From the NCBI GenBank assembly GCA_041491005.1, contig JBGPUE010000010.1:178-64177 (forward strand): 64,000 nucleotides of DNA, written 5' to 3'. The translations under genes were made by a program, and so were the position numbers. Every line of letters starts with the position of its first letter. The stretch's first letter is position 1. Below, one piece after another: positions 1 to 64,000 of this stretch. The notes below the pieces were generated by a model, which did not search any database, was not told where the DNA came from, and worked only from the letters and a program-made list of their open reading frames with translations. The DNA is from Candidatus Binataceae bacterium. Lineage in GTDB: Bacteria > Desulfobacterota > Binatia > Binatales > Binataceae.

Positions 1-196
1 CCCCAGGGGGAAGCACGATGTCTACATTCAGGTAAGTGTAATAGACCGCCACTGAGTGATTCGCAGCAGCAATGTGCGTGATTATGAGTCACGTGTGCTC
101 CAAGCGACTCCATCGTAGCAATGGACACCCTTGGCATATCAGCTTTGCCGACTCGGCATCAGTTGCTGTATGATTCACGCCGCCTAGGGGGAACAA

Positions 197-2293
197 TTGC
201 CCACGTTAACCGACATGCGCGCGCTAATGCGAGACCTCGCCGCCGAGCCGGCTCACAGTCAAAGACGGAGCAACCTTCCTCGCGACCAGGCACACTCACT
301 CGAATCGTCCGAAGCGCAAGAACAGATAGCAACGACAGATGACATGGCATCACGTCTGAGAGATTCCGAAGAGGAGCGCGCCGAGATTCTCAACCGCCTC
401 CAGTTTGCTTCACTGAGCCAACAGCATCTCGAGCAGCGAATCCTGGCCCTGGAGAACAGTTTTGTTTCCCGCTGCTTTCGGTCACTGGGCCGGGTCTACG
501 ATACCACCCGGGCGAGACTCGCCTACAAACTCGCCAATTCCCGCTTCAACCCTTACTATCTGAAGCTCAGGCGCACGGACCCACGAGGACGCCTTTACCG
601 GCAGTGGGCGCAGCTCGAGGAGGCATGCGCCCCATCACCCGAGTGGCATCGGCAGCAAGCGCATCGATGGCACTATCGCCCGCTGGTCAGCATCGTTACG
701 CCGGTGCACAACCCCAAGCGACAGTGGCTGGATGCCGCGGTCTCCTCGGTTGTCGGTCAAACGTACGATAACTGGGAGTTGTGCGTTTGCGACGACGCTT
801 CCCGCGAGGAATGGGTGGCCAAATTCCTCGACGCTAAAGCAAAGGCTGACTCTCGCATCCGGGTTGTCGGGTCAAACACGCCTATCGGCATCTCGGGCGC
901 TCTCAACCTCGCCGGAAGCCTTGCCCGCGGCGAATATGTAGGCTTCCTTGACCATGATGATCTCCTAAGCCCCTACGCTCTCCATTACGTCGTCGAGGCG
1001 CTTCAGGATTCGAACTTCGATCTCATCTACACAGACGAAGACATCGTGAACGAACAAGGAAACCGCATCTTGCCTAACTTTAAGCCAGGATGGTCGCCGG
1101 AGCTGTTGGCCGCCTGCATGTACATCAATCATTTCATGGTGGTATCGCGGCGGCGGCTCGATCAGGTTGGTTGGTTTAGATCTGAATGCGACGGCGCCCA
1201 GGACTACGACCTCGCCCTGCGCCTCAGCGACCTTACGCCGAGCGTTCAGCACTTGCCGCGCGTCCTGTATCACTGGCGTCGGCATGAGGGTTCGTCGATA
1301 GCTGATTCATCGGCGAAGCCTTATACTCACAACGCGGGGCGCCGCGCCCTCGCGGACGCCGTTGAGCGGCGTGGCCAGGACGCGGAAGTGGAAGATGGCC
1401 CGCGCCCGAACACGTACCATCTCAAATACCGGCCGTCCCGCACACCGTTGGTCAGTCTTATAGTTTGTTCGAGGCGCCACAAACTGCTTAGGCGCTGTCT
1501 ATCCGCGTTGAAATCCAGAACTGATTATCCAAACCGTGAAATCATCGTCGTCGAGCACTCGGGCGACGACGAAGCGATAGAGAAGCTGATCGAGCGCTTC
1601 GCGTGCCGGCGGGTTGTTTACTCGGCACCGTTCAACTTCTCATCAATGAACAACAGCGGAGTTGCGGTCGCCGAAGGCGAAGTGCTGGTCCTTCTGAACG
1701 ATGATGTCAAGCCGCTCGACTCGCGCTGGCTTGGCTATCTGGTGAGCCAGTTGGAGCGCCCTGAAGTGGGCGTCGTAGGCGCGAAGCTGCTCTACCCTTC
1801 CGGAGCGATCCAGCACGCGGGCTTGGTCATCGACGCGCTTGTCGGGGCGGCGCATCCCGGGCGCGGTTCCTTCACCAGTGGCTACTGGCCCTGGCTGGAT
1901 CTCACGCGCGATGTTTCCGCCGTTACCGGAGCATGCCTTGCGATTCGTAAGGACCTTTTTGAGCGGGTAGGTGGTCTGGACCCTTCGTTTCCGATGAACT
2001 ACAACGACGTAGATCTCTGCCTTAGAGTGAGGCAGTTGGGTTTCCGCGTTGTCTACGAGGCACGTGCTGTATTGTGCCACTATGAGGCCAGCACTCGCGC
2101 GCCAGGCATCGGCTACAAAGAACGGGAATCGTTCTTCGGGCGCTGGCCAGAGTCGTTCGCAAAGGGGGACCAGTACTACAATCCCAACCTTACTGCCGAG
2201 GCCGAAGTGTTGCCGGACTTAGAAGTGCTTCAACGGCGGGTCAGCGCTAGGCAAGTGACGGCGTTTTCTGGCACGCAGATCGCTCGATCCTAA
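197..2293 (+). CDS. Tandem two-module family-2 (GT-A) glycosyltransferase with coiled-coil-like N-terminus
   Basis: 698-aa ORF. Two GT2 modules each open with the typical first strand and an acidic DxD-type motif: VSIVTPVHNPKRQWLDAAVSSVVGQTYDNWELCVCDDAS...GFLDHDD and VSLIVCSRRHKLLRRCLSALKSRTDYPNREIIVVEH...VLLNDDV. The N-terminal ~100 aa are acidic and heptad-like (EEERAEILNRLQFASLSQQHLEQRILALEN). The true start among several in-frame Met is not resolved. Confidence 0.85.
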   Translation: MPTLTDMRALMRDLAAEPAHSQRRSNLPRDQAHSLESSEAQEQIATTDDMASRLRDSEEERAEILNRLQFASLSQQHLEQRILALENSFVSRCFRSLGRVYDTTRARLAYKLANSRFNPYYLKLRRTDPRGRLYRQWAQLEEACAPSPEWHRQQAHRWHYRPLVSIVTPVHNPKRQWLDAAVSSVVGQTYDNWELCVCDDASREEWVAKFLDAKAKADSRIRVVGSNTPIGISGALNLAGSLARGEYVGFLDHDDLLSPYALHYVVEALQDSNFDLIYTDEDIVNEQGNRILPNFKPGWSPELLAACMYINHFMVVSRRRLDQVGWFRSECDGAQDYDLALRLSDLTPSVQHLPRVLYHWRRHEGSSIADSSAKPYTHNAGRRALADAVERRGQDAEVEDGPRPNTYHLKYRPSRTPLVSLIVCSRRHKLLRRCLSALKSRTDYPNREIIVVEHSGDDEAIEKLIERFACRRVVYSAPFNFSSMNNSGVAVAEGEVLVLLNDDVKPLDSRWLGYLVSQLERPEVGVVGAKLLYPSGAIQHAGLVIDALVGAAHPGRGSFTSGYWPWLDLTRDVSAVTGACLAIRKDLFERVGGLDPSFPMNYNDVDLCLRVRQLGFRVVYEARAVLCHYEASTRAPGIGYKERESFFGRWPESFAKGDQYYNPNLTAEAEVLPDLEVLQRRVSARQVTAFSGTQIARS

Positions 2294-2408
2294 CCTGCGC
2301 ACGGGAAGCACGGGGTGCTCCTGCGCAAAAGATTCGTGATGCCAGTGGGCTGCGCCGAGAATTTGGAGCCGGGTCCAGCGGCCTCGAGAGAGGAGTCGAC
2401 GCTTCAAG

Positions 2409-5400
2409 ATGGCGAGCGACAGGCACAGCCCGAGCACGCAGGCGGCAGGTAGTCAGGGATTGGAGGTCAAGCCCGACGGTATCCGCGCTGACGGCGGTTC
2501 GGGGCGGCAGGCCGCTGCGATGCGATCCGAGATCGTTTCACCGGACGGCACGGAGCTCTCTCGTCTCTATAACGAGCACTATTTCCAGACCGGTTGCGGC
2601 CCGATCCCTTACGATCGCACGGAACCTTGGCTCACGTTTTTTGGAAACATTGCGGAACAGGTGATCCGTAGCCTCCGGCCGCGCAAGGTTCTCGACGCCG
2701 GCTGTGCGATGGGATTCCTCGTCGAGTCCTTTTGGGATCGAGGTGTCGAAGCTTGGGGGATAGACATCTCTCCTTACGCCATCTCCAGGGTTCGACCTGA
2801 CATGAGGCCGTTTTGCGCAGTTGGTTCGCTTACCGATCCGCTGCAAGGCCCCTTCGATATAGTCGTTTGCACCGAGGTCATCGAGCACATTCCCTCAGAG
2901 CATGAACGGACCGTGGCGGAGAATCTGTGTGCCGCCACCAGCACAATCCTCTTCTCTTCCACGCCCTCTGACTTCGCGGAGGCGACCCACTTCAACGTCC
3001 GGCCGCTTATCTACTGGCTGAGACTATTCTCCGAGTTCGGTTTCTGGCCAGATCTACTATTCGATACGAGCTTTGTCGCGCCTCACGCAATGCTGCTCAG
3101 GAAGAGCGAACAGCGACTGCCGGAAGAAGTGCTGGTGCTGTTCGCCGAGACCCTCCGTCACAAGGCGGCAATTCATGAGCTCAACACCCAGCTCGGTTCG
3201 GCAACCAGTGCATTGCAACAGGCGCGCGGCGATCTCGAAACGGTCCGAGCTCAGGAAGGGCGTGTCCGGCAAGAGACCGTGAGGCTCAAGCAAGCACTCA
3301 ACGCCGCCGAGCGCCGCCTCAGCGATACCTTCGCCAGCCCGGGCTGGAGAGTGATCGAGCGATACCGCGGCTGGGTTCAAAGGCAGCGACGGCTCCGCCC
3401 GCGATTATTCAATCGATACGAGAGAGTCGCGCTCTGGGCGCTTAGGCGGATAGCTCACGAACAGCGCCCAAGTAGACAGCCTGATAGAGGCCGTCGCGCG
3501 ACCGACCAACCTGTGACGCCCGACAACGATCCATCGGAGCCTCCGGCAAGTGCAATCGCGGAGGCCCAAGAACGTCCCGACCAAAGCATCTCCCGGTTCC
3601 TGCTGATCATCAGCGGCTGCCCAGGCGATGCCTACCGGTATCGCGTCGAGCACCAGGCGGAGGAGCTTCGCCTGCTCGGGTTGTCTGTCGAGGCCGCCCT
3701 ATTCGACGCAGTCGACTACACCAGCGTCATAACTCAATACAGCGCCTTTGTTCTCCATCGGGTGCCGCACACTTCAGGCATCGAGCAGTTCATCGATCGG
3801 GCAAAGAGGCTGGGCAAACCCGTTATCTTCGATACGGATGATTTGATTTTTAGCGAGAGCTTCATCGGAGACATTAAGGCAATACGTGACTTCGCGCCCG
3901 ACGAGTACAATCTCTACATAGATGGCGTGAGGCGCTACCACAGAACGCTCTCGCAATGCGCAGCCGCAATCGTTACCACGGAGCCTCTGCGCGACCGGGT
4001 CAAAGAGTCATTCCCCGATCGGCCTGTGTACGTCAATCGAAACGCCGTCAGCGACGAGATGCTCCAGCAGGCCGACTTCGCGCTCGAGCATATACCGAAA
4101 ACTGACGATGGTCTGGTCCGAATTTTATACATGAGCGGAACCAGCACACACAACGATGACTTCGCCCAGTGTGTTCCGGCGCTCGCGCGAATACTCGAGG
4201 CGTACCCGAACGTGCGCCTTATGATTGTCGGTCATCTCGACGTACCTGAACGTCTACGTAGCACGGTGGACCGGCTGGAGATTAGTCCGTTCATGCCATG
4301 GCAGGAATTGCCAGCGCTCATGCGCCGCGCAGACATCAATCTTGCGCCGCTCGAGCTGAATAACGCCTTCACGGAATGCAAGAGCGAACTGAAGTATTTC
4401 GAAGCCGGTCTGCTGGAGCTTCCGACGGTGGCCTCCGACCTGCCCGCCTATCGAGTCGCGATCACCCACGGCGAGAACGGGTTTCTGTGCCGAAGCGAGC
4501 AGGAGTGGTTCGAAACGCTTGAGCGGCTGGCGCTGGACCCCGCGCTGAGACGACGGGTCGGAAGCCGGGCGCGCACGGACGTACTCGCCCGTTACACAAC
4601 CCGCAGTCGTGCCCCTCAGCTCGCGACGGCGTTGCGCCGGATATTCACTGACCTCCGCCTCAATGCTCAAGGCCGTCTTTCTGTGGCGATCGTGATGCGA
4701 GCGCCTATAGCGCAGACGGGGGGAGGGTACCGGAATATCTTCGCCCTTGCGAACCATCTTGCGGCACGCGGACACGACGTACATCTGTATGTCGAGGCGA
4801 TTGCTCACCTCGAGGGAATGAACGATGCTCAGATAGTCTCGTTTTGTCACCGACATTTCGGAGAGAGTGCGGCTCAAATTCACGTTGGCCACGATCAGAT
4901 TCTCGCCAGTGACATTGCCGTCGCCACCAACTGGCCCACGGCCTATGCCGTCACCGCGCTCGAGAGCACGAGATGCAAGGCGTACCTGGTTCAGGACTTC
5001 GAACCGGATTTCTACGATCGGGTGGATCCGGCCCATGAACTGGCAGAACGGACCTACGACCTTCCGCTCAGGAAGATCACGTTGGGGAAGTATCTCCAGA
5101 AGCTGTTTTGCGAGCGTGACCGCCTGCCAACCCACCACATCCCCTTTTCCATTGACTCATCAATCTACCGCAACCTCAACACTCGGCCCCAATCGCCCGT
5201 CCGAGTCCTGTTCTTTGCGCGGCCGGGCCTGAAACGGCGCGCGTACCCGGTCGGCGTGAAAGCCTTGCGAATCTTGGCGCGCGCGTGCCCTGAAGTTGAG
5301 ATCGCGTTCTACGGTATGGTCGAGCGAGAGGAACTGGGGTTCGCCTATCAACACCTCGGGGAATTGTCCTCATCCGAACTCGCGCGGGAGATGAACCGCA

Positions 5401-6629
5401 GTCACATTCACCTCTCATTCTCCTTGACCAACATCTCGTGGGTGCCTTTCGAGGCGATGGCGTGTGGCTGCGCCGTCGTCGAAGCCAGGGTTCCCACCGT
5501 CGAGTCGTGGATGGAAGGGGAAGGCACCAACTCGCTGCTGGTTGACCCGGAGCCGAGAGCCGTCGCAGACGCTCTCATCACGCTCGTTAGAGATGCCGGC
5601 TTGCGCAAGCGGATAGCGGCCAATGGCGAAAAGCATGTAGCAAGGATCTCGTCGAGTTGGGAAGCGGCCTGTGCCCAGTTTGAAAGCATACTGCTTGACG
5701 CAGTATTCAAACAGTATCTTCCTACAGAGGGAGCGCTAATCACATCGCGAGACGGCCGCTTCGATGGGAAGATATTCTACGTACGCGGCGGGAGGCGTCG
5801 CTGGGTGCAGGATCTGGCACGGGCAGGGGAAGCGGGGTTGCGCACTACCGACGGCGTGTTGCGGCTGTCCGACGATGAGATAGCCAAGCTACCGCTGGGC
5901 GGGTACGTTCCTCGCGACTGGACGCTCGCTGATTGGAAATCGCCGCCGGCGACGGCACCGCTGCGCGAGATCGCAGCGTCAAGACTGACAGGCTCCGGCC
6001 TTGAGTTCGGAGCAGGCGACAATCCTTTCCCCACCCCATTGCACTGCGAGGTCCGCTACGTCGATAGGCTGCCACAGGAAGAGTTTGCCGCGCAGTATCA
6101 TCCAAACGAGAACATCGACGCCGTACGGCCTGATATGATCACAGGCCTTTGCCAAATGGAGGGCATTTCAAACGAGAGCGTCGACTTCGTCATCGCATGC
6201 CATGTGCTCGAGCATACGGCAAATCCGCTTCTTGCTTTGCGAACGGCATACTTGCGTCTGAAGCCGGGCGGCCAGTTGGTGCTCGTCATTCCGGACAAGC
6301 GCTATACCTTTGACCGGCAGCGCGAGCTGACTCCACTCGAACACCTGATTCTAGACTACGAGTCGCCCTCGCCTGACAGAGATCGTCAACATTGGCAGGA
6401 GTGGTACACGAAAGCCTTTCCAGTGTCTCCTGAGCAGATCGACGGATCAATCGCGTCTGCGTTGGAGCGCGACGCTGACATTCACTACCATACCTGGACC
6501 TACGAGAGTTTTACGGAAATGGTCGAATATGCGCGCCGCGACCTCGCTCCGTGGTCCGCCGTGTGGTCCCATCCTGTACGAAGAAATACCGAGGAGGGAA
6601 TCGAGTTCTACTTCGTCCTGACAAAATAG
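2409..6629 (+). CDS. Giant multidomain glycan-assembly enzyme: SAM methyltransferase - coiled coil - two GT-B (GT4-like) glycosyltransferase modules - second methyltransferase-like domain
   Basis: 1406-aa ORF. N-terminal class I MTase motif I VLDAGCAMGFLVESF and EVIEHIP. Heptad-like stretch HKAAIHELNTQLGSATSALQQARGDLETVRAQEGRVRQETVRLKQALNAAERRL, then SPGWRVIERYRGW. GT-B module 1 (VIFDTDDLIF, ILYMSGTSTHNDDF, SELKYFEAGLLELPTVAS). GT-B module 2 (GGGYRNIFALANHLAARGHDVHLYVE, WVPFEAMACGCAVVE). C-terminal MTase-like domain (GLEFGAGDNP, FVIACHVLEHTANP, LKPGGQLVLVIPDKRYTFD). The start could be the internal Met at 2520. Confidence 0.8.
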   Translation: MASDRHSPSTQAAGSQGLEVKPDGIRADGGSGRQAAAMRSEIVSPDGTELSRLYNEHYFQTGCGPIPYDRTEPWLTFFGNIAEQVIRSLRPRKVLDAGCAMGFLVESFWDRGVEAWGIDISPYAISRVRPDMRPFCAVGSLTDPLQGPFDIVVCTEVIEHIPSEHERTVAENLCAATSTILFSSTPSDFAEATHFNVRPLIYWLRLFSEFGFWPDLLFDTSFVAPHAMLLRKSEQRLPEEVLVLFAETLRHKAAIHELNTQLGSATSALQQARGDLETVRAQEGRVRQETVRLKQALNAAERRLSDTFASPGWRVIERYRGWVQRQRRLRPRLFNRYERVALWALRRIAHEQRPSRQPDRGRRATDQPVTPDNDPSEPPASAIAEAQERPDQSISRFLLIISGCPGDAYRYRVEHQAEELRLLGLSVEAALFDAVDYTSVITQYSAFVLHRVPHTSGIEQFIDRAKRLGKPVIFDTDDLIFSESFIGDIKAIRDFAPDEYNLYIDGVRRYHRTLSQCAAAIVTTEPLRDRVKESFPDRPVYVNRNAVSDEMLQQADFALEHIPKTDDGLVRILYMSGTSTHNDDFAQCVPALARILEAYPNVRLMIVGHLDVPERLRSTVDRLEISPFMPWQELPALMRRADINLAPLELNNAFTECKSELKYFEAGLLELPTVASDLPAYRVAITHGENGFLCRSEQEWFETLERLALDPALRRRVGSRARTDVLARYTTRSRAPQLATALRRIFTDLRLNAQGRLSVAIVMRAPIAQTGGGYRNIFALANHLAARGHDVHLYVEAIAHLEGMNDAQIVSFCHRHFGESAAQIHVGHDQILASDIAVATNWPTAYAVTALESTRCKAYLVQDFEPDFYDRVDPAHELAERTYDLPLRKITLGKYLQKLFCERDRLPTHHIPFSIDSSIYRNLNTRPQSPVRVLFFARPGLKRRAYPVGVKALRILARACPEVEIAFYGMVEREELGFAYQHLGELSSSELAREMNRSHIHLSFSLTNISWVPFEAMACGCAVVEARVPTVESWMEGEGTNSLLVDPEPRAVADALITLVRDAGLRKRIAANGEKHVARISSSWEAACAQFESILLDAVFKQYLPTEGALITSRDGRFDGKIFYVRGGRRRWVQDLARAGEAGLRTTDGVLRLSDDEIAKLPLGGYVPRDWTLADWKSPPATAPLREIAASRLTGSGLEFGAGDNPFPTPLHCEVRYVDRLPQEEFAAQYHPNENIDAVRPDMITGLCQMEGISNESVDFVIACHVLEHTANPLLALRTAYLRLKPGGQLVLVIPDKRYTFDRQRELTPLEHLILDYESPSPDRDRQHWQEWYTKAFPVSPEQIDGSIASALERDADIHYHTWTYESFTEMVEYARRDLAPWSAVWSHPVRRNTEEGIEFYFVLTK

Positions 6630-6764
6630 AGCGCGACCGGACCTGGCAAAGAACATTCTCCGCTCGCATTCTGCCACACTCGGCGCCGATGCTTAGTTGA
6701 ATGCTCGACGTCATACGATGACCCTCGCAAGCAATCGCTTGTCACACTTCTCAAAGGATAGAGA

Positions 6765-7499
6765 ATGATAACGCGCGCGGACTACCAGCGGAATAGGTTC
6801 GCTTTCCTCACCGGTCTAACGGACGTGAAGAAAGGCCTCGGTTTGGAAATTGGCGCCGGCGATCTGCCCACGGTCCTGCCCGGCGCCGGCAGATGCCTGC
6901 ATGCAAACATGTACGGCAAGAGAGATCTGGTGACGCTCTTCAATCTTCCTGCCGAGCAGGTGCCTGAGGTCAATTACGTAGTGAGTCGGCGGCAGCCCCT
7001 GTCGGAGCAGATTGGATTGCAAACCTTCGACTACGTTTTTCTGGCCCACGTGATTGAGCATGTGGCCGACCCGATTGGTTATGTCAAGGATCTGACAAAT
7101 CTCTTGAGACAAGATGCGCTGATCGTGATGGCAGTTCCCGACAAGCGCAGAACGTTCGACAATCCCCGACCGGCAACTGCGATTGAGCATATCCTCAGCG
7201 ACTATCACGAGAGAGCCATGTACCCGTCGGTGGAACACATAATGCAGTTCGCACCGTGCATCATCGACGAGCTCAAAGGCAAAGATTCGGTCGAGCTATA
7301 CCAATGGGCACAGGCCAACCACGAAAGTGGTGCGGCAGATGTCCATTGTCACGTTTGGACAGACGAAGACTTCTTCCGCCAAGTCGACGAGATCAGACGA
7401 GCTGGTCTTTGGACCGGGCTGACAGTCGTGGCCAAATGGCCGAACAGTGGTGACTTCAACGAATTCATGATCGCGTTGAGGTACACGGGAGGGCGATAG
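6765..7499 (+). CDS. Class I SAM-dependent methyltransferase-like protein, paralogue of the C-terminal domain of the preceding giant ORF
   Basis: 244-aa ORF. GLEIGAGDLP, FDYVFLAHVIEHVADP, IVMAVPDKRRTFD and VHCHVWT align by eye with GLEFGAGDNP, VDFVIACHVLEHTANP, LVLVIPDKRYTFD and IHYHTWT encoded at about 5990-6629. Confidence 0.7.
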   Translation: MITRADYQRNRFAFLTGLTDVKKGLGLEIGAGDLPTVLPGAGRCLHANMYGKRDLVTLFNLPAEQVPEVNYVVSRRQPLSEQIGLQTFDYVFLAHVIEHVADPIGYVKDLTNLLRQDALIVMAVPDKRRTFDNPRPATAIEHILSDYHERAMYPSVEHIMQFAPCIIDELKGKDSVELYQWAQANHESGAADVHCHVWTDEDFFRQVDEIRRAGLWTGLTVVAKWPNSGDFNEFMIALRYTGGR

Positions 7500-7519
7500 G
7501 GGTACTGTCGGTGTTGGTG

Positions 7520-8330
7520 TGAATTGGAGTACATCCGCCAAGAATCGTGGCGCGGCGAGTTTCGCAAACATGCGCTGTTCGGCTTGAGCGCCCCCGGCCC
7601 TTCGGGCTGGTAGTAGAATGCCCACGATAGTCGCCCCAGTGCTGATGAGGTCGAGCGCCAGCCGCGCGCGACCACCTTGAGCAAAGCCAGATCTGGCCCC
7701 GGCGACGTGGGCGCCTGATTCCCGTTCAGGATGATGCGACTCACTCCGCCTCCGCAAGCGATTTCGAACGGAACTTCGAGTGGCGTGAGCTCCAACTGCT
7801 CAGGCGTTTTGGAATGAACTTCCATCGCTGAGTCATTCGTGCGACAAGGGTCGATGCTGATCCGAAGTCGCCCCTTCGCAACCACGACCTTCGGACAACA
7901 AGACGCAGTATCCGGTGGCGCTCGGACTCGTCGACAGACTTGAACCGCGCCATAGCGGCTCTCGCGCGCTCATCTTTGGACAAGGTCTTGAGCGTGGAGT
8001 CGATGACCAGCTGTTCCAGCTCGTGAGCTGCGACACGTGGCAGGCTACCGGCTTCTTCGGGCCGATGCTGAACGACTGCCTGACTTACATAGTAGCGATA
8101 GCGGCGGCCTCCCTTACTCGTATGCGGACCGATTCAGTTGTTCTTCTTAGCGCGCGCTCCCGCCTGATGCCCGTTTGCGCCACCTCGCTTCGTGATCCGC
8201 ATTGCAGCCGTTTGGACATCACCAGAACCCACAACGCAAGTAGTTCTTTCTTGCCAAGTCCGCTGACCAGATCTGTCGGCATTTTCGGCAACGAAGCCGA
8301 TCGCCGCCGATCAAGTCGACGCCGACGCCT
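7520..8330 (-). pseudogene. Degraded large serine recombinase (C-terminal half only, multiple frameshifts)
   Basis: There is no single long ORF. Three minus-strand frames together read recombinase-like pieces: RLQCGSRSEVAQTG; GGRRYRYYVSQAVVQHRPEEAGSLPRVAAHELEQLVIDSTLKTL (zinc-ribbon/YRYYV region, Cys positions lost); ERHRILRLVV; VVAKGRLRISID...PDLALLKVVARGW; LISTGATIVGI...AAPRFLADVL. There is an in-frame stop (AKKNN*) and at least three frame changes. The N-terminal catalytic resolvase domain is absent. Boundaries are approximate. Confidence 0.45.
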
Positions 8331-8577
8331 CTGAGGACAAACTCCGCACCCGCGCCGGAAAGCTTTGGAGTATCCGGACACATCGGCGCCTCCGATTCGC
8401 ACGATGCTTCACCGCCCTGCCACCACGACCTTCATCGTTATAAGACTTTAGAGATAATCTTAATAATTCATGAGACGTCATAGTGGGTCAAGACCATCGA
8501 GTCTCCCCGGTCGCCGCCAGAGCAACTAGCGCCCTGCCGGTCACCACATGGCGACGAGGTACGTCTCGTTCCCTCGA

Positions 8578-11500
8578 TCATCCGAGGGTGATGCGTACTC
8601 GATGGGTCACGCCGTCGTTAGCCAGGGGGATAACGGGTCGGTTTCTCGACAGAGCTTCGCCGTCGAGCTCGATGGAGGCAATTCCGCGACTCACTCCGCG
8701 CGGGTTCTCCACCGCGATCTCATAGCGCGCAGAATGGTATAGGAAGACGATTTCGAAGCGTGGCCAAGCCTTCGGCACACACGGATCGATGACCAGGGTT
8801 GCGCCCCGCAAACGAAATCCGAGTATCCGCTCAAGGCCCACCCGATACATCCACGCGGCCGAGCCAGTGTACCAAGTCCATCCACCGCGTCCGACATGGG
8901 GAGGCGTAGCGTAGATGTCGGCACAAGCGACGTACGGTTCCACCTTGTAGCGATGAATGCCGGCGCGCGTGCTGGCGTGATTGATGGGATTCAGCATCGA
9001 GAATAGCTCGCCGGCTTTGTCTCCCTCGCCCAGCATGGCGAATGCAAGCACCGACCAAATTGCGGCATGTGTGTACTGGCCACCGTTTTCCCGGATTCCA
9101 GGTGGGTATCCTTTAACGTATCCAGGGTCGAGCGGTGCCAGATCGAACGGAGGGGTGAAGAGTAGGACCAGTTTTTCGTTCCGGCGGACGAGATATTTCT
9201 CCACCGCCGCCATCGCGGTTGCAGCGCGAGCCGGATCGGCGGCACCGGAGATCACTCCCCACGATTGCGCGATCGAATCAATTCGACATTCGGTACTCGA
9301 AGCCGAACCGAGCGGTGAGTCGTCGTCGAAGTAGCCCCGCCGGTACCAGTCGCCATCCCAGCCGTCTCGCTCAAGGGATTGCTTGAGAGCGGCCGCGTGT
9401 CGGCTCCAGTTTGCAGCGCGCGCATTCTCTCCGCGGTCATCGGCCAGGTGAGCGAAGTCGGAAAGCGTGGAATAAAGGAACCAGCCAAGCCAGATGCTCT
9501 CGCCTTTTCCCTTCTCACCGACCCGGTTCATGCCGTCGTTCCAATCGCCGGTGCCGATCAGTGGCAGGCCGTGGTGACCCACCGCGAGACTCACGTCAAG
9601 GGCCCGGGCGCAGTGCTCGAAGAGCGTGACGCGTTGCTCGGAAACCATCGGTCGAAAGTACGATTCGTGCTCGTCGGCACGGAGGGTTGGGCCTTCGACA
9701 AAGGGGACCATCTCGTCGAGGACTGCGAGGTCGCCTGTGACCTCCACATAATGGGCTGCCGCATACGGCAACCATACCCGGTCGTCGGAGATCCGGGTGC
9801 GAACCCCCTGGCCAGATGGCGGGAGCCACCAATGCTGAACGTCGCCCTCGGCGAACTGCCGCGCGGCCGCACGCAACAGATGCTCCCGCGTCACTTCAGG
9901 CGTCGATGCAGCGAGCGCCATCACATCCTGAAGCTGGTCGCGAAAGCCGTAGGCGCCGCTCGCTTGGTAAAACGCCGACCGAGCCCACACGCGGCATGCC
10001 AGTGTCTGGTAGAGCAGCCAGCGGTTCATCAGAATGTCCATCGCTCGGTCGGGTGTCTTCACTTGAACTGCGCCGAGGATCTCGTCCCATTGCCGAGTGA
10101 CCGCCCTGAAGACCGAATCCAGGTCTGTGGTTCGGTAGCGCGTGATCAAGGAAAGCGCCTCCGCCTTCGTCGCCGCCTCGCCGAGAAAGAAGACAATTTC
10201 GGCCGCACTGTTCGGCGCAAGCTGAAGCTGAGTCTGCAGGACGCCGCAGGGATCGAGACCGGCGCCGACCCGATCGGAGAGCGGCGTTGCGCTGGCGAGC
10301 GCGGCCGGAGAATCGAGCGTGCCGTTGCGGCCAACGAACTCCGTGCGGTCGCCGGTCCAAGCGCTTTGGCGTCCGGCGAGGTCGGCGAACGCCACGCGAC
10401 TACCGAAATCGTTACTCCGAGGGTTCCGCGCAAGCATCGCTCCGGTCGTCGAATCGATTTCCGTGACGACGAACGGCGCAGAAGTGATGCGGGAAGCGCC
10501 GAGCACCCACTCCACGTATGCGGTGACCGAAAGACGCCGCGATCGCGCCGAGAGATTCCGAATCTTCAACCGGGAAATCTTGATCGGATCCTCGGGGGAT
10601 ACATATTGCAGAAGTTCGAGCGAGATCCCGTGCGAAGTGTGCTCGAAGCGGCTGTAACCTTGGCCATGCCGAACGACGTACGGCGAGGTCTCCTCGCGAA
10701 TCGGCAGAGCGGTGGGACTCCAGAACGCACCTGTCGCTTCGTCACGAACATAGATCACCTCGCCCGGAGGGTCGGAGACGGGGTCGTTGGACCAAGGAGT
10801 GATCTGGTTCTCGCGGCTGCTGATCGACCATGTGTAGCCAGAGCCGGCGGCCGACACTTGGAAGCCAAACGAGCGATTCGCGATCACATTCACCCATGGC
10901 GCCGGTGTCCATAGCGCCTCGCTGAAGATTGTCACGTATTCTCGCCCGCCGGCGGCGAAGCCGCCGATGCCATTGAAAAACTCCAGGCTCGTTTGGGGCG
11001 GCGTAGCCTTCGGCTGTTCGTTCGCCGGCGCAGACTCGCGTCTCGGGGGCGGCGCGATGGCGGGTTGAGATTCCTCCAGGCGATTGACCTGCTCGGTGAG
11101 GCTTCCGTGGTGGCTGAGAAGCACCGCCCGGGCGGTGCTCTGAAGCAGGCTTCGCACCTCGACCGAGATCAGATCGGAGCGCAACACAAACACTGCTCCC
11201 CGCGCCGCTTCTCCGTCGGCCTGCGGCCGCGATTGGTTCGCACGGACCAGCGCTTCCAACGTGGCCTGCAGATCCTGATCGTAGGACGAAGGCTTTTCAT
11301 TCAGAATCACGAGATCGACGTCGAGCTGCTTCATCCGCCAGTATTCGTGGGCGCGGACCAATTGCCGAACGATCTCTCGATCCTCTGCTTCATCGATCCG
11401 GACCAACACGATCGGCAGGTCCCCGGAGATTCCGTGGGCCCATAGCGTCGAAGATCCGCGCTCGCTCCGCTTGAGCACCTCGGACGAAGGCCGCATCGTC

Positions 11501-14500
11501 GGGTTGGCATAGATGACGTGATTGGCGATGCGCTGGAAGAGGTGCGCTTCGTCGGGACTGACGCCGAGATGGTGCAGCTCCACCTGAGCCTGCGTCCAGG
11601 CCAGAGTGACCGCGCGCTCGAAGGCTGTAAAGTCGTGGTGCTTGTCTGCCAAGTCAAGCGCTTCGACTCGGGAGGGTGCGATCAGGGTCCAGAATGCGAC
11701 GCGCGCCCGGCCACCCGGCGGAATTCTTAAACGGTGGCGAAGGCTGAAGATCGGATCGAGCACGGTGCCGACCGTGTTGGAAAGCGGCCGGCCGTCGATC
11801 ACGGATATCGGCGTTCGGATCCCTCGCGCACGCCCAAGGAACGCCGCCCGGTCGGTCTCGAATTGCAAGTCGCCCACCGTCTCGCCTTCTACTACGGCAA
11901 GGTGGGCTGCCCAGACCGGCGCCTCGCCGGGCGACCGCAGCCGCCGCGTTGCCATCACAGCGCCCACGTCGGCGACGAATTCCGTCTGCACGAACAGCTT
12001 GGAGAAGGCGGGGTGCGCGGCGTCTTCCGCTGGGGGCGCCAAGACGACCTCAGCATAGGAGGTCACCTCGATTTCCCGATACCGGTTTCCAAGGTTTGAG
12101 ATCGATACGCGGCGAACCTCGGCGTCGTCCTCGGGCGAAACCGCGATCTCGAGTGTTGTCGTGAGCGTCCCGTCGCGCCTCGTGATTTCGGCTCGATCCT
12201 CGGAGAACACCACCCCGTAACTATCCGGCTCGACGCCGGTCGGTTGATATCCCGCCGACCATACTTCGCCGGTACGCACATCGCGCAGAAAAACGTACGT
12301 TCCCCAGGAGTCGCAGGTAACGTCTTCTCGCCAACGCGTGACCGCGAGGTCCCGCCAACGGCTGTATCCGGAACCCGCTGCAGTGATCATCACTGCGTAT
12401 CTGCCGTTCGAGAGAAGGTGCGTGCGCGGAATCACGTCGTGTGGCGATCGGAATCGTCGCAGCATCGGCGCAACGATCTCGCGGATGTTGGGGGCCACCT
12501 TCACTTCCTCGGCACGCGGACGCGCAACCAAAACGTCGCGCGGAGTTCGTTCTTGCAGCAAGAGTTCCGTCGCCTGCATGACTGGCGCGGCGTGAAAACG
12601 GGCGCGCATCGTTCCGTTCCGGAGAGCGTCGTCAATCGCGACCAGAGTCATCCCCTGGTGATGCGCCATAAAAGCTCGAACGACCGCCACGTCTTCGCCC
12701 TCAGGGAGGCGCGTCGGCGTGTAGTCAAGAGCCTCATAGTAGCCATAGCGGCCGAGGCCACCGGCCGCAGCGAGACGTGTGAAGTTTCGCGCCGCAGCTT
12801 TGGCATCTACCATCGCGGCGAGGGCCGTTGCGTAAGGGGCGACGACGACGTTCTCGCTGAGTCCGCGCTTGAGCCCCAGTCCAGGGACGCCAAAATTTGA
12901 GTACTGATAGGTGAGCTCCAGATCTCGCGCGCTGTAAGCCGATTCCGAGACACCCCACGGCACGCCGAGCTCGGCGCCATACTTCATTTGCCGGCGGACG
13001 ACGAGGCGATTCGACTGCGCGAGCAGGCTCCCCTCCGGTGCGCGCATCACCAACGACGGCATCAGGTACTCGAACATCGAACCCGACCACGAGATCAGGG
13101 CCGAACCGCGATCTACCGGCGTCAGGTCGCGCCCGAGCCGGAACCAATGGCGCGCCGGCACGTCTCCCTTGGCGATCGCCACGAAGCTGGCCAAGCGTGC
13201 CTCAGAGGCGAGCAAGTCATAGCAGTTTGGATCGAGGCTGCCTTCCGCGACCCGGTACCCAATCGCAAGAAGTTGCCGCGCTGGGTCGAAGAGGAAGCCG
13301 AACTCCATGGCCTCGAACATTTTCCCCGCCATTTCGCCGAGCGCCGCGAGGCGACGTTCGAGCACGCGTGCGGCGTTCGCGGAACGTTCGAAGGCGTCAA
13401 TCAGAGCGTCGGCTCGCACCACCGCGGCAGATACTCCACGGGCGTGCGGGTCAAGTTCCGATCGGTAACGCGTCAGGCCTCTGATCGCCTCTTCGCAGTG
13501 ACCCGGCAGATCGGCAATGGTCGGAACGGATTCGAACAGATAGCCGAGCACCTCCTCCAGCGGAGCGTCTCCATCTACCGCTCTCTCAGCGGCGACGAAC
13601 GCGACGTCGCCCGCGAGCTTCGCCCATGGCATCAACTGTTCGACGTCGCGCTGATGACTCAGGATCGACGCCCGCACCGCTTCTACCCAGTTCAGCACTT
13701 GGGCGCTAGCGTCGTCTCCCCGTTCCTGGTTGAGCGTCCACGCAATGTCGACGGCCGTGTGGGCGTCAAGCGCGAGCCCCGCAAGGCGCCTTCCAACATC
13801 CGCCGGAGTCGTGGCAGGACTTCGCAGCGAAGCGGTGAGAGCGTCGAGTGCGTCCTCGATATGCTTTCGAGTTACCGTTTGAGTCCGCCGATCGTCAGCG
13901 AGCAAACGCAGACACTCGCGGGCGATTTCCAGCGCGTCATCGATCCCGGCGAGCCATCCCGGCCTCGGCACTGGACCGCCGATCATCTCCCGCAAAGCGT
14001 TCTCAAGGGCGATCAGGTGTCCCGCCAGATTCCCGCTATCCACAGACGAGACATATTTGGGGTCTAGCGGACGAAGCTTCCGCGTGTCGTACCAGTTGTA
14101 GAAGTGGCCGTGGAAGCGTTCGAGTCCGCTCATCGTCGTGAGAGTCGCGTCCAACCGCTCCAATGTTTCGAGCACACCCAGCCAGCCGAAATCGTGCGCG
14201 GCGGTCACGGACAGAAGATACAATCCGAGGTTGGTGGGCGACGTCCGATGAGCCAGCATTGGGATTGGTTCTTCCTGGAAGTTGTCAGGCGGAAGCATGT
14301 GATCCTCCGCGGTGACGAAGGTCTCGAAGAAGCTCCAGGTGCGGCGGGCGATGAGCTTGAGTGTCTGCGCATCTGTCTCGGAGGGCGGATTTGGGCCCAC
14401 CATGGGCGGTGGAAGGCTCGCCCATCGCGCGACCGCCGGCGATAGCATCCACAGGATCACGAATGGAGCCGCGATCGGCCATGACCCACCCCCCAAGCAT

Positions 14501-17442
14501 GCGACGATGACGACGGCCACAACCGCAAGGGCGACACCGCCAGCCATTCGCCAATACGATCCGCGAAGATCAAGCCGGGTGCGGAACTTCGCCTGAGCGG
14601 CAGTAACCCACTCGAGCAGCCTCCGACGCCTCACGAACAGGCGGAAGAGCGTTCGCGAGATGGCGTCGGTCATCAACCACGCCTGATGCGCGAGGAATGT
14701 GACCACGAGCGCGATCTGTAAGAGAGCGACCAGGAGATCCGCGCCCACCGCGCGCAGATGGGTCCGCTTGGAGATACCGAGCCGTCGGGGCGCGATCCCG
14801 GCGAGCAGAGGCAACAGGGCAGGCACCGCGATCGTGACGAGCACGAAGGCGCTCCAGATTTTCGCGGAAAACAAGGGAAGAGACCATCCTGCCAGCAATG
14901 CCAGCAAGGCGGCCGGCGCCGACAGCGTTCGGCGCAGGTTGTCGATCATTTTCCAGCGGCCGATCAACGGAATCGCCGTGCGGCCCGGTTCGCCTTTTGG
15001 GTCGCGTCCCCGGCCGAAGATCCAGGGAAGTAATTGCCAATCGCCGCGCGCCCACCGATGCTGCCGCGCCGCGGCGACGTCATAGCGTGATGGAAACTCC
15101 TCGACCACCTCGATGTCAGAGACCAGTCCGGCCCGCGCGAAAATTCCTTCAAGCAGATCGTGACTCAGGAGCGTGCTGTCGGGAACCCGCCCTTCGAGAG
15201 CGGCTTCAAAGGCGTCCACGTCGTAGATTCCCTTACCGCTGTACGAACCCTCGCCGAAGAGGTCCTGGTATACGTCGGAGACGGCAGCCGCATACGGGTC
15301 GACGCCGCTGGCGCTCGAAAAGACACGCTGGAAAAGCGACCCGTCCCGACCGCTCGGCAACGACGGAGTAACTCGCGGCTGAAGCACCCCGTACCCCTCG
15401 ATCACGCGGCAGGAATGCGGGTCGAGGGTCGGACGGTTGAGCGGATGCGCCATCTTACCGATTAGCCGCTTGACGGCTCCCCGCGGTAGTCGCGTATCCG
15501 CGTCGAGCGTGATCACGTAGCGGACGCCGGGAGGCACGACCGGGAGGCGGGAGCCCATTGGCAGGAAGGTTGTGTCAGTCGCTCCGCGAAGCCATCGATT
15601 CAGCTCGTGTAGCTTGCCGCGCTTGCGTTCCCACCCGATCCACTTTCCCTCCCCGTCGTTCCAGATCCGCCGACGATGGAGCAGGAGGAATCGTTCCCCG
15701 TCCGGCGCCGGACCGTACAGCCGGTTCAGCCGCTCGATTCCCGCGACGGCTGCGCCGAGGAGCTTGTCGTCGCCCGGAGCATTCTCGGTGGCGCAGTCTG
15801 TCCAGTCCGAGAGGAGAGCGAAACGAAGATCGCCATCGGGAGTCGCGAGATGATGGACCTCGAGACGCTCGATCTGCTCCTCAAGTTCCGTTGGTGTCGT
15901 CAAGAGGGTGGGCACGACAACCATCGTGCGCAGACTCGACGGGACCCCGTCTCGAAGCTCCAGCCCAGGCAGTATCTTCGGGCCGAAGCAATTCATGACG
16001 CCGAGGTTCACCAGGGCCACACTCGCATCCAACGCCGGAAGGAATGCCAGGAGCGCGAGCATGACGAGAGTCCATCCGCCGACACCGGACTTTGCCACGC
16101 CGAGCAACAGTAGCGCGGAAATAAGCGTGACGACGATCGCGATGGTTCCGAGATAGCCCAGAATTCCCGCGGCCGCGTTGGCGCGAACGAGCCGTTGTCG
16201 CACCGGAACCTGAAATCCGATCTCGTTCTCGAGGGCCCGACGCCCTTTCGAGATGAGGTAATAGCCCGGCTCTTGCTCGCGGCGTGGGGTCGCCTCATCG
16301 CCGTTCACAGGATCTGCTGCCGCCCGCTTGGCGGCCACAATCGCCGATCGCGCGATATCGAGTTCCGTATGCGCCGACCCTCGCGCGAGCTCTTCGATCG
16401 CGTGCCTGTAGCGATCTCGAGTCGGGAAGTCCATTTCGGCAAAGTTGCCGCCGGCGCGGAGCACCGCATCAACGAGACTGACACTCTCGAAGAGTTCCGC
16501 CCAATCCACCGCGGACATCAGGCGCATGCTCATGATCGCATTGCGCACTGTCACGTTCATCGCGCCCTGCCTCTGATGCTCCTGACGGACGATCTCGTCG
16601 GCGGTCGTTCCCTGGGCTGCAAGGCGTTGGTCCAGCCAAAGGAGCGCTGGCGTCACGGTTGGGTCCTGATCGCGTAACCGCTGGACCAACTGAACCGCAA
16701 AGGCCGTCGGCAACGAGGTCTGATCGAAGCGTCGCAGAACAGTCTCCAGCGTCTCGCCCTTGCCATTGCCGACTCCCAATAGCCTGTCGGCTAGAGCGTC
16801 GGCCTCCTGGCGAGCCGCTCGACCCCTCACGATCCGCTCGGCCAAGCGCCGCAAATTCTCCACGAGCACGATTCGAAGCGTAATGGCAACGGCCCAGAGT
16901 TCGCCGATCGTCAGAGGCTGCACGCGCTGATAGGCCTGTAGGAACCGGGACAGCATCTGCGGATCGAAGCGGCTGTCGGTATGCGCAACGAAGGCCCAGG
17001 CAATTCCGAATACGCGGGGATAGCCTTCAAGTGGTCCTTCTGCAATTTTGGGCAACTGGCGATAGAAACCACGCGGAAGATCGTCCCGGACCTCGCGAAT
17101 TTGTTTTTCTACGACGTGGAAGTTGTCGACCAGCCATTCCGCCGCAGGCGTAATTGCGCGTTCCTCACGGATCGCTGCCGCGATCGCGCGATACGCTTTG
17201 AGCAGCACGCGACCATTTTCGCGCAGGCGTTTCAGCAGCCGTGAAGTAGTACCCGGCCTCGTCGTGACAGGCTGAGCAGCCGCAAGGCTCTCCGCATGCT
17301 GTTCGAGGCGCTCGATGCTGAACAATTCGGCGCGAATCGGCTCTTCAGCGTCTCCGGCGGTGGCCGCCAGCGGACCGTTAAGAGCTCGAAAAAATGAATA
17401 CTTCAAGTTTGCCTCTCGGCTTGGTGAACGCACCGAGAGCAA
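8578..17442 (-). CDS. ndvB: Cyclic beta-1,2-glucan synthase (ChvB/NdvB/Cgs type; GT84 + cyclisation + GH94-like domains)
   Basis: Single 2954-aa ORF. N-terminal PIRAELFSIERLEQHAESLA and several hydrophobic TM blocks. GT84-type module (VITLDADTRLPRGAVKRLIGKMAHPLN; QHRWARGDWQLLPW). Central helical glucan-binding region (SPTNLGLYLLSVTAAHDFGW). C-terminal GH94 phosphorylase-like region (GTGDWNDGMNRVG; RENGGQYTHAAIW). Size and domain order match the known cyclic glucan synthases. Confidence 0.9.
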   Translation of the reverse strand: MLSVRSPSREANLKYSFFRALNGPLAATAGDAEEPIRAELFSIERLEQHAESLAAAQPVTTRPGTTSRLLKRLRENGRVLLKAYRAIAAAIREERAITPAAEWLVDNFHVVEKQIREVRDDLPRGFYRQLPKIAEGPLEGYPRVFGIAWAFVAHTDSRFDPQMLSRFLQAYQRVQPLTIGELWAVAITLRIVLVENLRRLAERIVRGRAARQEADALADRLLGVGNGKGETLETVLRRFDQTSLPTAFAVQLVQRLRDQDPTVTPALLWLDQRLAAQGTTADEIVRQEHQRQGAMNVTVRNAIMSMRLMSAVDWAELFESVSLVDAVLRAGGNFAEMDFPTRDRYRHAIEELARGSAHTELDIARSAIVAAKRAAADPVNGDEATPRREQEPGYYLISKGRRALENEIGFQVPVRQRLVRANAAAGILGYLGTIAIVVTLISALLLLGVAKSGVGGWTLVMLALLAFLPALDASVALVNLGVMNCFGPKILPGLELRDGVPSSLRTMVVVPTLLTTPTELEEQIERLEVHHLATPDGDLRFALLSDWTDCATENAPGDDKLLGAAVAGIERLNRLYGPAPDGERFLLLHRRRIWNDGEGKWIGWERKRGKLHELNRWLRGATDTTFLPMGSRLPVVPPGVRYVITLDADTRLPRGAVKRLIGKMAHPLNRPTLDPHSCRVIEGYGVLQPRVTPSLPSGRDGSLFQRVFSSASGVDPYAAAVSDVYQDLFGEGSYSGKGIYDVDAFEAALEGRVPDSTLLSHDLLEGIFARAGLVSDIEVVEEFPSRYDVAAARQHRWARGDWQLLPWIFGRGRDPKGEPGRTAIPLIGRWKMIDNLRRTLSAPAALLALLAGWSLPLFSAKIWSAFVLVTIAVPALLPLLAGIAPRRLGISKRTHLRAVGADLLVALLQIALVVTFLAHQAWLMTDAISRTLFRLFVRRRRLLEWVTAAQAKFRTRLDLRGSYWRMAGGVALAVVAVVIVACLGGGSWPIAAPFVILWMLSPAVARWASLPPPMVGPNPPSETDAQTLKLIARRTWSFFETFVTAEDHMLPPDNFQEEPIPMLAHRTSPTNLGLYLLSVTAAHDFGWLGVLETLERLDATLTTMSGLERFHGHFYNWYDTRKLRPLDPKYVSSVDSGNLAGHLIALENALREMIGGPVPRPGWLAGIDDALEIARECLRLLADDRRTQTVTRKHIEDALDALTASLRSPATTPADVGRRLAGLALDAHTAVDIAWTLNQERGDDASAQVLNWVEAVRASILSHQRDVEQLMPWAKLAGDVAFVAAERAVDGDAPLEEVLGYLFESVPTIADLPGHCEEAIRGLTRYRSELDPHARGVSAAVVRADALIDAFERSANAARVLERRLAALGEMAGKMFEAMEFGFLFDPARQLLAIGYRVAEGSLDPNCYDLLASEARLASFVAIAKGDVPARHWFRLGRDLTPVDRGSALISWSGSMFEYLMPSLVMRAPEGSLLAQSNRLVVRRQMKYGAELGVPWGVSESAYSARDLELTYQYSNFGVPGLGLKRGLSENVVVAPYATALAAMVDAKAAARNFTRLAAAGGLGRYGYYEALDYTPTRLPEGEDVAVVRAFMAHHQGMTLVAIDDALRNGTMRARFHAAPVMQATELLLQERTPRDVLVARPRAEEVKVAPNIREIVAPMLRRFRSPHDVIPRTHLLSNGRYAVMITAAGSGYSRWRDLAVTRWREDVTCDSWGTYVFLRDVRTGEVWSAGYQPTGVEPDSYGVVFSEDRAEITRRDGTLTTTLEIAVSPEDDAEVRRVSISNLGNRYREIEVTSYAEVVLAPPAEDAAHPAFSKLFVQTEFVADVGAVMATRRLRSPGEAPVWAAHLAVVEGETVGDLQFETDRAAFLGRARGIRTPISVIDGRPLSNTVGTVLDPIFSLRHRLRIPPGGRARVAFWTLIAPSRVEALDLADKHHDFTAFERAVTLAWTQAQVELHHLGVSPDEAHLFQRIANHVIYANPTMRPSSEVLKRSERGSSTLWAHGISGDLPIVLVRIDEAEDREIVRQLVRAHEYWRMKQLDVDLVILNEKPSSYDQDLQATLEALVRANQSRPQADGEAARGAVFVLRSDLISVEVRSLLQSTARAVLLSHHGSLTEQVNRLEESQPAIAPPPRRESAPANEQPKATPPQTSLEFFNGIGGFAAGGREYVTIFSEALWTPAPWVNVIANRSFGFQVSAAGSGYTWSISSRENQITPWSNDPVSDPPGEVIYVRDEATGAFWSPTALPIREETSPYVVRHGQGYSRFEHTSHGISLELLQYVSPEDPIKISRLKIRNLSARSRRLSVTAYVEWVLGASRITSAPFVVTEIDSTTGAMLARNPRSNDFGSRVAFADLAGRQSAWTGDRTEFVGRNGTLDSPAALASATPLSDRVGAGLDPCGVLQTQLQLAPNSAAEIVFFLGEAATKAEALSLITRYRTTDLDSVFRAVTRQWDEILGAVQVKTPDRAMDILMNRWLLYQTLACRVWARSAFYQASGAYGFRDQLQDVMALAASTPEVTREHLLRAAARQFAEGDVQHWWLPPSGQGVRTRISDDRVWLPYAAAHYVEVTGDLAVLDEMVPFVEGPTLRADEHESYFRPMVSEQRVTLFEHCARALDVSLAVGHHGLPLIGTGDWNDGMNRVGEKGKGESIWLGWFLYSTLSDFAHLADDRGENARAANWSRHAAALKQSLERDGWDGDWYRRGYFDDDSPLGSASSTECRIDSIAQSWGVISGAADPARAATAMAAVEKYLVRRNEKLVLLFTPPFDLAPLDPGYVKGYPPGIRENGGQYTHAAIWSVLAFAMLGEGDKAGELFSMLNPINHASTRAGIHRYKVEPYVACADIYATPPHVGRGGWTWYTGSAAWMYRVGLERILGFRLRGATLVIDPCVPKAWPRFEIVFLYHSARYEIAVENPRGVSRGIASIELDGEALSRNRPVIPLANDGVTHRVRITLG

Positions 17443-17518
17443 GCCGCGCAGGGTCGCGAGAGGTCAGACAATCTGGCCGGGCTGCGGTCCTGGAATCATT
17501 CCCGCGAGGTCGGCATCC

Positions 17519-17806
17519 TTACCGATTGCCAGTTCGGTTCTTGGCTCCGAAGCTCGATTCGCGGGGTTTGGCTTCGTTCACCTTGATGTTCCTGCCCTTG
17601 AGCTCGGTATCGTTGAATTGCTGTATCGCCTTGGCAGCGTCGTCCGCACTTGCCATTTCGACAAAGCCGAAGCCCTTGGATTGGCCGGAGACCTTATCCG
17701 TTATTACAGCCACACTTTGAACCTGACCTACCTGAGCGAAAAGTTCTTCGAGGTCGCCCTGAGTAACCGAATAGGCCAGATTGCCTACGTACAATTTGCT
17801 GGGCAT
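17519..17806 (-). CDS. RRM-type RNA-binding protein
   Basis: 95-aa ORF with RNP-2 (KLYVGNL) and RNP-1 (KGFGFVEM) motifs. GGAGGG Shine-Dalgarno lies 6 nt upstream of the ATG. Only 76 nt separate its stop from the glucan synthase start. Confidence 0.9.
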   Translation of the reverse strand: MPSKLYVGNLAYSVTQGDLEELFAQVGQVQSVAVITDKVSGQSKGFGFVEMASADDAAKAIQQFNDTELKGRNIKVNEAKPRESSFGAKNRTGNR

Positions 17807-17850
17807 TTATTGCCCTCCATAAGCTGTGCCGGGGAGTTCTCGAACAGAAA

Positions 17851-17870
17851 ACCCGGGCTTATTCCCGGGT
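17851..17870 (-). promoter_or_regulatory. Terminator-like hairpin in the leader of the RRM gene
   Basis: The minus strand reads ACCCGGG-AATAAG-CCCGGGT (7-bp stem, 6-nt loop) followed by TTTCTGTT, about 45 nt upstream of the RRM start codon. It is either an intrinsic terminator of an unseen upstream transcript or a leader/attenuator structure. Confidence 0.35.
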
Positions 17871-18502
17871 CTAGATGAAAGGAACAATCCAAGCGTTACA
17901 ACGCGCAGCGTATGCTTTTCGGGCCGCTAATGATACGGACACAAGCTTCGTGGCCAGTCGTGTCCCCTTTGATGCGAAATGTTCAACCGTGTTGGAGTCT
18001 CCTTGCATCTACTGAGAATTCCGAAAGCCAAGGGTCTTGCAATTCGCCGCTCCTGCGCTTGGCAAGATAGAGGTTCGTCGACGACACAATGTGCCTGACG
18101 GTGACCCGCCCCTTGGCCGGCGGTGCACACAAGACGATGAAGGTCGCGGTTACGGTCGGCGATTTCACCGCAGCTTCATCGCGGCCGCTGCTGGTCGACC
18201 CGATGGGCGCCGAGCAGTATGCGTTCTAGCCGGCGGGGGTCGCCCCGCCCCACACCGGTTGCTAGGCGACGACCCAACTGTTGCAAGTTGCGGCGCCGTA
18301 GGAAACGGATCTCCGCTTTGAGCAGGCCGGCGAGTAAAACTCAAGGGGCTCTCAGGAACCCATCTCCTCTACCGGGCGCTCTGGTAGTCGAGAGACAAAC
18401 GCTGGCCGCTCGGCTGCGGGCTGTCAGCGCCCCAGCTTCTCTGTGCGGGACGCAGGTAACCGTGTAGTTTGACTCGAAGTCTGTCCGTGAAGGAGACAAG
18501 TC

Positions 18503-19183
18503 ATGGCGGCGGCAGCATCGAGCACACCATCGCAGATCATCCGGATCAGCGAACGCCAATGGGAACAAATGTCACCCACGATCAAATTAAAGAGTCTGTG
18601 GTCCGATCCCGCAACCAAACGGCGCGCACAGTTAACTCGCTTCGAGCCCGGCGCGGTGTTGCCGATGCATCGTCACATCGGCGACGAACTGCTCTACGTA
18701 ATCGAGGGAGCAATTTCTGACGAGTCCGGGACCGTTCTTGCAGGCAGCGTGGGCTATCGACCCAACGGATGCGTGCATTCGGTAAGCAGCAAGACCGGCG
18801 CTACCGTGTTCGCGATCATCACCGGCGGCATCGAGCCGGCATCCGAAATCGGCAACGCGCCGCGCTCACAAACCCTCGTGCTGAGTGACATAGCGTGGGT
18901 CGACGCGATGGCGGGCGTACGTCAGAAGCCGATTTGGACCGATCGCGAGACGAAGCGGCGAGGCCTTTTGGTGCGCTTTGAACCTGGCGCCAGGCTTCCG
19001 CTTCATCGGCACGTCGGGGACGAACTGATCTTCGTCATCGAAGGCTCAAACGCGGACGAGTCCGGTGAGGTGATGACCGGTGACATGAACTACCGGCCCA
19101 ACGGATGCGTACATAGCGTTATGAGCAGGAATGGCGCGACGGCGCTGGCGCTAGTAACTGGCGGCGTCGAAATGCTCGAATGA
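18503..19183 (+). CDS. Bicupin protein made of two ChrR-like cupin domains
   Basis: 226-aa ORF with an internal duplication: W(S/T)D..TKRR..L.RFEPGA.LP.HRH.GDEL..VIEG...DESG.V..G...YRPNGCVHSV.S..GAT....TGG.E occurs twice. About two thirds of positions are identical in my hand alignment. AAGGAG lies upstream of the ATG. Confidence 0.8.
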   Translation: MAAAASSTPSQIIRISERQWEQMSPTIKLKSLWSDPATKRRAQLTRFEPGAVLPMHRHIGDELLYVIEGAISDESGTVLAGSVGYRPNGCVHSVSSKTGATVFAIITGGIEPASEIGNAPRSQTLVLSDIAWVDAMAGVRQKPIWTDRETKRRGLLVRFEPGARLPLHRHVGDELIFVIEGSNADESGEVMTGDMNYRPNGCVHSVMSRNGATALALVTGGVEMLE

Positions 19184-19197
19184 GCCGATGGCATTGG

Positions 19198-19986
19198 TTA
19201 CGCGTTGCGGATCGTGAGACCTCCATCGACCGGAATGATCGCGCCCGTGAGGTAGGAAGCCGCCGGAAGACATAGGCTGAACGTGATGTGGGCGACCTCC
19301 TCCGGGTAACCGTAGCGCTTCAACGCGGTCCTGCGCTTGCCAAAAATCGTCTTGTGCTCTTCGGGAATCGCGTCAGTCAGTGCCGTCCGAATCGGTCCGG
19401 GGCAAATGCAATTGACCGTGATCCCTTCCGGGCCGAGGTCTACGGCCAATGCACGAGTGAGCCCGATCACCCCGGTCTTGGCAACCACGTAAGGACTGTC
19501 TCCAGGGGTAGCGCCGAGACCTTCGGTCGAGGCGATATTGACGATTCGCGCCGCGTCGGACTTTCTTAGATGTGGAAGCGCCGCCCGGACCAGCTGCTGC
19601 TGCGCCGTCAACAAGCCGGCGATCGTTCTGTCCCAGACTTGATCGTAGTCCTCCGCGTCGAGCGGACGAAAGCCGCCAAATCCGGCGTTGTTGATCAGGA
19701 TGTCGAGTCTGCCGAAGCGATCGGCGATTTCCGCGACGACGCGTTTGATCTCAGCGTGGTCCATCACGTCGAGGCGCCAAGCCTCCGCTCGCCCTCCTTC
19801 CGCTTTGATTTCCTCAACGACCCGCGCGACTCCCGGCTCGTTGATGTCAGTGGCCGCGACGAGCGCGCCTTCCTGAGCGAACACGTGAGCCGTGGCGCGT
19901 CCCATACCGCTCGCCGCGCCTGTAACCATTACTGCACGCCCTTTTACCGAGCGGTCTAGTTTCCTGATCGCGTCCATATCCGTCAT
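19198..19986 (-). CDS. Short-chain dehydrogenase/reductase (SDR)
   Basis: 262-aa ORF with VMVTGAASGMGRATA (TGxxxGxG), NNAG and YVVAKTG (YxxxK). Confidence 0.9.
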   Translation of the reverse strand: MTDMDAIRKLDRSVKGRAVMVTGAASGMGRATAHVFAQEGALVAATDINEPGVARVVEEIKAEGGRAEAWRLDVMDHAEIKRVVAEIADRFGRLDILINNAGFGGFRPLDAEDYDQVWDRTIAGLLTAQQQLVRAALPHLRKSDAARIVNIASTEGLGATPGDSPYVVAKTGVIGLTRALAVDLGPEGITVNCICPGPIRTALTDAIPEEHKTIFGKRRTALKRYGYPEEVAHITFSLCLPAASYLTGAIIPVDGGLTIRNA

Positions 19987-20102
19987 CTCCTCGTTCTGCT
20001 TGAAAAGCCATGGCGCAGAGAAACGCTCGCGTGCCGCAGACGCAGACCCATGCTATCGCGCTGCCGCCGCAGACACTCGACTACCGGTCGTAGAGCTTCT
20101 TC

Positions 20103-21128
20103 TCAACCCGGCTGGGGCCACACCAAGGGGACGCTGGTGGCCAGCCACTTCACAAGAGCCGCATTCACTTCGAGGGGCTTTTCCTGCGCCATCCAGTGGC
20201 TCGTGCGAAGCGTCTCTTCTGTGAGCTTGCGACAGTAGGTGCGCATGGGCTCCGCGAGTCGCGAATGCGTGCATTCGCACACATAGTCGTATTGAGCATT
20301 GAGGAATAAGACCGGCATGTCGAGGTAGCCATCATTGCGGGCTGCTTTTGCGTAGCCAGCATTCGCGGCGTGGTTCATATACCACGATGATGGACCAAAG
20401 AAACCGTTGCGTTCCAGCGCGGAGACATAAACGCTCAAGTCTTCCTCGCTGACAACGTCCTGGTCTCGCGGCAGATCGGGAATCTCGCCACCACCCAGCA
20501 TACCGTGACTGCGACGCGCCGTAGCCGTGATTGCGCGCTGCCCCTCGCCTTCTGGATTCCCCTTGCGGAAGATGAGTTTCATGAACCGGTAGACGTTAGC
20601 ATCCATCGGTGCGATGGCCTCGGCGAAACTCTCTTCGTAATAGCGCATGTAATCCCATTGGCCGGCGGGGAATTCCTTCTCGGGATAGAGATTCCGATCG
20701 ACCAAGGTGAGCGTATGGTCAAGACCACGCTCAATCGTGTAGTACGGAACACACAAGTTCGCGACCGAATTGCAGCGGTCGGGGTGATGACTGGCCATAT
20801 TCCACACGACCGGGCTACCCCAGTCATGTCCTACCCATACGGCTCTGTCTCTTCCGACGGAATCCAGCAACTCCAGCATGTCGCGCACAATATGTTCCTG
20901 TGCGTAGTCGCCGCGTTGACAATAGACGGAAGAACGCCCATAGCCGCGCATGTCGGGCGCGATGGCGCGAAAACCTAACGCAGCAAGGGCTGGAAGTTGA
21001 TGTCGCCAGCTAATGGACAGCTCGGGCCAGCCGTGGATGAAGACAATGAGCGGCCGATTTTCAGGTCCCGCAGCGAGATAGAAGGTAGTATGCCTAGCCG
21101 TTTTGGCCGTGTGCTCTGTGATTGACAC
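20103..21128 (-). CDS. Alpha/beta hydrolase, epoxide hydrolase-like
   Basis: 341-aa ORF with FIHGWPELSISWRHQLPALAALGFRAIAPDMRGYGRSS and the nucleophile motif GHDWGSPVVW, typical of the epoxide hydrolase / haloalkane dehalogenase-like fold. Confidence 0.85.
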   Translation of the reverse strand: MSITEHTAKTARHTTFYLAAGPENRPLIVFIHGWPELSISWRHQLPALAALGFRAIAPDMRGYGRSSVYCQRGDYAQEHIVRDMLELLDSVGRDRAVWVGHDWGSPVVWNMASHHPDRCNSVANLCVPYYTIERGLDHTLTLVDRNLYPEKEFPAGQWDYMRYYEESFAEAIAPMDANVYRFMKLIFRKGNPEGEGQRAITATARRSHGMLGGGEIPDLPRDQDVVSEEDLSVYVSALERNGFFGPSSWYMNHAANAGYAKAARNDGYLDMPVLFLNAQYDYVCECTHSRLAEPMRTYCRKLTEETLRTSHWMAQEKPLEVNAALVKWLATSVPLVWPQPG

Positions 21129-21353
21129 GCTGGTGGCTCCTCTTCATTGGCGATCGTAAGATGCGCCGAACGCTTGAGTTGAAATAGGCTTCACTATTTG
21201 GTGGCGCCACTTCTTGCGCGAGCCGACTGCGTCCCTGGAGGGTTCGTTGGACGCGTTTAGGACGCGGTGGTCGCGGCTTCGATTGTGGATTTCGACAACG
21301 CACTCATCGGATAAATCAGGTATACTTCGCCCGGTGTCTTTGACGCAAAGCAT

Positions 21354-21848
21354 GTGACACCGATCGCGACAGCACAGGGTGATGCCATGGGGGAGCGGGG
21401 TATTTCGGGTAATCTCGGGTTTTGTTGGCTCGCTATAATGATGGTTCTGTTGGTTCAGGGTCGAGCGGCGGCTCAGTGGACCGGCCGCGACGGTTGGGTC
21501 GAAGAGCCCGCTGCCAAATCGCTCAACGTGGAAGGAGACCCGGGTCATGCGTACCTGGACCCCGCGTCCGTCCGCCGCGGCGATGACGGACTGGTATATT
21601 TCAACGAAAGCTCCAACGTGTCCCGACCGGGGGAAATAGGCAACGTGGGTTTAATGAAGGATGCCTACGATTGTGCGAAGAACATCAAGTACATGTGCGT
21701 AGGGGTTGGGGATTGGCGCAACGATCTGAAGAGCACGATCAACGCCGCCAATGACCCCGCTTTGCCAGTTTACCGCAAGTACCTGTGCGGCGACGCGAAA
21801 CCCGGCGAGGACAGCCCGAGCTACCTCCGGGAGCATCAACAGCCGTAG
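21354..21848 (+). CDS. Hypothetical secreted protein
   Basis: 164-aa ORF (the Met at 21387 may be the true start). Signal-like hydrophobic segment LGFCWLAIMMVLLVQGRAAAQ and several Cys in the mature part. I do not recognise a family with confidence. Confidence 0.5.
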   Translation: MTPIATAQGDAMGERGISGNLGFCWLAIMMVLLVQGRAAAQWTGRDGWVEEPAAKSLNVEGDPGHAYLDPASVRRGDDGLVYFNESSNVSRPGEIGNVGLMKDAYDCAKNIKYMCVGVGDWRNDLKSTINAANDPALPVYRKYLCGDAKPGEDSPSYLREHQQP

Positions 21849-21989
21849 GGCCAGATCAGCCGACGGGTATGTATGCGGCTGCGGCACTTGAAGTGTAACG
21901 CGCAACACTTCGCAGCATCCGTCACCTCAGACCTTTACGCCGGCAGTTTGGTGATGCAAAGCTCTCGCAATCAGAAATGAGGAGGGTCC

Positions 21990-22994
21990 ATGGCGTCTAA
22001 AGAGACTTGGCTCGCGCAGGTGCGGGAGGAAATCATCGAGCCGGATCTTCCGATCATCGATCCGCACCATCATCTTTGGGATCATCCCGATGACCGCTAC
22101 ACGCTCGATGAGCTAAGGGCGGATACCAGTAGCGGCCACAACGTCCGTGCGACCGTCTTCGTCGAGTGCATGTCGATGTATCGCGCTGATGGCTCCGCGC
22201 CGCTGAAGCCCGTCGGCGAAACGGAATTCGTCAATGGCATCGCCGCGCAGAGCGCAAGCGGCAACTATGGCGAGATGCGCGCGGCGGCGGGCATCGTGAG
22301 CTTCGCCGATCTGACGCTGGGGACTGCCGTCGACGAGGTGCTCGAAGCGCATCGGTCGGCAGCGCCCGCCCGCTTCCGCGGTATTCGCCACGCGTCGGCC
22401 TTCGATCCGAATCAAGACATCCGCCGATCGCACACTAACCCTCCGCCGGGCCTGCTGGGTCTGCCAAAGTTCCGCGAAGGCTTCGCCCGGCTCGGCTCGT
22501 ACGGGCTCAGCTTCGATGCCTGGCTCTACCATCACCAGATTCCGGAGCTCACCGCACTTGCCCGTGCAAACCCTGAGGTCACGATCATCCTCGACCACTT
22601 CGGGGGGCCTTTGGGCATCGGCCCTTATCAGGGCAAGCGCGGCGAGATCTTCGCACAATGGAAGCTCGACATCACCGAGCTCGCGCGCTGCCGGAATGTC
22701 GTCGCCAAGCTCGGGGGAATCAATATGCCAGTTAGCGGCTTCGCGTGGCACAAGCGCGCGCTGCCGCCCAGCTCCAACGAGCTCGTCGCCGCGACGCGAG
22801 ATTACTATCTGCATGCGATCGATTGCTTCGGGACGGATCGCTGCATGTTCGAGAGCAATTTTCCGGTCGACAAGCTGTCCTGCTCCTACCCAGTGCTATG
22901 GAACGCCTTCAAAAAAATCGCACAGAACTTCAGCTCGAGCGAAAAAGCGTCTCTCTTCCACGAGACCGCAGCGAGGGTCTATCGGCTGCGCTGA
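21990..22994 (+). CDS. Amidohydrolase-2 (TIM-barrel metal-dependent hydrolase) family protein
   Basis: 334-aa ORF with the N-terminal IIDPHHHLWD metal-binding motif, ILDHFGGP and C-terminal FESNFPVD. GAGGAGGG lies upstream of the ATG. Confidence 0.85.
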   Translation: MASKETWLAQVREEIIEPDLPIIDPHHHLWDHPDDRYTLDELRADTSSGHNVRATVFVECMSMYRADGSAPLKPVGETEFVNGIAAQSASGNYGEMRAAAGIVSFADLTLGTAVDEVLEAHRSAAPARFRGIRHASAFDPNQDIRRSHTNPPPGLLGLPKFREGFARLGSYGLSFDAWLYHHQIPELTALARANPEVTIILDHFGGPLGIGPYQGKRGEIFAQWKLDITELARCRNVVAKLGGINMPVSGFAWHKRALPPSSNELVAATRDYYLHAIDCFGTDRCMFESNFPVDKLSCSYPVLWNAFKKIAQNFSSSEKASLFHETAARVYRLR

Positions 22995-23048
22995 ACGGAG
23001 GTGCTGCTTGCGCCGATTCGCAGCACCTCCACTCAACTCGATCATTCC

Positions 23049-23891
23049 TCAGCCCTCGAACGACGGCCCCATGAAGCGAGTTGGCGCAATTGCCTGCGGA
23101 ACGGCGCGGTCTTCAGGGCGCGTGAACGAAGCGCCAACGGTCAACCCGCCATCAACGACGATCGCCTGACCGGTCACGAACTCAGAGTCGTCGCTTGCCA
23201 GGAACAGCGCCGTAGCGGCGATGTCCTCGGGATGCCCGGCGCGCGGAATCGGCTGGCCCTTCGCCAGCCATTCTTCCATCGCTTCCTTCACGCCCGGTTG
23301 GTTGCGATGCAGAATCGGCGTGTTGATTCCGCCTGGGCAGATGCAGTTAACGCGGATCTTGTCCTTGGCGAACTCCAGCGACGCCGACCGCGTGAGGTTC
23401 ACCACGCCAGCCTTTGCGGCGCAGTAAGCGTGCAGGCCTGCGAATCCCCGGATTCCCGCGATCGAAGCTGTTGAAATGATCGATCCGCCGCCTACCTTTC
23501 TCATCTCGGGCACCGAATGCTTGATTCCCAAGAACACGCCGCGTAGCAGGACTGCCTGGCTCCGGTCCCAGTCTTCGACCGAGATTTGCTCCAGCGGCCC
23601 GACCGCGCCACCGATTCCGGCGTTGTTGTAGATGATATCGAGGCGGCCGAATTCCTTGATCGCTCGCGCGACCATCGCCTTGATTTCGGTCTCGGCCGAG
23701 ACGTCGGTTTTCTGGAACACCGCGCGCCCGCCGTTTTCCTTGCACTCGCGGACCGTTCCCTCGCCCCCGTCCTGGTTCAGGTCAGCGATCACTATCGCGG
23801 CGCCTTCGCCAGCGAACCGAATCGCTGTGGCACGCCCCATCCCACTCGCCGCGCCGGTGATCACGGCCACTTTTCCATCGAGTCTGCCCAT
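23049..23891 (-). CDS. Short-chain dehydrogenase/reductase (SDR)
   Basis: 280-aa ORF with VAVITGAASGMGRATA, NNAG and YCAAKAG. Confidence 0.9.
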   Translation of the reverse strand: MGRLDGKVAVITGAASGMGRATAIRFAGEGAAIVIADLNQDGGEGTVRECKENGGRAVFQKTDVSAETEIKAMVARAIKEFGRLDIIYNNAGIGGAVGPLEQISVEDWDRSQAVLLRGVFLGIKHSVPEMRKVGGGSIISTASIAGIRGFAGLHAYCAAKAGVVNLTRSASLEFAKDKIRVNCICPGGINTPILHRNQPGVKEAMEEWLAKGQPIPRAGHPEDIAATALFLASDDSEFVTGQAIVVDGGLTVGASFTRPEDRAVPQAIAPTRFMGPSFEG

Positions 23892-24183
23892 TGCACTTTT
23901 CCTCTGCTTTGGAAGGTTGGATTGTTACGCGATGTCTTAACTAGCAGGCGATGAGGCGAACCGGTTAGCGCCGCGAGCTCTAGGTCTGCTAGTCGCCGCG
24001 CCCGATCTCCCCAATCATTGATTGAAACAGCGGGCGACCCAAAGAACGGAGCGAGTTCCCGGAAAGCGACCGTCGATGGAGGGTCGCGGTTGTGATAGCG
24101 TCGCGCAACACCATGCCCAGGCGCAATCCTGACGGAACGTTTCGGAATCGCCTCCTCTAACGAAACAAGAAACGAGGACAATC

Positions 24184-24636
24184 ATGAAAACAACAGATGA
24201 ACTGGTAATCGAGCTTGCTGATCGCGAAGCGATTCGTGAACTGCCCGTGCGCTATTGCGATTGTGTTTGGCAAAACGATCTCAAGACGATGGTCGAGCTT
24301 TTCGCCGAGGATGGGACATTTGTCGTAAAGGGACGTGAGCGAGAGGCGACGACCAAAGGACGCGCCGAACTTCGCAAGATGTACGAGCGGGCACTCGGTG
24401 AAGTGTCGCCGCGCCCTTATATCCACAACCATGTTGTGAATCTGCAGAGCAAAACCAAGGCGACTGGCAGATGCTACGTGGAACTGCGCAGCGCTGCGCG
24501 TGAGATGGAATGGATTGGAACTGGCTATTACGACGACGAGTACGTGAAAGTCGGTGATCAGTGGAAGTTCGCGACGCGACGCTTTACTAGTATCAGGATC
24601 CCGACCCCGCCTGCCAAAAGCGCAAGCAAATCGTAG
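24184..24636 (+). CDS. SnoaL-like / NTF2-fold protein
   Basis: 150-aa ORF. ADREAIRELPVRYCDCVWQNDLKTMVELFAEDGTF is the typical N-terminal helix pattern of SnoaL_4/NTF2-like proteins. It is a paralogue of the ORF at 47859-48332. Confidence 0.75.
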   Translation: MKTTDELVIELADREAIRELPVRYCDCVWQNDLKTMVELFAEDGTFVVKGREREATTKGRAELRKMYERALGEVSPRPYIHNHVVNLQSKTKATGRCYVELRSAAREMEWIGTGYYDDEYVKVGDQWKFATRRFTSIRIPTPPAKSASKS

Positions 24637-24821
24637 CTCAGAGACGGACGTCTTTGTACCGGCTCGGGCGCGAATTCCAAGATTTGGTTCAGCGAAGTCT
24701 CATGAGGTCTGGCCTTTGAGCTGGCTCATAGTTCACGATCGTCGCTATCGACTTGTTTCGGCGCTAACCTGTATAAGGCGCATAGCCCGGCTGGCTGCCG
24801 CCATTCGACCCGGCGGCGGAA

Positions 24822-25658
24822 TTGGCCAAGGGAGCGGTGAACTTGATTTTGAAAGATTCTGTCTATCGCGAAAAGCTCTATCGCGCATATCTCGATTTCT
24901 TCAAATCGGCCGAGACCAAACGGCGATGGAATGTCTTCGATGACGTTCCATGGGACCGGCTCGACCCTTCCAGGGCAAGCGAACAGACCCTGCAGGGAGT
25001 GGAACACGCCTGTGCCGAGGAGCTCTATCTCCCGGACTATGGTTCCAAAGTGATGCATCTTTTGCGCTCTTCATTCGGTGAGGCCTGGTTCTGGGCCAAT
25101 TGGTGCTACGAAGAATCCAAGCATGGCCTCGCCTTGCGCGAATACATGGTTCGTTCGGGTTATCGTTCAAGTGAAGGGATGGCTGAATTCGAGGACGTCC
25201 TCTCATCGGTTCAATGGGAACTGCCCTTCACAAAAATCCGCCAGATGACCTGCTACGGCGCGCTCCAGGAAGCCGCGACCTATCTCGGCTACAAAATCCT
25301 CCGAGACCGGGTAATCGCAGCCGACGACCAGCTGCTTGAAGCGATCTTCTCCTTCATCGGCCGCGACGAAGCCGCTCACGCCGGTTTCTACCGAACGCTC
25401 ATGGCGATCGATATGGAACAGGATCGCGAAGGAACCATGGCCGATATGGCGTTCGTCATCCCGCGGTTCAAGATGCCGGGTGATGGCCTCATCCCGGGCT
25501 ACAGCGAAAGGCTCGTTGCCTCTGGCCTGGCGCATGACACCCGCTGGTATGTTGAGAAGGTCGTCATGCCGACCCTCAAATCCGCGGGTACGAGCTGGGA
25601 GGAATTGAGGGCTCACTCTCGCAAGCGGCTGTCCGACCGCACCGTCGCGCGCGCCTGA
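24822..25658 (+). CDS. Soluble diiron acyl-ACP desaturase-like (ferritin-like) protein
   Basis: 278-aa ORF (TTG start as listed). It has paired carboxylate/His diiron motifs YEESKHGLALREY and GRDEAAHAGFY plus LQEAATY, as in DesA-type soluble desaturases. Confidence 0.8.
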   Translation: MAKGAVNLILKDSVYREKLYRAYLDFFKSAETKRRWNVFDDVPWDRLDPSRASEQTLQGVEHACAEELYLPDYGSKVMHLLRSSFGEAWFWANWCYEESKHGLALREYMVRSGYRSSEGMAEFEDVLSSVQWELPFTKIRQMTCYGALQEAATYLGYKILRDRVIAADDQLLEAIFSFIGRDEAAHAGFYRTLMAIDMEQDREGTMADMAFVIPRFKMPGDGLIPGYSERLVASGLAHDTRWYVEKVVMPTLKSAGTSWEELRAHSRKRLSDRTVARA

Positions 25659-25791
25659 CCCTCTGGTAGCATTCCGAGCGTCGCAGAATTCAAGGCAGAG
25701 ACCTCCAAACAGTCAGCACCGAGACTCTTCCAGCGTTGAAGCAACGACGATTTTGCGCTTGAACGGGGGCTACGCTACGCTTTGTGCTGCC

Positions 25792-26139
25792 ATGAAGAAG
25801 GTACTGATGGTCTGCACAGGAAACTTGGATAGGAGTCCGACTGCCGCGGTGGTGCTGGCGCAAATGCGCGTCCCGATGTGGGTGACCTCGGCCGGCACTG
25901 AGCCTTGGGCGCACAATCAGCTCACCCTCGAACTGGTCGAAGAGGCAGACGTGATTTGCGTGATGGAGGAGGCCCATCGGCGCTTCATCCGCGACCGGTT
26001 CGGCGATTCTCATGAGGCCAAGGTCGTCGTGCTCGACATTTCCGACAACTACATCAGCGGCGAGGATGCGCTCATACATCTGCTTCGCCCGAAATTGCTT
26101 GCCGCGCTGGGCTTGTCGGGTACGCGCCAGAACCCCTAA
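25792..26139 (+). CDS. Low-molecular-weight phosphotyrosine phosphatase / arsenate-reductase-fold protein
   Basis: P-loop VLMVCTGNLDRSP (CX5R-S) lies directly after the Met at 25792. The listed ORF start at 25753 is probably an upstream extension. Confidence 0.75.
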   Translation: MKKVLMVCTGNLDRSPTAAVVLAQMRVPMWVTSAGTEPWAHNQLTLELVEEADVICVMEEAHRRFIRDRFGDSHEAKVVVLDISDNYISGEDALIHLLRPKLLAALGLSGTRQNP

Positions 26140-26273
26140 TAGGGCTGAAATCGCCGCTCTCCGGACCGAGACGCACGGCACAATCGAGCGAACCGGAGCT
26201 AGCTGCGATGTGATTGTGCGCGCCTGAGCGACAGGCCTTGGCAAAGAACGATACTGCGAGAGGACAATGAGCC

Positions 26274-27245
26274 ATGGAAAAGAGGAAACTTGGCAGCCAA
26301 GGACTGGAAGTGTCGGAACTGGGCCTTGGATGCATGGGGATGTCGCAATTCTACGGTCCACGTGACGACAAGGAATCGCGTGCGACGATCGAACGGGCGG
26401 TCGAGCTCGGTATCAATTTCTTCGACACCGCGGACGTTTACGGCGCCGGTCACAATGAAGAGCTGGTCGGCGAAGCGCTGAAAAAACACCGCGCCAAGGT
26501 GATCATCGCGACCAAGTTCGGGAATCAGGTCCTCCCCGACGGCAAACGCGCGATCAACGGCAAGCCGGATTACGTGCGCTCCGCCTGCGAAGGATCGCTG
26601 AAGCGGCTCGGCGCCGATTACATCGATCTTTATTACCAACATCGGGTGGACAAGAAAGTGCCGATCGAGGAGACCGTTGGCGCGATGGCGGAGCTTGTGC
26701 GCCAGGGAAAGGTCCGCTACCTGGGCCTGTCGGAGGCGGGGGCGAAAACGATTCGCCGGGCCCACATGACGCATCCGATTACCGCGCTTCAGTCGGAATA
26801 CTCGCTGTGGACGCGCGACTACGAGGACGAGGTGATTCCGACCCTTCGCGAACTCGGGATCGGATTCGTTCCGTTCAGCCCGCTGGGGCGCGGGTTCCTG
26901 AGTGGAAATATACGCGACCTGCCCGCTGACGATATGCGAGTACGCATTTCGCCGCGCTTCGAGCGCGAGAATATGGAACGGAATCTCAAGGTCGTCGATC
27001 GCATCAAGGAAATTGCGAACGAGAAGGGAATCACCCCAAGCCAACTCGCGCTCGCCTGGGTGCTTTCACAAGGAAGGGACCTGGTCCCGATTCCCGGCAC
27101 CAAGCGTCGCCGCTATCTGGAAGAGAATGCTGCGGCGACCAGGATCGAGCTATCGAAGAGCGACCTGGCGCGAATCGAGGAAGTCGCGCCGAAGGGCTTC
27201 GCAGCCGGAGGACGTTACCATGATATGAGCACCGTGAACGTTTGA
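26274..27245 (+). CDS. Aldo/keto reductase
   Basis: 323-aa ORF with [36 protein letters not shown] and [13 protein letters not shown]. Confidence 0.9.
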
Positions 27246-27354
27246 GCCTGGTGAAGCTGAACCCTTCCAGCGGAAGGCCCGCCGGCCCGCAACGATTCGG
27301 CTGCGTACGCCTTCTGAGCACCCGCACGGATCGCTGGCGGGATAAAAGTGCCGG

Positions 27355-27999
27355 TCAGGTCGGCGGTGGAAAACATGGCAGCGTGTGGGTCAACGCATAC
27401 TGATACACGCGGCCACTCCAGTTGAAGGTTCCGACTGCTGTACCAAAATTGGTAGTCAAGGCGGCGATGCGCTCTTGCTCGGCCAGAGACTCAGATTTCG
27501 CCGGCGCATATGCCAGGTAGTCGATTTCCGTGCCGGAGAGTGCGCCGTCAAGCGGCGGTGCGAAATTCATCTGCAAAAAATTCACCGCCGGACGCCAGCC
27601 ATCAGCGGCCGTGTCACTGTCGACTACCGTCATCCAGCGCCCATCGTCGAGCGAACCGCCCAGGCTAAGTTCACGGTATTCCGGGACCCCGGCGGCATTC
27701 TTGTGCAGTTCAATCACACCCGGAACCTCGACTTGGAGCTGTTCGCAGCGATCCCGGCGATCCCCCTCGTCTTCACCGGGGCGGAGGTCTTCGTGCGGAG
27801 GCGCGGAGCCGTGATGCGCGAGCATGACCGCCCCCTCGACCGTACGGACGACAGCACTCAAGGCGACTGGCGCGAGTTGGATTGCAGCGTACCAGCATCC
27901 GCTCAGGCCGATCATTGCCGCCCCCGCGAGAAGCACGAGGAGTATCGTAGAACGATTTGACTTCAGACGCTCGATACCGCCTCCAACCTGCTCCGCCAC
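27355..27999 (-). CDS. Hypothetical lipoprotein
   Basis: 214-aa ORF with a lipobox-like LLVLLAGAAMIGLSGC. No family recognised. Confidence 0.55.
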   Translation of the reverse strand: MAEQVGGGIERLKSNRSTILLVLLAGAAMIGLSGCWYAAIQLAPVALSAVVRTVEGAVMLAHHGSAPPHEDLRPGEDEGDRRDRCEQLQVEVPGVIELHKNAAGVPEYRELSLGGSLDDGRWMTVVDSDTAADGWRPAVNFLQMNFAPPLDGALSGTEIDYLAYAPAKSESLAEQERIAALTTNFGTAVGTFNWSGRVYQYALTHTLPCFPPPT

Positions 28000-28145
28000 A
28001 CAACCACTTTCGCGGCTATCCGCCAGCCTAGCACGCGCGCGAACGCCAAACTGCTGCGAAACGAACGAGCAGCACAGCCGCTATCGACGGAAAAGATTCC
28101 CTCGGCTATCTGAAATGAAGTAGAGAAACTTGGGAGATTAGTAGT

Positions 28146-30722
28146 GTGCCCACCGAAATCGCAGAAGCCCAACCGGATCCCGTGTCGATCGAGGCGTTAT
28201 TCGAGCGCTGTCAAGTCACCGAGGCGGGCCTCTCGAGCGAAGAGGCTTCCCGCCGCCTCGTGCGATACGGCCCGAACGAACCAGTTCCGCTCCGCCGTGG
28301 TACCGCGATCACTCAGTTCATCCGGTTTTGCAGCAATCCGCTGGTCCTGATTCTCCTATCGGCGTGTGCTATTTCGGCCCTGGTCGGCCAGAGAATCGAT
28401 GCCGCGATCATTGCCGCGATGGTGGCAATCAGCATCGCGCTGAATTTCGTCCAGGCGTACCGGTCAGAACGCGCAGTGCTCCGCCTCCGTGAGCAGGTCG
28501 CACCGAGCGCAACCGCTCTGCGCAACGGACGGTACGTTGAGGTGCCCCGCCGCGCGATCGTGCCGGGAGATATCGTGCGGCTTGCCGCCGGCGATCTGGT
28601 ACCCGCTGACGCGCAGCTCATTCAGAGCCGCGATCTTCACCTTCAGCAGGCGGCGCTGACCGGAGAATCGATGCCGGTCGAAAAGTTCGCCATCGGGAGT
28701 GAACCCGTGGCAGACAAGTCGGCGAGCCTGATCTTTCTTGGCAGTTCGGTCGTTAGCGGCAGTGGCACAGCAGTAGTCATCGCCACGGGATCGGCCACGG
28801 CCTTCGGCGGCATCGCGGCCCGGCTGGCGGTCCGGCCGCCTGAGACCGAGTTCGATCGCGGCACGCGACAGTTCGGTTTCCTGATCATGAGGACGGTCTC
28901 TTTCCTCATCCTGTTCATCCTGCTGGTCAACCTGAGCGCGCATCGCAACGCACTCGAATCACTCCTTTTCGCAGTCGCTCTGGCAGTCGGGCTGACCCCT
29001 GAGTTCCTGCCGATGATCACGACGGTGACGCTCTCGATGGGCGCGGTGAGGATGGCGCGCAAGAAGGTGATCGTAAAGCACCTCATCGCGATCGAAGACT
29101 TCGGCAGTATCGATGTGCTGTGCAGCGACAAGACTGGCACGCTTACTACCGGCACGATGTCACTCGATCGTTCGCTCGACCCCTTCGGTCAGCCGTCGGA
29201 TCGTGCTCTATCGCTCGCCTATCTCAATAGCCGCTTCGAAACGGGCATCAAGAGTCCGCTTGATGCCGCGATATTGGCGAATCCGCGCGACGATGCAGAG
29301 CCTTACCAGAAGCTCGACGAAATCCCGTTTGACTTCGAGCGTCGCCGTCTTTCGATCCTGGCCGGAAGGAACGGCGCCCGTCTCCTTGTTACCAAGGGAG
29401 CGCCTGAGAGCGTCATCGGTGTCAGTGCATATTTCGAAGCTGGCGGAACTACGCATCCGCTGGAGGAAGAGCCACGACGCCGATGCGAAAAGACTTTCCG
29501 GGAGCTCAGCGCGCAGGGCTTTCGCGTGCTCGCGGTGGCGTGTCGCCAGATCGAGGGCCGTGATCGACTGGCGACGGACGATGAGCACGATCTCATCCTC
29601 ACCGGATTCCTAACCTTCTTCGATCCTCCAGTCGGAGATGCGTCAGAATCGCTTGCGGCGCTGCGACGGGACGGAGTGCAGGTAAAGATTCTGACCGGTG
29701 ACAATGAGCTGGTCACAAGGCATGTCTGCGAGCAGGTCGGGATAAAGGCTGAGCGGATCGTGCTCGGAGACGAGGTCCAGGGCATGAGCGACTCGGCATT
29801 GGGTCACGTCGCCGAACAGGTGGACGTCTTCGCGCGTGTGTCGCCGGCTCAGAAAAATCGGATCATTCAGGCTCTCAGGCAGCGCAGCCACGTGGTCGGC
29901 TTCCTGGGTGACGGCATCAATGACGCGCCCTCTCTGCACACCGCCGATGTCGGGATCTCAGTGGCCGGAGCTGTCGATGTAGCCAAGGATGCTGCCGATA
30001 TCATTTTGCTGGAGCACAATCTTCAGGTGCTCCACAGCGGCATCATCGAGGGCCGCAAGGCCTTCGGCAATGTTCTGAAGTATTTGCTGATGGGGACCAG
30101 TTCGAATTTCGGCAACATGTTCAGCATGGCGGCTGCGTCGGTCTTTTTACCATTCCTTCCGATGCTGCCGACCCAGATCCTGCTGAACAATTTCCTCTAT
30201 GATCTTGCCCAGGTGACGATTCCCACCGACAATGTCGACCCGCTGTACATCCGCAAGCCTCAACGCTGGGACATCACGATAATCCGCAACTTTATGCTGG
30301 TGATTGGTCCGATCAGTTCTATCTACGACTTCCTGACCTTCTACGTCCTGTTGAAGGTCTTTCACTCTTCCGAGCAGCTGTTTCACACCGGTTGGTTCGT
30401 CGAGTCGCTCGCGACGCAGACTCTGGTGCTTTTCGTGATCCGAACGGCGGGCGTCCCCTGGAGCAGTCTGCCCAGCCGGCCGCTGGCGGCGACGACCGTG
30501 TTGGTCGTCGTGATCGGCGTGTTGCTGCCGTTCTCTCCGCTCGCGCAGGCTTTGGGGTTTGTGCCCCTCCCCGGCCGCTACTTTGTCTTCCTGACAGTAG
30601 CGACGCTGACCTACCTGTGTCTGGTCGAAGTCGCGAAGCGCTGGCTCATGGGGCGGCTGCTGGCCAAGCCGGACCGGCGCGTCGGCCATCGTGTGCGCCG
30701 ACACTCTGGAGCCGTCGCATGA
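28146..30722 (+). CDS. mgtA: Magnesium-translocating P-type ATPase
   Basis: 858-aa ORF (GTG start) with TGES, DKTGTLT, GDGINDAPSL, LTPEFLPMI and SSNFGNMFSMA, characteristic of the MgtA/MgtB subgroup. Confidence 0.9.
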   Translation: MPTEIAEAQPDPVSIEALFERCQVTEAGLSSEEASRRLVRYGPNEPVPLRRGTAITQFIRFCSNPLVLILLSACAISALVGQRIDAAIIAAMVAISIALNFVQAYRSERAVLRLREQVAPSATALRNGRYVEVPRRAIVPGDIVRLAAGDLVPADAQLIQSRDLHLQQAALTGESMPVEKFAIGSEPVADKSASLIFLGSSVVSGSGTAVVIATGSATAFGGIAARLAVRPPETEFDRGTRQFGFLIMRTVSFLILFILLVNLSAHRNALESLLFAVALAVGLTPEFLPMITTVTLSMGAVRMARKKVIVKHLIAIEDFGSIDVLCSDKTGTLTTGTMSLDRSLDPFGQPSDRALSLAYLNSRFETGIKSPLDAAILANPRDDAEPYQKLDEIPFDFERRRLSILAGRNGARLLVTKGAPESVIGVSAYFEAGGTTHPLEEEPRRRCEKTFRELSAQGFRVLAVACRQIEGRDRLATDDEHDLILTGFLTFFDPPVGDASESLAALRRDGVQVKILTGDNELVTRHVCEQVGIKAERIVLGDEVQGMSDSALGHVAEQVDVFARVSPAQKNRIIQALRQRSHVVGFLGDGINDAPSLHTADVGISVAGAVDVAKDAADIILLEHNLQVLHSGIIEGRKAFGNVLKYLLMGTSSNFGNMFSMAAASVFLPFLPMLPTQILLNNFLYDLAQVTIPTDNVDPLYIRKPQRWDITIIRNFMLVIGPISSIYDFLTFYVLLKVFHSSEQLFHTGWFVESLATQTLVLFVIRTAGVPWSSLPSRPLAATTVLVVVIGVLLPFSPLAQALGFVPLPGRYFVFLTVATLTYLCLVEVAKRWLMGRLLAKPDRRVGHRVRRHSGAVA

Positions 30723-30782
30723 CGGTGTTACCGATCGGGCCGCTCGAGAAATGACGCAAAGCAGCGGCCAGGATCCGCGGCA

Positions 30783-31940
30783 TCATTGTAGACGAAACCG
30801 CGCGTACTGCTCCGCAGAGCTGTCGAAATCGATGCTCGCGTGCTGTGCGCCAACATTGATGTTTCGGAACGCAGCCTGCAACGCGCTGGGATCGTAGACC
30901 GCATGCGCGCCCGAGCCGGTAAACATCCTAACGACCGCGCGCCGGCATAGCTCCGCGGCGTATGCCGCGTGCCATTTGGCACGCACGCGTCCTTCGGTAC
31001 CGGCGGGATCCGCGCTGCCCATCAGCTGGTCGAATTCGGCGAACGTCTCTTGAAGGAGCAACTCGGCCGACTCGATTTCCGCAGCCGCTTCCGCCAATCG
31101 GACCTGAGTCGGTCCATGTTCGGCCTTCGAGGCGCCGGTCAGGATAACCTTGCGCTCGCGCGTCCGGTTGACGAACTGTTCGAGTGCGAATTTGGCGGAT
31201 CCCAGAACAGCGGTCGCGACCGAAACCGACAGGATGGCCTCCGCGGACAGCCGGTACACCGAGGTCGCGTGATTCTTACTGTGCGGGCTCTCACCGCGAA
31301 ACATGATTCGCGTATCGATCGCGCGATGAGCCGGGACCAGGATGCCGCGGGCTACGACGTCCTTGCTGCCGGTCCCCCGCAGACCCATCACATGCCAGGT
31401 GTCGTCGACCTCGATCTCGTGTCGCGGAACGACCACATGCACCAACGGTCCATGCGTCGACGAGTCCGCACAGCCAAGCATCACCCATTGCGCATTGTCC
31501 ACGCCACTGCAGAACTCCCATCGGCCGTCGACCCGGTAGCCGTCGCCTTCCTGCATCGCCGCGCCCTGCCAAGAGAGAGTTCCTGCGACCAACCCGTCAC
31601 GGCCCGCTCCGAATACTTCGTCCTGGGCGCCTTCCGGGAAAGATCCGAGACACCAGTGATGCGCCTCCATCACCATCAGCACCCACCCGCTCGATGGACA
31701 AGCCTGCGAGATGAGCGTGACAGCGTTCCCCAGTGTTCGGAGATTCATTTCGAAGCCGCCGGTGCGCGCGGGTTGTGAGATGCGAAACATACCGGCGGAG
31801 ATCATCGCCTCCATGCTTTCAGGGATGACACGCCGGGCCGCATCGCAAGCCTGGGCGTTGCGGGCAAGCGTTGGCGAGATAGCTGATACGCGCCGCATTA
31901 TTTCGCCGTGGTCGATCCGCATCTGCTCTTCACTCGGCAT
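30783..31940 (-). CDS. Acyl-CoA dehydrogenase-fold flavin-dependent monooxygenase-like protein
   Basis: 385-aa ORF. N-terminal ARNAQACDAARRVIPESMEAMISAGMFRISQPARTGGFE and the overall length resemble the ACAD type-2 / two-component oxygenase (HsaA/C2-like) group. Substrate unknown. Confidence 0.7.
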   Translation of the reverse strand: MPSEEQMRIDHGEIMRRVSAISPTLARNAQACDAARRVIPESMEAMISAGMFRISQPARTGGFEMNLRTLGNAVTLISQACPSSGWVLMVMEAHHWCLGSFPEGAQDEVFGAGRDGLVAGTLSWQGAAMQEGDGYRVDGRWEFCSGVDNAQWVMLGCADSSTHGPLVHVVVPRHEIEVDDTWHVMGLRGTGSKDVVARGILVPAHRAIDTRIMFRGESPHSKNHATSVYRLSAEAILSVSVATAVLGSAKFALEQFVNRTRERKVILTGASKAEHGPTQVRLAEAAAEIESAELLLQETFAEFDQLMGSADPAGTEGRVRAKWHAAYAAELCRRAVVRMFTGSGAHAVYDPSALQAAFRNINVGAQHASIDFDSSAEQYARFRLQ

Positions 31941-32115
31941 CTGCTTGGCAGTTCAACGGATTCTATCGTCGCCGGTTCGTTTGATCGAGCGGCGTTTCAG
32001 AATATCGATTCCGCGAAGTTCTGCGCAGCCGCGCAGCCCGATATTTCGAGCGAGAGTTACCCGATTCGCACACTTTAATGAGTCCTCTTAGAGGAAGGTC
32101 CCCGAAGGGCCGCTT

Positions 32116-33054
32116 CTACGCGTGGACGATTAGATCGGCGAGCGATCGATCGCTATGCAGGCGGTCGATTGCGTCCGCGAGCAGTGGTGCGAGGCTGACG
32201 CGCTGGACCGGGACAACCGCCGGGTCGGGCCCCCTCACGCTGTCGGTATAAAATAGTCGCTTTATGGGTAGTCCGCGCAGGCGCTCGATGGCCGGCCCGA
32301 CGAACAACCCATGGGTGCATACCACCGTGATCTGCGGATCGCATCCCGCCGCGAGCAGGGCGTTGATTGCCGCTTCGATCGTCCCCGCCGTCGTGATCAT
32401 GTCGTCGACGATCAGCGGCGCGAGTCCGCGCACGTCGCCCACCACGCCCCGCGCTTCGACCCGCTCTCCGCTCAGACGGCGCTTGTAGACCACCGCGGTC
32501 GGCGCGTGAAGAGTCCGGGCGTAGCGCTCAGCGAGCTTTACGCCGCCAAGGTCGGGGCTGACGATAACGGTTCGTGACCCGGCTACGGCGCTGATCGCGG
32601 GCACCAGAATCGGCAATGCAGCGAGATGCTCCAGCGGAACGGGAAAGAAACCCTCCAGCGACGTCATATGAAGGTCGACGGCGACGATCCGGCTGACGCC
32701 GACAGTCGCAATCAGATCCGCCGCGATTCGCGCACCGACCGGGCCGCGGCCCGTCGCCCGTCGATCCTGGCGCGCATACCCGAAGTACGGGATGATCGCC
32801 GTCATCCTTTCTGCGCCTGCCCGCCGGCAGGCATCGGCGAGGAAGATTAACTCGAGCAGATGTTCGTCGACGGGCGGCCCCGTAGGCTGCACAAGATAGA
32901 CATCCTGCCCACGCACACTCTGCTCGAGCTCGATGTTGAGCTCGCTGTCGGGAAACCGGCCCACGATGCGCCCCCCCAGCGGGACGCCGAGTCGGTCGGC
33001 GATTGACTCTGCAAGCGGGAGGTTGGCCGATCCGGCAAGGATAGTCAGGTTCAT
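32116..33054 (-). CDS. prs: Ribose-phosphate pyrophosphokinase
   Basis: MNLTILAGSANLPLAESIADRLGV N-terminus (Met at 33054; the listed ORF extends 16 codons further). Also IIPYFGYARQDR, DLH and the PRPP loop LIVDDMITTAGT. Confidence 0.9.
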   Translation of the reverse strand: MNLTILAGSANLPLAESIADRLGVPLGGRIVGRFPDSELNIELEQSVRGQDVYLVQPTGPPVDEHLLELIFLADACRRAGAERMTAIIPYFGYARQDRRATGRGPVGARIAADLIATVGVSRIVAVDLHMTSLEGFFPVPLEHLAALPILVPAISAVAGSRTVIVSPDLGGVKLAERYARTLHAPTAVVYKRRLSGERVEARGVVGDVRGLAPLIVDDMITTAGTIEAAINALLAAGCDPQITVVCTHGLFVGPAIERLRGLPIKRLFYTDSVRGPDPAVVPVQRVSLAPLLADAIDRLHSDRSLADLIVHA

Positions 33055-33191
33055 TGTGCTCTTCCTGCATTCCCGATTCTGCATCGAGAACGTGACGAGC
33101 AATGCTTGCCGCGCCGCGCGGTGACGCTGTCATCGAGCCTAGGCGAGCCAGTGCGGCTGGGCAACTGCACCTCCTCTATCTGAACCGCATG

Positions 33192-33980
33192 CTATTTCGC
33201 CAACGCTTGGCCTTCTTTGGCGGCGCCCGTGCAGCGGAGGGCACACTTGTCGGGGACCGGCCAAAGGCCCGGCGCGTTCGGCTCTATGCGCTCGCCCAGT
33301 GCAATCAGAAAAGGACCTGAAAGTAGATAGCCGGTAGCGAAGAGAAATGCTGCGAGCTGGGGTAAGGCCACTAGAACGCTCAAGGTGACGATCATCGCGA
33401 TCATCGTTGGAAGCGATAGGCGCCGAAGGTTGAGTGATTTGAAGCTCGGATATGGAACGCGTGAAACCATCAGGCCCCCCAAAATCAATGTCAATCCAGC
33501 GATCACTGCACATAGTGTGCGGGGCGCGGTGATCTCGAAGTATTGGTATGCGAGCACGACGCCCGCGACCATTGCGGCGGCAGCGGGAACGGGCAGACCG
33601 ACGAAGCGGCTCTTGTCGACACTACCTGCCTGGATATTGAAGCGCGCGAGGCGCAGCGCCGCACACACGACATAGAGGCCGCAAATCGTCGCGCCCCATA
33701 CACCCAGTGGCTCGAGCGCCCAGGTATAGACGAGCACTGCGGGCGCCACGCCGAAGGCCGTTACATCGGAAAGGCTGTCAAATTCCACTCCAATGGCGCT
33801 GGTGGTGCGCAGGGCGCGAGCTATCGACCCATCGAGCCAGTCGAACACAACCGCGATTTCGGTCATGAGCGCGGCGCGTCCGTAATGACCATGAACGGCG
33901 AAGACCAGCGAGAAGAAACCAATCAAAAGTCCAAGCGAAGTAGTCGCTTCAGGTAGCAGCGCGCTCATAAGCGAGGTCAT
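33192..33980 (-). CDS. pssA: CDP-diacylglycerol--serine O-phosphatidyltransferase (CDP-alcohol phosphatidyltransferase family)
   Basis: DWLDGSIARALRTTSAIGVEFDSLSDVTAFGVAPA matches DG(x)2AR...G(x)3D(x)3D. Multiple TM segments. Start ambiguous (33980 chosen; the listed ORF starts at 34043). Confidence 0.85.
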   Translation of the reverse strand: MTSLMSALLPEATTSLGLLIGFFSLVFAVHGHYGRAALMTEIAVVFDWLDGSIARALRTTSAIGVEFDSLSDVTAFGVAPAVLVYTWALEPLGVWGATICGLYVVCAALRLARFNIQAGSVDKSRFVGLPVPAAAAMVAGVVLAYQYFEITAPRTLCAVIAGLTLILGGLMVSRVPYPSFKSLNLRRLSLPTMIAMIVTLSVLVALPQLAAFLFATGYLLSGPFLIALGERIEPNAPGLWPVPDKCALRCTGAAKEGQALAK

Positions 33981-34093
33981 CTCGCTGCGCGCCTCCTGTC
34001 TGGGAGATGCAGGTCGCACGGCGTCCCTTTTACAACCGTCCACAGCCTGATTTCTCCGGTATCTCGAACGATTCCGGTGCGAGAAATCGCGTT

Positions 34094-34109
34094 TGCAAGG
34101 TTATCGCCG
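34094..34109 (-). promoter_or_regulatory. Candidate sigma-54 promoter ahead of pssA (weakest of the set)
   Basis: The minus strand reads CGGCGATAACCTTGCA, with GG and TTGCA at exact -24/-12 spacing. It lies immediately downstream of the hpf stop codon (2 nt away) and is 52-115 nt from the alternative pssA starts. Confidence 0.3.
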
Positions 34110-34110
34110 G

Positions 34111-34644
34111 CTAGTCAGCCAACGTGACGGTGCTGGCCTGCGGACCCTTCTCGCCCTCTTCTTCGGCGAAGCGGACATGACTGCCGACTTCGAGACGCTC
34201 GAAGCCGGGCGCCAGCACGCTGTTGCGATGGAAGTAGATCTCGCGACCGTCGGGCGTCTCGAGGAATCCGTAGCCGTCATCGCTGAAGAGCCTCGCGACG
34301 CGCGCCAAGGCCGGCCCTTCGTGGCTCTTAACCGCGCCGCGCACCTCGCGCACGTGGTCTTCAAGCCGCCGCCGGGCCGCGTCGAAGGCCTCGCGGATCG
34401 CCGTCATGAGTTCCTCGTCGGACTGATGGCTAATCGCGAGTTCGCCCCTCGGGACCTTCAGGTCGATTCGAATCTTGAACGGACCGCCCCGGCGGTGATG
34501 GCGCACCGGAGCTTCGACCGCGATGCGGCATCCGCTGATTTGGGGATCAAACTGTTCGAGCTTCGCAGCCCTGCGCCGAAGCTCAGCCTCTTCTGCCTCG
34601 GTCAACTGAAAGTTACGCGCTGTGATTTGAACCGGATATTCCAC
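34111..34644 (-). CDS. hpf: Ribosome hibernation factor (HPF/RaiA, S30AE fold) fused to a C-terminal cold-shock domain
   Basis: 177-aa ORF with a GTG start and GAGAGGA SD. The N-terminal ~105 aa are HPF/RaiA-like (VQITARNFQLTEAEEAELRRRAAKLEQF...FKIRIDLKVPRGELAI...EELMTAIREAFDAARRRLED). The C-terminal ~65 aa are CSD-like (ARLFSDDGYGFLETPDGREIYFHRNSVLAPGFERLEVGSHVRFAEEEGEKGPQASTV). Confidence 0.85.
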   Translation of the reverse strand: MEYPVQITARNFQLTEAEEAELRRRAAKLEQFDPQISGCRIAVEAPVRHHRRGGPFKIRIDLKVPRGELAISHQSDEELMTAIREAFDAARRRLEDHVREVRGAVKSHEGPALARVARLFSDDGYGFLETPDGREIYFHRNSVLAPGFERLEVGSHVRFAEEEGEKGPQASTVTLAD

Positions 34645-34670
34645 GTCGTTCCTCTCTTAGCCGAGCTTTC

Positions 34671-34686
34671 CGCAATCCCTGTGCCA
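34671..34686 (-). promoter_or_regulatory. Sigma-54 (-24/-12) promoter of hpf-CSD
   Basis: The minus strand reads TGGCACAGGGATTGCG, a full match to TGGCAC-N5-TTGCW. The -12 GC is 28 nt upstream of the GTG start. Confidence 0.6.
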
Positions 34687-34826
34687 CCAGTCACGAACGC
34701 CAGCTTGGCCGAATCGGCGGCCGTTGTGTCACCAAGAGAGACACGCGTGACCCCGTTGGGCGCAAACTTTGAAGTGACGGGCGTGGCGGTTGGCGGCCGA
34801 CCCTTCTGACGCACGATCGGCGTTCA

Positions 34827-34842
34827 CGGCGCACGTCTTGCA
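34827..34842 (+). promoter_or_regulatory. Candidate sigma-54 promoter of archease-rtcB
   Basis: CGGCGCACGTCTTGCA: GGC and TTGCA at exact consensus spacing, 37 nt upstream of the archease ATG. It is divergent from the hpf promoter. Confidence 0.45.
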
Positions 34843-34877
34843 AGTTGGCCTGATCGGGCTAGGCTCGTCACAGATCG

Positions 34878-35300
34878 ATGCCCAGCGACGAATTCTACCG
34901 TGAGATCGAGCACACCGGGGATGCGGGTGTCGAGCTCGTCGCCACGTCGCGCGCTGAACTGTTCCGCAGGGCCGCGATCGCGATCGCGCGGCTGATGGTG
35001 GCGCCCGAGGGCGTCCGCCCGATCGAGCGGCGCGAGGTGCGGGTCAGTGCAGTGAGCGATGCCGACCTGATGCACGACCTGCTCGCGGCGTTGCTCAACT
35101 TGTTCCTGGTTGAAGGGTTCATTTGGTGCGATGCGGTGGTGAATGAAGACGGCGATTCAGTGCGCGCGGACGTAGTCGGCGAACGCTATGATCCCGCGCG
35201 CCACGAGCTGCGCACCGAGATCAAAGCCGTGACCTACCATCAGCTGTCGGTCGAGCGCGTGGGAGATCGCTGGCAGGCGCAGGTGATTTTCGACATCTAG
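34878..35300 (+). CDS. Archease (RtcB activator)
   Basis: 140-aa ORF with the N-terminal YREIEHTGDAGVELVA (HT.D motif) and C-terminal IKAVTYHQLSVE typical of archease. It lies directly upstream of rtcB. Confidence 0.85.
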   Translation: MPSDEFYREIEHTGDAGVELVATSRAELFRRAAIAIARLMVAPEGVRPIERREVRVSAVSDADLMHDLLAALLNLFLVEGFIWCDAVVNEDGDSVRADVVGERYDPARHELRTEIKAVTYHQLSVERVGDRWQAQVIFDI

Positions 35301-35359
35301 GCTGCCCCGCGCGCAATCGTGCGAAGCGCGGCCGTCGAACGCGTCGGCGGTATCCGGTT

Positions 35360-36796
35360 ATGGAACTCCAGAAGATCAGCGACTTTCTATGGGAAATCCC
35401 GCGCCATGGAGCGATGCGCGTGCCGGGGCGGATTTACGCCAGCCAGCAGATGATCGACGAACTCCGCGATGATCCAGCGCTGACGCAGGTCGCGAACGTC
35501 GCGTGCCTGCCCGGCATCGTCGGCTACTCGCTCGCGATGCCCGATATCCATTGGGGCTACGGATTTCCGATTGGCGGTGTTGCCGCGACCGATGCCGACG
35601 AAGGAGTGATTTCACCCGGCGGTGTCGGCTACGACATCAACTGCGGCGTGCGGCTGATCAAGACCAACCTCGAGTACACGGCCATCGCGGACAAAGTTGA
35701 TCGTCTGGCTGACGCGCTCTTCGATGCTGTGCCCGCGGGCGTTGGCTCCAGCGGCGCGATTCCCGGCCTCGCGACCGACGAGCTCAAACGTCTGCTCGGC
35801 TCCGGCGCCGTATGGGCGATGAACCACGGCTACGCTTCGATGGATGATCTCGAGCACACCGAAGAGAGCGGCCGGCTCGAGATGGCTGACCCATCGGCCG
35901 TCAGCGAGATGGCGCTCAGGCGCGGGCGCATCCAGCTCGGCACACTCGGCTCGGGCAATCACTTCCTCGAATGCGACCGTGTCGATCAGATCTACGACCC
36001 CGACATCGCGCGCGCCTTCGGCCTCGAGCTCGGCCAAGTGACTGTGATTATCCATTCAGGCTCGCGCGGACTGGGCCATCAGATCTGCGACGACCATTTG
36101 CGCGTGATCGGCAAGGCGATGAGCGGTTACGGGATCACTCTACCCGACCGCCAACTCGCCTCGGTGCCGATCCGCTCGCCGGAGGGTCGTGCCTACCTGG
36201 GCGCGATGGCGGCGGCGGCCAACTTCGCCTGGTGCAACCGGCAGATCATGATGCATCTGGCCGAGCGCGCCTTCATGGAGACGCTGGGCACAGGGCCGCG
36301 CGAAGTCGGCTTCTCGTTGCTGTACGACGTTTGCCATAACATCGCCAAGTTCGAGCGCCATGTGGTGGGCGGTGTCGAACGGCGCGTATGTGTGCATCGC
36401 AAAGGTGCAACGCGCGCCTTCGGCCCAGGCCATCCGGCGCTGCCCATCGCCTTTCGAATGATCGGGCAGCCAGTGCTGATCCCCGGTGACATGGGCCGCT
36501 ATTCGTATGTGCTGGTGGGACGCGAACGTGCGATGGCCGAGACCTTCGGTTCGACCTGTCACGGCGCTGGGCGCTTAATGAGCCGCGCCGAAGCCAAGCG
36601 CCGGGCGCGCGGCCGCGACCTACTGGCGGAATTGCGGGAGGCCGGCGTGACGATCAGGTACCAAGGCCGTTCGACAGTCGCGGAGGAAATGCCGGCCGCT
36701 TACAAGGATGTCGCAGACGTGGTCGGAGTGATGGAAGCGGCTGGCGTCAGCAAGCGAGTGGCGCGGCTCAAACCCTTCGCCGTAATAAAGGGTTGA
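35360..36796 (+). CDS. rtcB: RNA 3'-phosphate ligase RtcB
   Basis: 478-aa ORF with MPDIHWGYGFPIGGVAA, GVGYDINCGVR, GSGNHFLE, HSGSRGLGHQ, HRKGATRA and CHGAGR. Confidence 0.95.
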   Translation: MELQKISDFLWEIPRHGAMRVPGRIYASQQMIDELRDDPALTQVANVACLPGIVGYSLAMPDIHWGYGFPIGGVAATDADEGVISPGGVGYDINCGVRLIKTNLEYTAIADKVDRLADALFDAVPAGVGSSGAIPGLATDELKRLLGSGAVWAMNHGYASMDDLEHTEESGRLEMADPSAVSEMALRRGRIQLGTLGSGNHFLECDRVDQIYDPDIARAFGLELGQVTVIIHSGSRGLGHQICDDHLRVIGKAMSGYGITLPDRQLASVPIRSPEGRAYLGAMAAAANFAWCNRQIMMHLAERAFMETLGTGPREVGFSLLYDVCHNIAKFERHVVGGVERRVCVHRKGATRAFGPGHPALPIAFRMIGQPVLIPGDMGRYSYVLVGRERAMAETFGSTCHGAGRLMSRAEAKRRARGRDLLAELREAGVTIRYQGRSTVAEEMPAAYKDVADVVGVMEAAGVSKRVARLKPFAVIKG

Positions 36797-37132
36797 TGCC
36801 GCGTCCATCGGCCTAGCCACCGCTATTGACGTTATTGAGTCCTACGAGTGTGTCAGGCGATGCGCCGAGCGCTCTGGATGCCGTAAGCGTCAGCCGCGTC
36901 GCCGCAGTGCGCGATTACGCGACGCGAATCTGCCTGATTGGCGCTGCTGCATCTAACGGAGTCATTGGTTCCCGGCTGACCCTCCTTACGAAAGCACCCA
37001 TCTCCGACATACTCTGTCTTTCGACATGGCGTTCCAATTCATAAGCAGCGATGGTGCGATTCGCTGGACTTAGACGCGAGCATCGGCGCATCCAGTTGAT
37101 TGTGCGGGGCTGAATACCTCCGCCTGTTTGTG

Positions 37133-37148
37133 CGGCAGGAGAATTGCT
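37133..37148 (+). promoter_or_regulatory. Candidate sigma-54 promoter of usp
   Basis: CGGCAGGAGAATTGCT: GGCA and TTGCT at exact -24/-12 spacing, 26 nt upstream of the ATG at 37173. Confidence 0.5.
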
Positions 37149-37172
37149 CAGGGCTCATGCAATAAGTCGGCG

Positions 37173-37583
37173 ATGAGACTGCTGTTCCGAAAGATTCTTT
37201 GTCCTATCGATTTCGACCGCATCGCGATCGGAGCAATCCAACTCGCGCGCGAGCTAGCCGGGCGAGACGGCGGCCTCGTCTACCTCTTGTGCGTCGTCCC
37301 CAAAGACCGGACTCGTCTGAAAGCCGACTTGGAGCAGGTCGCACACAACAGCTTGCGCGGGATTGGCCGCAAATGGTTCGAGGGAAAAGCGCCGTACGAG
37401 ATCCTCGTTCGCGCCGGCCGGCCAGCGCGGGCGGTGCTTGATGCGGCGGAGGAACTCGGCGTTGACGTCGTGGTGATGGCAACTCATGGGCGAACAGGAA
37501 CCAGGCGTGTGCGTCTGGGCAGCGTTACCGAGGAAGTGGTTCGGCAGTCGACACGACCGGTGGTGACAATCAGGCCAACGTAG
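37173..37583 (+). CDS. Universal stress protein (UspA family)
   Basis: MRLLFRKILCPIDFD... and the C-terminal VVVMATHGRTGTRRVRLGSVTEEVVRQSTRPVVTIRP (G-2x-G-9x-GS/T ATP-binding type). The listed ORF start at 37128 is probably an extension. Confidence 0.85.
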   Translation: MRLLFRKILCPIDFDRIAIGAIQLARELAGRDGGLVYLLCVVPKDRTRLKADLEQVAHNSLRGIGRKWFEGKAPYEILVRAGRPARAVLDAAEELGVDVVVMATHGRTGTRRVRLGSVTEEVVRQSTRPVVTIRPT

Positions 37584-37637
37584 GGCTTGGCCTGCTTCGT
37601 CGATCTTAACGCGCCAAATCGAGGAGGACATCGCACA

Positions 37638-37838
37638 ATGAGCAGATACAATTGGGACGAAATCAACCGCACGGTTGAGGACTTAACCAAGCGTTACAAC
37701 ATCGCAGCGGTCGACAGCGTGACCGTCGGTGGAAATAGCGATGGAGTCGAGTTGACGCTCACCTCGCTGACCCCCGAGCAAGCCGAGCAGATCTTCAGGC
37801 TCATCGGGCTCAAGCAAGTCGAGCTCACAGTGCTCTGA
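37638..37838 (+). CDS. Small hypothetical protein (66 aa)
   Basis: ATG at 37638 preceded by GAGGAGG at a good distance. The sequence MSRYNWDEINRTVEDLTKRYNIAAVDSVTVGGNSDGVELTLTSLTPEQAEQIFRLIGLKQVELTVL has no family I recognise. The coding call rests on the RBS and its position within the operon. Confidence 0.5.
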   Translation: MSRYNWDEINRTVEDLTKRYNIAAVDSVTVGGNSDGVELTLTSLTPEQAEQIFRLIGLKQVELTVL

Positions 37839-38109
37839 TCGCGCATCAAGCCGCCTCACTCTCTCGTTGACGGTCCGCAATGGTAGTCGTCGCGAAGAGC
37901 ACCCTTGTTCCGACGATACGGCGGAGTCGCGTAGATGCGGCGAGGCTGCTTCGTCCCCCGCTTCGATGCCGGGCCTCACGATGTTTGTGTGGAGCGATCC
38001 GGAGCGCGGCTGGCGCCTTTGGAAACACATCAGAGGGGGCTGGCTTACCGTGGTTCACTGTGGCCTACCCGGAAGCTGAGAATTCAGTGCAACGAATCCA
38101 GGAGTTCGA

Positions 38110-38125
38110 TGGCAAGTTTCTTGCG
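38110..38125 (+). promoter_or_regulatory. Candidate sigma-54 promoter of hsp20
   Basis: TGGCAAGTTTCTTGCG: TGGCA and TTGC at exact -24/-12 spacing, 47 nt upstream of the hsp20 ATG, which has a strong AAGGAGGAG SD. Confidence 0.55.
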
Positions 38126-38170
38126 ACACAGCATCATCGAACACCAACAATTTGAAAGGAGGAGAGATCA

Positions 38171-38623
38171 ATGGGAGCATTAACCCCATGGAGGCCGTTT
38201 CGCGAAATGGAGCGATGGGCGCGCAATCTGGAGGGCCGCTTTCCGCGAGTCTTTGAGGACTGGCCGTTTCGGGCCGAGGAAGCGGAGTTTCTGCCGCCGA
38301 TTGAGAGCTTCGTCCAGAACGGCAATATCGTCGTGCGCGCCGACGTTCCCGGACTGGAGGCCAAGGACATCGAGGTCAGCGTTTTGGGCAACGTGCTGAC
38401 GATCAAAGGCGAGCGCAGGGATCAGAAGGAAGTCAAGGCCGAGGATTACATCCGGCGCGAGATCTCCTACGGCTCCTTCGAGCGCAGGCTTACGCTGCCC
38501 GATGGCGCCGATGCCGACAAGGTCAAGGCGCAGTTCAAAAACGGGACGGTCGAGATCACGATGCCGATGGCCAAGGGCGCCAGCCCCAAGAAAGTGCTGG
38601 TGGAGAGCGCAGAGAAGAAGTAG
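38171..38623 (+). CDS. Hsp20 / alpha-crystallin family small heat-shock protein
   Basis: 150-aa ORF with an alpha-crystallin domain: PPIESFVQNGNIVVRADVPGLEAKDIEVSVLGNVLTIKGER...ISYGSFERRLTLP...KAQFKNGTVEITMP. Confidence 0.9.
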   Translation: MGALTPWRPFREMERWARNLEGRFPRVFEDWPFRAEEAEFLPPIESFVQNGNIVVRADVPGLEAKDIEVSVLGNVLTIKGERRDQKEVKAEDYIRREISYGSFERRLTLPDGADADKVKAQFKNGTVEITMPMAKGASPKKVLVESAEKK

Positions 38624-38734
38624 TCAATCGGTCACAGGGGCAGGCGGCTACCACGCATCGCAGTTGTGCCTGCCTCCCCCGCGGCACTGGATTGTCGCAG
38701 CTCACGCGGCCTGACGCGAAAGGAGGAGATTCAG

Positions 38735-39337
38735 ATGCCAGCCGGGTCGACGATCTTGAATACCAATCACGAGCGGGTCGAGAAGCTCCGAACAGTGCTA
38801 GTCAGCCAACGCGACCATGCGTGGGCAAGGGTGCGGGAGTTCCGTCACGACCAGGAAGGCGACGCGATTCCGCCGCCGGCGGATGAGATGGACCTGGCGC
38901 GTTCGACCGCCGACCTCGAGACTCATGCGAGCCTGATCGAACAAGCGGAAGACCGGCTCGCACAAATCGACGACGCGCTGGCGCGGCTCAACGAAGGCCG
39001 CTATGGGATCTGCGCAAAATGCGTCGAGGAGATCGCGGTCGAGCGTCTCAACACGCTGCCCTTCGTGCTGTACTGCGTCGATTGCCAGCGCGAACTCAAC
39101 CGTGCGCGCCGCCGCGGCGAGGGCAGCCTGTCGCGCAGTTTCGGCCGCCGCTGGGAGACGCCGCTGGAGATGGATGAATCGCTGGAGAGGACCGACGCGA
39201 TGAGCCAGCCCGAGGAAGAAACCACCATACGCGAAGGCCGGCCTTTCGGCCGCGAAGAGGGCACTCCAGACCACGGCCGGATGCCGCGTACGGGCAGGGG
39301 CTTGGTTCGGCGCGGACGGCCCAAGCGCAGTGCGTAG
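38735..39337 (+). CDS. DksA/TraR-family C4 zinc-finger protein with a long basic C-terminal extension
   Basis: ATG at 38735 after AAGGAGGA. It has a coiled-coil region with DEMDLA (DxxDxA tip motif) and the zinc finger CAKC-x17-CVDC. About 80 further residues are rich in Arg/Glu/Gly. Confidence 0.8.
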   Translation: MPAGSTILNTNHERVEKLRTVLVSQRDHAWARVREFRHDQEGDAIPPPADEMDLARSTADLETHASLIEQAEDRLAQIDDALARLNEGRYGICAKCVEEIAVERLNTLPFVLYCVDCQRELNRARRRGEGSLSRSFGRRWETPLEMDESLERTDAMSQPEEETTIREGRPFGREEGTPDHGRMPRTGRGLVRRGRPKRSA

Positions 39338-39355
39338 TCGCGCAGGGGATACCGG

Positions 39356-39802
39356 ATGAGCAAACTATTCAACCGGATTCTCTGCCCGATCGCGTTCGAG
39401 CACGAGTCGTTGAGCGCCCTCGATCTGGCCATAGCGATCGCGCAGCAGAACGACGCGACCCTCGTGCTGCTCAACGTCGCGCCGCTCCCAATCGGAGCCG
39501 GCGAATTCGCGCCGACGCTCGATCCGTATCCCGCGATCGAGCAAGTGGCGCGCGAACGGCTTGAGCGACTGGCCCACGATCGGCTTGAAGGCAAGGTCGC
39601 ATACAACACCCATGTCGTCGCGGGCGATCCGGCGACGCAGATCCTCCGTGCGATCGAGGCCTTCGCCGCCGATCTGGTCGTGATGGGGACGCATGGGCGC
39701 AAGGGCGTCAAACATCTGCTGTTGGGGAGCGTCGCGGAGAAGGTCGTGCGCGAGTCACCGCGGCCTGTGCTGACCGTGCGTCCCGCAGAGGAAGCGCGCT
39801 GA
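39356..39802 (+). CDS. Universal stress protein (UspA family)
   Basis: 148-aa ORF with NRILCPIAFEHES... and LVVMGTHGRKGVKHLLLGSVAEKVVRESPRPVLTVRP. Confidence 0.85.
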   Translation: MSKLFNRILCPIAFEHESLSALDLAIAIAQQNDATLVLLNVAPLPIGAGEFAPTLDPYPAIEQVARERLERLAHDRLEGKVAYNTHVVAGDPATQILRAIEAFAADLVVMGTHGRKGVKHLLLGSVAEKVVRESPRPVLTVRPAEEAR

Positions 39803-39828
39803 CGGCTTGATACGCGGGAGGCAGACAC

Positions 39829-40479
39829 TTGCAGATAACTACCGACTCAGTTGAACTTGAGGGCGACCTCGAGATGCCGGCGGGCGTTGCGCGGGGAATC
39901 GTGATCTTCGCGCATGGGAGCGGAAGCAGCAGGCTCAGCCCGCGTAACATGTACGTGGCTGCCCGTTTGCGTGCGGCCGGAGTCGCCACATTGCTTTTCG
40001 ACCTGCTCACCGAGGCCGAGGCGCTGGATCGCCAAAACGTCTTCGATATGGAGCTGCTCGCCCGCCGCTTGCGGGCCGCTACCGCATCGGTGCGCCGCCA
40101 TCGGCTCGCCGGGATACTACCGGTCGGCTATTTCGGCGCCAGTACCGGCGCTGCTGCTGCACTAATCGCCGCAACGCGCGATCCAGCGATCACCGCGATC
40201 GTGTCGCGCGGTGGGCGACCCGACCTCGCGGGAGATGCGCTCGCTCAGGTGAAGGCGCCGACGCTGCTCATCGTCGGCGGCGAAGACCGCGAAGTGCTGG
40301 AGTTGAATCGGCGCGCGCTCAGGCGCCTGAGCTGCGAGAAAGAACTCCGGGTAGTTCCGGGTGCGACGCATCTGTTCGAGGAGCCGGGAACGCTCGACGA
40401 GGTAGTGAAGCTCGCCAGCGATTGGTTCGTGCGCCATCTGCACGCTCACCCGGGCGAAAAGGAGACCCATGTTCACTAA
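39829..40479 (+). CDS. Dienelactone-hydrolase-like alpha/beta hydrolase
   Basis: 216-aa ORF (TTG start as listed) with GIVIFAHGSGSSRLSPRNMYVAARLRAAGVATLLFDLLT and the nucleophile elbow FGASTGAAAAL. Its 3' end overlaps the next gene by 11 nt. Confidence 0.8.
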   Translation: MQITTDSVELEGDLEMPAGVARGIVIFAHGSGSSRLSPRNMYVAARLRAAGVATLLFDLLTEAEALDRQNVFDMELLARRLRAATASVRRHRLAGILPVGYFGASTGAAAALIAATRDPAITAIVSRGGRPDLAGDALAQVKAPTLLIVGGEDREVLELNRRALRRLSCEKELRVVPGATHLFEEPGTLDEVVKLASDWFVRHLHAHPGEKETHVH

Positions 40480-41173
40480 TCGCCAGGATGCGGGACGCCG
40501 GCTCGCCAAGGCTCTCGCCCGCTACAAGGATGACCATCCCGTCGTGCTGGCACTGCCGCGCGGTGGAGTTCCGGTCGGTTTCGAGGTAGCCAAGGCGCTG
40601 AGCGCGCCGCTGGACATTATCGTCGTGCGCAAGCTGGGCGCTCCCGGACAACACGAGCTGGGGATCGGCGCGGTCGTCGACGGCGACCATCCGCAGACCG
40701 TGCTCAATGAGGAACTGCTGCGAAGGATCGATGTGCCCAAGAGTTACCTCGAAGCAGAGATCCTGCGCGAGCTTGAGGAGATCCACCGCCGCCAGCAGAC
40801 CTACCGCAAGGGGCATCCACCGGTCGATCCAGCCGGGCGGATTGTAATCGTCGTCGATGATGGGATCGCGACTGGCGCCTCGATACGCGCGGCGTTGCGC
40901 GGTCTGCGAAAGCTCGCTCCCCGCCGTCTGGTGCTCGCCGTGCCGGTCGCACCCGCCGAGACGATCGAGTCGCTCAGAGCCGAGGTCGACGAGGTGGTTT
41001 GTCTTGCGACCCCGCCCGATTTCTTCGCTATCGGACAGTACTATGACGATTTCAGGCAGACTTCTGACGCGCAGGTAGTCGAGCTGCTCGACAAGGCGCG
41101 CAATCGTGTGCTGGCGCCCTCGCCGCCAGCGGCACGCTCTCCATCAGAAGAGAGCAAAGCGCCCTCCTGCTAG
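40469..41173 (+). CDS. Phosphoribosyltransferase-domain protein
   Basis: 234-aa ORF with MFTNRQDAGRRLAKAL...VVLALPRGGVPVG and the PRPP-binding loop IVIVVDDGIATGAS. Confidence 0.85.
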   Translation: MFTNRQDAGRRLAKALARYKDDHPVVLALPRGGVPVGFEVAKALSAPLDIIVVRKLGAPGQHELGIGAVVDGDHPQTVLNEELLRRIDVPKSYLEAEILRELEEIHRRQQTYRKGHPPVDPAGRIVIVVDDGIATGASIRAALRGLRKLAPRRLVLAVPVAPAETIESLRAEVDEVVCLATPPDFFAIGQYYDDFRQTSDAQVVELLDKARNRVLAPSPPAARSPSEESKAPSC

Positions 41174-41235
41174 TCGAGTTGCGTATCGTCATTATTGTAG
41201 TTTCAGGCCGTCGCTCTATCTGTGATCCTTAGCTT

Positions 41236-42183
41236 GTGCGCTGGGAATCGCGGGCAAAGGCAGCCCTGGCACTAGCCCGATGGACTGGCGGGCTGGTCTT
41301 GTGCGTTCTGTTACTCGTCGCCGAAGCCGCCGCTGACGAACTACCGCCGCTTGGCACGGCGCTGGTTGGGGGCGAGTTCTCCTACGTCGTGCGGCGTAGC
41401 GACTCGCTGCGAAGCATCGGCTCGCGCTATGGCGTGGAGCCCACGGCGCTGGCGGCGGTCAACGGGTTTGCCGCCTCGGCGCGCCTGCGCGTCGGACGGA
41501 CGCTTCGGATCGACAACCGCCACGTCGTGCCGCGCGCAGTCGCACGCGGAATATTGATCAACATTCCTCAGCGCTACCTGTTCCTGTTCCGCGGCGGCAA
41601 AGCGGATGTTGCCTGCCCGGTGGGGCTCGGCAGGCCATCGTGGCGCACTGTCACCGGGAAGTTTACCGTCATCGGCAAACGGACCGATCCGGTATGGACC
41701 GTGCCGGAATCGATACAACGCGAGATGAAGCGCGAGGGCAAAGAAGTCCGCAGCTGCGTGCCGCCGGGCCCCGGCAACCCGTTGGGCAGTTACGCCCTCG
41801 ACTTGAGCATCGCCAGCTACCTGATTCACGGTACGATCGCGCCGTCGAGCATCTACGCATTCCAGACCCACGGATGTATCAGGCTCCATCCCGACGACAT
41901 CGCGGCGCTGTTTGGCCGCGTTGAAGTCGGCGAGCCGGGCGAGATCATTTACCAGCCCGTGTTGCTCGCGCGCCTGGACAACGGGCGCATTTTTCTGGAG
42001 GTCAACCGCGATATCTACCGCAAGGCGGGCGACGCGATGTTGCTGGTAAGGGCGTGGGCGGAGACCTCCGGTCTTGACGGCGAAATTGATTGGCGGCAGG
42101 CAACGGCTGTCATCGAACGAAGGGAGGGAGTGGCGCGCGAGGTCGATCGAGCGGGCGGGCGGCTGTCTTTGTGGCGACATTGA
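41236..42183 (+). CDS. LysM-domain L,D-transpeptidase (YkuD family)
   Basis: 315-aa ORF (GTG start) with an N-terminal hydrophobic signal/anchor, a LysM domain (YVVRRSDSLRSIGSRYGVEPTALAAVNG) and the YkuD catalytic region LIHGTIAPSSIYAFQTHGCIRLHPDD. Confidence 0.85.
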   Translation: MRWESRAKAALALARWTGGLVLCVLLLVAEAAADELPPLGTALVGGEFSYVVRRSDSLRSIGSRYGVEPTALAAVNGFAASARLRVGRTLRIDNRHVVPRAVARGILINIPQRYLFLFRGGKADVACPVGLGRPSWRTVTGKFTVIGKRTDPVWTVPESIQREMKREGKEVRSCVPPGPGNPLGSYALDLSIASYLIHGTIAPSSIYAFQTHGCIRLHPDDIAALFGRVEVGEPGEIIYQPVLLARLDNGRIFLEVNRDIYRKAGDAMLLVRAWAETSGLDGEIDWRQATAVIERREGVAREVDRAGGRLSLWRH

Positions 42184-42205
42184 TTGGCAACCCGTGGCGG
42201 CTATC

Positions 42206-42850
42206 ATGGATCGCATCGATGAGGTTCTTACGGGTCGGTCGATGAATCGCAAGAACAGGCCTCCATCCGAGCAGCGGGCCGCGGCTGAACTGAATGAGCC
42301 GCGCGTCATGCTGACCCGCCGCGGTTTCATGCGGGTCGCCACCGTAGCGGCCGCAACCGCGTTGATCCCGCATCGGGCGCTGGCCGGGCTGCGGCTGCCG
42401 GTCGCCCCGGCACGCTCTCTCGCGCTGCACAATCTCCATACCGGTGAATCGTTCCGTGCGGTCTACTGGACGGCGGGTGGCTACATCCGCGAAGCCGTGG
42501 AGAATATCAACTTCATTCTACGCGACTTTCGCACCGGCGAGATCAAGCCGATTAACCCGGGTTTGCTCGACCTGATGCACGCGATCGCGGGCCGCCTCGA
42601 TACCCGCGAACCCTTCCTCATCATCTCGGGCTACCGCTCGGCCGCGACCAATGCGATGCTGCGCGCGCACGGCGAAGGTGTGTCGCCGCGAAGCCTCCAT
42701 ATGAAGGGGATGGCCGCCGACATCCGCTTGCCGGGCCGGGAGCTCTCGGCGCTGCACAATGCGGCGCTCGCGCTGCACCGGGGCGGCGTCGGCTTCTATC
42801 CAAAGTCGGACTTCGTACATATCGACGTCGGCCGAGTGCGCTGGTGGTAG
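42206..42850 (+). CDS. DUF882 / peptidase M15A murein endopeptidase (MepK/YcbK-like), Tat-exported
   Basis: Twin-arginine signal TRRGFMRVATVAAATALIPHRALA, plus ISGYRS, SLHMKGMAADIRLPG and DFVHIDVGRVRWW. The start is ambiguous (Met at 42206, 42242 or 42308); the listed ORF start at 42074 overlaps the ldt gene. Confidence 0.8.
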   Translation: MDRIDEVLTGRSMNRKNRPPSEQRAAAELNEPRVMLTRRGFMRVATVAAATALIPHRALAGLRLPVAPARSLALHNLHTGESFRAVYWTAGGYIREAVENINFILRDFRTGEIKPINPGLLDLMHAIAGRLDTREPFLIISGYRSAATNAMLRAHGEGVSPRSLHMKGMAADIRLPGRELSALHNAALALHRGGVGFYPKSDFVHIDVGRVRWW

Positions 42851-42886
42851 GCCGGCCGGGTTCCGATCGCGTTCCTGGTTGCTCGC

Positions 42887-43384
42887 ATGTCGGCGGCGGC
42901 GAAAACATTCATGAAGCCTGACCGCAACTGGGATCGTACGGCGATTCTTGCGATTGCCTCGCGGCAAAGCGCAAAGCCGGGCGCGCTGATGCTGGTCCTG
43001 CGGGAGATTCAGGACCGCTTCGGTTTCATCCCTCCTGACTGCGTGCCGACAATCGCCCAGGCGCTCAACCTGTCGCGAGCAGAAGTCCACGGCGTCATCA
43101 GCTTCTACCATGACTTCCGCGCCAAGCCCGCAGGCAGACACCTCTTGCGCGTCTGCCGCGCGGAATCGTGCCAGGCGATGGGCGCAGTCGAGCTGCTCTC
43201 TCACATCAAGAAGCGCACGGGAATCGGCCTCGGCGAGACGAGCGAAGATGGCACGTTTACGCTCGAGCCCGTCTATTGTCTTGGCAACTGTGCCTGCTCG
43301 CCGGCAATCGTGATCGATGGCGAGCTTCATGGCCGCGTTACAGCCGACGCCTTCGATCATTTGATCGCGGGTCTCAGGGAATAG
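42887..43384 (+). CDS. fdsG: NAD-dependent formate dehydrogenase gamma subunit (NuoE-like 2Fe-2S)
   Basis: 165-aa ORF with the thioredoxin-like 2Fe-2S Cys pattern CRAESCQAMG...CLGNCACSP. Confidence 0.85.
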   Translation: MSAAAKTFMKPDRNWDRTAILAIASRQSAKPGALMLVLREIQDRFGFIPPDCVPTIAQALNLSRAEVHGVISFYHDFRAKPAGRHLLRVCRAESCQAMGAVELLSHIKKRTGIGLGETSEDGTFTLEPVYCLGNCACSPAIVIDGELHGRVTADAFDHLIAGLRE

Positions 43385-43386
43385 CA

Positions 43387-44988
43387 GTGGCGCTGTCCGT
43401 CTATGTCCCTTGTGATTCGGGCGCCCGCTCTTTGGGGGCGGACACGGTTGCACGCACTATCCGCGAGGAGGCATCACGCCGTGGCGTTGCGCTCGAAGTC
43501 GTGCGCACGGGCTCGCGCGGACTTTATTTTGCCGAACCCCTGGTCGAGGTCGCGACCGCGGCTGGCTGCGTCGCGTATGGGCCGGTATCGGCCGCTGACG
43601 TTGCATCGCTATTCGAAAGTGATTTCCTCGCGGGCGGCGAGCATCGTCTCCGGCTCGGCCTAGCCGACGATATCCCTTATCTCAGATCCCAACAGCGGCT
43701 CACGTTCGCACGCGCCGGAATTGTCGATCCGGCCTCTCTCGATGATTACTTGGCGCATGGCGGTTACAGCGCGCTCCGAATGGCTCTGGAAAGGACGCAG
43801 TCCGCCGTTATCGATGAGATTGCAGCGTCGGGGTTGAGGGGCCGCGGCGGCGCCGGATTCCCCACCGGCATCAAATGGCGAACCGTTCTCGAGACCGCTG
43901 CGGATACGAAATACGTTGTATGCAACGGCGACGAGGGCGACTCGGGCACTTTTTCGGATCGCATGATCATGGAGGGCGATCCGTTTGCGCTACTCGAAGG
44001 CATGACGATCGCGGCATTCGCCGTCGGCGCGACGCAGGGCTTCATCTATGTCCGCTCCGAATACCCGGATTCATATCGCCAGCTTGGCCAGACACTACAG
44101 ACCGCTCGCAAACACGGCTGCTTGGGCGACAAGATCCTTGGTTCGAGCCTGCGCTTCGACGTCGAACTCAGGCTCGGCGCCGGCGCTTACATCTGCGGCG
44201 AGGAGACCGCGATGCTCGAAAGCATTGAAGGCAAGCGCGGGATGGTGCGCGCAAAGCCGCCGGTGCCGGCAATCAGCGGGCTCTTCGCCAAGCCGACGGT
44301 GGTCAACAATGTCATCACGTTTGCGTCTGTCCCGGTTATCATTGCGAATGGAGCGCAGTCTTATCACCAGCGCGGCACGGGCCGCTCGCGGGGGACCTTG
44401 CCCTTTCAGCTCGCCGGCAACGTCAAGCGCCCGGGGTTGGTTGAACTGCCGTTCGGCGTCACCATCCGCGAACTCGTCTTCGACTACGGGGGTGGCACCG
44501 CAAGCGGCCGTCCAGTTGGAGCCGTGCAAGTCGGTGGCCCACTGGGTGCGTACTTCCCGCTCAAGATGTTCGACACGCCGCTGGATTACGAGGCGATGGA
44601 CGCGGCCGGGGGAATCCTCGGCCACGGTGGCATCGTAGTCTTCGACGACTCGGTAGATATGGCGCGAATGGCGCGATACGCGATGGAATTTTGTGCGCTG
44701 GAGTCATGCGGGAAGTGCACGCCATGCCGGATCGGCTCGGTGCGCGGGACGGAGGTGATCGATCGCATCGTGAACCGCCACAATCCGCGCGCGAACCTCG
44801 AGTTGCTGCGCGACCTCTGCGATACGATGATGCACGGCTCGCTGTGCGGTCTGGGCGGCCTCACTCCGCTTCCAGTGATGAGCGCGCTCAGATACTTTCC
44901 TGAGGACTTCGGCCTCGAGCCCGCTAACATCGAGGAAGTCTGGCCGAACCCCACACGACAGGCGGACGACGATGCTGTCAAAGGCTGA
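43387..44988 (+). CDS. fdsB: NAD-dependent formate dehydrogenase beta subunit (NuoF-like, FMN/NAD, 4Fe-4S)
   Basis: In-frame GTG at 43387, 2 nt after the fdsG stop, giving VALSVYVPCDSGARSLGAD. It has GRGGAGFPTG and ESCGKCTPCR. The listed ORF start at 43168 overlaps fdsG and is rejected. Confidence 0.9.
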   Translation: MALSVYVPCDSGARSLGADTVARTIREEASRRGVALEVVRTGSRGLYFAEPLVEVATAAGCVAYGPVSAADVASLFESDFLAGGEHRLRLGLADDIPYLRSQQRLTFARAGIVDPASLDDYLAHGGYSALRMALERTQSAVIDEIAASGLRGRGGAGFPTGIKWRTVLETAADTKYVVCNGDEGDSGTFSDRMIMEGDPFALLEGMTIAAFAVGATQGFIYVRSEYPDSYRQLGQTLQTARKHGCLGDKILGSSLRFDVELRLGAGAYICGEETAMLESIEGKRGMVRAKPPVPAISGLFAKPTVVNNVITFASVPVIIANGAQSYHQRGTGRSRGTLPFQLAGNVKRPGLVELPFGVTIRELVFDYGGGTASGRPVGAVQVGGPLGAYFPLKMFDTPLDYEAMDAAGGILGHGGIVVFDDSVDMARMARYAMEFCALESCGKCTPCRIGSVRGTEVIDRIVNRHNPRANLELLRDLCDTMMHGSLCGLGGLTPLPVMSALRYFPEDFGLEPANIEEVWPNPTRQADDDAVKG

Positions 44989-47758
44989 ACGAGACTACGG
45001 AACGCCCGCGGTCGCCACCACAGCAGCGCTCGTGGAGCTGCAAATTGACGGGATCCGCGTCGGCGTGCCACAGGGTACCTCGCTGATGCGCGCCGCCGCC
45101 GAGGCCGGCATCCATATTCCGAAGCTCTGCGCGACCGACTCGCTCGAGGCCTTCGGCTCGTGCCGGCTGTGCCTGGTTGAGATCGACGGCAAGCGCGGCT
45201 ACCCCGCCTCGTGCACTACACGCGTCGAATCGGGGATGCGGGTGCGCACCGAAACGCCGAGGCTCGCGGCGCTGCGGCGAAACGTGATGGAACTCTACGT
45301 CTCGGATCATCCGCTTGATTGCCTGACATGCCCGGCCAACGGCAATTGCGAACTGCAGAACATGGCGGGCGTCGTGGGGTTGCGCGAGGTCCGCTACGGC
45401 TACGACGGTGCGAACCATCTCGACTCCGCAAAGGACCGCTCGAATACCTACTTCACGTTCGATCCGGCCCGATGCATTGTGTGCTCGCGATGCGTGCGCG
45501 CATGCGAAGAGATACAGGGCACTTTCGCTCTGACTATTGACGGCCGGGGATTCCAGTCAGTCATTTCGCCGGGACAGAAGGGTCCGTTCGCCGAGTCTGA
45601 ATGCGTAACTTGCGGTGCATGCGTTTCTGCATGCCCGACCGCGGCGCTCACCGAAAAGTCGATCATTGAGCATGGACAGCCCGAGCGCGACGTAGTCACG
45701 ACCTGTGGCTACTGCGGGGTTGGATGCACGTTCAGAGTCGAGCTCAAAGGCGACACGATTGTAAGGCTGGCTCCGGAGCGCGATGGCCGCGCGAATCACG
45801 GGCACGCGTGCGTCAAGGGCCGTTTCGCGTGGGGCTTTGCCACTCATCCCGACCGCGTGAAGCGACCCCTGATTAGAGAGCGGATCGAGCAGCCGTGGCG
45901 CGAGGTGTCGTGGGAGGAAGCGATCGCTTTCGCGGCCGCGGGGTTCAAGCGCGTCCGGCAGCGCTATGGTCGTGGCGCGCTGGGCGGCATCACGTCGTCG
46001 CGATGCACGAACGAAGAAACCTACCTGGTGCAGAAGCTGGTGCGCGCGGCATTCGGCAATAACAACGTCGATACCTGCGCCCGCGTCTGCCACGCACCGT
46101 CGGGCTACGGGCTCAAGGTCGCCTTCGGCACTGGAGCCGCAACGCAGGACTTCGATTCCGTCCTGGATGCCGATGTCATCATGATAATCGGCGCCAATGT
46201 GACCGAAGCCCATCCGGTATTCGCCTCGCAGATCAAGCGGCGTGTCCGCGAGGGCGTGAAACTCATTGTGGTCGATCCGCGCGCTGTGGAAATCGCGCGG
46301 CTGCCGCACGTCGAGGCCAGCTATCACCTGCGGCTCCATCCCGGTACCAACGTTGCGCTGGTCAACGCATTCGCACATGTCATCATCGTTGAGGGGCTGG
46401 CTCGGGAGGATTTCGTCACTGAGCGATGCGAGCCCGGCGAGTATGCCGCGTGGAAGAAGTTCATTGCGGAAGAGCGCAACTCGCCCGAGGCCGTGGAGCA
46501 CATCACGGGCGTGCCGGCTCAGCAGATTCGCGCCGCCGCACGCCTGTACGCAAACGCACGTAACGGCGCGATCTACTACGGGCTGGGCGTTACGGAGCAC
46601 AGCCAGGGCAGCACGATGGTCCTGGCGATGGCTAACTTGGTGATGGTGACCGGGAACATCGGGAGGCCGGGTGTCGGACTGAATCCACTGCGTGGCCAGA
46701 ACAACGTCCAGGGTGCGTGCGACATGGGCTCATTTCCACACGAGCTGACCGGCAACCGGCCAATCTCGGATCCGATCGTGCGGGCCGAATTCGAGCAGGC
46801 CTGGTCGGCAAAGCTTGATCCGGCGCCCGGCTTCCGGATGCCGAACATGTGGGATGCCGCGCTCGCTGGCAGTTTCAAGGCGGTCTACATCGAAGGCGAG
46901 GATGTCGCCCAGTCGGAACCGAACCTCGATCACGTCGCTCAGGCCCTCCGCGCCATGGAGTTGGTTGTCGTCCAGGATCTCTTCCTCAATGAGACCTCGA
47001 AATTCGCGCACGTATTCCTGCCGGGTGCCTCCTTCCTCGAAAAGGACGGCACCTTCACGAACTCGGAACGCCGCATCTCGCGGATCAGGAAGGTCATGGC
47101 TCCACTCTCCGGCAAACCCGACTGGGAAATTACCTGCAATCTTGCTACCGCGCTCGGCTATCCGATGCACTACTCACACCCGTCGGAGATCATGGACGAG
47201 ATCGCCCGCCTCACGCCGACCTTTCGCGGCGTCAGCTTCGAGAAACTCGACCGGCTCGGCGGCATCCAGTGGCCATGCAACGATGCGGCGCCTGCGGGCA
47301 CGCCGGTCATGCACGTTGGTCAGTTCGTTCGTGGCAAAGGCCAATTCACGATCACCGAGTATGTGCCGACTCCGGAGAAGACCAGCGCGGCCTTTCCGCT
47401 CATCCTTACGACCGGACGAATACTCAACCAATACAACGTCGGGACGCAGACGCGGCGAACGCCGAACATGGAAATGCATACTGAGGATCGTCTCGAAATC
47501 CATCCGCATGATGCTGATCAGCGCGGGATTCGCGATGCCGACTGGGTCGAGGTCAGAAGCAGACAGGGTTCGACCCAGCTTCGCGCGCAACTATCCGGTC
47601 GCGTCCAGCCCGGTCTGGTCTATACGACGTTTCACCATCCGGAGTCGCATACAAATGCGCTCACCACCGACAACTCCGACTGGGCGACAAACTGTCCCGA
47701 GTTCAAGGTGACCGCCGTCGAAGTGGCGCCAGTCGTCGTCGCCCAGAGGAAGCAATGA
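44972..47758 (+). CDS. fdsA: NAD-dependent formate dehydrogenase alpha subunit (molybdopterin, Cys type)
   Basis: 928-aa ORF with a 2Fe-2S motif (CRLCLVEIDG), ferredoxin-type clusters (CIVCSRCVRACEE, CVTCGACVSACPT), the MopB cluster TTCGYCGVGC, and ARVCHAPSG carrying the Mo-ligand Cys (no in-frame TGA). Confidence 0.9.
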   Translation: MLSKAERDYGTPAVATTAALVELQIDGIRVGVPQGTSLMRAAAEAGIHIPKLCATDSLEAFGSCRLCLVEIDGKRGYPASCTTRVESGMRVRTETPRLAALRRNVMELYVSDHPLDCLTCPANGNCELQNMAGVVGLREVRYGYDGANHLDSAKDRSNTYFTFDPARCIVCSRCVRACEEIQGTFALTIDGRGFQSVISPGQKGPFAESECVTCGACVSACPTAALTEKSIIEHGQPERDVVTTCGYCGVGCTFRVELKGDTIVRLAPERDGRANHGHACVKGRFAWGFATHPDRVKRPLIRERIEQPWREVSWEEAIAFAAAGFKRVRQRYGRGALGGITSSRCTNEETYLVQKLVRAAFGNNNVDTCARVCHAPSGYGLKVAFGTGAATQDFDSVLDADVIMIIGANVTEAHPVFASQIKRRVREGVKLIVVDPRAVEIARLPHVEASYHLRLHPGTNVALVNAFAHVIIVEGLAREDFVTERCEPGEYAAWKKFIAEERNSPEAVEHITGVPAQQIRAAARLYANARNGAIYYGLGVTEHSQGSTMVLAMANLVMVTGNIGRPGVGLNPLRGQNNVQGACDMGSFPHELTGNRPISDPIVRAEFEQAWSAKLDPAPGFRMPNMWDAALAGSFKAVYIEGEDVAQSEPNLDHVAQALRAMELVVVQDLFLNETSKFAHVFLPGASFLEKDGTFTNSERRISRIRKVMAPLSGKPDWEITCNLATALGYPMHYSHPSEIMDEIARLTPTFRGVSFEKLDRLGGIQWPCNDAAPAGTPVMHVGQFVRGKGQFTITEYVPTPEKTSAAFPLILTTGRILNQYNVGTQTRRTPNMEMHTEDRLEIHPHDADQRGIRDADWVEVRSRQGSTQLRAQLSGRVQPGLVYTTFHHPESHTNALTTDNSDWATNCPEFKVTAVEVAPVVVAQRKQ

Positions 47759-47858
47759 GTATTCGGACCATCGAGCGTGAACGCTGACCCGACGAGCTTG
47801 CGCCGCGACGGCGGGCGTCACCACGCAAGCCCAAGCCTTGTCGCATCGGAGGCCGGCC

Positions 47859-48332
47859 TCAGTCGCTCCGCTTGGTTTCCTTGTTCGCCCAGCCGGTTTC
47901 ATATGGTGCCGACATTCGACCGATCGCGCGCAGGTGCTTGAACTTCCACTCGCCGTTGACTTTCACGTAGTCCTCTTCGTATCGCGCGGCGAGCCACATC
48001 GCGCGGTTGCCTTTGCGAAAAGTGAATGGCCCCAGGAAGTACCAGGTGCCTTTTGCCTGGTTGCCGTCGACCTCGATGATCGGGTTCATCACGTTATGCT
48101 GCGAAAAGCTGATCCTCTTTTGAAACCCAAGGAACAGGGCGCGAATCGCCTCGTGCCCCTGATGGCGCCCGATTTCTTCGCCTTCCCAGATACCGTCGGC
48201 GGCAAACAGCTTGGTAATCTCGTCAGGATTGTGATCATTGTCGCATACGGCGCAGTACCGCGCCTTCAGCTTCCTGATAGCTTCGATGTCTTCGATAATC
48301 GTAGTGCGTTTCTCGAGTTCTTCTGTAGTCAT
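47859..48332 (-). CDS. SnoaL-like / NTF2-fold protein
   Basis: 157-aa ORF with EDIEAIRKLKARYCAVCDNDHNPDEITKLFAADGIWEG. It is a paralogue of the ORF at 24184-24636. Confidence 0.75.
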   Translation of the reverse strand: MTTEELEKRTTIIEDIEAIRKLKARYCAVCDNDHNPDEITKLFAADGIWEGEEIGRHQGHEAIRALFLGFQKRISFSQHNVMNPIIEVDGNQAKGTWYFLGPFTFRKGNRAMWLAARYEEDYVKVNGEWKFKHLRAIGRMSAPYETGWANKETKRSD

Positions 48333-48342
48333 CGTTGTCTCC

Positions 48343-48660
48343 TTATGCCTGATTGAATATGCGTGCGTAAGTCTTCTGAGTGGCTGCCGCTTGTTCCTGA
48401 GCTTTGCGGCGTTCCTCCGGCGTTGCCATCTCGCCGATCATCTTCCGCTCCAGCGCGATGCCCTCTTTCAACGAAAGCTCCACGCCGCGGTTCATAAGCC
48501 GCTTCACAGTTTTCAGCGCATAAGCCGCCCGCTCGATATAAACGCGCGCCATCTCTTCGCATGTCCCGATCAGCTCGCCCGGGGGCACTACTCGATTCAC
48601 GAGGCCCACGCGAAATGCTTCCTGTGACGTCCACGGAAGACCGCTGCATTCCGGCCTGAC
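48343..48660 (-). pseudogene. 3' fragment of an enoyl-CoA hydratase/isomerase (crotonase) gene
   Basis: Only the C-terminal ~100 aa of a crotonase are readable (LPWTSQEAFRVGLVNRVVPPGELIGTCEEMARVYIERAAYALKTVKRLMNRG...). The upstream part of the listed ORF (SNGGSGLRPSPSPARARAAS...) is an out-of-frame reading of the neighbouring ATPase remnant. No N-terminal oxyanion-hole region exists. Confidence 0.6.
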
Positions 48661-49515
48661 CATGAGCGCCACCGGATAGGTCGAAGAAAAAGGGTGCTTG
48701 CGCCATCTTGTTGCAGCCCAAGATGCTGACGCCGCGCGCGCTCTCGCTGGGGATGGACTTGGCCGTAAACCCGAACCACCATTTGACACTGCCTACCCCA
48801 AGCACATTTTCCCATCCATCATTCTCTCCTTGGAAGCGAAATTGCCGGGTTGGGCTGTACACCGCGATTGGGTTGCCATTGATTTCGACCTCAAAGCTCT
48901 TCCCGAGGATGGAGAAGCGTCGCGACATGGACTGACGGAAATCATCTTCGTCGATTGAGCGGGCGATCTGCAGGTCTCTCAACAGTACGACCGTTCCATT
49001 AGCATCCTTTGTCTTGGCATCTTCCAAGATCGTTGGCTCATAGTTCTCCACCAGATTGCCTGCCCGCCCTTCGTTATCTTCTCGAAGTCCATCTGGAAAT
49101 GCGTGGCCCACCGGGAACACACCGTCCGCACCTCCACGACCTGAGCGATGCCGAAACCAGCGCGCTTGCCCAAGCCTTTCCGGCCCATCACGACCCGGTT
49201 GCCCGGCGTCTTCTCCCCTTCAGCTTTTCGGCGGTCGCGGCCCACGACGAGATATGCCTGCTGCACCTCGTCCCAAGTCATACCGCGGCCGTTGTCGGCC
49301 ACGATGATCCGCTGGTCCTTCATGCCCACGCCGAAAGGAACGGTCACTGTGACCTTGGTGGCGTCAGCGTCCCAAGAGTTTGATATCAGCTCGGCAAGAG
49401 CCGGTACCGCGCCCCTATACATGGACAGACCAAGGTGCTTCACCAAGCCACCCGCGTACTGCATCTGCAGGCGACGCGGGCGTTTCAGAACAATGGCCGT
49501 CTTGCTTGAAGGCAT
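48661..49515 (-). pseudogene. GHKL (HATPase_c_3-type) ATPase remnant: one frameshift, 3'-truncated
   Basis: From the Met at 49515: N box ALAELISNSWDADAT, G1 VADNGRGMTWDEV, G2 GRKGLGKRAGFG. The reading frame changes by 1 nt near 49060-49075 (..FQMDFEKITKGGQ / GNLVENYEPTILEDAKTKDANGTVVLLRDL..) and continues to ..ARGVSILGCNKMAQAPFFFDLSGGAHGQAGMQ. Homology stops at about 48660, where the crotonase fragment begins in another frame. Confidence 0.6.
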
Positions 49516-49763
49516 CTGAAGATAGTAACGCGGTCGTGTCAGCACGTCGACGAATGTCGATGTTTGCAAACGGTTTTGGCGCCAGCAGGATTGGAATCTT
49601 GCCGACCGGCAAACGTACAACTGAAGGTCTGGTGAGATGGCCGATTTTGTGACCGGCGAGAGCATGGTCATCTTGTGCCAGTTGCGATAAGGAATAGGGC
49701 AGGATCAACCATTAGACTGCGCGTCGATGCGGCCCTATGCGGCGCACGACAACGGAGGTCGCG

Positions 49764-51470
49764 ATGTACGATCTGATCATTCGCAATGGCACCGTCATAG
49801 ATGGCACCGGCATGCCGCGCTTTCGGGCCGATGTCGGCATCGCCCAACGCAAGGTCGTGGCGATCGGGAGAATCCGCGAGAGTGCCCGGGAGACGATCGA
49901 TGCAGAAGGCCATATTGTGGCTCCGGGCTTCGTCGACGCACACACCCATATGGACGCGCAGGTCTTCTGGGATGCGCTCGGCACCTGCTCATGCTGGCAT
50001 GGCGTCACCTCGGTGGTGATGGGCAATTGCGGCTTCTCGCTGGCGCCATGCGCAGAGAAGGACAAGCTTTTGGTGATGCGAAATCTCGAACGGGCCGAGG
50101 ACATCGCTCGCGAAGCGATGGAGGCGGGCATCAAGTGGTCGTGGACCACCTTCCCGCAGTACCTCGATGCCGTCGACGGATTGCCCAAAGGCATCAACTA
50201 CGCGGCCTACATAGGCCATTCCGCCCTGCGCACCTATGTGATGGGCGAACGTGCGTTCAATGAGACCGCGACCACCGAAGACCTGGCGCTGATGAAGCAT
50301 GAGCTGCGCAGCGCGATTCGCGCCGGCGCGATCGGCTTCACCACTTCGCGGACCAGCAACCATCAGACGCCGGATGGGCATCCCGTCGCCAGCCGCATCG
50401 CCAACTGGGATGAAGTCAGGCAACTGGTGGGCGAGATGGGCGATCTGAACGCGGGCATCTTTGAAATCGCCGGCGAAGATACCGGTGCCGAGGGCGAACG
50501 TCTGGACAACTACCTCGCCCGCCTCAAGGCGCTGGCGGTCGACACCGGCGTTCCCGTGACTTATGGCATGTTCAGCTCGCGCCGCGCCCCGGGCTATTGG
50601 CGGCGTTACTTTGCGATGGCGGATGAAGCCGAGGCTGCTGGTGGACGGATGTTTGTCCAGGTGCACAGCCGGGCGCTCAACCTGCTGCTCTCCTTCGAAA
50701 CATACATGCCCTTCGACCGGCTGCCGGCCTGGCGCGAAATTCGCAAATTGCCGCTGGCCGAACAGGAAGCCGCGCTACGCAATCCCGAAGTGCGGCGCAA
50801 GCTGGTTGAGGCATCCCACGAACGGTCCCCATCGAGCCAGCATGAGGTTGGCGCGGAGGCGCGGCCAGCGAACTACAACTGGATTTTCCCGCTCGACAAG
50901 CCAACTCCGCCTTATCGTTCGATCGCTCAGATCGCCGATGAACTGAAGAAGGATCCGGTTGACGTAGTCATCGATCTGGCCCTGGACAAGCACCTGAAGC
51001 AGTTCTTCCTGCAGACTCTGGTCAACGAAAACCAGGACGACGTGCTCGAGATGATGCGCCATCCGCGCTCAGTGGTCACCTTCTCGGATTCTGGCGCACA
51101 CGTCTCGCAGATCATGGATTCGTCGCTGCAGACGCACGTGCTGAGCCATTGGGTGCGCGAACGACAAGCGCTGACGTTGGAAGACGCGGTCCGGATGCTG
51201 AGTTTCGTCCCGGCGTATCGCTGGGGTCTCACCGGACGCGGGATGCTGCGCGAAGGCAGCTTTGCCGACGTCATCGTGTTCGATCCTGAAACGATAACGC
51301 CGAAACTTCCCGAACTGGTTTACGACCTGCCGGCCGGTGCGCGGCGCCTCAAGCAGAAGTCAACGGGCCTGCTCGCCACAGTCGTGAACGGCGAGGTCGT
51401 GCTGCGCAATAACGAACATACCGGTGCGCTTCCTGGCCAGCTATTGCGCGGCCCCCTGGCCGGAAACTGA
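49764..51470 (+). CDS. N-acyl-D-amino-acid deacylase (D-aminoacylase) family amidohydrolase
   Basis: MYDLIIRNGTVIDGTGMPRFRADVGI...GHIVAPGFVDAHTHMD and C-terminal FADVIVFDPETI. Met at 49764 chosen (the listed ORF starts 9 codons earlier). Confidence 0.85.
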   Translation: MYDLIIRNGTVIDGTGMPRFRADVGIAQRKVVAIGRIRESARETIDAEGHIVAPGFVDAHTHMDAQVFWDALGTCSCWHGVTSVVMGNCGFSLAPCAEKDKLLVMRNLERAEDIAREAMEAGIKWSWTTFPQYLDAVDGLPKGINYAAYIGHSALRTYVMGERAFNETATTEDLALMKHELRSAIRAGAIGFTTSRTSNHQTPDGHPVASRIANWDEVRQLVGEMGDLNAGIFEIAGEDTGAEGERLDNYLARLKALAVDTGVPVTYGMFSSRRAPGYWRRYFAMADEAEAAGGRMFVQVHSRALNLLLSFETYMPFDRLPAWREIRKLPLAEQEAALRNPEVRRKLVEASHERSPSSQHEVGAEARPANYNWIFPLDKPTPPYRSIAQIADELKKDPVDVVIDLALDKHLKQFFLQTLVNENQDDVLEMMRHPRSVVTFSDSGAHVSQIMDSSLQTHVLSHWVRERQALTLEDAVRMLSFVPAYRWGLTGRGMLREGSFADVIVFDPETITPKLPELVYDLPAGARRLKQKSTGLLATVVNGEVVLRNNEHTGALPGQLLRGPLAGN

Positions 51471-51513
51471 TTTGGAGATCGCCAACCATCGATAGAACGG
51501 AGGCGAACCCGCG

Positions 51514-52668
51514 ATGGCATCGACAGCAATCAAGGTAATCTCCGCCGATTCGCACATGATGGAGCCAGCGGATCTGTGGACGCAGCGGCTTGATCAGAAG
51601 TTCAGAGACCGCTCGCCGCGTGTCATCAAGACCGAAGACAAGGGGCAGTTCGTTTTCGTCGCGCCCGATATTCCTCCCTTTCCGGTCGCCGGAGGATTTG
51701 CGGCTGGCCGTAGCGGCCAGGAGCTGAAGGAATTCATGAAGCGGGCGAACACCGACGAGGGCTACAAGGCGGCGCGCCCCAGCGGCTGGGATCCTGTCGA
51801 GCGCATCAAGGACCAAGACATCGATGGCGTCCAGGCCGAGGTGCTTTATACGACACTCGGCATGCCGCTCTTCGGCCTTCATGATGTCGAGCTGCAGCAA
51901 GCCTGCTTCCGGGTCTATAACGATTGGGTTGCCGAGTTCGCATCGCACGATCCTCGCCGTTTCCATGCGATCGCGCTGATCTCGCTGGAGGATGTCGGCG
52001 AAGGCGCAAAGGAGCTCGAGCGCGCCGCCAAGCTGGGGCTCAAGGGCGCGATGATTTGGGGATCGCCACCCAAAGAGAAACCTTACTGGCAGAAGTCTTA
52101 CGATCCGTTCTGGCAGGTAGCCCAGGACCTCGAGATGCCGCTATCGCTCCATGTCATCACCGGCAAGAAGCCGCCCAAGTCCAAGGAAGAGCAGGAAAAG
52201 ATCCGTTCGCGAGAGCCGTCGTTCATCCGCGGCTACATGAACATCCTGCACGAGGTGCAGCGCTCGCTTACCGACATCATCTGCGGGGGAGTGCTGATGC
52301 GCTTTCCGCGTCTGAGGATCGTTTCGGCGGAAAACGACAGCGGCTGGATTGCTCACTACATGTATCGGTTGGACCACGCCTTCGAGAAGTTCGGCGCGAT
52401 GATGCAAGAGCCGCTGGACATGAAGCCCAGTGACTACCTCCGCCGCAATGTCTGGGCGACCTTCCAGGACGACCCGATCGGGCCGATGTTGTTCAGGTTC
52501 TTCGGCGAAGACAATTTCATGTGGGCTTCGGACTTCCCGCATACCGATTCGACCTGGCCGAATTCGCTGCAGGTCATCGCGCGGGATTTCGAGCAAGTGC
52601 CACCGGCAGTTCGACAGAAGATCATTTGCGGGAACGCGGCCAAGCTCTATCGAGTCGATCTGAACTAG
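51514..52668 (+). CDS. Amidohydrolase-2 family protein (ACMSD-like hydrolase/decarboxylase fold)
   Basis: 384-aa ORF with VISADSHMMEP, LSLHV and C-terminal WASDFPHTDSTWP. Confidence 0.85.
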   Translation: MASTAIKVISADSHMMEPADLWTQRLDQKFRDRSPRVIKTEDKGQFVFVAPDIPPFPVAGGFAAGRSGQELKEFMKRANTDEGYKAARPSGWDPVERIKDQDIDGVQAEVLYTTLGMPLFGLHDVELQQACFRVYNDWVAEFASHDPRRFHAIALISLEDVGEGAKELERAAKLGLKGAMIWGSPPKEKPYWQKSYDPFWQVAQDLEMPLSLHVITGKKPPKSKEEQEKIRSREPSFIRGYMNILHEVQRSLTDIICGGVLMRFPRLRIVSAENDSGWIAHYMYRLDHAFEKFGAMMQEPLDMKPSDYLRRNVWATFQDDPIGPMLFRFFGEDNFMWASDFPHTDSTWPNSLQVIARDFEQVPPAVRQKIICGNAAKLYRVDLN

Positions 52669-52701
52669 AGATGCTGGCGAGCTCGCCGGAGAGGATTGCC
52701 T

Positions 52702-53145
52702 ATGGTAGTTCGAGAGCTGGGGCATATTGTCCTCTACGTGAGAGACATCGAGCGGTCCCGGCACTTCTATCGCGACCTGCTCGGCTGGAAGGAAGTAGTG
52801 GGCGGGCGAGCGGCGGCGGCTTTTTCCTCCGGCCGGACGCATCACGAGTTGCTGCTCATCCAGGTGGGAGCGGAGGCCGCGGCGATTCCTCACAAACCGC
52901 GCGTGGGCCTGTATCACTTCGGGCTCAAGGTCGGAGATAGCGACGACGAGTTGCGCCAGACCATTGAGCAGTTGCGCGCGGCGGACGTGCAGATAGACGG
53001 GATGTCAGATCACGGAGTCAGCCACAGCATCTACATTCGAGACCCGGACGGAAACGAAGTGGAGCTGTATATCGACGTTCAGCCCGAGGTTTGGCGCGAT
53101 CAGCCGGTCGCAAATTTGATGACCACCCGTCCGCTGCGCATCTGA
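52702..53145 (+). CDS. VOC-family protein (glyoxalase / extradiol dioxygenase fold)
   Basis: VRELGHIVLYVRDIERSRHFYRDLLGW, GLYHFGLKV and HSIYIRDPDGNEVELY. ATG at 52702 follows GGAGAGGA (the listed TTG at 52696 is less likely). Confidence 0.85.
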   Translation: MVVRELGHIVLYVRDIERSRHFYRDLLGWKEVVGGRAAAAFSSGRTHHELLLIQVGAEAAAIPHKPRVGLYHFGLKVGDSDDELRQTIEQLRAADVQIDGMSDHGVSHSIYIRDPDGNEVELYIDVQPEVWRDQPVANLMTTRPLRI

Positions 53146-53358
53146 ACTACTCAGTAGCTCGATAACCTGCCCCTAAGCCACGGGATGGAGGTGTTCGGCG
53201 TTCATCTCCGCGCATGCAAGCACCGTTATCCGCGCTCGCACTAGATGCTGTCGGCATTCCCGACGACGGTCTTCAGCGCGGGTAGCATCTCTGATGGCTT
53301 CTCGGCCATAATCCGAAGCCCGTGCTCGCGAGTTGATCTGACAGGAGCGAAAGTCGCC

Positions 53359-54540
53359 ATGGCCGACCCTGAGACGTTCCGCGAAGAGACCTTGGCTTGG
53401 CTCGAGGCCAACTGCCCACCGGAGATGCGCCGCCCTGCGCAGGGCGAGAAAGACACCTGTTGGGGCGGACGGCGCTGGGTCTTCCAATCCGATGCCCAGC
53501 GGATCTGGCTCGAACTGATGGCTGAAAAAGGCTGGACCGTACCGGAGTGGCCGCGCGAATACGGCGGCGGTGGATTGTCGCGCGACGAAGCCAAGATCCT
53601 CCACCAGCAGATGCGCGCACTGGATTGTCGCTCGCCGCTGGACAGCTTTGGCATCTGGATGCTGGGGCCGGCGCTGCTGAAATACGGCTCCGAGGCGCAG
53701 AAGCGTGAATACCTGCCCAAAATCGCGCGCGGCGAAATCCGCTGGTGCCAGGGCTACTCCGAACCCGGTGCGGGCTCCGACCTCGCCTCGCTCCAAACCA
53801 AGGCGGAGCTCAAGGGCGATCACTTCGTGATCAACGGCCAGAAGATCTGGACCTCATACGCCGACCAGGCGGATTGGATCTTCTGCCTCGTTCGCACTGA
53901 CCCCAAGGCGCCGAAGCACGAAGGTATCAGTTTCGTCCTCTTCGACATGGAGAGTCCCGGCGTCTCTACGGCGCCGATCACTTTGATCTCCGGCAATTCG
54001 CCCTTTTGTCAGACTTTCTTCGAGGATGTGGTGGTGCCGCGGGAAAACCTCGTTGGCGAGATCAATAAGGGATGGGGGATCGCCAAGTATCTGCTCACCC
54101 ATGAGCGGGAGATGATCAGCGGCGTGGGTAATTCGACGGGCAGCCGTCCGCTGGGCCAGATCGCCGCCGACACGCTGGGAACCGAGAACGGCCTGCTGGC
54201 CGACACGGTGCTGCGCGGCCAGATGGCATTGTTCGAGGTCGATGCCCTCGCGTTTCGCCTGACGGGCGAGCGAATCGGGGATATGGCAAAAGTCGGCCAG
54301 GCGCACCCGGCGCTGTCTTCCCTGCTTAAATACTACGGCGCTGAGCTCAACAAACGCCGGTTCGAGTTGATAATGGCCGCTGGCGGCTCGGACGCGCTGG
54401 AATGGGAAGGGCAGCGGTCCCGCGACGGCGACTTGGCCCGCGCATGGTTGCGCACGAAGGCCAACTCGATCGAAGGCGGAACCAGCGAGGTTCAGCTCAA
54501 CATCATCGCCAAGCGCATACTCGGTCTGCCGGGAGCGTAG
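53359..54540 (+). CDS. Acyl-CoA dehydrogenase (catalytic-Glu-containing partner)
   Basis: ATG at 53359 after AGGAG. It has GYSEPGAGSDLASL, and the C-terminal ANSIEGGTSEVQLNIIAKRILG keeps the Glu at the MCAD-type YEG position. Confidence 0.9.
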   Translation: MADPETFREETLAWLEANCPPEMRRPAQGEKDTCWGGRRWVFQSDAQRIWLELMAEKGWTVPEWPREYGGGGLSRDEAKILHQQMRALDCRSPLDSFGIWMLGPALLKYGSEAQKREYLPKIARGEIRWCQGYSEPGAGSDLASLQTKAELKGDHFVINGQKIWTSYADQADWIFCLVRTDPKAPKHEGISFVLFDMESPGVSTAPITLISGNSPFCQTFFEDVVVPRENLVGEINKGWGIAKYLLTHEREMISGVGNSTGSRPLGQIAADTLGTENGLLADTVLRGQMALFEVDALAFRLTGERIGDMAKVGQAHPALSSLLKYYGAELNKRRFELIMAAGGSDALEWEGQRSRDGDLARAWLRTKANSIEGGTSEVQLNIIAKRILGLPGA

Positions 54541-54594
54541 CTCGCAAGATGCTCACGGGCCGCAATTGTAGCCAGATCGTTCGGAACTGCTGAC

Positions 54595-55734
54595 ATGCCG
54601 CTGGTCCTCACCGAAGAACAGGCCATGCTTCGCGACAGCGCGCGGGGCTTCTTGCGCAAGAATGCGCCGATCGCACATCTGCGCCAGCTCCGCGACAGCC
54701 GTGACCCGGCGGGTTTCTCGCGTCCGCTTTGGAAGGACTTCGCGCAACAAGGCTGGGCGGGCATCCTCGTCCCCGAGGCGTTAGGCGGTCTGGGCTTGGG
54801 CTATGTCGAAGCCGGTATCGTGATGGAGGAATTGGGACGGACGCTGACGCCCTCTCCTTTTCTGGCGACGGCGGTGCTCACCGCCACCGCTATCGCGCGC
54901 GCCGGTAGCAATGCCCAAAAGAATGAGTATCTCGCGCGCATCGCCGGGGGCGATTTGATCGCGAGCTTGGCGGTCGATGAGACCACCAAACACCGACCCG
55001 AGAAAACCGCGTTGACCGCGACTCGATCGGGAAACGGTTTCGTTCTCAATGGCGCCAAGACTTTCGTGCTGCATGGTCATGTGGCCGACATTCTGCTCGT
55101 GGTCGCCCGAACCGCCGGCACGCCGGGCGAAACTCGAGGTCTCACGCTCTTCGCGGTGGATGCGAAGACGAAGGGACTCCATCCTGAGCGCACATTGATG
55201 GTCGACAGCCACGACGCTGCGCGGGTGGCCTTCGACAAGGTGGAGGTCGGCCGCGATGCCGTTTTGTGCGAGGTCGACGCAGGCTGGGGCGTGCTCGAAG
55301 GCGTGCTGAACGCCGGACGGGCCGCAGTCGCTGCGGAACTCGTGGGAGCGAGCGAGGAAGCCTTCAGTCGGACCGTCAGCTACCTCAAGGAACGCAAGCA
55401 ATTCGGCCGGCCGATCGGCGAGTTCCAAGCCCTCCAGCATCGTGCCGCCAACATCTATATCGAACTGGAACTCACGCGCTCGGCTGTGCTGAAAGCCCTG
55501 CAGACGCTCGACGAGTCTTTCGACAGCGCTGGCACGATTTGCTCCGCAGCAAAGGCGAGGGCTGGCATCAGCGCTACGCTCGCTGTGCAGGAGGCCGTCC
55601 AGATGCACGGCGGAATCGGTATGACCGACGAATTCGACGTCGGATTGTTCATGAGACGCGCCCGCGTCGCCCAGGAGTTATTCGGCGACTCGAACTTTCA
55701 CGCGGACCGGCTGGCGCGGCTGAACCACTACTGA
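54595..55734 (+). CDS. Acyl-CoA dehydrogenase family protein (possible non-catalytic partner)
   Basis: 379-aa ORF with MPLVLTEEQAMLRDSARGFL, FQALQHRAA and VQMHGGIGMTDEF. In my hand alignment the C-terminal AQELFGDSNFH has Phe where the catalytic Glu normally sits. Confidence 0.85.
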   Translation: MPLVLTEEQAMLRDSARGFLRKNAPIAHLRQLRDSRDPAGFSRPLWKDFAQQGWAGILVPEALGGLGLGYVEAGIVMEELGRTLTPSPFLATAVLTATAIARAGSNAQKNEYLARIAGGDLIASLAVDETTKHRPEKTALTATRSGNGFVLNGAKTFVLHGHVADILLVVARTAGTPGETRGLTLFAVDAKTKGLHPERTLMVDSHDAARVAFDKVEVGRDAVLCEVDAGWGVLEGVLNAGRAAVAAELVGASEEAFSRTVSYLKERKQFGRPIGEFQALQHRAANIYIELELTRSAVLKALQTLDESFDSAGTICSAAKARAGISATLAVQEAVQMHGGIGMTDEFDVGLFMRRARVAQELFGDSNFHADRLARLNHY

Positions 55735-55830
55735 TCGCGAAGGCAGCTCAACCCTGCTCCAAGCGGCGAGCGCTTTGAGCGGCACTCAGAGCGCCTAGCC
55801 TCACGGATAACTAGTATCCATGCGCGCCAC

Positions 55831-57162
55831 TCATTCGATTCCATAGCGTCTGCGTTTGCGCCAGAGCGTGGTGGCGTTGATTCCGAGCGTTGCGGCGGCC
55901 TCATCAAGTGTCGCGCTCTCGGCCAGCACTCGCGCGATATGTTCTCGTTCGACGTCTTCGAGACTCGCGGCAGGCGAGGTGGTGCCCGGCGCCTGCGGTA
56001 TATCGCGGAAGATCGAATCGGGCAGATCGTCGGGCCCGATGGTATCGCTGCGGCTTAGCACCGCGGCGCGCTCAAGAGCGTTACGCAACTCGCGCACGTT
56101 TCCCGGCCATTGATAGCGGGCCAGGGCCGCGCCGGCCTGCGGCGCGAGCCGGAGCTGCGGACGGTGGTTGCGAATCGCCGCCGCACGCAGCATCCACTCC
56201 GCCAGCGCCGGGATGTCCTCGCGGCGCTCGCACAGCGGCGGCACGCGGAGCGTAATCACGTTGAGCCGGTAGAACAGATCTTCGCGGAAGCGGCGCGCCT
56301 TGACCTCGTCTTCCAGATCGCGATTGGACGCGGCGATGATTCGCGCGTCGACCCGGATCGTGCGTTCTCCGCCCACGCGTTCGAAGCTCTGTTCCTGGAC
56401 GAAGCGTAGAAATTTGGTCTGCAGTGCGGCCGAGAGGTCGGCGATCTCGTCGAGAAATACCGTGCCGCCGTCGGCCGCCTCCAGGCGGCCGGGCTTGTCC
56501 TTGATGGCGCCGGTGAATGAACCGCGCATATGGCCGAAGAGCTCGCTTTCGAGCAGCTGCTCCGAGAGCGTCGTGCAGTTGACCACGACGAACGGGCGCT
56601 CGCATCGCGGACTCCATCTGTGAATCTGGCGGGCGAGGACGTTCTTGCCGGTGCCGCTCTCGCCGCTGAGCAGGATCGTCGCCTCGCTGCGCGCAGCCTG
56701 CCGCGCGGTTTCCAGCATGCGAACCATTGCGGCGCTGCGCGATTCCAGCATCGGCATCTCGTCGATAGTCTCGCGTAGCACCTGGTTCTCCGCCTGCAGG
56801 CTGTGCATCTGCAGCGCGCGATCGACCACATGGCGTATCTGGTCGAGCGAGAAAGGCTTGGCAATATAGTCGGAGGCGCCGGCCTTCATCGCGGCCACTG
56901 CGTTCTCGACGGTCGCGTAAGCCGTCATCAGGATCACCGGCGTGTAGGGATGCAGCCGCTTCGCCTCGTTGAGCAGCTCGAGTCCGTTCATCTCCGCCAT
57001 CCGGAAGTCGGTCAAAACCAGATCCAGCGGTCCTGCGGCGAGCGTCTGTATCGCCGCGACGCCGCTGGCGGCTTCGCGCACCTCGTGTCCGAGCGACTGG
57101 AAGAACGCCGCGAGGCTGCGGCGAATGTTCTTCTCGTCGTCGACGATGAGCAGTCGCGCCAT
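55831..57162 (-). CDS. Sigma-54-dependent response regulator (NtrC family)
   Basis: Met at 57162 (MARLLIVDDEKNIRR). It has a receiver domain (LVLTDFRMAEMNG), an AAA+ sigma-54 interaction domain (GESGTGKN, GSFTGA variant of GAFTGA) and a C-terminal HTH (ATLGINATTLWRKRRRYGI). An ATGA overlap joins it to the kinase stop. The listed 551-aa ORF has a spurious 108-codon extension. Confidence 0.9.
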   Translation of the reverse strand: MARLLIVDDEKNIRRSLAAFFQSLGHEVREAASGVAAIQTLAAGPLDLVLTDFRMAEMNGLELLNEAKRLHPYTPVILMTAYATVENAVAAMKAGASDYIAKPFSLDQIRHVVDRALQMHSLQAENQVLRETIDEMPMLESRSAAMVRMLETARQAARSEATILLSGESGTGKNVLARQIHRWSPRCERPFVVVNCTTLSEQLLESELFGHMRGSFTGAIKDKPGRLEAADGGTVFLDEIADLSAALQTKFLRFVQEQSFERVGGERTIRVDARIIAASNRDLEDEVKARRFREDLFYRLNVITLRVPPLCERREDIPALAEWMLRAAAIRNHRPQLRLAPQAGAALARYQWPGNVRELRNALERAAVLSRSDTIGPDDLPDSIFRDIPQAPGTTSPAASLEDVEREHIARVLAESATLDEAAATLGINATTLWRKRRRYGIE

Positions 57163-58949
57163 CAGGCCTCCGTCATCGCCGGCAATTCGACTACGAAGCG
57201 GCTGCCGCGATCGCCGTTGCTTTCGACGAAGATCCGGCCGCCGTGTGCCTCGACGATGTCCCTTACGATTGCGAGTCCCAGTCCTGCCGAACCGGCTCCA
57301 CCGCCGTTGGCGGCGTATTGAGCGAAGCGCTCGAAGATGTAGTCGCGAATCTCCGGCGCAATCCCGGGCCCCGAGTCCGCGACTTCGAGTATCACCGTAT
57401 GATTGCGCGGCCGCGCAACGATCTCGATTTTTCCGCCGCTGGGCGTATAGCGCAGCGCATTGCCGATCAGATTGGAGACCATCCACGACAGCTTCACAGG
57501 ATCTCCGTTGAGCTGCGGCACAGGCTCGATGCGCCGCTCAAGCACGACTTGCTTCTCGCGCGCCTGCAGGGCGAAGCGTTCGCTCACCTCCTCCGCGAGG
57601 CGGCCGATGTCGAGCGGCCGGCGCTGCACCGCGATCGCGGCTGCTTCGCCGCGGGCGAGGCTCAGCAGGTTGTCGCTAAGCTGCTTCATCCGCGCGCATT
57701 CCTCAAGGATAGCGCCCAACAACGCCCGCTGTCTTGGCTCCAGGCCCTCATGCTCGCGGCCGAGCAGCTCGGCAGAAAGCGCGAGCGAGGTGAGCGGCGT
57801 GCGGAGCTCATGCGAGAGCGTCGCGACCAGGTTCGTGCGTGCGCGATCCTGATCGCGCAGGTAGGTAACATCCTGCATGATGAGCAGCGTACCCAGCGCG
57901 CCGCCCTCGGGATGGCGCAGCGGCACCGGCTTCAGCACGTAAGAGTGTTCGCGGCCGCGCACGTGGAGTTCCACCTCGATGCGCTGGGCGCCGGAAGCGG
58001 ACTTGCGCGACGTCCTGAGCGCGTCCCGGATGCGCAGGTAGTGCGGATGGTTGCTGCTCAGATCATCGAAGATGCTGCCGAGCGCGTCGGCCGCATCGAT
58101 GCCCAGAATGATCGCCGCGATCTCGTTGATGTGTGCGACGACACCTCCCGAGTCAATCAGCACGACGCCGTCCTCGAGGCTCTCGATGATCGCCTCGGTC
58201 TTGCTCTTCTCATAGACCAGCCGCTCGACGTTGAGCTTCTCATACTGTTCCAGCCGCTCGGCCATCTCGTTGAACTCGCGCGCCACGATATCGAGTTCGG
58301 TGAGTCGCTGCGGGCCGAGCCGCAAATGCGTGTCGCGGCGGCTGATTCCGCGCAGCCGCTCGGCAAGTTCCGTCAGCGGCCTCGACAGTGTCCACGACAG
58401 CCCCCACGACAGTGCCACGCCGGTGAAAATGAGCACCAGCAATCCGGCTGCGAACTCGTAGGTCAGGCGCATGCCAAGCCGCATCGCGCGGCTATCGGCA
58501 CGGAACATCGCCGCCCGGTTCATCTGGATCAGATCGTCGAGCAACCCATGAAGCCGGTCATACCCTGCGTCGCGCTCCGCCTGGGGCTGCCCAGCGGCGA
58601 TCTCGCGAAATAACTCGAGAGCATTCGACTCGACGCTGTGTGCCAGCTCCGGCTCACCCACTTCCGTATGGATATGATTCTCGACGTCAATCCAGTGCAT
58701 AAAGGCAGCGCTCGAGGAGGGCAGCGCCGCGCGCCCTTGGCCCGCACGATCGGCAAGTTGCAACCGCCTGAGCTCTGAGTGCATGTGCTGAGCGGCGTCG
58801 ATGCTGACGTAGTTGCGGTACAGTGTCTCGCGAATCGCACCGCCGAGCCGGTACAAGTGCGGCAGGGCGTATCCGCCAAGAATCAAAACCACCGCCAGCA
58901 TCAGCAACGTACCGTTGCGAATCCGGCCGCGGAGCGATGGCGTCTTCAT
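57162..58949 (-). CDS. Sensor histidine kinase (TM-sensor-TM, HAMP, PAS, HisKA, HATPase)
   Basis: Met at 58949 (MKTPSLRGRIRNGTLLMLAVVLILGGY), with a second TM LLVLIFTGVALSWGLSW followed by a HAMP-like segment. H-box LSHELRTPLTSL; ATPase boxes GNALRYT, DSGPGI and GLGLAIV. An ATGA overlap joins it to the kdpD-N stop. Confidence 0.9.
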   Translation of the reverse strand: MKTPSLRGRIRNGTLLMLAVVLILGGYALPHLYRLGGAIRETLYRNYVSIDAAQHMHSELRRLQLADRAGQGRAALPSSSAAFMHWIDVENHIHTEVGEPELAHSVESNALELFREIAAGQPQAERDAGYDRLHGLLDDLIQMNRAAMFRADSRAMRLGMRLTYEFAAGLLVLIFTGVALSWGLSWTLSRPLTELAERLRGISRRDTHLRLGPQRLTELDIVAREFNEMAERLEQYEKLNVERLVYEKSKTEAIIESLEDGVVLIDSGGVVAHINEIAAIILGIDAADALGSIFDDLSSNHPHYLRIRDALRTSRKSASGAQRIEVELHVRGREHSYVLKPVPLRHPEGGALGTLLIMQDVTYLRDQDRARTNLVATLSHELRTPLTSLALSAELLGREHEGLEPRQRALLGAILEECARMKQLSDNLLSLARGEAAAIAVQRRPLDIGRLAEEVSERFALQAREKQVVLERRIEPVPQLNGDPVKLSWMVSNLIGNALRYTPSGGKIEIVARPRNHTVILEVADSGPGIAPEIRDYIFERFAQYAANGGGAGSAGLGLAIVRDIVEAHGGRIFVESNGDRGSRFVVELPAMTEA

Positions 58950-60163
58950 CGCGCGTTCTCCTGCTCGGAGTCGCCCACAATCTCGACGTCGACACCACGC
59001 GCCTGCGCGAGTATGCGCATGGTCACATCGAGGTGAAGCCACCGCCGCCAGATCGGCTGATGAGTACGCCCGAGGATGATTTTCGTGATGCCCTTTTCGC
59101 GGGCAAAGTCAAGCATCGTCCTGACGATGTCATCGCCCTTGAGCCAGACTGATTCCGCGCCCAGATCGCCAGCCAGGTTGATGTTGTCGAGCAGCGCCAC
59201 GAAGTCGCTGGTGCGCACCTTGTGCACCGATTCGGACGGCGTTTCCACGTGGATGGCATACCACTCGGCGTTGAGCCGCCCCGCGATACGCGAGGCCTTG
59301 CGCAACAGCTTGTCACCGTCGGCCGGATTGGAGGAGAGCCCGACCATGATCCGCTCGGTGATTTGGAGCCGGCGGCCGCCTTCGCGCTTGAGCGCTTCCT
59401 GCCCTTCGCGCTGGCGGCTGAGCCCGCGCGCAACCTCACGAAGAGCCATCTCGCGCAACGAGGCAAGATTGCTCGGCTTGAAGAAGTTTCGCAGCGCCTG
59501 CTCGATCTGCGCGGCAGGATAGATCTTGCCTTCTCGCAGCCGCTCACGGAGCGCCTCGACCGTCACGTCGACGTTTACGACCTGATCCGCACGCGCAAGG
59601 AAGGCGTCGGGCACGGTCTCGCGCACCTCGATACCCGTCACCCGTTTCATCAGCGGGTTGAGGCTCTCGACGTGCTGGATGTTCATCGCCGAGATGACGT
59701 TGATGCCTGCGGCAACCAGATCCTCGACGTCCTGGTAGCGCTTTTCGTGTTTGGAGCCGGGTACGTTGGTATGCGCCAGCTCGTCGACGATCGCGACCTC
59801 CGGTTTGCGCGCGAGGATGGCGTCGACATCCATCTCCTGCAACGTCACGCCCCGGTGCGCAATCGTGCGGCGCGGGACGACCTCCAATCCCGCGATTTTC
59901 TCGGCAGTTTCGGCGCGCCCATGAGTCTCGACCACCCCGATTACAGCGTCGACGCCTTTGGCGCGCAGCTGATGCGCCTCTTCGAGCATCTCGTACGTCT
60001 TGCCGACACCCGCTGCAGCGCCGACGTAGATCTTGAGGCGGCCCTTGAACGCCTGCGGAACGAGATCGAGAAACGACTCGGGCTCGGGGCGCACATCGTC
60101 AGGGGGCCGGGCAGAGCCACGGTCCGCTTCACCCTTCGGCGACTGCGTCATTCGCCAAGTCAT
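58946..60163 (-). CDS. kdpD: Stand-alone KdpD N-terminal sensor domain + Usp-like domain (no transmitter)
   Basis: 405-aa ORF with LKIYVGAAAGVGKTYEMLEEAHQLRAKGVDAVIGVVETHGRAET (KdpD N-domain with Walker A), then a Usp-like region (ERIMVGLSSNPADGDKLLRKASRIAGRLNAEWYAIHVE). The ORF ends before any membrane, GAF or kinase domain. Confidence 0.85.
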   Translation of the reverse strand: MTWRMTQSPKGEADRGSARPPDDVRPEPESFLDLVPQAFKGRLKIYVGAAAGVGKTYEMLEEAHQLRAKGVDAVIGVVETHGRAETAEKIAGLEVVPRRTIAHRGVTLQEMDVDAILARKPEVAIVDELAHTNVPGSKHEKRYQDVEDLVAAGINVISAMNIQHVESLNPLMKRVTGIEVRETVPDAFLARADQVVNVDVTVEALRERLREGKIYPAAQIEQALRNFFKPSNLASLREMALREVARGLSRQREGQEALKREGGRRLQITERIMVGLSSNPADGDKLLRKASRIAGRLNAEWYAIHVETPSESVHKVRTSDFVALLDNINLAGDLGAESVWLKGDDIVRTMLDFAREKGITKIILGRTHQPIWRRWLHLDVTMRILAQARGVDVEIVGDSEQENAR

Positions 60164-60238
60164 TTGCGCGGCTGCCCTGTCGATCCGGTCTCGGCAGGGA
60201 TCCCTTCCTATTATCCATCTAAGGTCAGCTCGATAGTA

Positions 60239-60844
60239 TCATCTCTCGTTGCGAACTTGCCGAGTGCGGTCCGGGGACAATGCGTCGAGGGCGAGGTTCA
60301 GGCGCAAAACATTCACCCCGGGCTCGCCGAAGATTTCGGCCCATCGCCGACTTGTATTCACCCTGACTAGCCGGCGTACCGCGTCTTCGGCCAAGCCTCT
60401 GGTCTTTGCGACGCGGGCGACCTGGATATCCGCGGCGGCCGGGCTGATCTCGGGATCCAATCCACTACCCGACGCAGTGACCAGATCGATCGGTACCTGT
60501 GCCGGCCGCACGCCCTCGGTTTCGACCACCGCCTTGAGCCGCGTCTGGACGGCGTCGATCAGCGTCTTGCTGGTTGGGCCGAGGTTCGAGCCGCCCGAAC
60601 TCAATCCATCGTAGCCCTTCGCCCCAGCCGTTGAGGGCCGCCCGTGAAAGTTGCGCGCACTTGAGAAGTTCTGTCCGATAAGTGACGACCCGACCAGCTT
60701 GCCGTTCACATATACGAGGCTGCCATTGGCCTGTAGCGGGAAGAGCAACTGGGCCACCGCCCAGACTGCCAGCGGGTAGATGACGCCCGTTAGCAACGTC
60801 ATCACCACGGTAAGCCGGGTTGCGATCCACAGTGAACGCATCAT
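60239..60844 (-). CDS. kdpC: Potassium-transporting ATPase subunit C
   Basis: 201-aa ORF with an N-terminal TM, FHGRPS and SGGSNLGPTS...SGSGLDPEISPAAA, typical of KdpC. Confidence 0.9.
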   Translation of the reverse strand: MMRSLWIATRLTVVMTLLTGVIYPLAVWAVAQLLFPLQANGSLVYVNGKLVGSSLIGQNFSSARNFHGRPSTAGAKGYDGLSSGGSNLGPTSKTLIDAVQTRLKAVVETEGVRPAQVPIDLVTASGSGLDPEISPAAADIQVARVAKTRGLAEDAVRRLVRVNTSRRWAEIFGEPGVNVLRLNLALDALSPDRTRQVRNER

Positions 60845-60851
60845 CTGTACC

Positions 60852-62894
60852 TCAGGCCAGATGCAGAGCAGTAATCATCAGATCGATCGCCTTGATCCCG
60901 ATGAACGGAACTACCACTCCGCCGAATCCATAAATGAAGAGATTGCGCGTGAAGATCGCGGCAGCGCCCAATGGCCGATACCGCACGCCGCGCAGCGCAA
61001 GCGGGATTAGCGCGATGATAATCAGGGCATTGAAGATGACTGCAGAGAGGATCGCGCTTTGGGGCGTCGCGAGACGCATCACGTTGAGCGCCTGGAGCTC
61101 GGGATAGCCAACCACGAACATGGCCGGGATGATCGCGAAATACTTGGCGACATCGTTGGCGATCGAGAACGTGGTCAATGCGCCACGCGTCATCAGCAAC
61201 TGCTTGCCGATCTCGACCACCTCCATGATCTTGGTCGGATTCGAATCGAGATCGACCATGTTGCCGGCCTCGCGCGCGGCCTGAGTGCCGGCGTTCATTG
61301 CGATACCCACGTCGGCCTGCGCCAGCGCCGGCGCATCGTTGGTGCCGTCGCCGATCATCGCGACCAGCTTGCCTTGCGCCTGTTCCTCGCGGATCAATCT
61401 GAGCTTGGCTTCAGGAGTGGCCTCGGCCAGAAAGCCGCCGACTCCCGACTCGCGAGCGATTGCCGCCGCGGTTAGAGCGTTATCGCCGGTGATCATCACC
61501 GTTCGCATGCCCATCGCATGCAGCCGCTCGAAGCGTTCGCGGATGCCCTCCTTGATGACGTCCTTCAGATGGATGACGCCGAGCGCGCGCGGCCCATCGG
61601 CCACCACCAGCGGCGTGCCACCATCGCGCGCGATTCGCTCGACAGCCGCGGCGAGATCGGCTGGCACGGTACCACCCTGCTCGCGCACGAACGCGATGAC
61701 CTGATCGGCGGCGCCTTTGCGGATGCTGCGGTTTGCGATATTGACGCCGCTCATCCGCGTCTGAGCAGAGAATGGGATGAACTCGACACCGTCCTCGGAC
61801 AGTGGACGGCCGCGGAGATTGAAATCACGCTTGGCGAGCACCATGATCGACCGCCCCTCCGGTGTCTCATCAGCGAGCGAGGCGAACTGTGCGGCCTCTG
61901 CCAGCGCGGCGATCTCGACGCCCTCGACCGGAACGAACTCGTACGCCATCCGATTGCCCAGCGTGATCGTACCGGTCTTATCCAGCAACAGCGTATCGAC
62001 GTCACCCGCCGCCTCGACCGCCCGCCCGGACATCGCGAGCACGTTGTGCTGCACCAGCCGGTCCATGCCGGCAATTCCGATCGCGGACAGCAACCCGCCA
62101 ATGGTGGTCGGAATAAGACAGACCAGCAACGACACCAGCACTGGCAGCGAAAGAGCTACGCTTGCGTACCGTGCGAACGGATAGAGTGAGACAATCACCA
62201 GCATAAAGATGATAGTCAGTCCGGCAAGAAGGATTTCGAGTGCGATTTCGTTGGGTGTCTTCTGACGCCGTGCGCCTTCGACCAGGGCGATCATCCTGTC
62301 CAGGAAGGTTTCACCCGGGTTGGCAGTGATGCGGACCTTAATCCAGTCCGAGATCACGGTCGTGCCGCCGGTGACCGCACTGCGATCGCCGCCGCTCTCA
62401 CGAATCACGGGCGCCGATTCGCCGGTGATCGCGGCCTCGTTGACCGCGGCGACGCCTTCGATCACTTCGCCGTCGCCCGGGATCACCTCGCCTGCCTCGA
62501 CCAGTACTACGTCGCCACGCCTGAGCGAGGTCGCAGAGACCAATGTGGTCGCGCTGGTTTCGGTCACGAGTTTGGCCTGGGTCTCGATGCGGGTCTTGCG
62601 CAGATTGTCGGCCTGCGCCTTGCCGCGGCCCTCGGCCATCGCTTCTGCGAAATTGGCGAACAGCACTGTGAACCAAAGCCATAGCGTGATTTGCAGTTCG
62701 AAGACCGCCAGCGCGTGGCGTCCGGCTGCGAAATCGCGGATCAGGATCATCGCGGTCATGAGGCTGGTGACTTCGACCACGAACATCACCGGATTGCGAA
62801 TCATCAGGCGCGGATCGAGTTTGTACAACGCATCCAGGGCCGCACGCGTAACGATCGCGCGATCCCATACAGCAATCTGCTTTTTCGATGCCAT
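60852..62894 (-). CDS. kdpB: Potassium-transporting P-type ATPase subunit B
   Basis: 680-aa ORF with [18 protein letters not shown] and [16 protein letters not shown]. Confidence 0.95.
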
Positions 62895-62900
62895 GACTTC

Positions 62901-64000
62901 CTAGAAAAGCCTGCCGGTCATCATTGCGAGCTGTTCAACAATCGGGCCGAGCGCGAGTGCCGGAAAGAAGGTCAGCGCGCCCACGATCACGACAACGGAA
63001 ACCAGCAGTACCACGAAGGTCGCACCGTTGGTGGGAAAAGTCCCGGCGCTCGGCGCCGCGATTTTCTTGCCGGCCAGCGAACCCGCGATCGCCAGCGCGG
63101 GAATCGCCATCATGAAGCGGCCGGAGAGCATCGTGATTCCGAGGGTCACGTTGTAGAAGGTCGTGTTGGCGTTGAGCCCCGCGAACGCCGACCCGTTATT
63201 TGCCACTGCCGATGAGAATGCATAGAGAATTTCCGAAAAGCCATGCGGCCCCATATTGGCGCGGCTCGCAAGCCCCGCCTCGGTGACGCTTGCGGCGGCT
63301 GCGGGCAGCAGGATAAGCGCGGGGAAGATCAGCACGTAGAGCATCACCAGCTTCATCTCGCGCGCCTGAATCTTCTTACCCAGGTATTCTGGCGTGCGGC
63401 CCACCATCAGCCCTGCGATGAAGACCGCGAGCACCGCCATCACGAGCATCCCGTACAAGCCCGATCCCACGCCGCCAAAAACCACTTCGCCCAGATGCAG
63501 GTTCACCAGCGCCATCAGCCCGCCCAATGGCGTGAAGCTGTCATGCATCGAGTTAACCGAGCCGTTGGAGGCCGCGGTCGTGGCCGTCTCCCAAATCCCG
63601 GAGCTGACGATGCCGAAGCGGACTTCCTTGCCCTCCATGTTGCCACCGCTTTGACCGCCGGTGGCTGCCTGATTGATTCCCATGCTCGCGAACTGCGGGT
63701 TGCCATGCTGCTCCGACCAGACCGCGGGCACGAGCGTCATCACATAGAGCACGGCCATCGCGGCAAACAACGCCCATCCTTGCCGCATGTCGCCGGCCAT
63801 CTTGCCGAACGTCAAAGTGAGCGCTCCGCCGAGCGCCAGGATTGCCAGCATCTCGATCAGATTTGTCAGCCTGGTCGGATTCTCGTACGGATGCGCCGAG
63901 TTGGCGTTGAAGAAGCCGCCGCCGTTGGTGCCGAGCTGTTTGATTGCGATTTGCGACGCGACGGGGCCCTGCGGGATGGTCTGCGCAGCGCCTTCGAGCG
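62901..64000 (-). CDS. kdpA: Potassium-transporting ATPase subunit A (5' end outside the window)
   Basis: The frame stays open to the window edge. The translation upstream of the listed Met reads ..[33 protein letters not shown].., the conserved KdpA selectivity-filter-like region. The stop is 6 nt before the kdpB start. Confidence 0.9.

Follow-up and report, generated by a model that had tools for sequence, protein, structure and literature searches.

The kdp locus described here raises the question of what controls the pump when kdpABC is followed by neither a canonical KdpD nor an OmpR-type KdpE. The locus lies in a 64,000-nucleotide stretch of Candidatus Binataceae DNA (the window), and in place of kdpDE it carries genes for a stand-alone KdpD N-terminal domain joined to a Usp domain (KdpD-N), a sensor histidine kinase and a sigma-54-dependent response regulator. 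We consider it likely, with a probability of about three in four, that this trio is the regulatory half of the kdpFABC operon, in which a sigma-54 two-component system takes the place of KdpD/KdpE and KdpD-N serves as a KdpB kinase. An earlier reading made from the sequence alone had regarded the arrangement as unusual, which it is not: a precedent from Desulfovibrio vulgaris Hildenborough was published in 2011 (PMC3333781), and synteny shows the arrangement to be widespread. Since the split has been described before and is widespread, the trio is a real, already described alternative form of Kdp control, and the locus is a new example of it, not a new system.

Organization and conservation of the locus

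Table 1. Features of the kdp locus in the window
Feature	Position	Strand	Basis or remark
kdpA, 3' part	62901..64000	-	ORF runs past the window end; kdpF and promoter lie beyond
kdpB, P-type ATPase subunit, 680 aa	60852..62894	-	Pfam E1-E2_ATPase and Hydrolase
kdpC, 201 aa	60239..60844	-	Pfam KdpC, 2e-72
KdpD-N + Usp, stand-alone, soluble, 405 aa	58946..60163	-	Pfam KdpD and Usp
Walker A-like G-X5-GKT (GAAAGVGKT), aa 48-56 of KdpD-N	59996..60022	-	Motif definition from PMC11018627
Walker B DELAH, aa 127-131 of KdpD-N	59771..59785	-	Sequence reading
ATGA overlap, KdpD-N stop / kinase start	58946..58949	-	Direct sequence reading
Sensor histidine kinase, 595 aa	57162..58949	-	HAMP, PAS, HisKA, HATPase_c
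Periplasmic four-helix-bundle sensor domain, kinase aa 34-161	58467..58850	-	
TGATG junction, 1-nt overlap	57160..57164	-	Kinase stop TGA 57164-57162, regulator ATG 57162-57160
Sigma-54-dependent response regulator, 443 aa	55831..57162	-	Pfam REC, AAA+, HTH_8

The three genes and their domains, as first read downstream of kdpABC, were confirmed by Pfam matches, motif positions and ORF coordinates (Table 1), and because these are long ORFs with strong domain matches, chance occurrence is no concern. It was likewise borne out that this locus has neither a canonical KdpD (4TM/GAF) nor an OmpR-type KdpE; no single polypeptide with KdpD-N, Usp, 4TM, GAF, DHp and CA segments was present. Of the pump proteins, KdpA was 71-76% identical to KdpA of the orthologous loci in tblastn, with a Pfam KdpA match in the called genes of contigs L002 and L005, and KdpB carries the motifs TGES (aa 157-160), which in E. 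coli contains the serine that KdpD-N targets, and DKTGT (aa 305).

ATGA overlaps had been reported at both junctions of the trio. The first is indeed an ATGA, and gene coordinates place the same 4-nt overlap between KdpD-N and kinase in orthologous loci. At the second, direct reading gave CTGA for bases 57165-57162, not ATGA, and the junction is a TGATG; the kinase and regulator genes are still tightly coupled, despite an overlap of 1 nt rather than 4. No convincing internal promoter or terminator was found in the gap between kdpC and KdpD-N or in the region past the regulator, and an Rfam scan of the window and of the Binataceae-type kdp loci, including their leaders, returned no riboswitch and no other family. 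A conserved, unannotated membrane peptide of about 27 aa, encoded just upstream of kdpF, could belong to the pump as an additional component or take part in its control.

The order kdpF-A-B-C, KdpD-N, kinase, regulator is kept in Binataceae-type contigs (L002-L005, L090-L110). Trios beside kdpABC in other gene orders were found in Bacteroidota, at least in L009, L010, L014, L019-L021 and L026; these loci surfaced among the matches listed from a profile scan of genome contigs with the kinase alignment and a generic H-box pattern, and no Binataceae-type orthologue was among the matches listed from that scan. The trio also stands beside kdpABC in contigs from Desulfobacterales (L166), a Victivallis-like/Lentisphaerota-like organism (L167) and Anaerohalosphaeraceae/Planctomycetota (L168). 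In all, the linkage of kinase and regulator to kdpABC spans at least five phyla and three gene orders.

It might be argued that the trio is a decayed or auxiliary set, made redundant by a canonical, full-length kdpDE at another place in the genome that is the real regulator. The analysis covers the 64-kb window, and some relatives do carry decayed versions, such as L086-L089, in which KdpD-N is accompanied by a kinase truncated after DHp, with no pump genes nearby. In the window, however, all three regulatory ORFs are intact and keep every catalytic motif, the whole operon is conserved together with its promoter at 66-85% protein identity across many Binataceae-type contigs, and species with a short KdpD are mostly without KdpE (PMC11018627), all of which makes redundancy very improbable.

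KdpD-N as a probable brake on the pump

KdpD-N matched Pfam KdpD at aa 40-246 (1.1e-94) and Usp at aa 270-388 (1.5e-5), and no TM segment, HisKA or HATPase domain was found in its 405 aa. The NCBIfam model NF038185 (KdpD_non_kinase) spans the whole protein, at 387 bits, below its curated cutoff of 550, and the structure 2r8r from Pseudomonas syringae was matched at 3.9e-64. A Tyr replaces the adenine-contacting Trp39 of E. coli, as it does in 2r8r. In the ORF translation the Usp segment reads SSN-X21-WYAIH and would not fit SxS-X20-FTAxY, the c-di-AMP motif of S. aureus, a difference to which we attach no weight.

In 2024, Silberberg and colleagues established that the KdpD N-domain is an atypical serine kinase that targets Ser162 of KdpB and switches KdpB off (PMC11018627). 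Stand-alone forms, such as the short KdpD of Deinococcus geothermalis, were included in this role (PMC11018627). Stimulation of KdpB phosphorylation by c-di-AMP or K+ is a further, biochemical property that defines such kinases (PMC11018627). The features of such a kinase are present here: a Walker A of the form G-X5-GKT and a Walker B D-E, a protein without DHp/CA, and a cognate KdpB with TGES. Because the N-domain has been identified as a KdpB-inactivating serine kinase (Silberberg et al. 2024, PMC11018627), the stand-alone KdpD-N/Usp is most likely a post-translational brake on KdpB. It had been proposed from the sequence that KdpD-N modulates a non-cognate-looking kinase; given a KdpB Ser162 kinase activity in the N-domain (PMC11018627) and motifs that are kept here, no such modulation is required.

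KdpD-N could nevertheless be a possible co-sensor for the kinase. In the full form of this idea, the main role of KdpD-N/Usp would be that of a cytoplasmic co-sensor: by docking on the kinase it would set the balance between kinase and phosphatase activity, so that KdpD is rebuilt in trans and phosphorylation of KdpB is secondary or absent. The two genes lie side by side and show translational coupling, both in the window and in Binataceae-type and Bacteroidota loci, and the pair persists where pump genes are not nearby, as in L086-L089 and in L152-L155 (regulator, kinase, KdpD-N), which have no kdpABC within about 10 kb in the latter case. Heermann and coworkers are reported to have found in 2000 that the N-domain of E. 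coli KdpD complements the C-terminal half in trans, which also speaks for a co-sensor. Furthermore, the KdpD-N proteins of L166 and L168 carry a PTS_EIIA_2 domain, which counts in the same direction because in E. coli the kinase activity of KdpD is stimulated when EIIA-Ntr binds to it (as cited in PMC8534201). On the other hand, in L166-L168 KdpD-N follows kdpC and the pump genes separate it from the kinase, as expected of a pump-directed protein, no such kinase lies beside many of the stand-alone KdpD-N genes (L111-L151, L157-L165), and the serine kinase motifs are intact together with the TGES of KdpB. A KdpD-N that is mainly a co-sensor thus appears possible but less than even in its chances. 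The co-sensor and KdpB-kinase roles are not mutually exclusive, and we tentatively consider, as a rather doubtful extension, that the circuit has KdpD-N/Usp as an obligate third member, which would read cytoplasmic status, phosphorylate KdpB and, by docking on the 4HB-HAMP-PAS kinase, gate sigma-54 transcription of kdp. The status input would then be ATP, a nucleotide messenger or, in those lineages where it is fused to KdpD-N, EIIA-Ntr.

The kinase, the regulator and the kdp promoter

The kinase consists of TM1, a periplasmic four-helix bundle, TM2, HAMP, PAS, DHp (H380) and CA, with hydrophobic segments at aa 10-33 and 162-188. Within the sensor domain L43, N46, Y47, S49, T95, E96, G98, E99, N144 and R150 were invariant between Binataceae-type and Flavobacterium homologues. 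Homologues of the kinase are named KinB by JGI automatic annotation. In a test for KinB orthology of the sensor domain, the KinB sensor 3kkb was the best PDB profile match but not a significant one.

The regulator has Response_reg, Sigma54_activat (7e-67), AAA_lid_14 and HTH_8 (2e-9) domains in Pfam and a GSFTGA loop at aa 214-219 (bases 56506-56523). It combines the AAA+ sigma-54 domain, GAFTGA-type loop and Fis-type HTH of an NtrC-family enhancer-binding protein; its best NCBIfam matches were AtoC, NtrC and ZraR, none of which reached its cutoff. A tblastn search with the regulator gave no second match in the window at E<=1e-3, in agreement with the initial view of it as the sole sigma-54 activator there.

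An exact KdpB match, used in the search for the kdp promoter of the window itself, led only to L001, a contig of 5.1 kb whose sequence stops within kdpA, and the promoter was therefore studied in relatives. One TGGCAY-N6-TGC sigma-54 element was present upstream of kdpF in 11 of 11 Binataceae-type orthologous loci, and 10 of its only 14 occurrences in 379 kb of Binataceae-type loci were kdpF-upstream sites. A palindrome, TGC[AG]N3[TC]GCA, was found at a fixed -85 to -90 in all 10 non-duplicate loci, five of which have another copy at -63 to -66; its density was 5.3/kb upstream of kdpF vs 0.08/kb elsewhere. In L166, L167 and L168 the kinase-kdp operon likewise has a canonical sigma-54 promoter in front of it, and L167 has TTGCAGGTTGCAA and TTGCATTTTGCAA upstream. 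Canonical TGGCAC-N5-TTGC was searched for in the Bacteroidota loci and was absent; these have only a -24/-12-like GGnAY-N4-TTTG[GA], a pattern defined post hoc. Scanned with a sigma-54 consensus, the window gave no more matches than chance would, and none in the kdp region. On account of the element in 11 of 11 loci and the palindromes in 10 non-duplicate ones, it is well supported that kdp would be read from a sigma-54 (-24/-12) promoter, as had been suggested from the sequence and as the element in three other phyla agrees with. Since the promoter of this operon lies past base 64000, its sigma-54 dependence is extrapolated from relatives at 66-85% protein identity, and we infer that a TGGCAY-N6-TGC promoter precedes it as well.

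The kinase and regulator might instead serve another regulon, for example the sigma-54 promoter/stress island at 34-41 kb, with kdp a mere neighbour. Being the sole sigma-54 activator in the window, the regulator was a candidate for this island. An HPF-CSD gene there is preceded, at a distance of 27 nt, by a good sigma-54 element (TGGCACAGGGATTGCG, 34686-34671, minus strand). In addition, DVU3334, the D. vulgaris regulator, gave DAP-chip peaks at loci other than kdp (PMC3333781). The palindrome of the kdp type is absent upstream of the 34.7 kb promoter, which has a GTCAC-N14-GTGAC repeat instead, and the window as a whole has no paired sites; because these enhancer palindromes are missing, nothing ties the regulator to that promoter, and no targets for it were found elsewhere in the window. 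Together with a linkage to kdpABC that is kept across phyla and gene orders, and with a sigma-54 promoter and palindromes that in relatives precede kdpF or the kinase-kdp operon, this leaves control of another regulon hardly credible.

In the reading that we prefer, a sigma-54 two-component system with KdpD-N as KdpB kinase, the four-helix bundle in the periplasm, the PAS domain in the cytoplasm, or both, would let the membrane kinase sense a signal, which is presumably K+ or ionic status. The kinase would then pass phosphate to the regulator at its REC domain. This NtrC-type protein would bind pairs of TGCA-N3-TGCA-type palindromes, some 60-90 bp ahead of the TGGCAY-N6-TGC promoter before kdpF, and drive sigma-54 RNA polymerase through kdpFABC and the KdpD-N, kinase and regulator genes. 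As the regulator gene is inside the operon so driven, the system would be autoregulated. Soluble KdpD-N/Usp is predicted to arise by read-through of the pump genes. To judge from motif conservation, its most likely target is the serine in the TGES of KdpB, whose phosphorylation would close the pump once there is enough K+; signalling from KdpD-N/Usp to the kinase may occur as well. The phosphorylation step is modelled on KdpD-N of E. coli and the short KdpD of D. geothermalis, where it was shown.

Comparison with known Kdp regulators

Kdp control by a split KdpD and sigma-54 has been little studied experimentally, and the present locus extends its reach from Desulfovibrio to Binataceae-type soil bacteria. 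For some organisms that lack a full-length KdpD, control of transcription was left as "constitutive or unknown" in the KdpD census of 2024, which named Bacteroidota among the phyla with mainly the short form (PMC11018627). The trio is a concrete candidate for transcriptional control of kdp in Bacteroidota and the other lineages found, and it offers a predicted promoter, enhancer sites and conserved sensor-domain residues. If KdpD-N does have the dual role considered above, the "short KdpD" phyla of 2024 with unexplained transcriptional control would share one three-protein circuit. For the window, the consequence for annotation is that the three genes are Kdp regulators.

As in E. coli, the pump controlled is kdpFABC, and the N-domain and Usp are homologous (NCBIfam PRK10490, aa 22-400 to positions 4-376). 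E. coli KdpD has a 4-TM/GAF module, whereas a separate kinase with 4HB-HAMP-PAS input is found here, and the OmpR-type (sigma-70) KdpE contrasts with an NtrC-type (sigma-54) regulator. An all-helical periplasmic sensor and a HAMP + PAS kinase with an NtrC-family regulator are also features of Pseudomonas aeruginosa KinB/AlgB. The stand-alone KdpD of the D. geothermalis type resembles KdpD-N in having KdpD and Usp only, in a gene downstream of the pump genes, and in the conserved Walker A G-X5-GKT, Walker B DE and KdpB TGES serine. In contrast to the trio, the separate regulators described in that work were a TM/GAF/DHpCA kinase, an unlinked two-component system or an "unknown mechanism", with sigma-54 unmentioned (PMC11018627).

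In the literature on kdp searched with sigma-54, RpoN, NtrC or Bacteroidetes, only two papers were found, both on Desulfovibrio (PMC3333781, PMC4641369). Rajeev et al. (2011) described in D. vulgaris a split into DVU3336 (K+ sensor + UspA), the kinase DVU3335 and the regulator DVU3334, which bound upstream of its own kdp operon in vitro by DAP-chip (PMC3333781). Compared by published domain descriptions only, these proteins and those of the window share the order kdp(F)ABC, KdpD-N+Usp, "sensory box" kinase, sigma-54 regulator, and the window has KdpD-N+Usp right after kdpC, an adjacent PAS+DHp+CA kinase and a REC-AAA+-HTH activator in the operon. The two differ in phylum as counted in this analysis (Desulfobacterota vs Binataceae-type) and in the activator loop, which is GAFTGA in DVU3334 (PMC4641369) and GSFTGA here. 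The DVU3334 palindrome upstream of kdpF, GTTACATTTTGTAAC at -149 (PMC3333781; Kazakov et al. 2015, PMC4641369), has the half-site TACA where the relatives of the window have TGCA, but the xCA-N3-TGx geometry is common to it and to the TGCA-N3-TGCA sites of those relatives.

Genes downstream of kdpABC and their conservation

In the window, kdpABC is followed by three genes coding for a stand-alone KdpD N-terminal protein (KdpD-N), a histidine kinase and a sigma-54 regulator. The domains assigned to them in the sequence-only reading were borne out by Pfam, and no domain beyond KdpD and Usp was found by Pfam in KdpD-N. Both gene junctions had been read as ATGA overlaps; this is true of KdpD-N and the kinase (58949-58946), whereas the kinase and regulator meet at TGATG (stop 57164-57162, ATG 57162-57160), sharing 1 nt. 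By hydropathy the kinase has hydrophobic segments at aa 10-33 and 162-188, whereas KdpD-N and the regulator have none; the GSFTGA motif of the regulator lies at aa 214-219. The nearest NCBIfam model to KdpD-N, 'KdpD-like non-kinase potassium sensor', scored 387 bits (cutoff 550), and the protein also aligns with positions 1-376 of the E. coli-type KdpD in NCBIfam. The regulator matched the AtoC, NtrC and ZraR models, every score being below the model cutoff. A second P-type ATPase of the window is distantly related to KdpB (25% identity over about 500 aa, tblastn).

Coordinates of features in the window and in the database loci compared with it (L numbers)
Sequence	Feature	Position	Strand	Remarks
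Window	kdpA	62901 to beyond 64000	minus	start outside window
Window	kdpB	60852-62894	minus	
Window	kdpC	60239-60844	minus	
Window	KdpD-N, 405 aa	58946-60163	minus	Pfam KdpD 1.1e-94 (aa 40-246), Usp 1.5e-5
Window	kinase, 595 aa	57162-58949	minus	Pfam HAMP, PAS, HisKA, HATPase_c
Window	regulator, 443 aa	55831-57162	minus	Pfam Response_reg, Sigma54_activat 7e-67, AAA_lid_14, HTH_8
Window	second P-type ATPase	28566-30020	plus	
Window	sigma-54 element of the 34-41 kb island	34671-34686	minus	
Window	S30AE/cold-shock gene	34111-34644	minus	
Window	divergent side of island	34878-36796; 37128-39337	plus	
L086	KdpD-N and truncated kinase	10004-12471		also L087-L089
L154	regulator, kinase, KdpD-N	5291-10553		also L152, L153, L155
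L166	KdpD-N with PTS_EIIA_2	16441-18126		
L168	KdpD-N with PTS_EIIA_2	16432-18123		
L097	~27-aa ORF	5355-5438		equivalents in L002, L005, L090, L092, L099, L101, L108, L110
L166	~27-aa ORF	about 11866-11949		
L009	~27-aa ORF	about 3190-3276		
L005	~111-aa ORF	3871-4209		equivalents in L090, L092

More than 2,000 relatives of the kinase are found in the database. The closest are 66-72% identical, are labelled "Candidatus Binataceae" where named, and were automatically annotated by JGI as 'NtrC family sensor kinase KinB'. The order kdpF-kdpA-kdpB-kdpC, KdpD-N, kinase, regulator is the same in the contexts of two relatives (L002-L005). A metagenome scan with KdpD-N as the query returned 80 loci, and in all of the 25 closest (69-77% identity) a kinase homologue lies directly downstream. 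In 21 of the 25 it is 60-70% identical, full-length wherever the contig reaches. The regulator comes next in every one of those 21 with enough contig beyond the kinase, and the 4-nt overlap between KdpD-N and the kinase is kept in these close loci. The remaining 55 stand-alone KdpD-N genes (44-55% identity) are mostly without such a kinase, with the exceptions of L152-L156.

Two AlphaFold models of the kinase were made, one full-length with an alignment of Binataceae-type and Flavobacterium sequences and one of residues 1-195 alone. They predict a four-helix bundle, continuous with both transmembrane helices, for the periplasmic region (aa 34-161; pLDDT about 90-97). Residues L43, N46, Y47, S49, T95, E96, G98, E99, N144 and R150 are invariant between the Binataceae-type and Flavobacterium kinases and, judging from the helix boundaries, would group at the end of the bundle nearest the membrane, a clustering suggestive of a conserved site for a small ligand or an ion.

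Distribution of the trio and role of KdpD-N

A scan of species-representative genomes with the kinase alignment gave mostly generic H-box matches. In at least 10 Bacteroidota loci with kdpABC, a full-length kinase homologue (24-30% identity) is found beside KdpD-N (41-45%), and in seven of them (L009, L010, L014, L019-L021, L026) the regulator (37-41%) lies upstream of kdpA. The Flavobacterium locus (L010) reads regulator, DUF7674, kdpF, kdpA, kdpB, kdpC, porin, KdpD-N (373 aa) and a HAMP-PAS-HisKA-HATPase kinase. A third order, regulator, kinase, (small ORF), kdpF, kdpABC, KdpD-N, was seen in Desulfobacterales (L166), Victivallis-like (L167) and Anaerohalosphaeraceae (L168) contigs. Since the trio occurs in Binataceae-type, Bacteroidota and third-order contigs, the module is widespread.

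Some loci hold these genes away from the pump. Binataceae-type L086-L089 have KdpD-N and, next to it on the downstream side, a kinase that is truncated beyond DHp, with neither kdpABC nor a regulator nearby. In human-gut Lentisphaeria-like L152-L155 all three genes are present, and kdpABC is missing from the surrounding sequence to a distance of about 10 kb. In L166 and L168 the stand-alone KdpD-N (561-563 aa) has a C-terminal PTS_EIIA_2 (EIIA-Ntr-like) domain. Because free EIIA-Ntr binds E. coli KdpD and stimulates its kinase activity (cited in PMC8534201), this looks like the same interaction made permanent by gene fusion.

It was earlier guessed that KdpD-N modulates a non-cognate-looking kinase, a view in need of revision since the KdpD N-domain was found to be an atypical serine kinase, whose Walker A/B site phosphorylates Ser162 of KdpB (TGES) and inhibits the pump (Silberberg et al. 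2024, PMC11018627). In that work the domain was active in isolation, and a natural short KdpD/Usp protein of Deinococcus geothermalis had the same activity when c-di-AMP was supplied. KdpD-N of the window carries G-X5-GKT (aa 48-56) and DELAH (aa 127-131), its aa 40-247 align with the solved KdpD N-domain 2r8r (E=4e-64), and the window KdpB has TGES at aa 157-160. The simplest reading of these sequences is that KdpD-N would act as a stand-alone brake on the pump, produced by read-through from the pump genes. It is possible that KdpD-N also serves as a co-sensor for the kinase, as the earlier guess had it; the coupling of the two genes is tight in two phyla, the pair or trio is retained where pump genes are not nearby, and the PTS_EIIA_2 fusion is likewise consistent with such a role.

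Promoter elements, leader ORFs and the 34-41 kb island

The sigma-54 activator had been taken to imply a -24/-12 promoter for kdp. The window ends at base 64000, short of the kdpA start, kdpF and the sequence upstream of them, and the only public contig with an identical KdpB stops within kdpA. In the relatives, one TGGCAY-N6-TGC[ATG] element (GG-N10-GC; for example TGGCACGGCGAGTGCA and TGGCACGCGGTGTGCT) was found in each of the 11 Binataceae-type loci with upstream sequence, so that sigma-54 control of kdp is supported by comparative evidence. The element lies about 225-238 nt from the kdpA start in seven of the 11 and about 590-620 nt in L005, L090 and L092, which carry an additional inserted ORF of ~111 aa; L094, in which the kdpA start is mis-called, was left out of this tally. 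On both strands of ten non-duplicate loci (379 kb in all), TGGCAY-N6-TGC was matched 14 times, and 10 of the 14 are the kdp sites. All ten loci also have the palindrome TGC[AG]N3[TC]GCA at a constant -85 to -90 relative to the element, and five of them have another copy at -63 to -66; its density there is 5.3 per kb, versus 0.08 per kb in the rest of these loci.

In L167 the regulator gene is preceded by TGGCACGGATTTTGCT and the kinase-kdp operon by TGGCATGAATTTTGCT; 5' of TGGCATGAATTTTGCT are TTGCAGGTTGCAA and TTGCATTTTGCAA, spaced 23 nt. Both L166 and L168 have TGGCACGGCTTGTGCT 41 nt 5' of the kinase start. No canonical element (TGGCAC-N5-TTGC) was found in the Bacteroidota kdp loci. Their leaders hold a -24/-12-like GGnAY-N4-TTTG[GA], with TTGG or TTGA for TTGC, in 6/9 (bEBP-kdpF intergenic regions of L009, L010, L014, L019, L020 and L074), and one or two TTYCA-N3-YGRAA palindromes, both patterns being defined post hoc. 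The palindromes are similar to the DVU3334/Sfum_2622 site GTTTCATTTTGAAAT, which was derived experimentally, and some double as the terminator hairpin of the regulator gene that lies upstream. No Rfam family was found in the kdp loci of the relatives or in the window, hence no c-di-AMP riboswitch there.

A conserved, unannotated hydrophobic ORF of about 27 aa (MWDLIFILATVAFFIVSLAYVQGCQRL, MLSALYLILGLVLFVALAALTVVCDKI, MLNTILLILAMLICFVLFFKTIDFFEKM) lies immediately 5' of kdpF in relatives from three phyla; the corresponding window region is beyond base 64000. In Binataceae-type loci it overlaps the kdpF start and, where the ~111-aa ORF is not inserted, starts 12-13 nt past the 16-mer of the sigma-54 element, which would leave its mRNA almost without a leader. 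The ORF matches no NCBIfam model and could be a leader peptide or an additional small subunit of the pump. The ~111-aa ORF, which has a CxRCKW motif and no family match, sits between the promoter and the ~27-aa ORF/kdpF and extends the leader to about 600 nt.

The regulator is indeed the sole sigma-54 activator within the window, and had been put forward as a candidate activator of the 34-41 kb island. A near-consensus element there, TGGCACAGGGATTGCG (34686-34671), lies 27 nt 5' of a gene in which S30AE (ribosome hibernation factor) and cold-shock domains are fused, with archease and RtcB, then Usp, Hsp20 and DksA-like genes on the divergent side. A GTCAC-N14-GTGAC inverted repeat is placed about 50 nt upstream of the element, and no kdp-type palindrome precedes it; neither paired kdp-type palindromes nor an activator gene for this element were found in the window. 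No evidence for cross-regulation was seen.

Comparison with known split-KdpD systems

The split KdpD with a sigma-54 regulator, at first regarded as unusual, has been described before, together with in vitro binding evidence. In a DAP-chip study, Rajeev et al. (2011, PMC3333781) mapped every response regulator of D. vulgaris Hildenborough, listing DVU3334 as a sigma-54-dependent response regulator, with orthologues reported from D. vulgaris Miyazaki and Syntrophobacter fumaroxidans; the motif sites are GTTACATTTTGTAAC (-149 from kdpF), ATTACAAAATGAAAT and the site cited above for DVU3334/Sfum_2622. Those palindromes and the ones in our kdp relatives have a common geometry, xCA-N3-TGx. DVU3334 (GAFTGA) was later placed in the sigma-54 regulome as its potassium-uptake member (Kazakov et al. 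2015, PMC4641369). Sigma-54 or NtrC-type partners are not mentioned in PMC11018627, and the module of KdpD-N, kinase and sigma-54 regulator is a candidate transcriptional control for several short-KdpD phyla left unexplained in that study. What remains of value is how the module is spread across phyla, the layout predicted for its promoter and enhancer sites, and the question whether KdpD-N also signals to the kinase; the window trio itself is a known, experimentally little-studied type of system, in a phylum new for that type.
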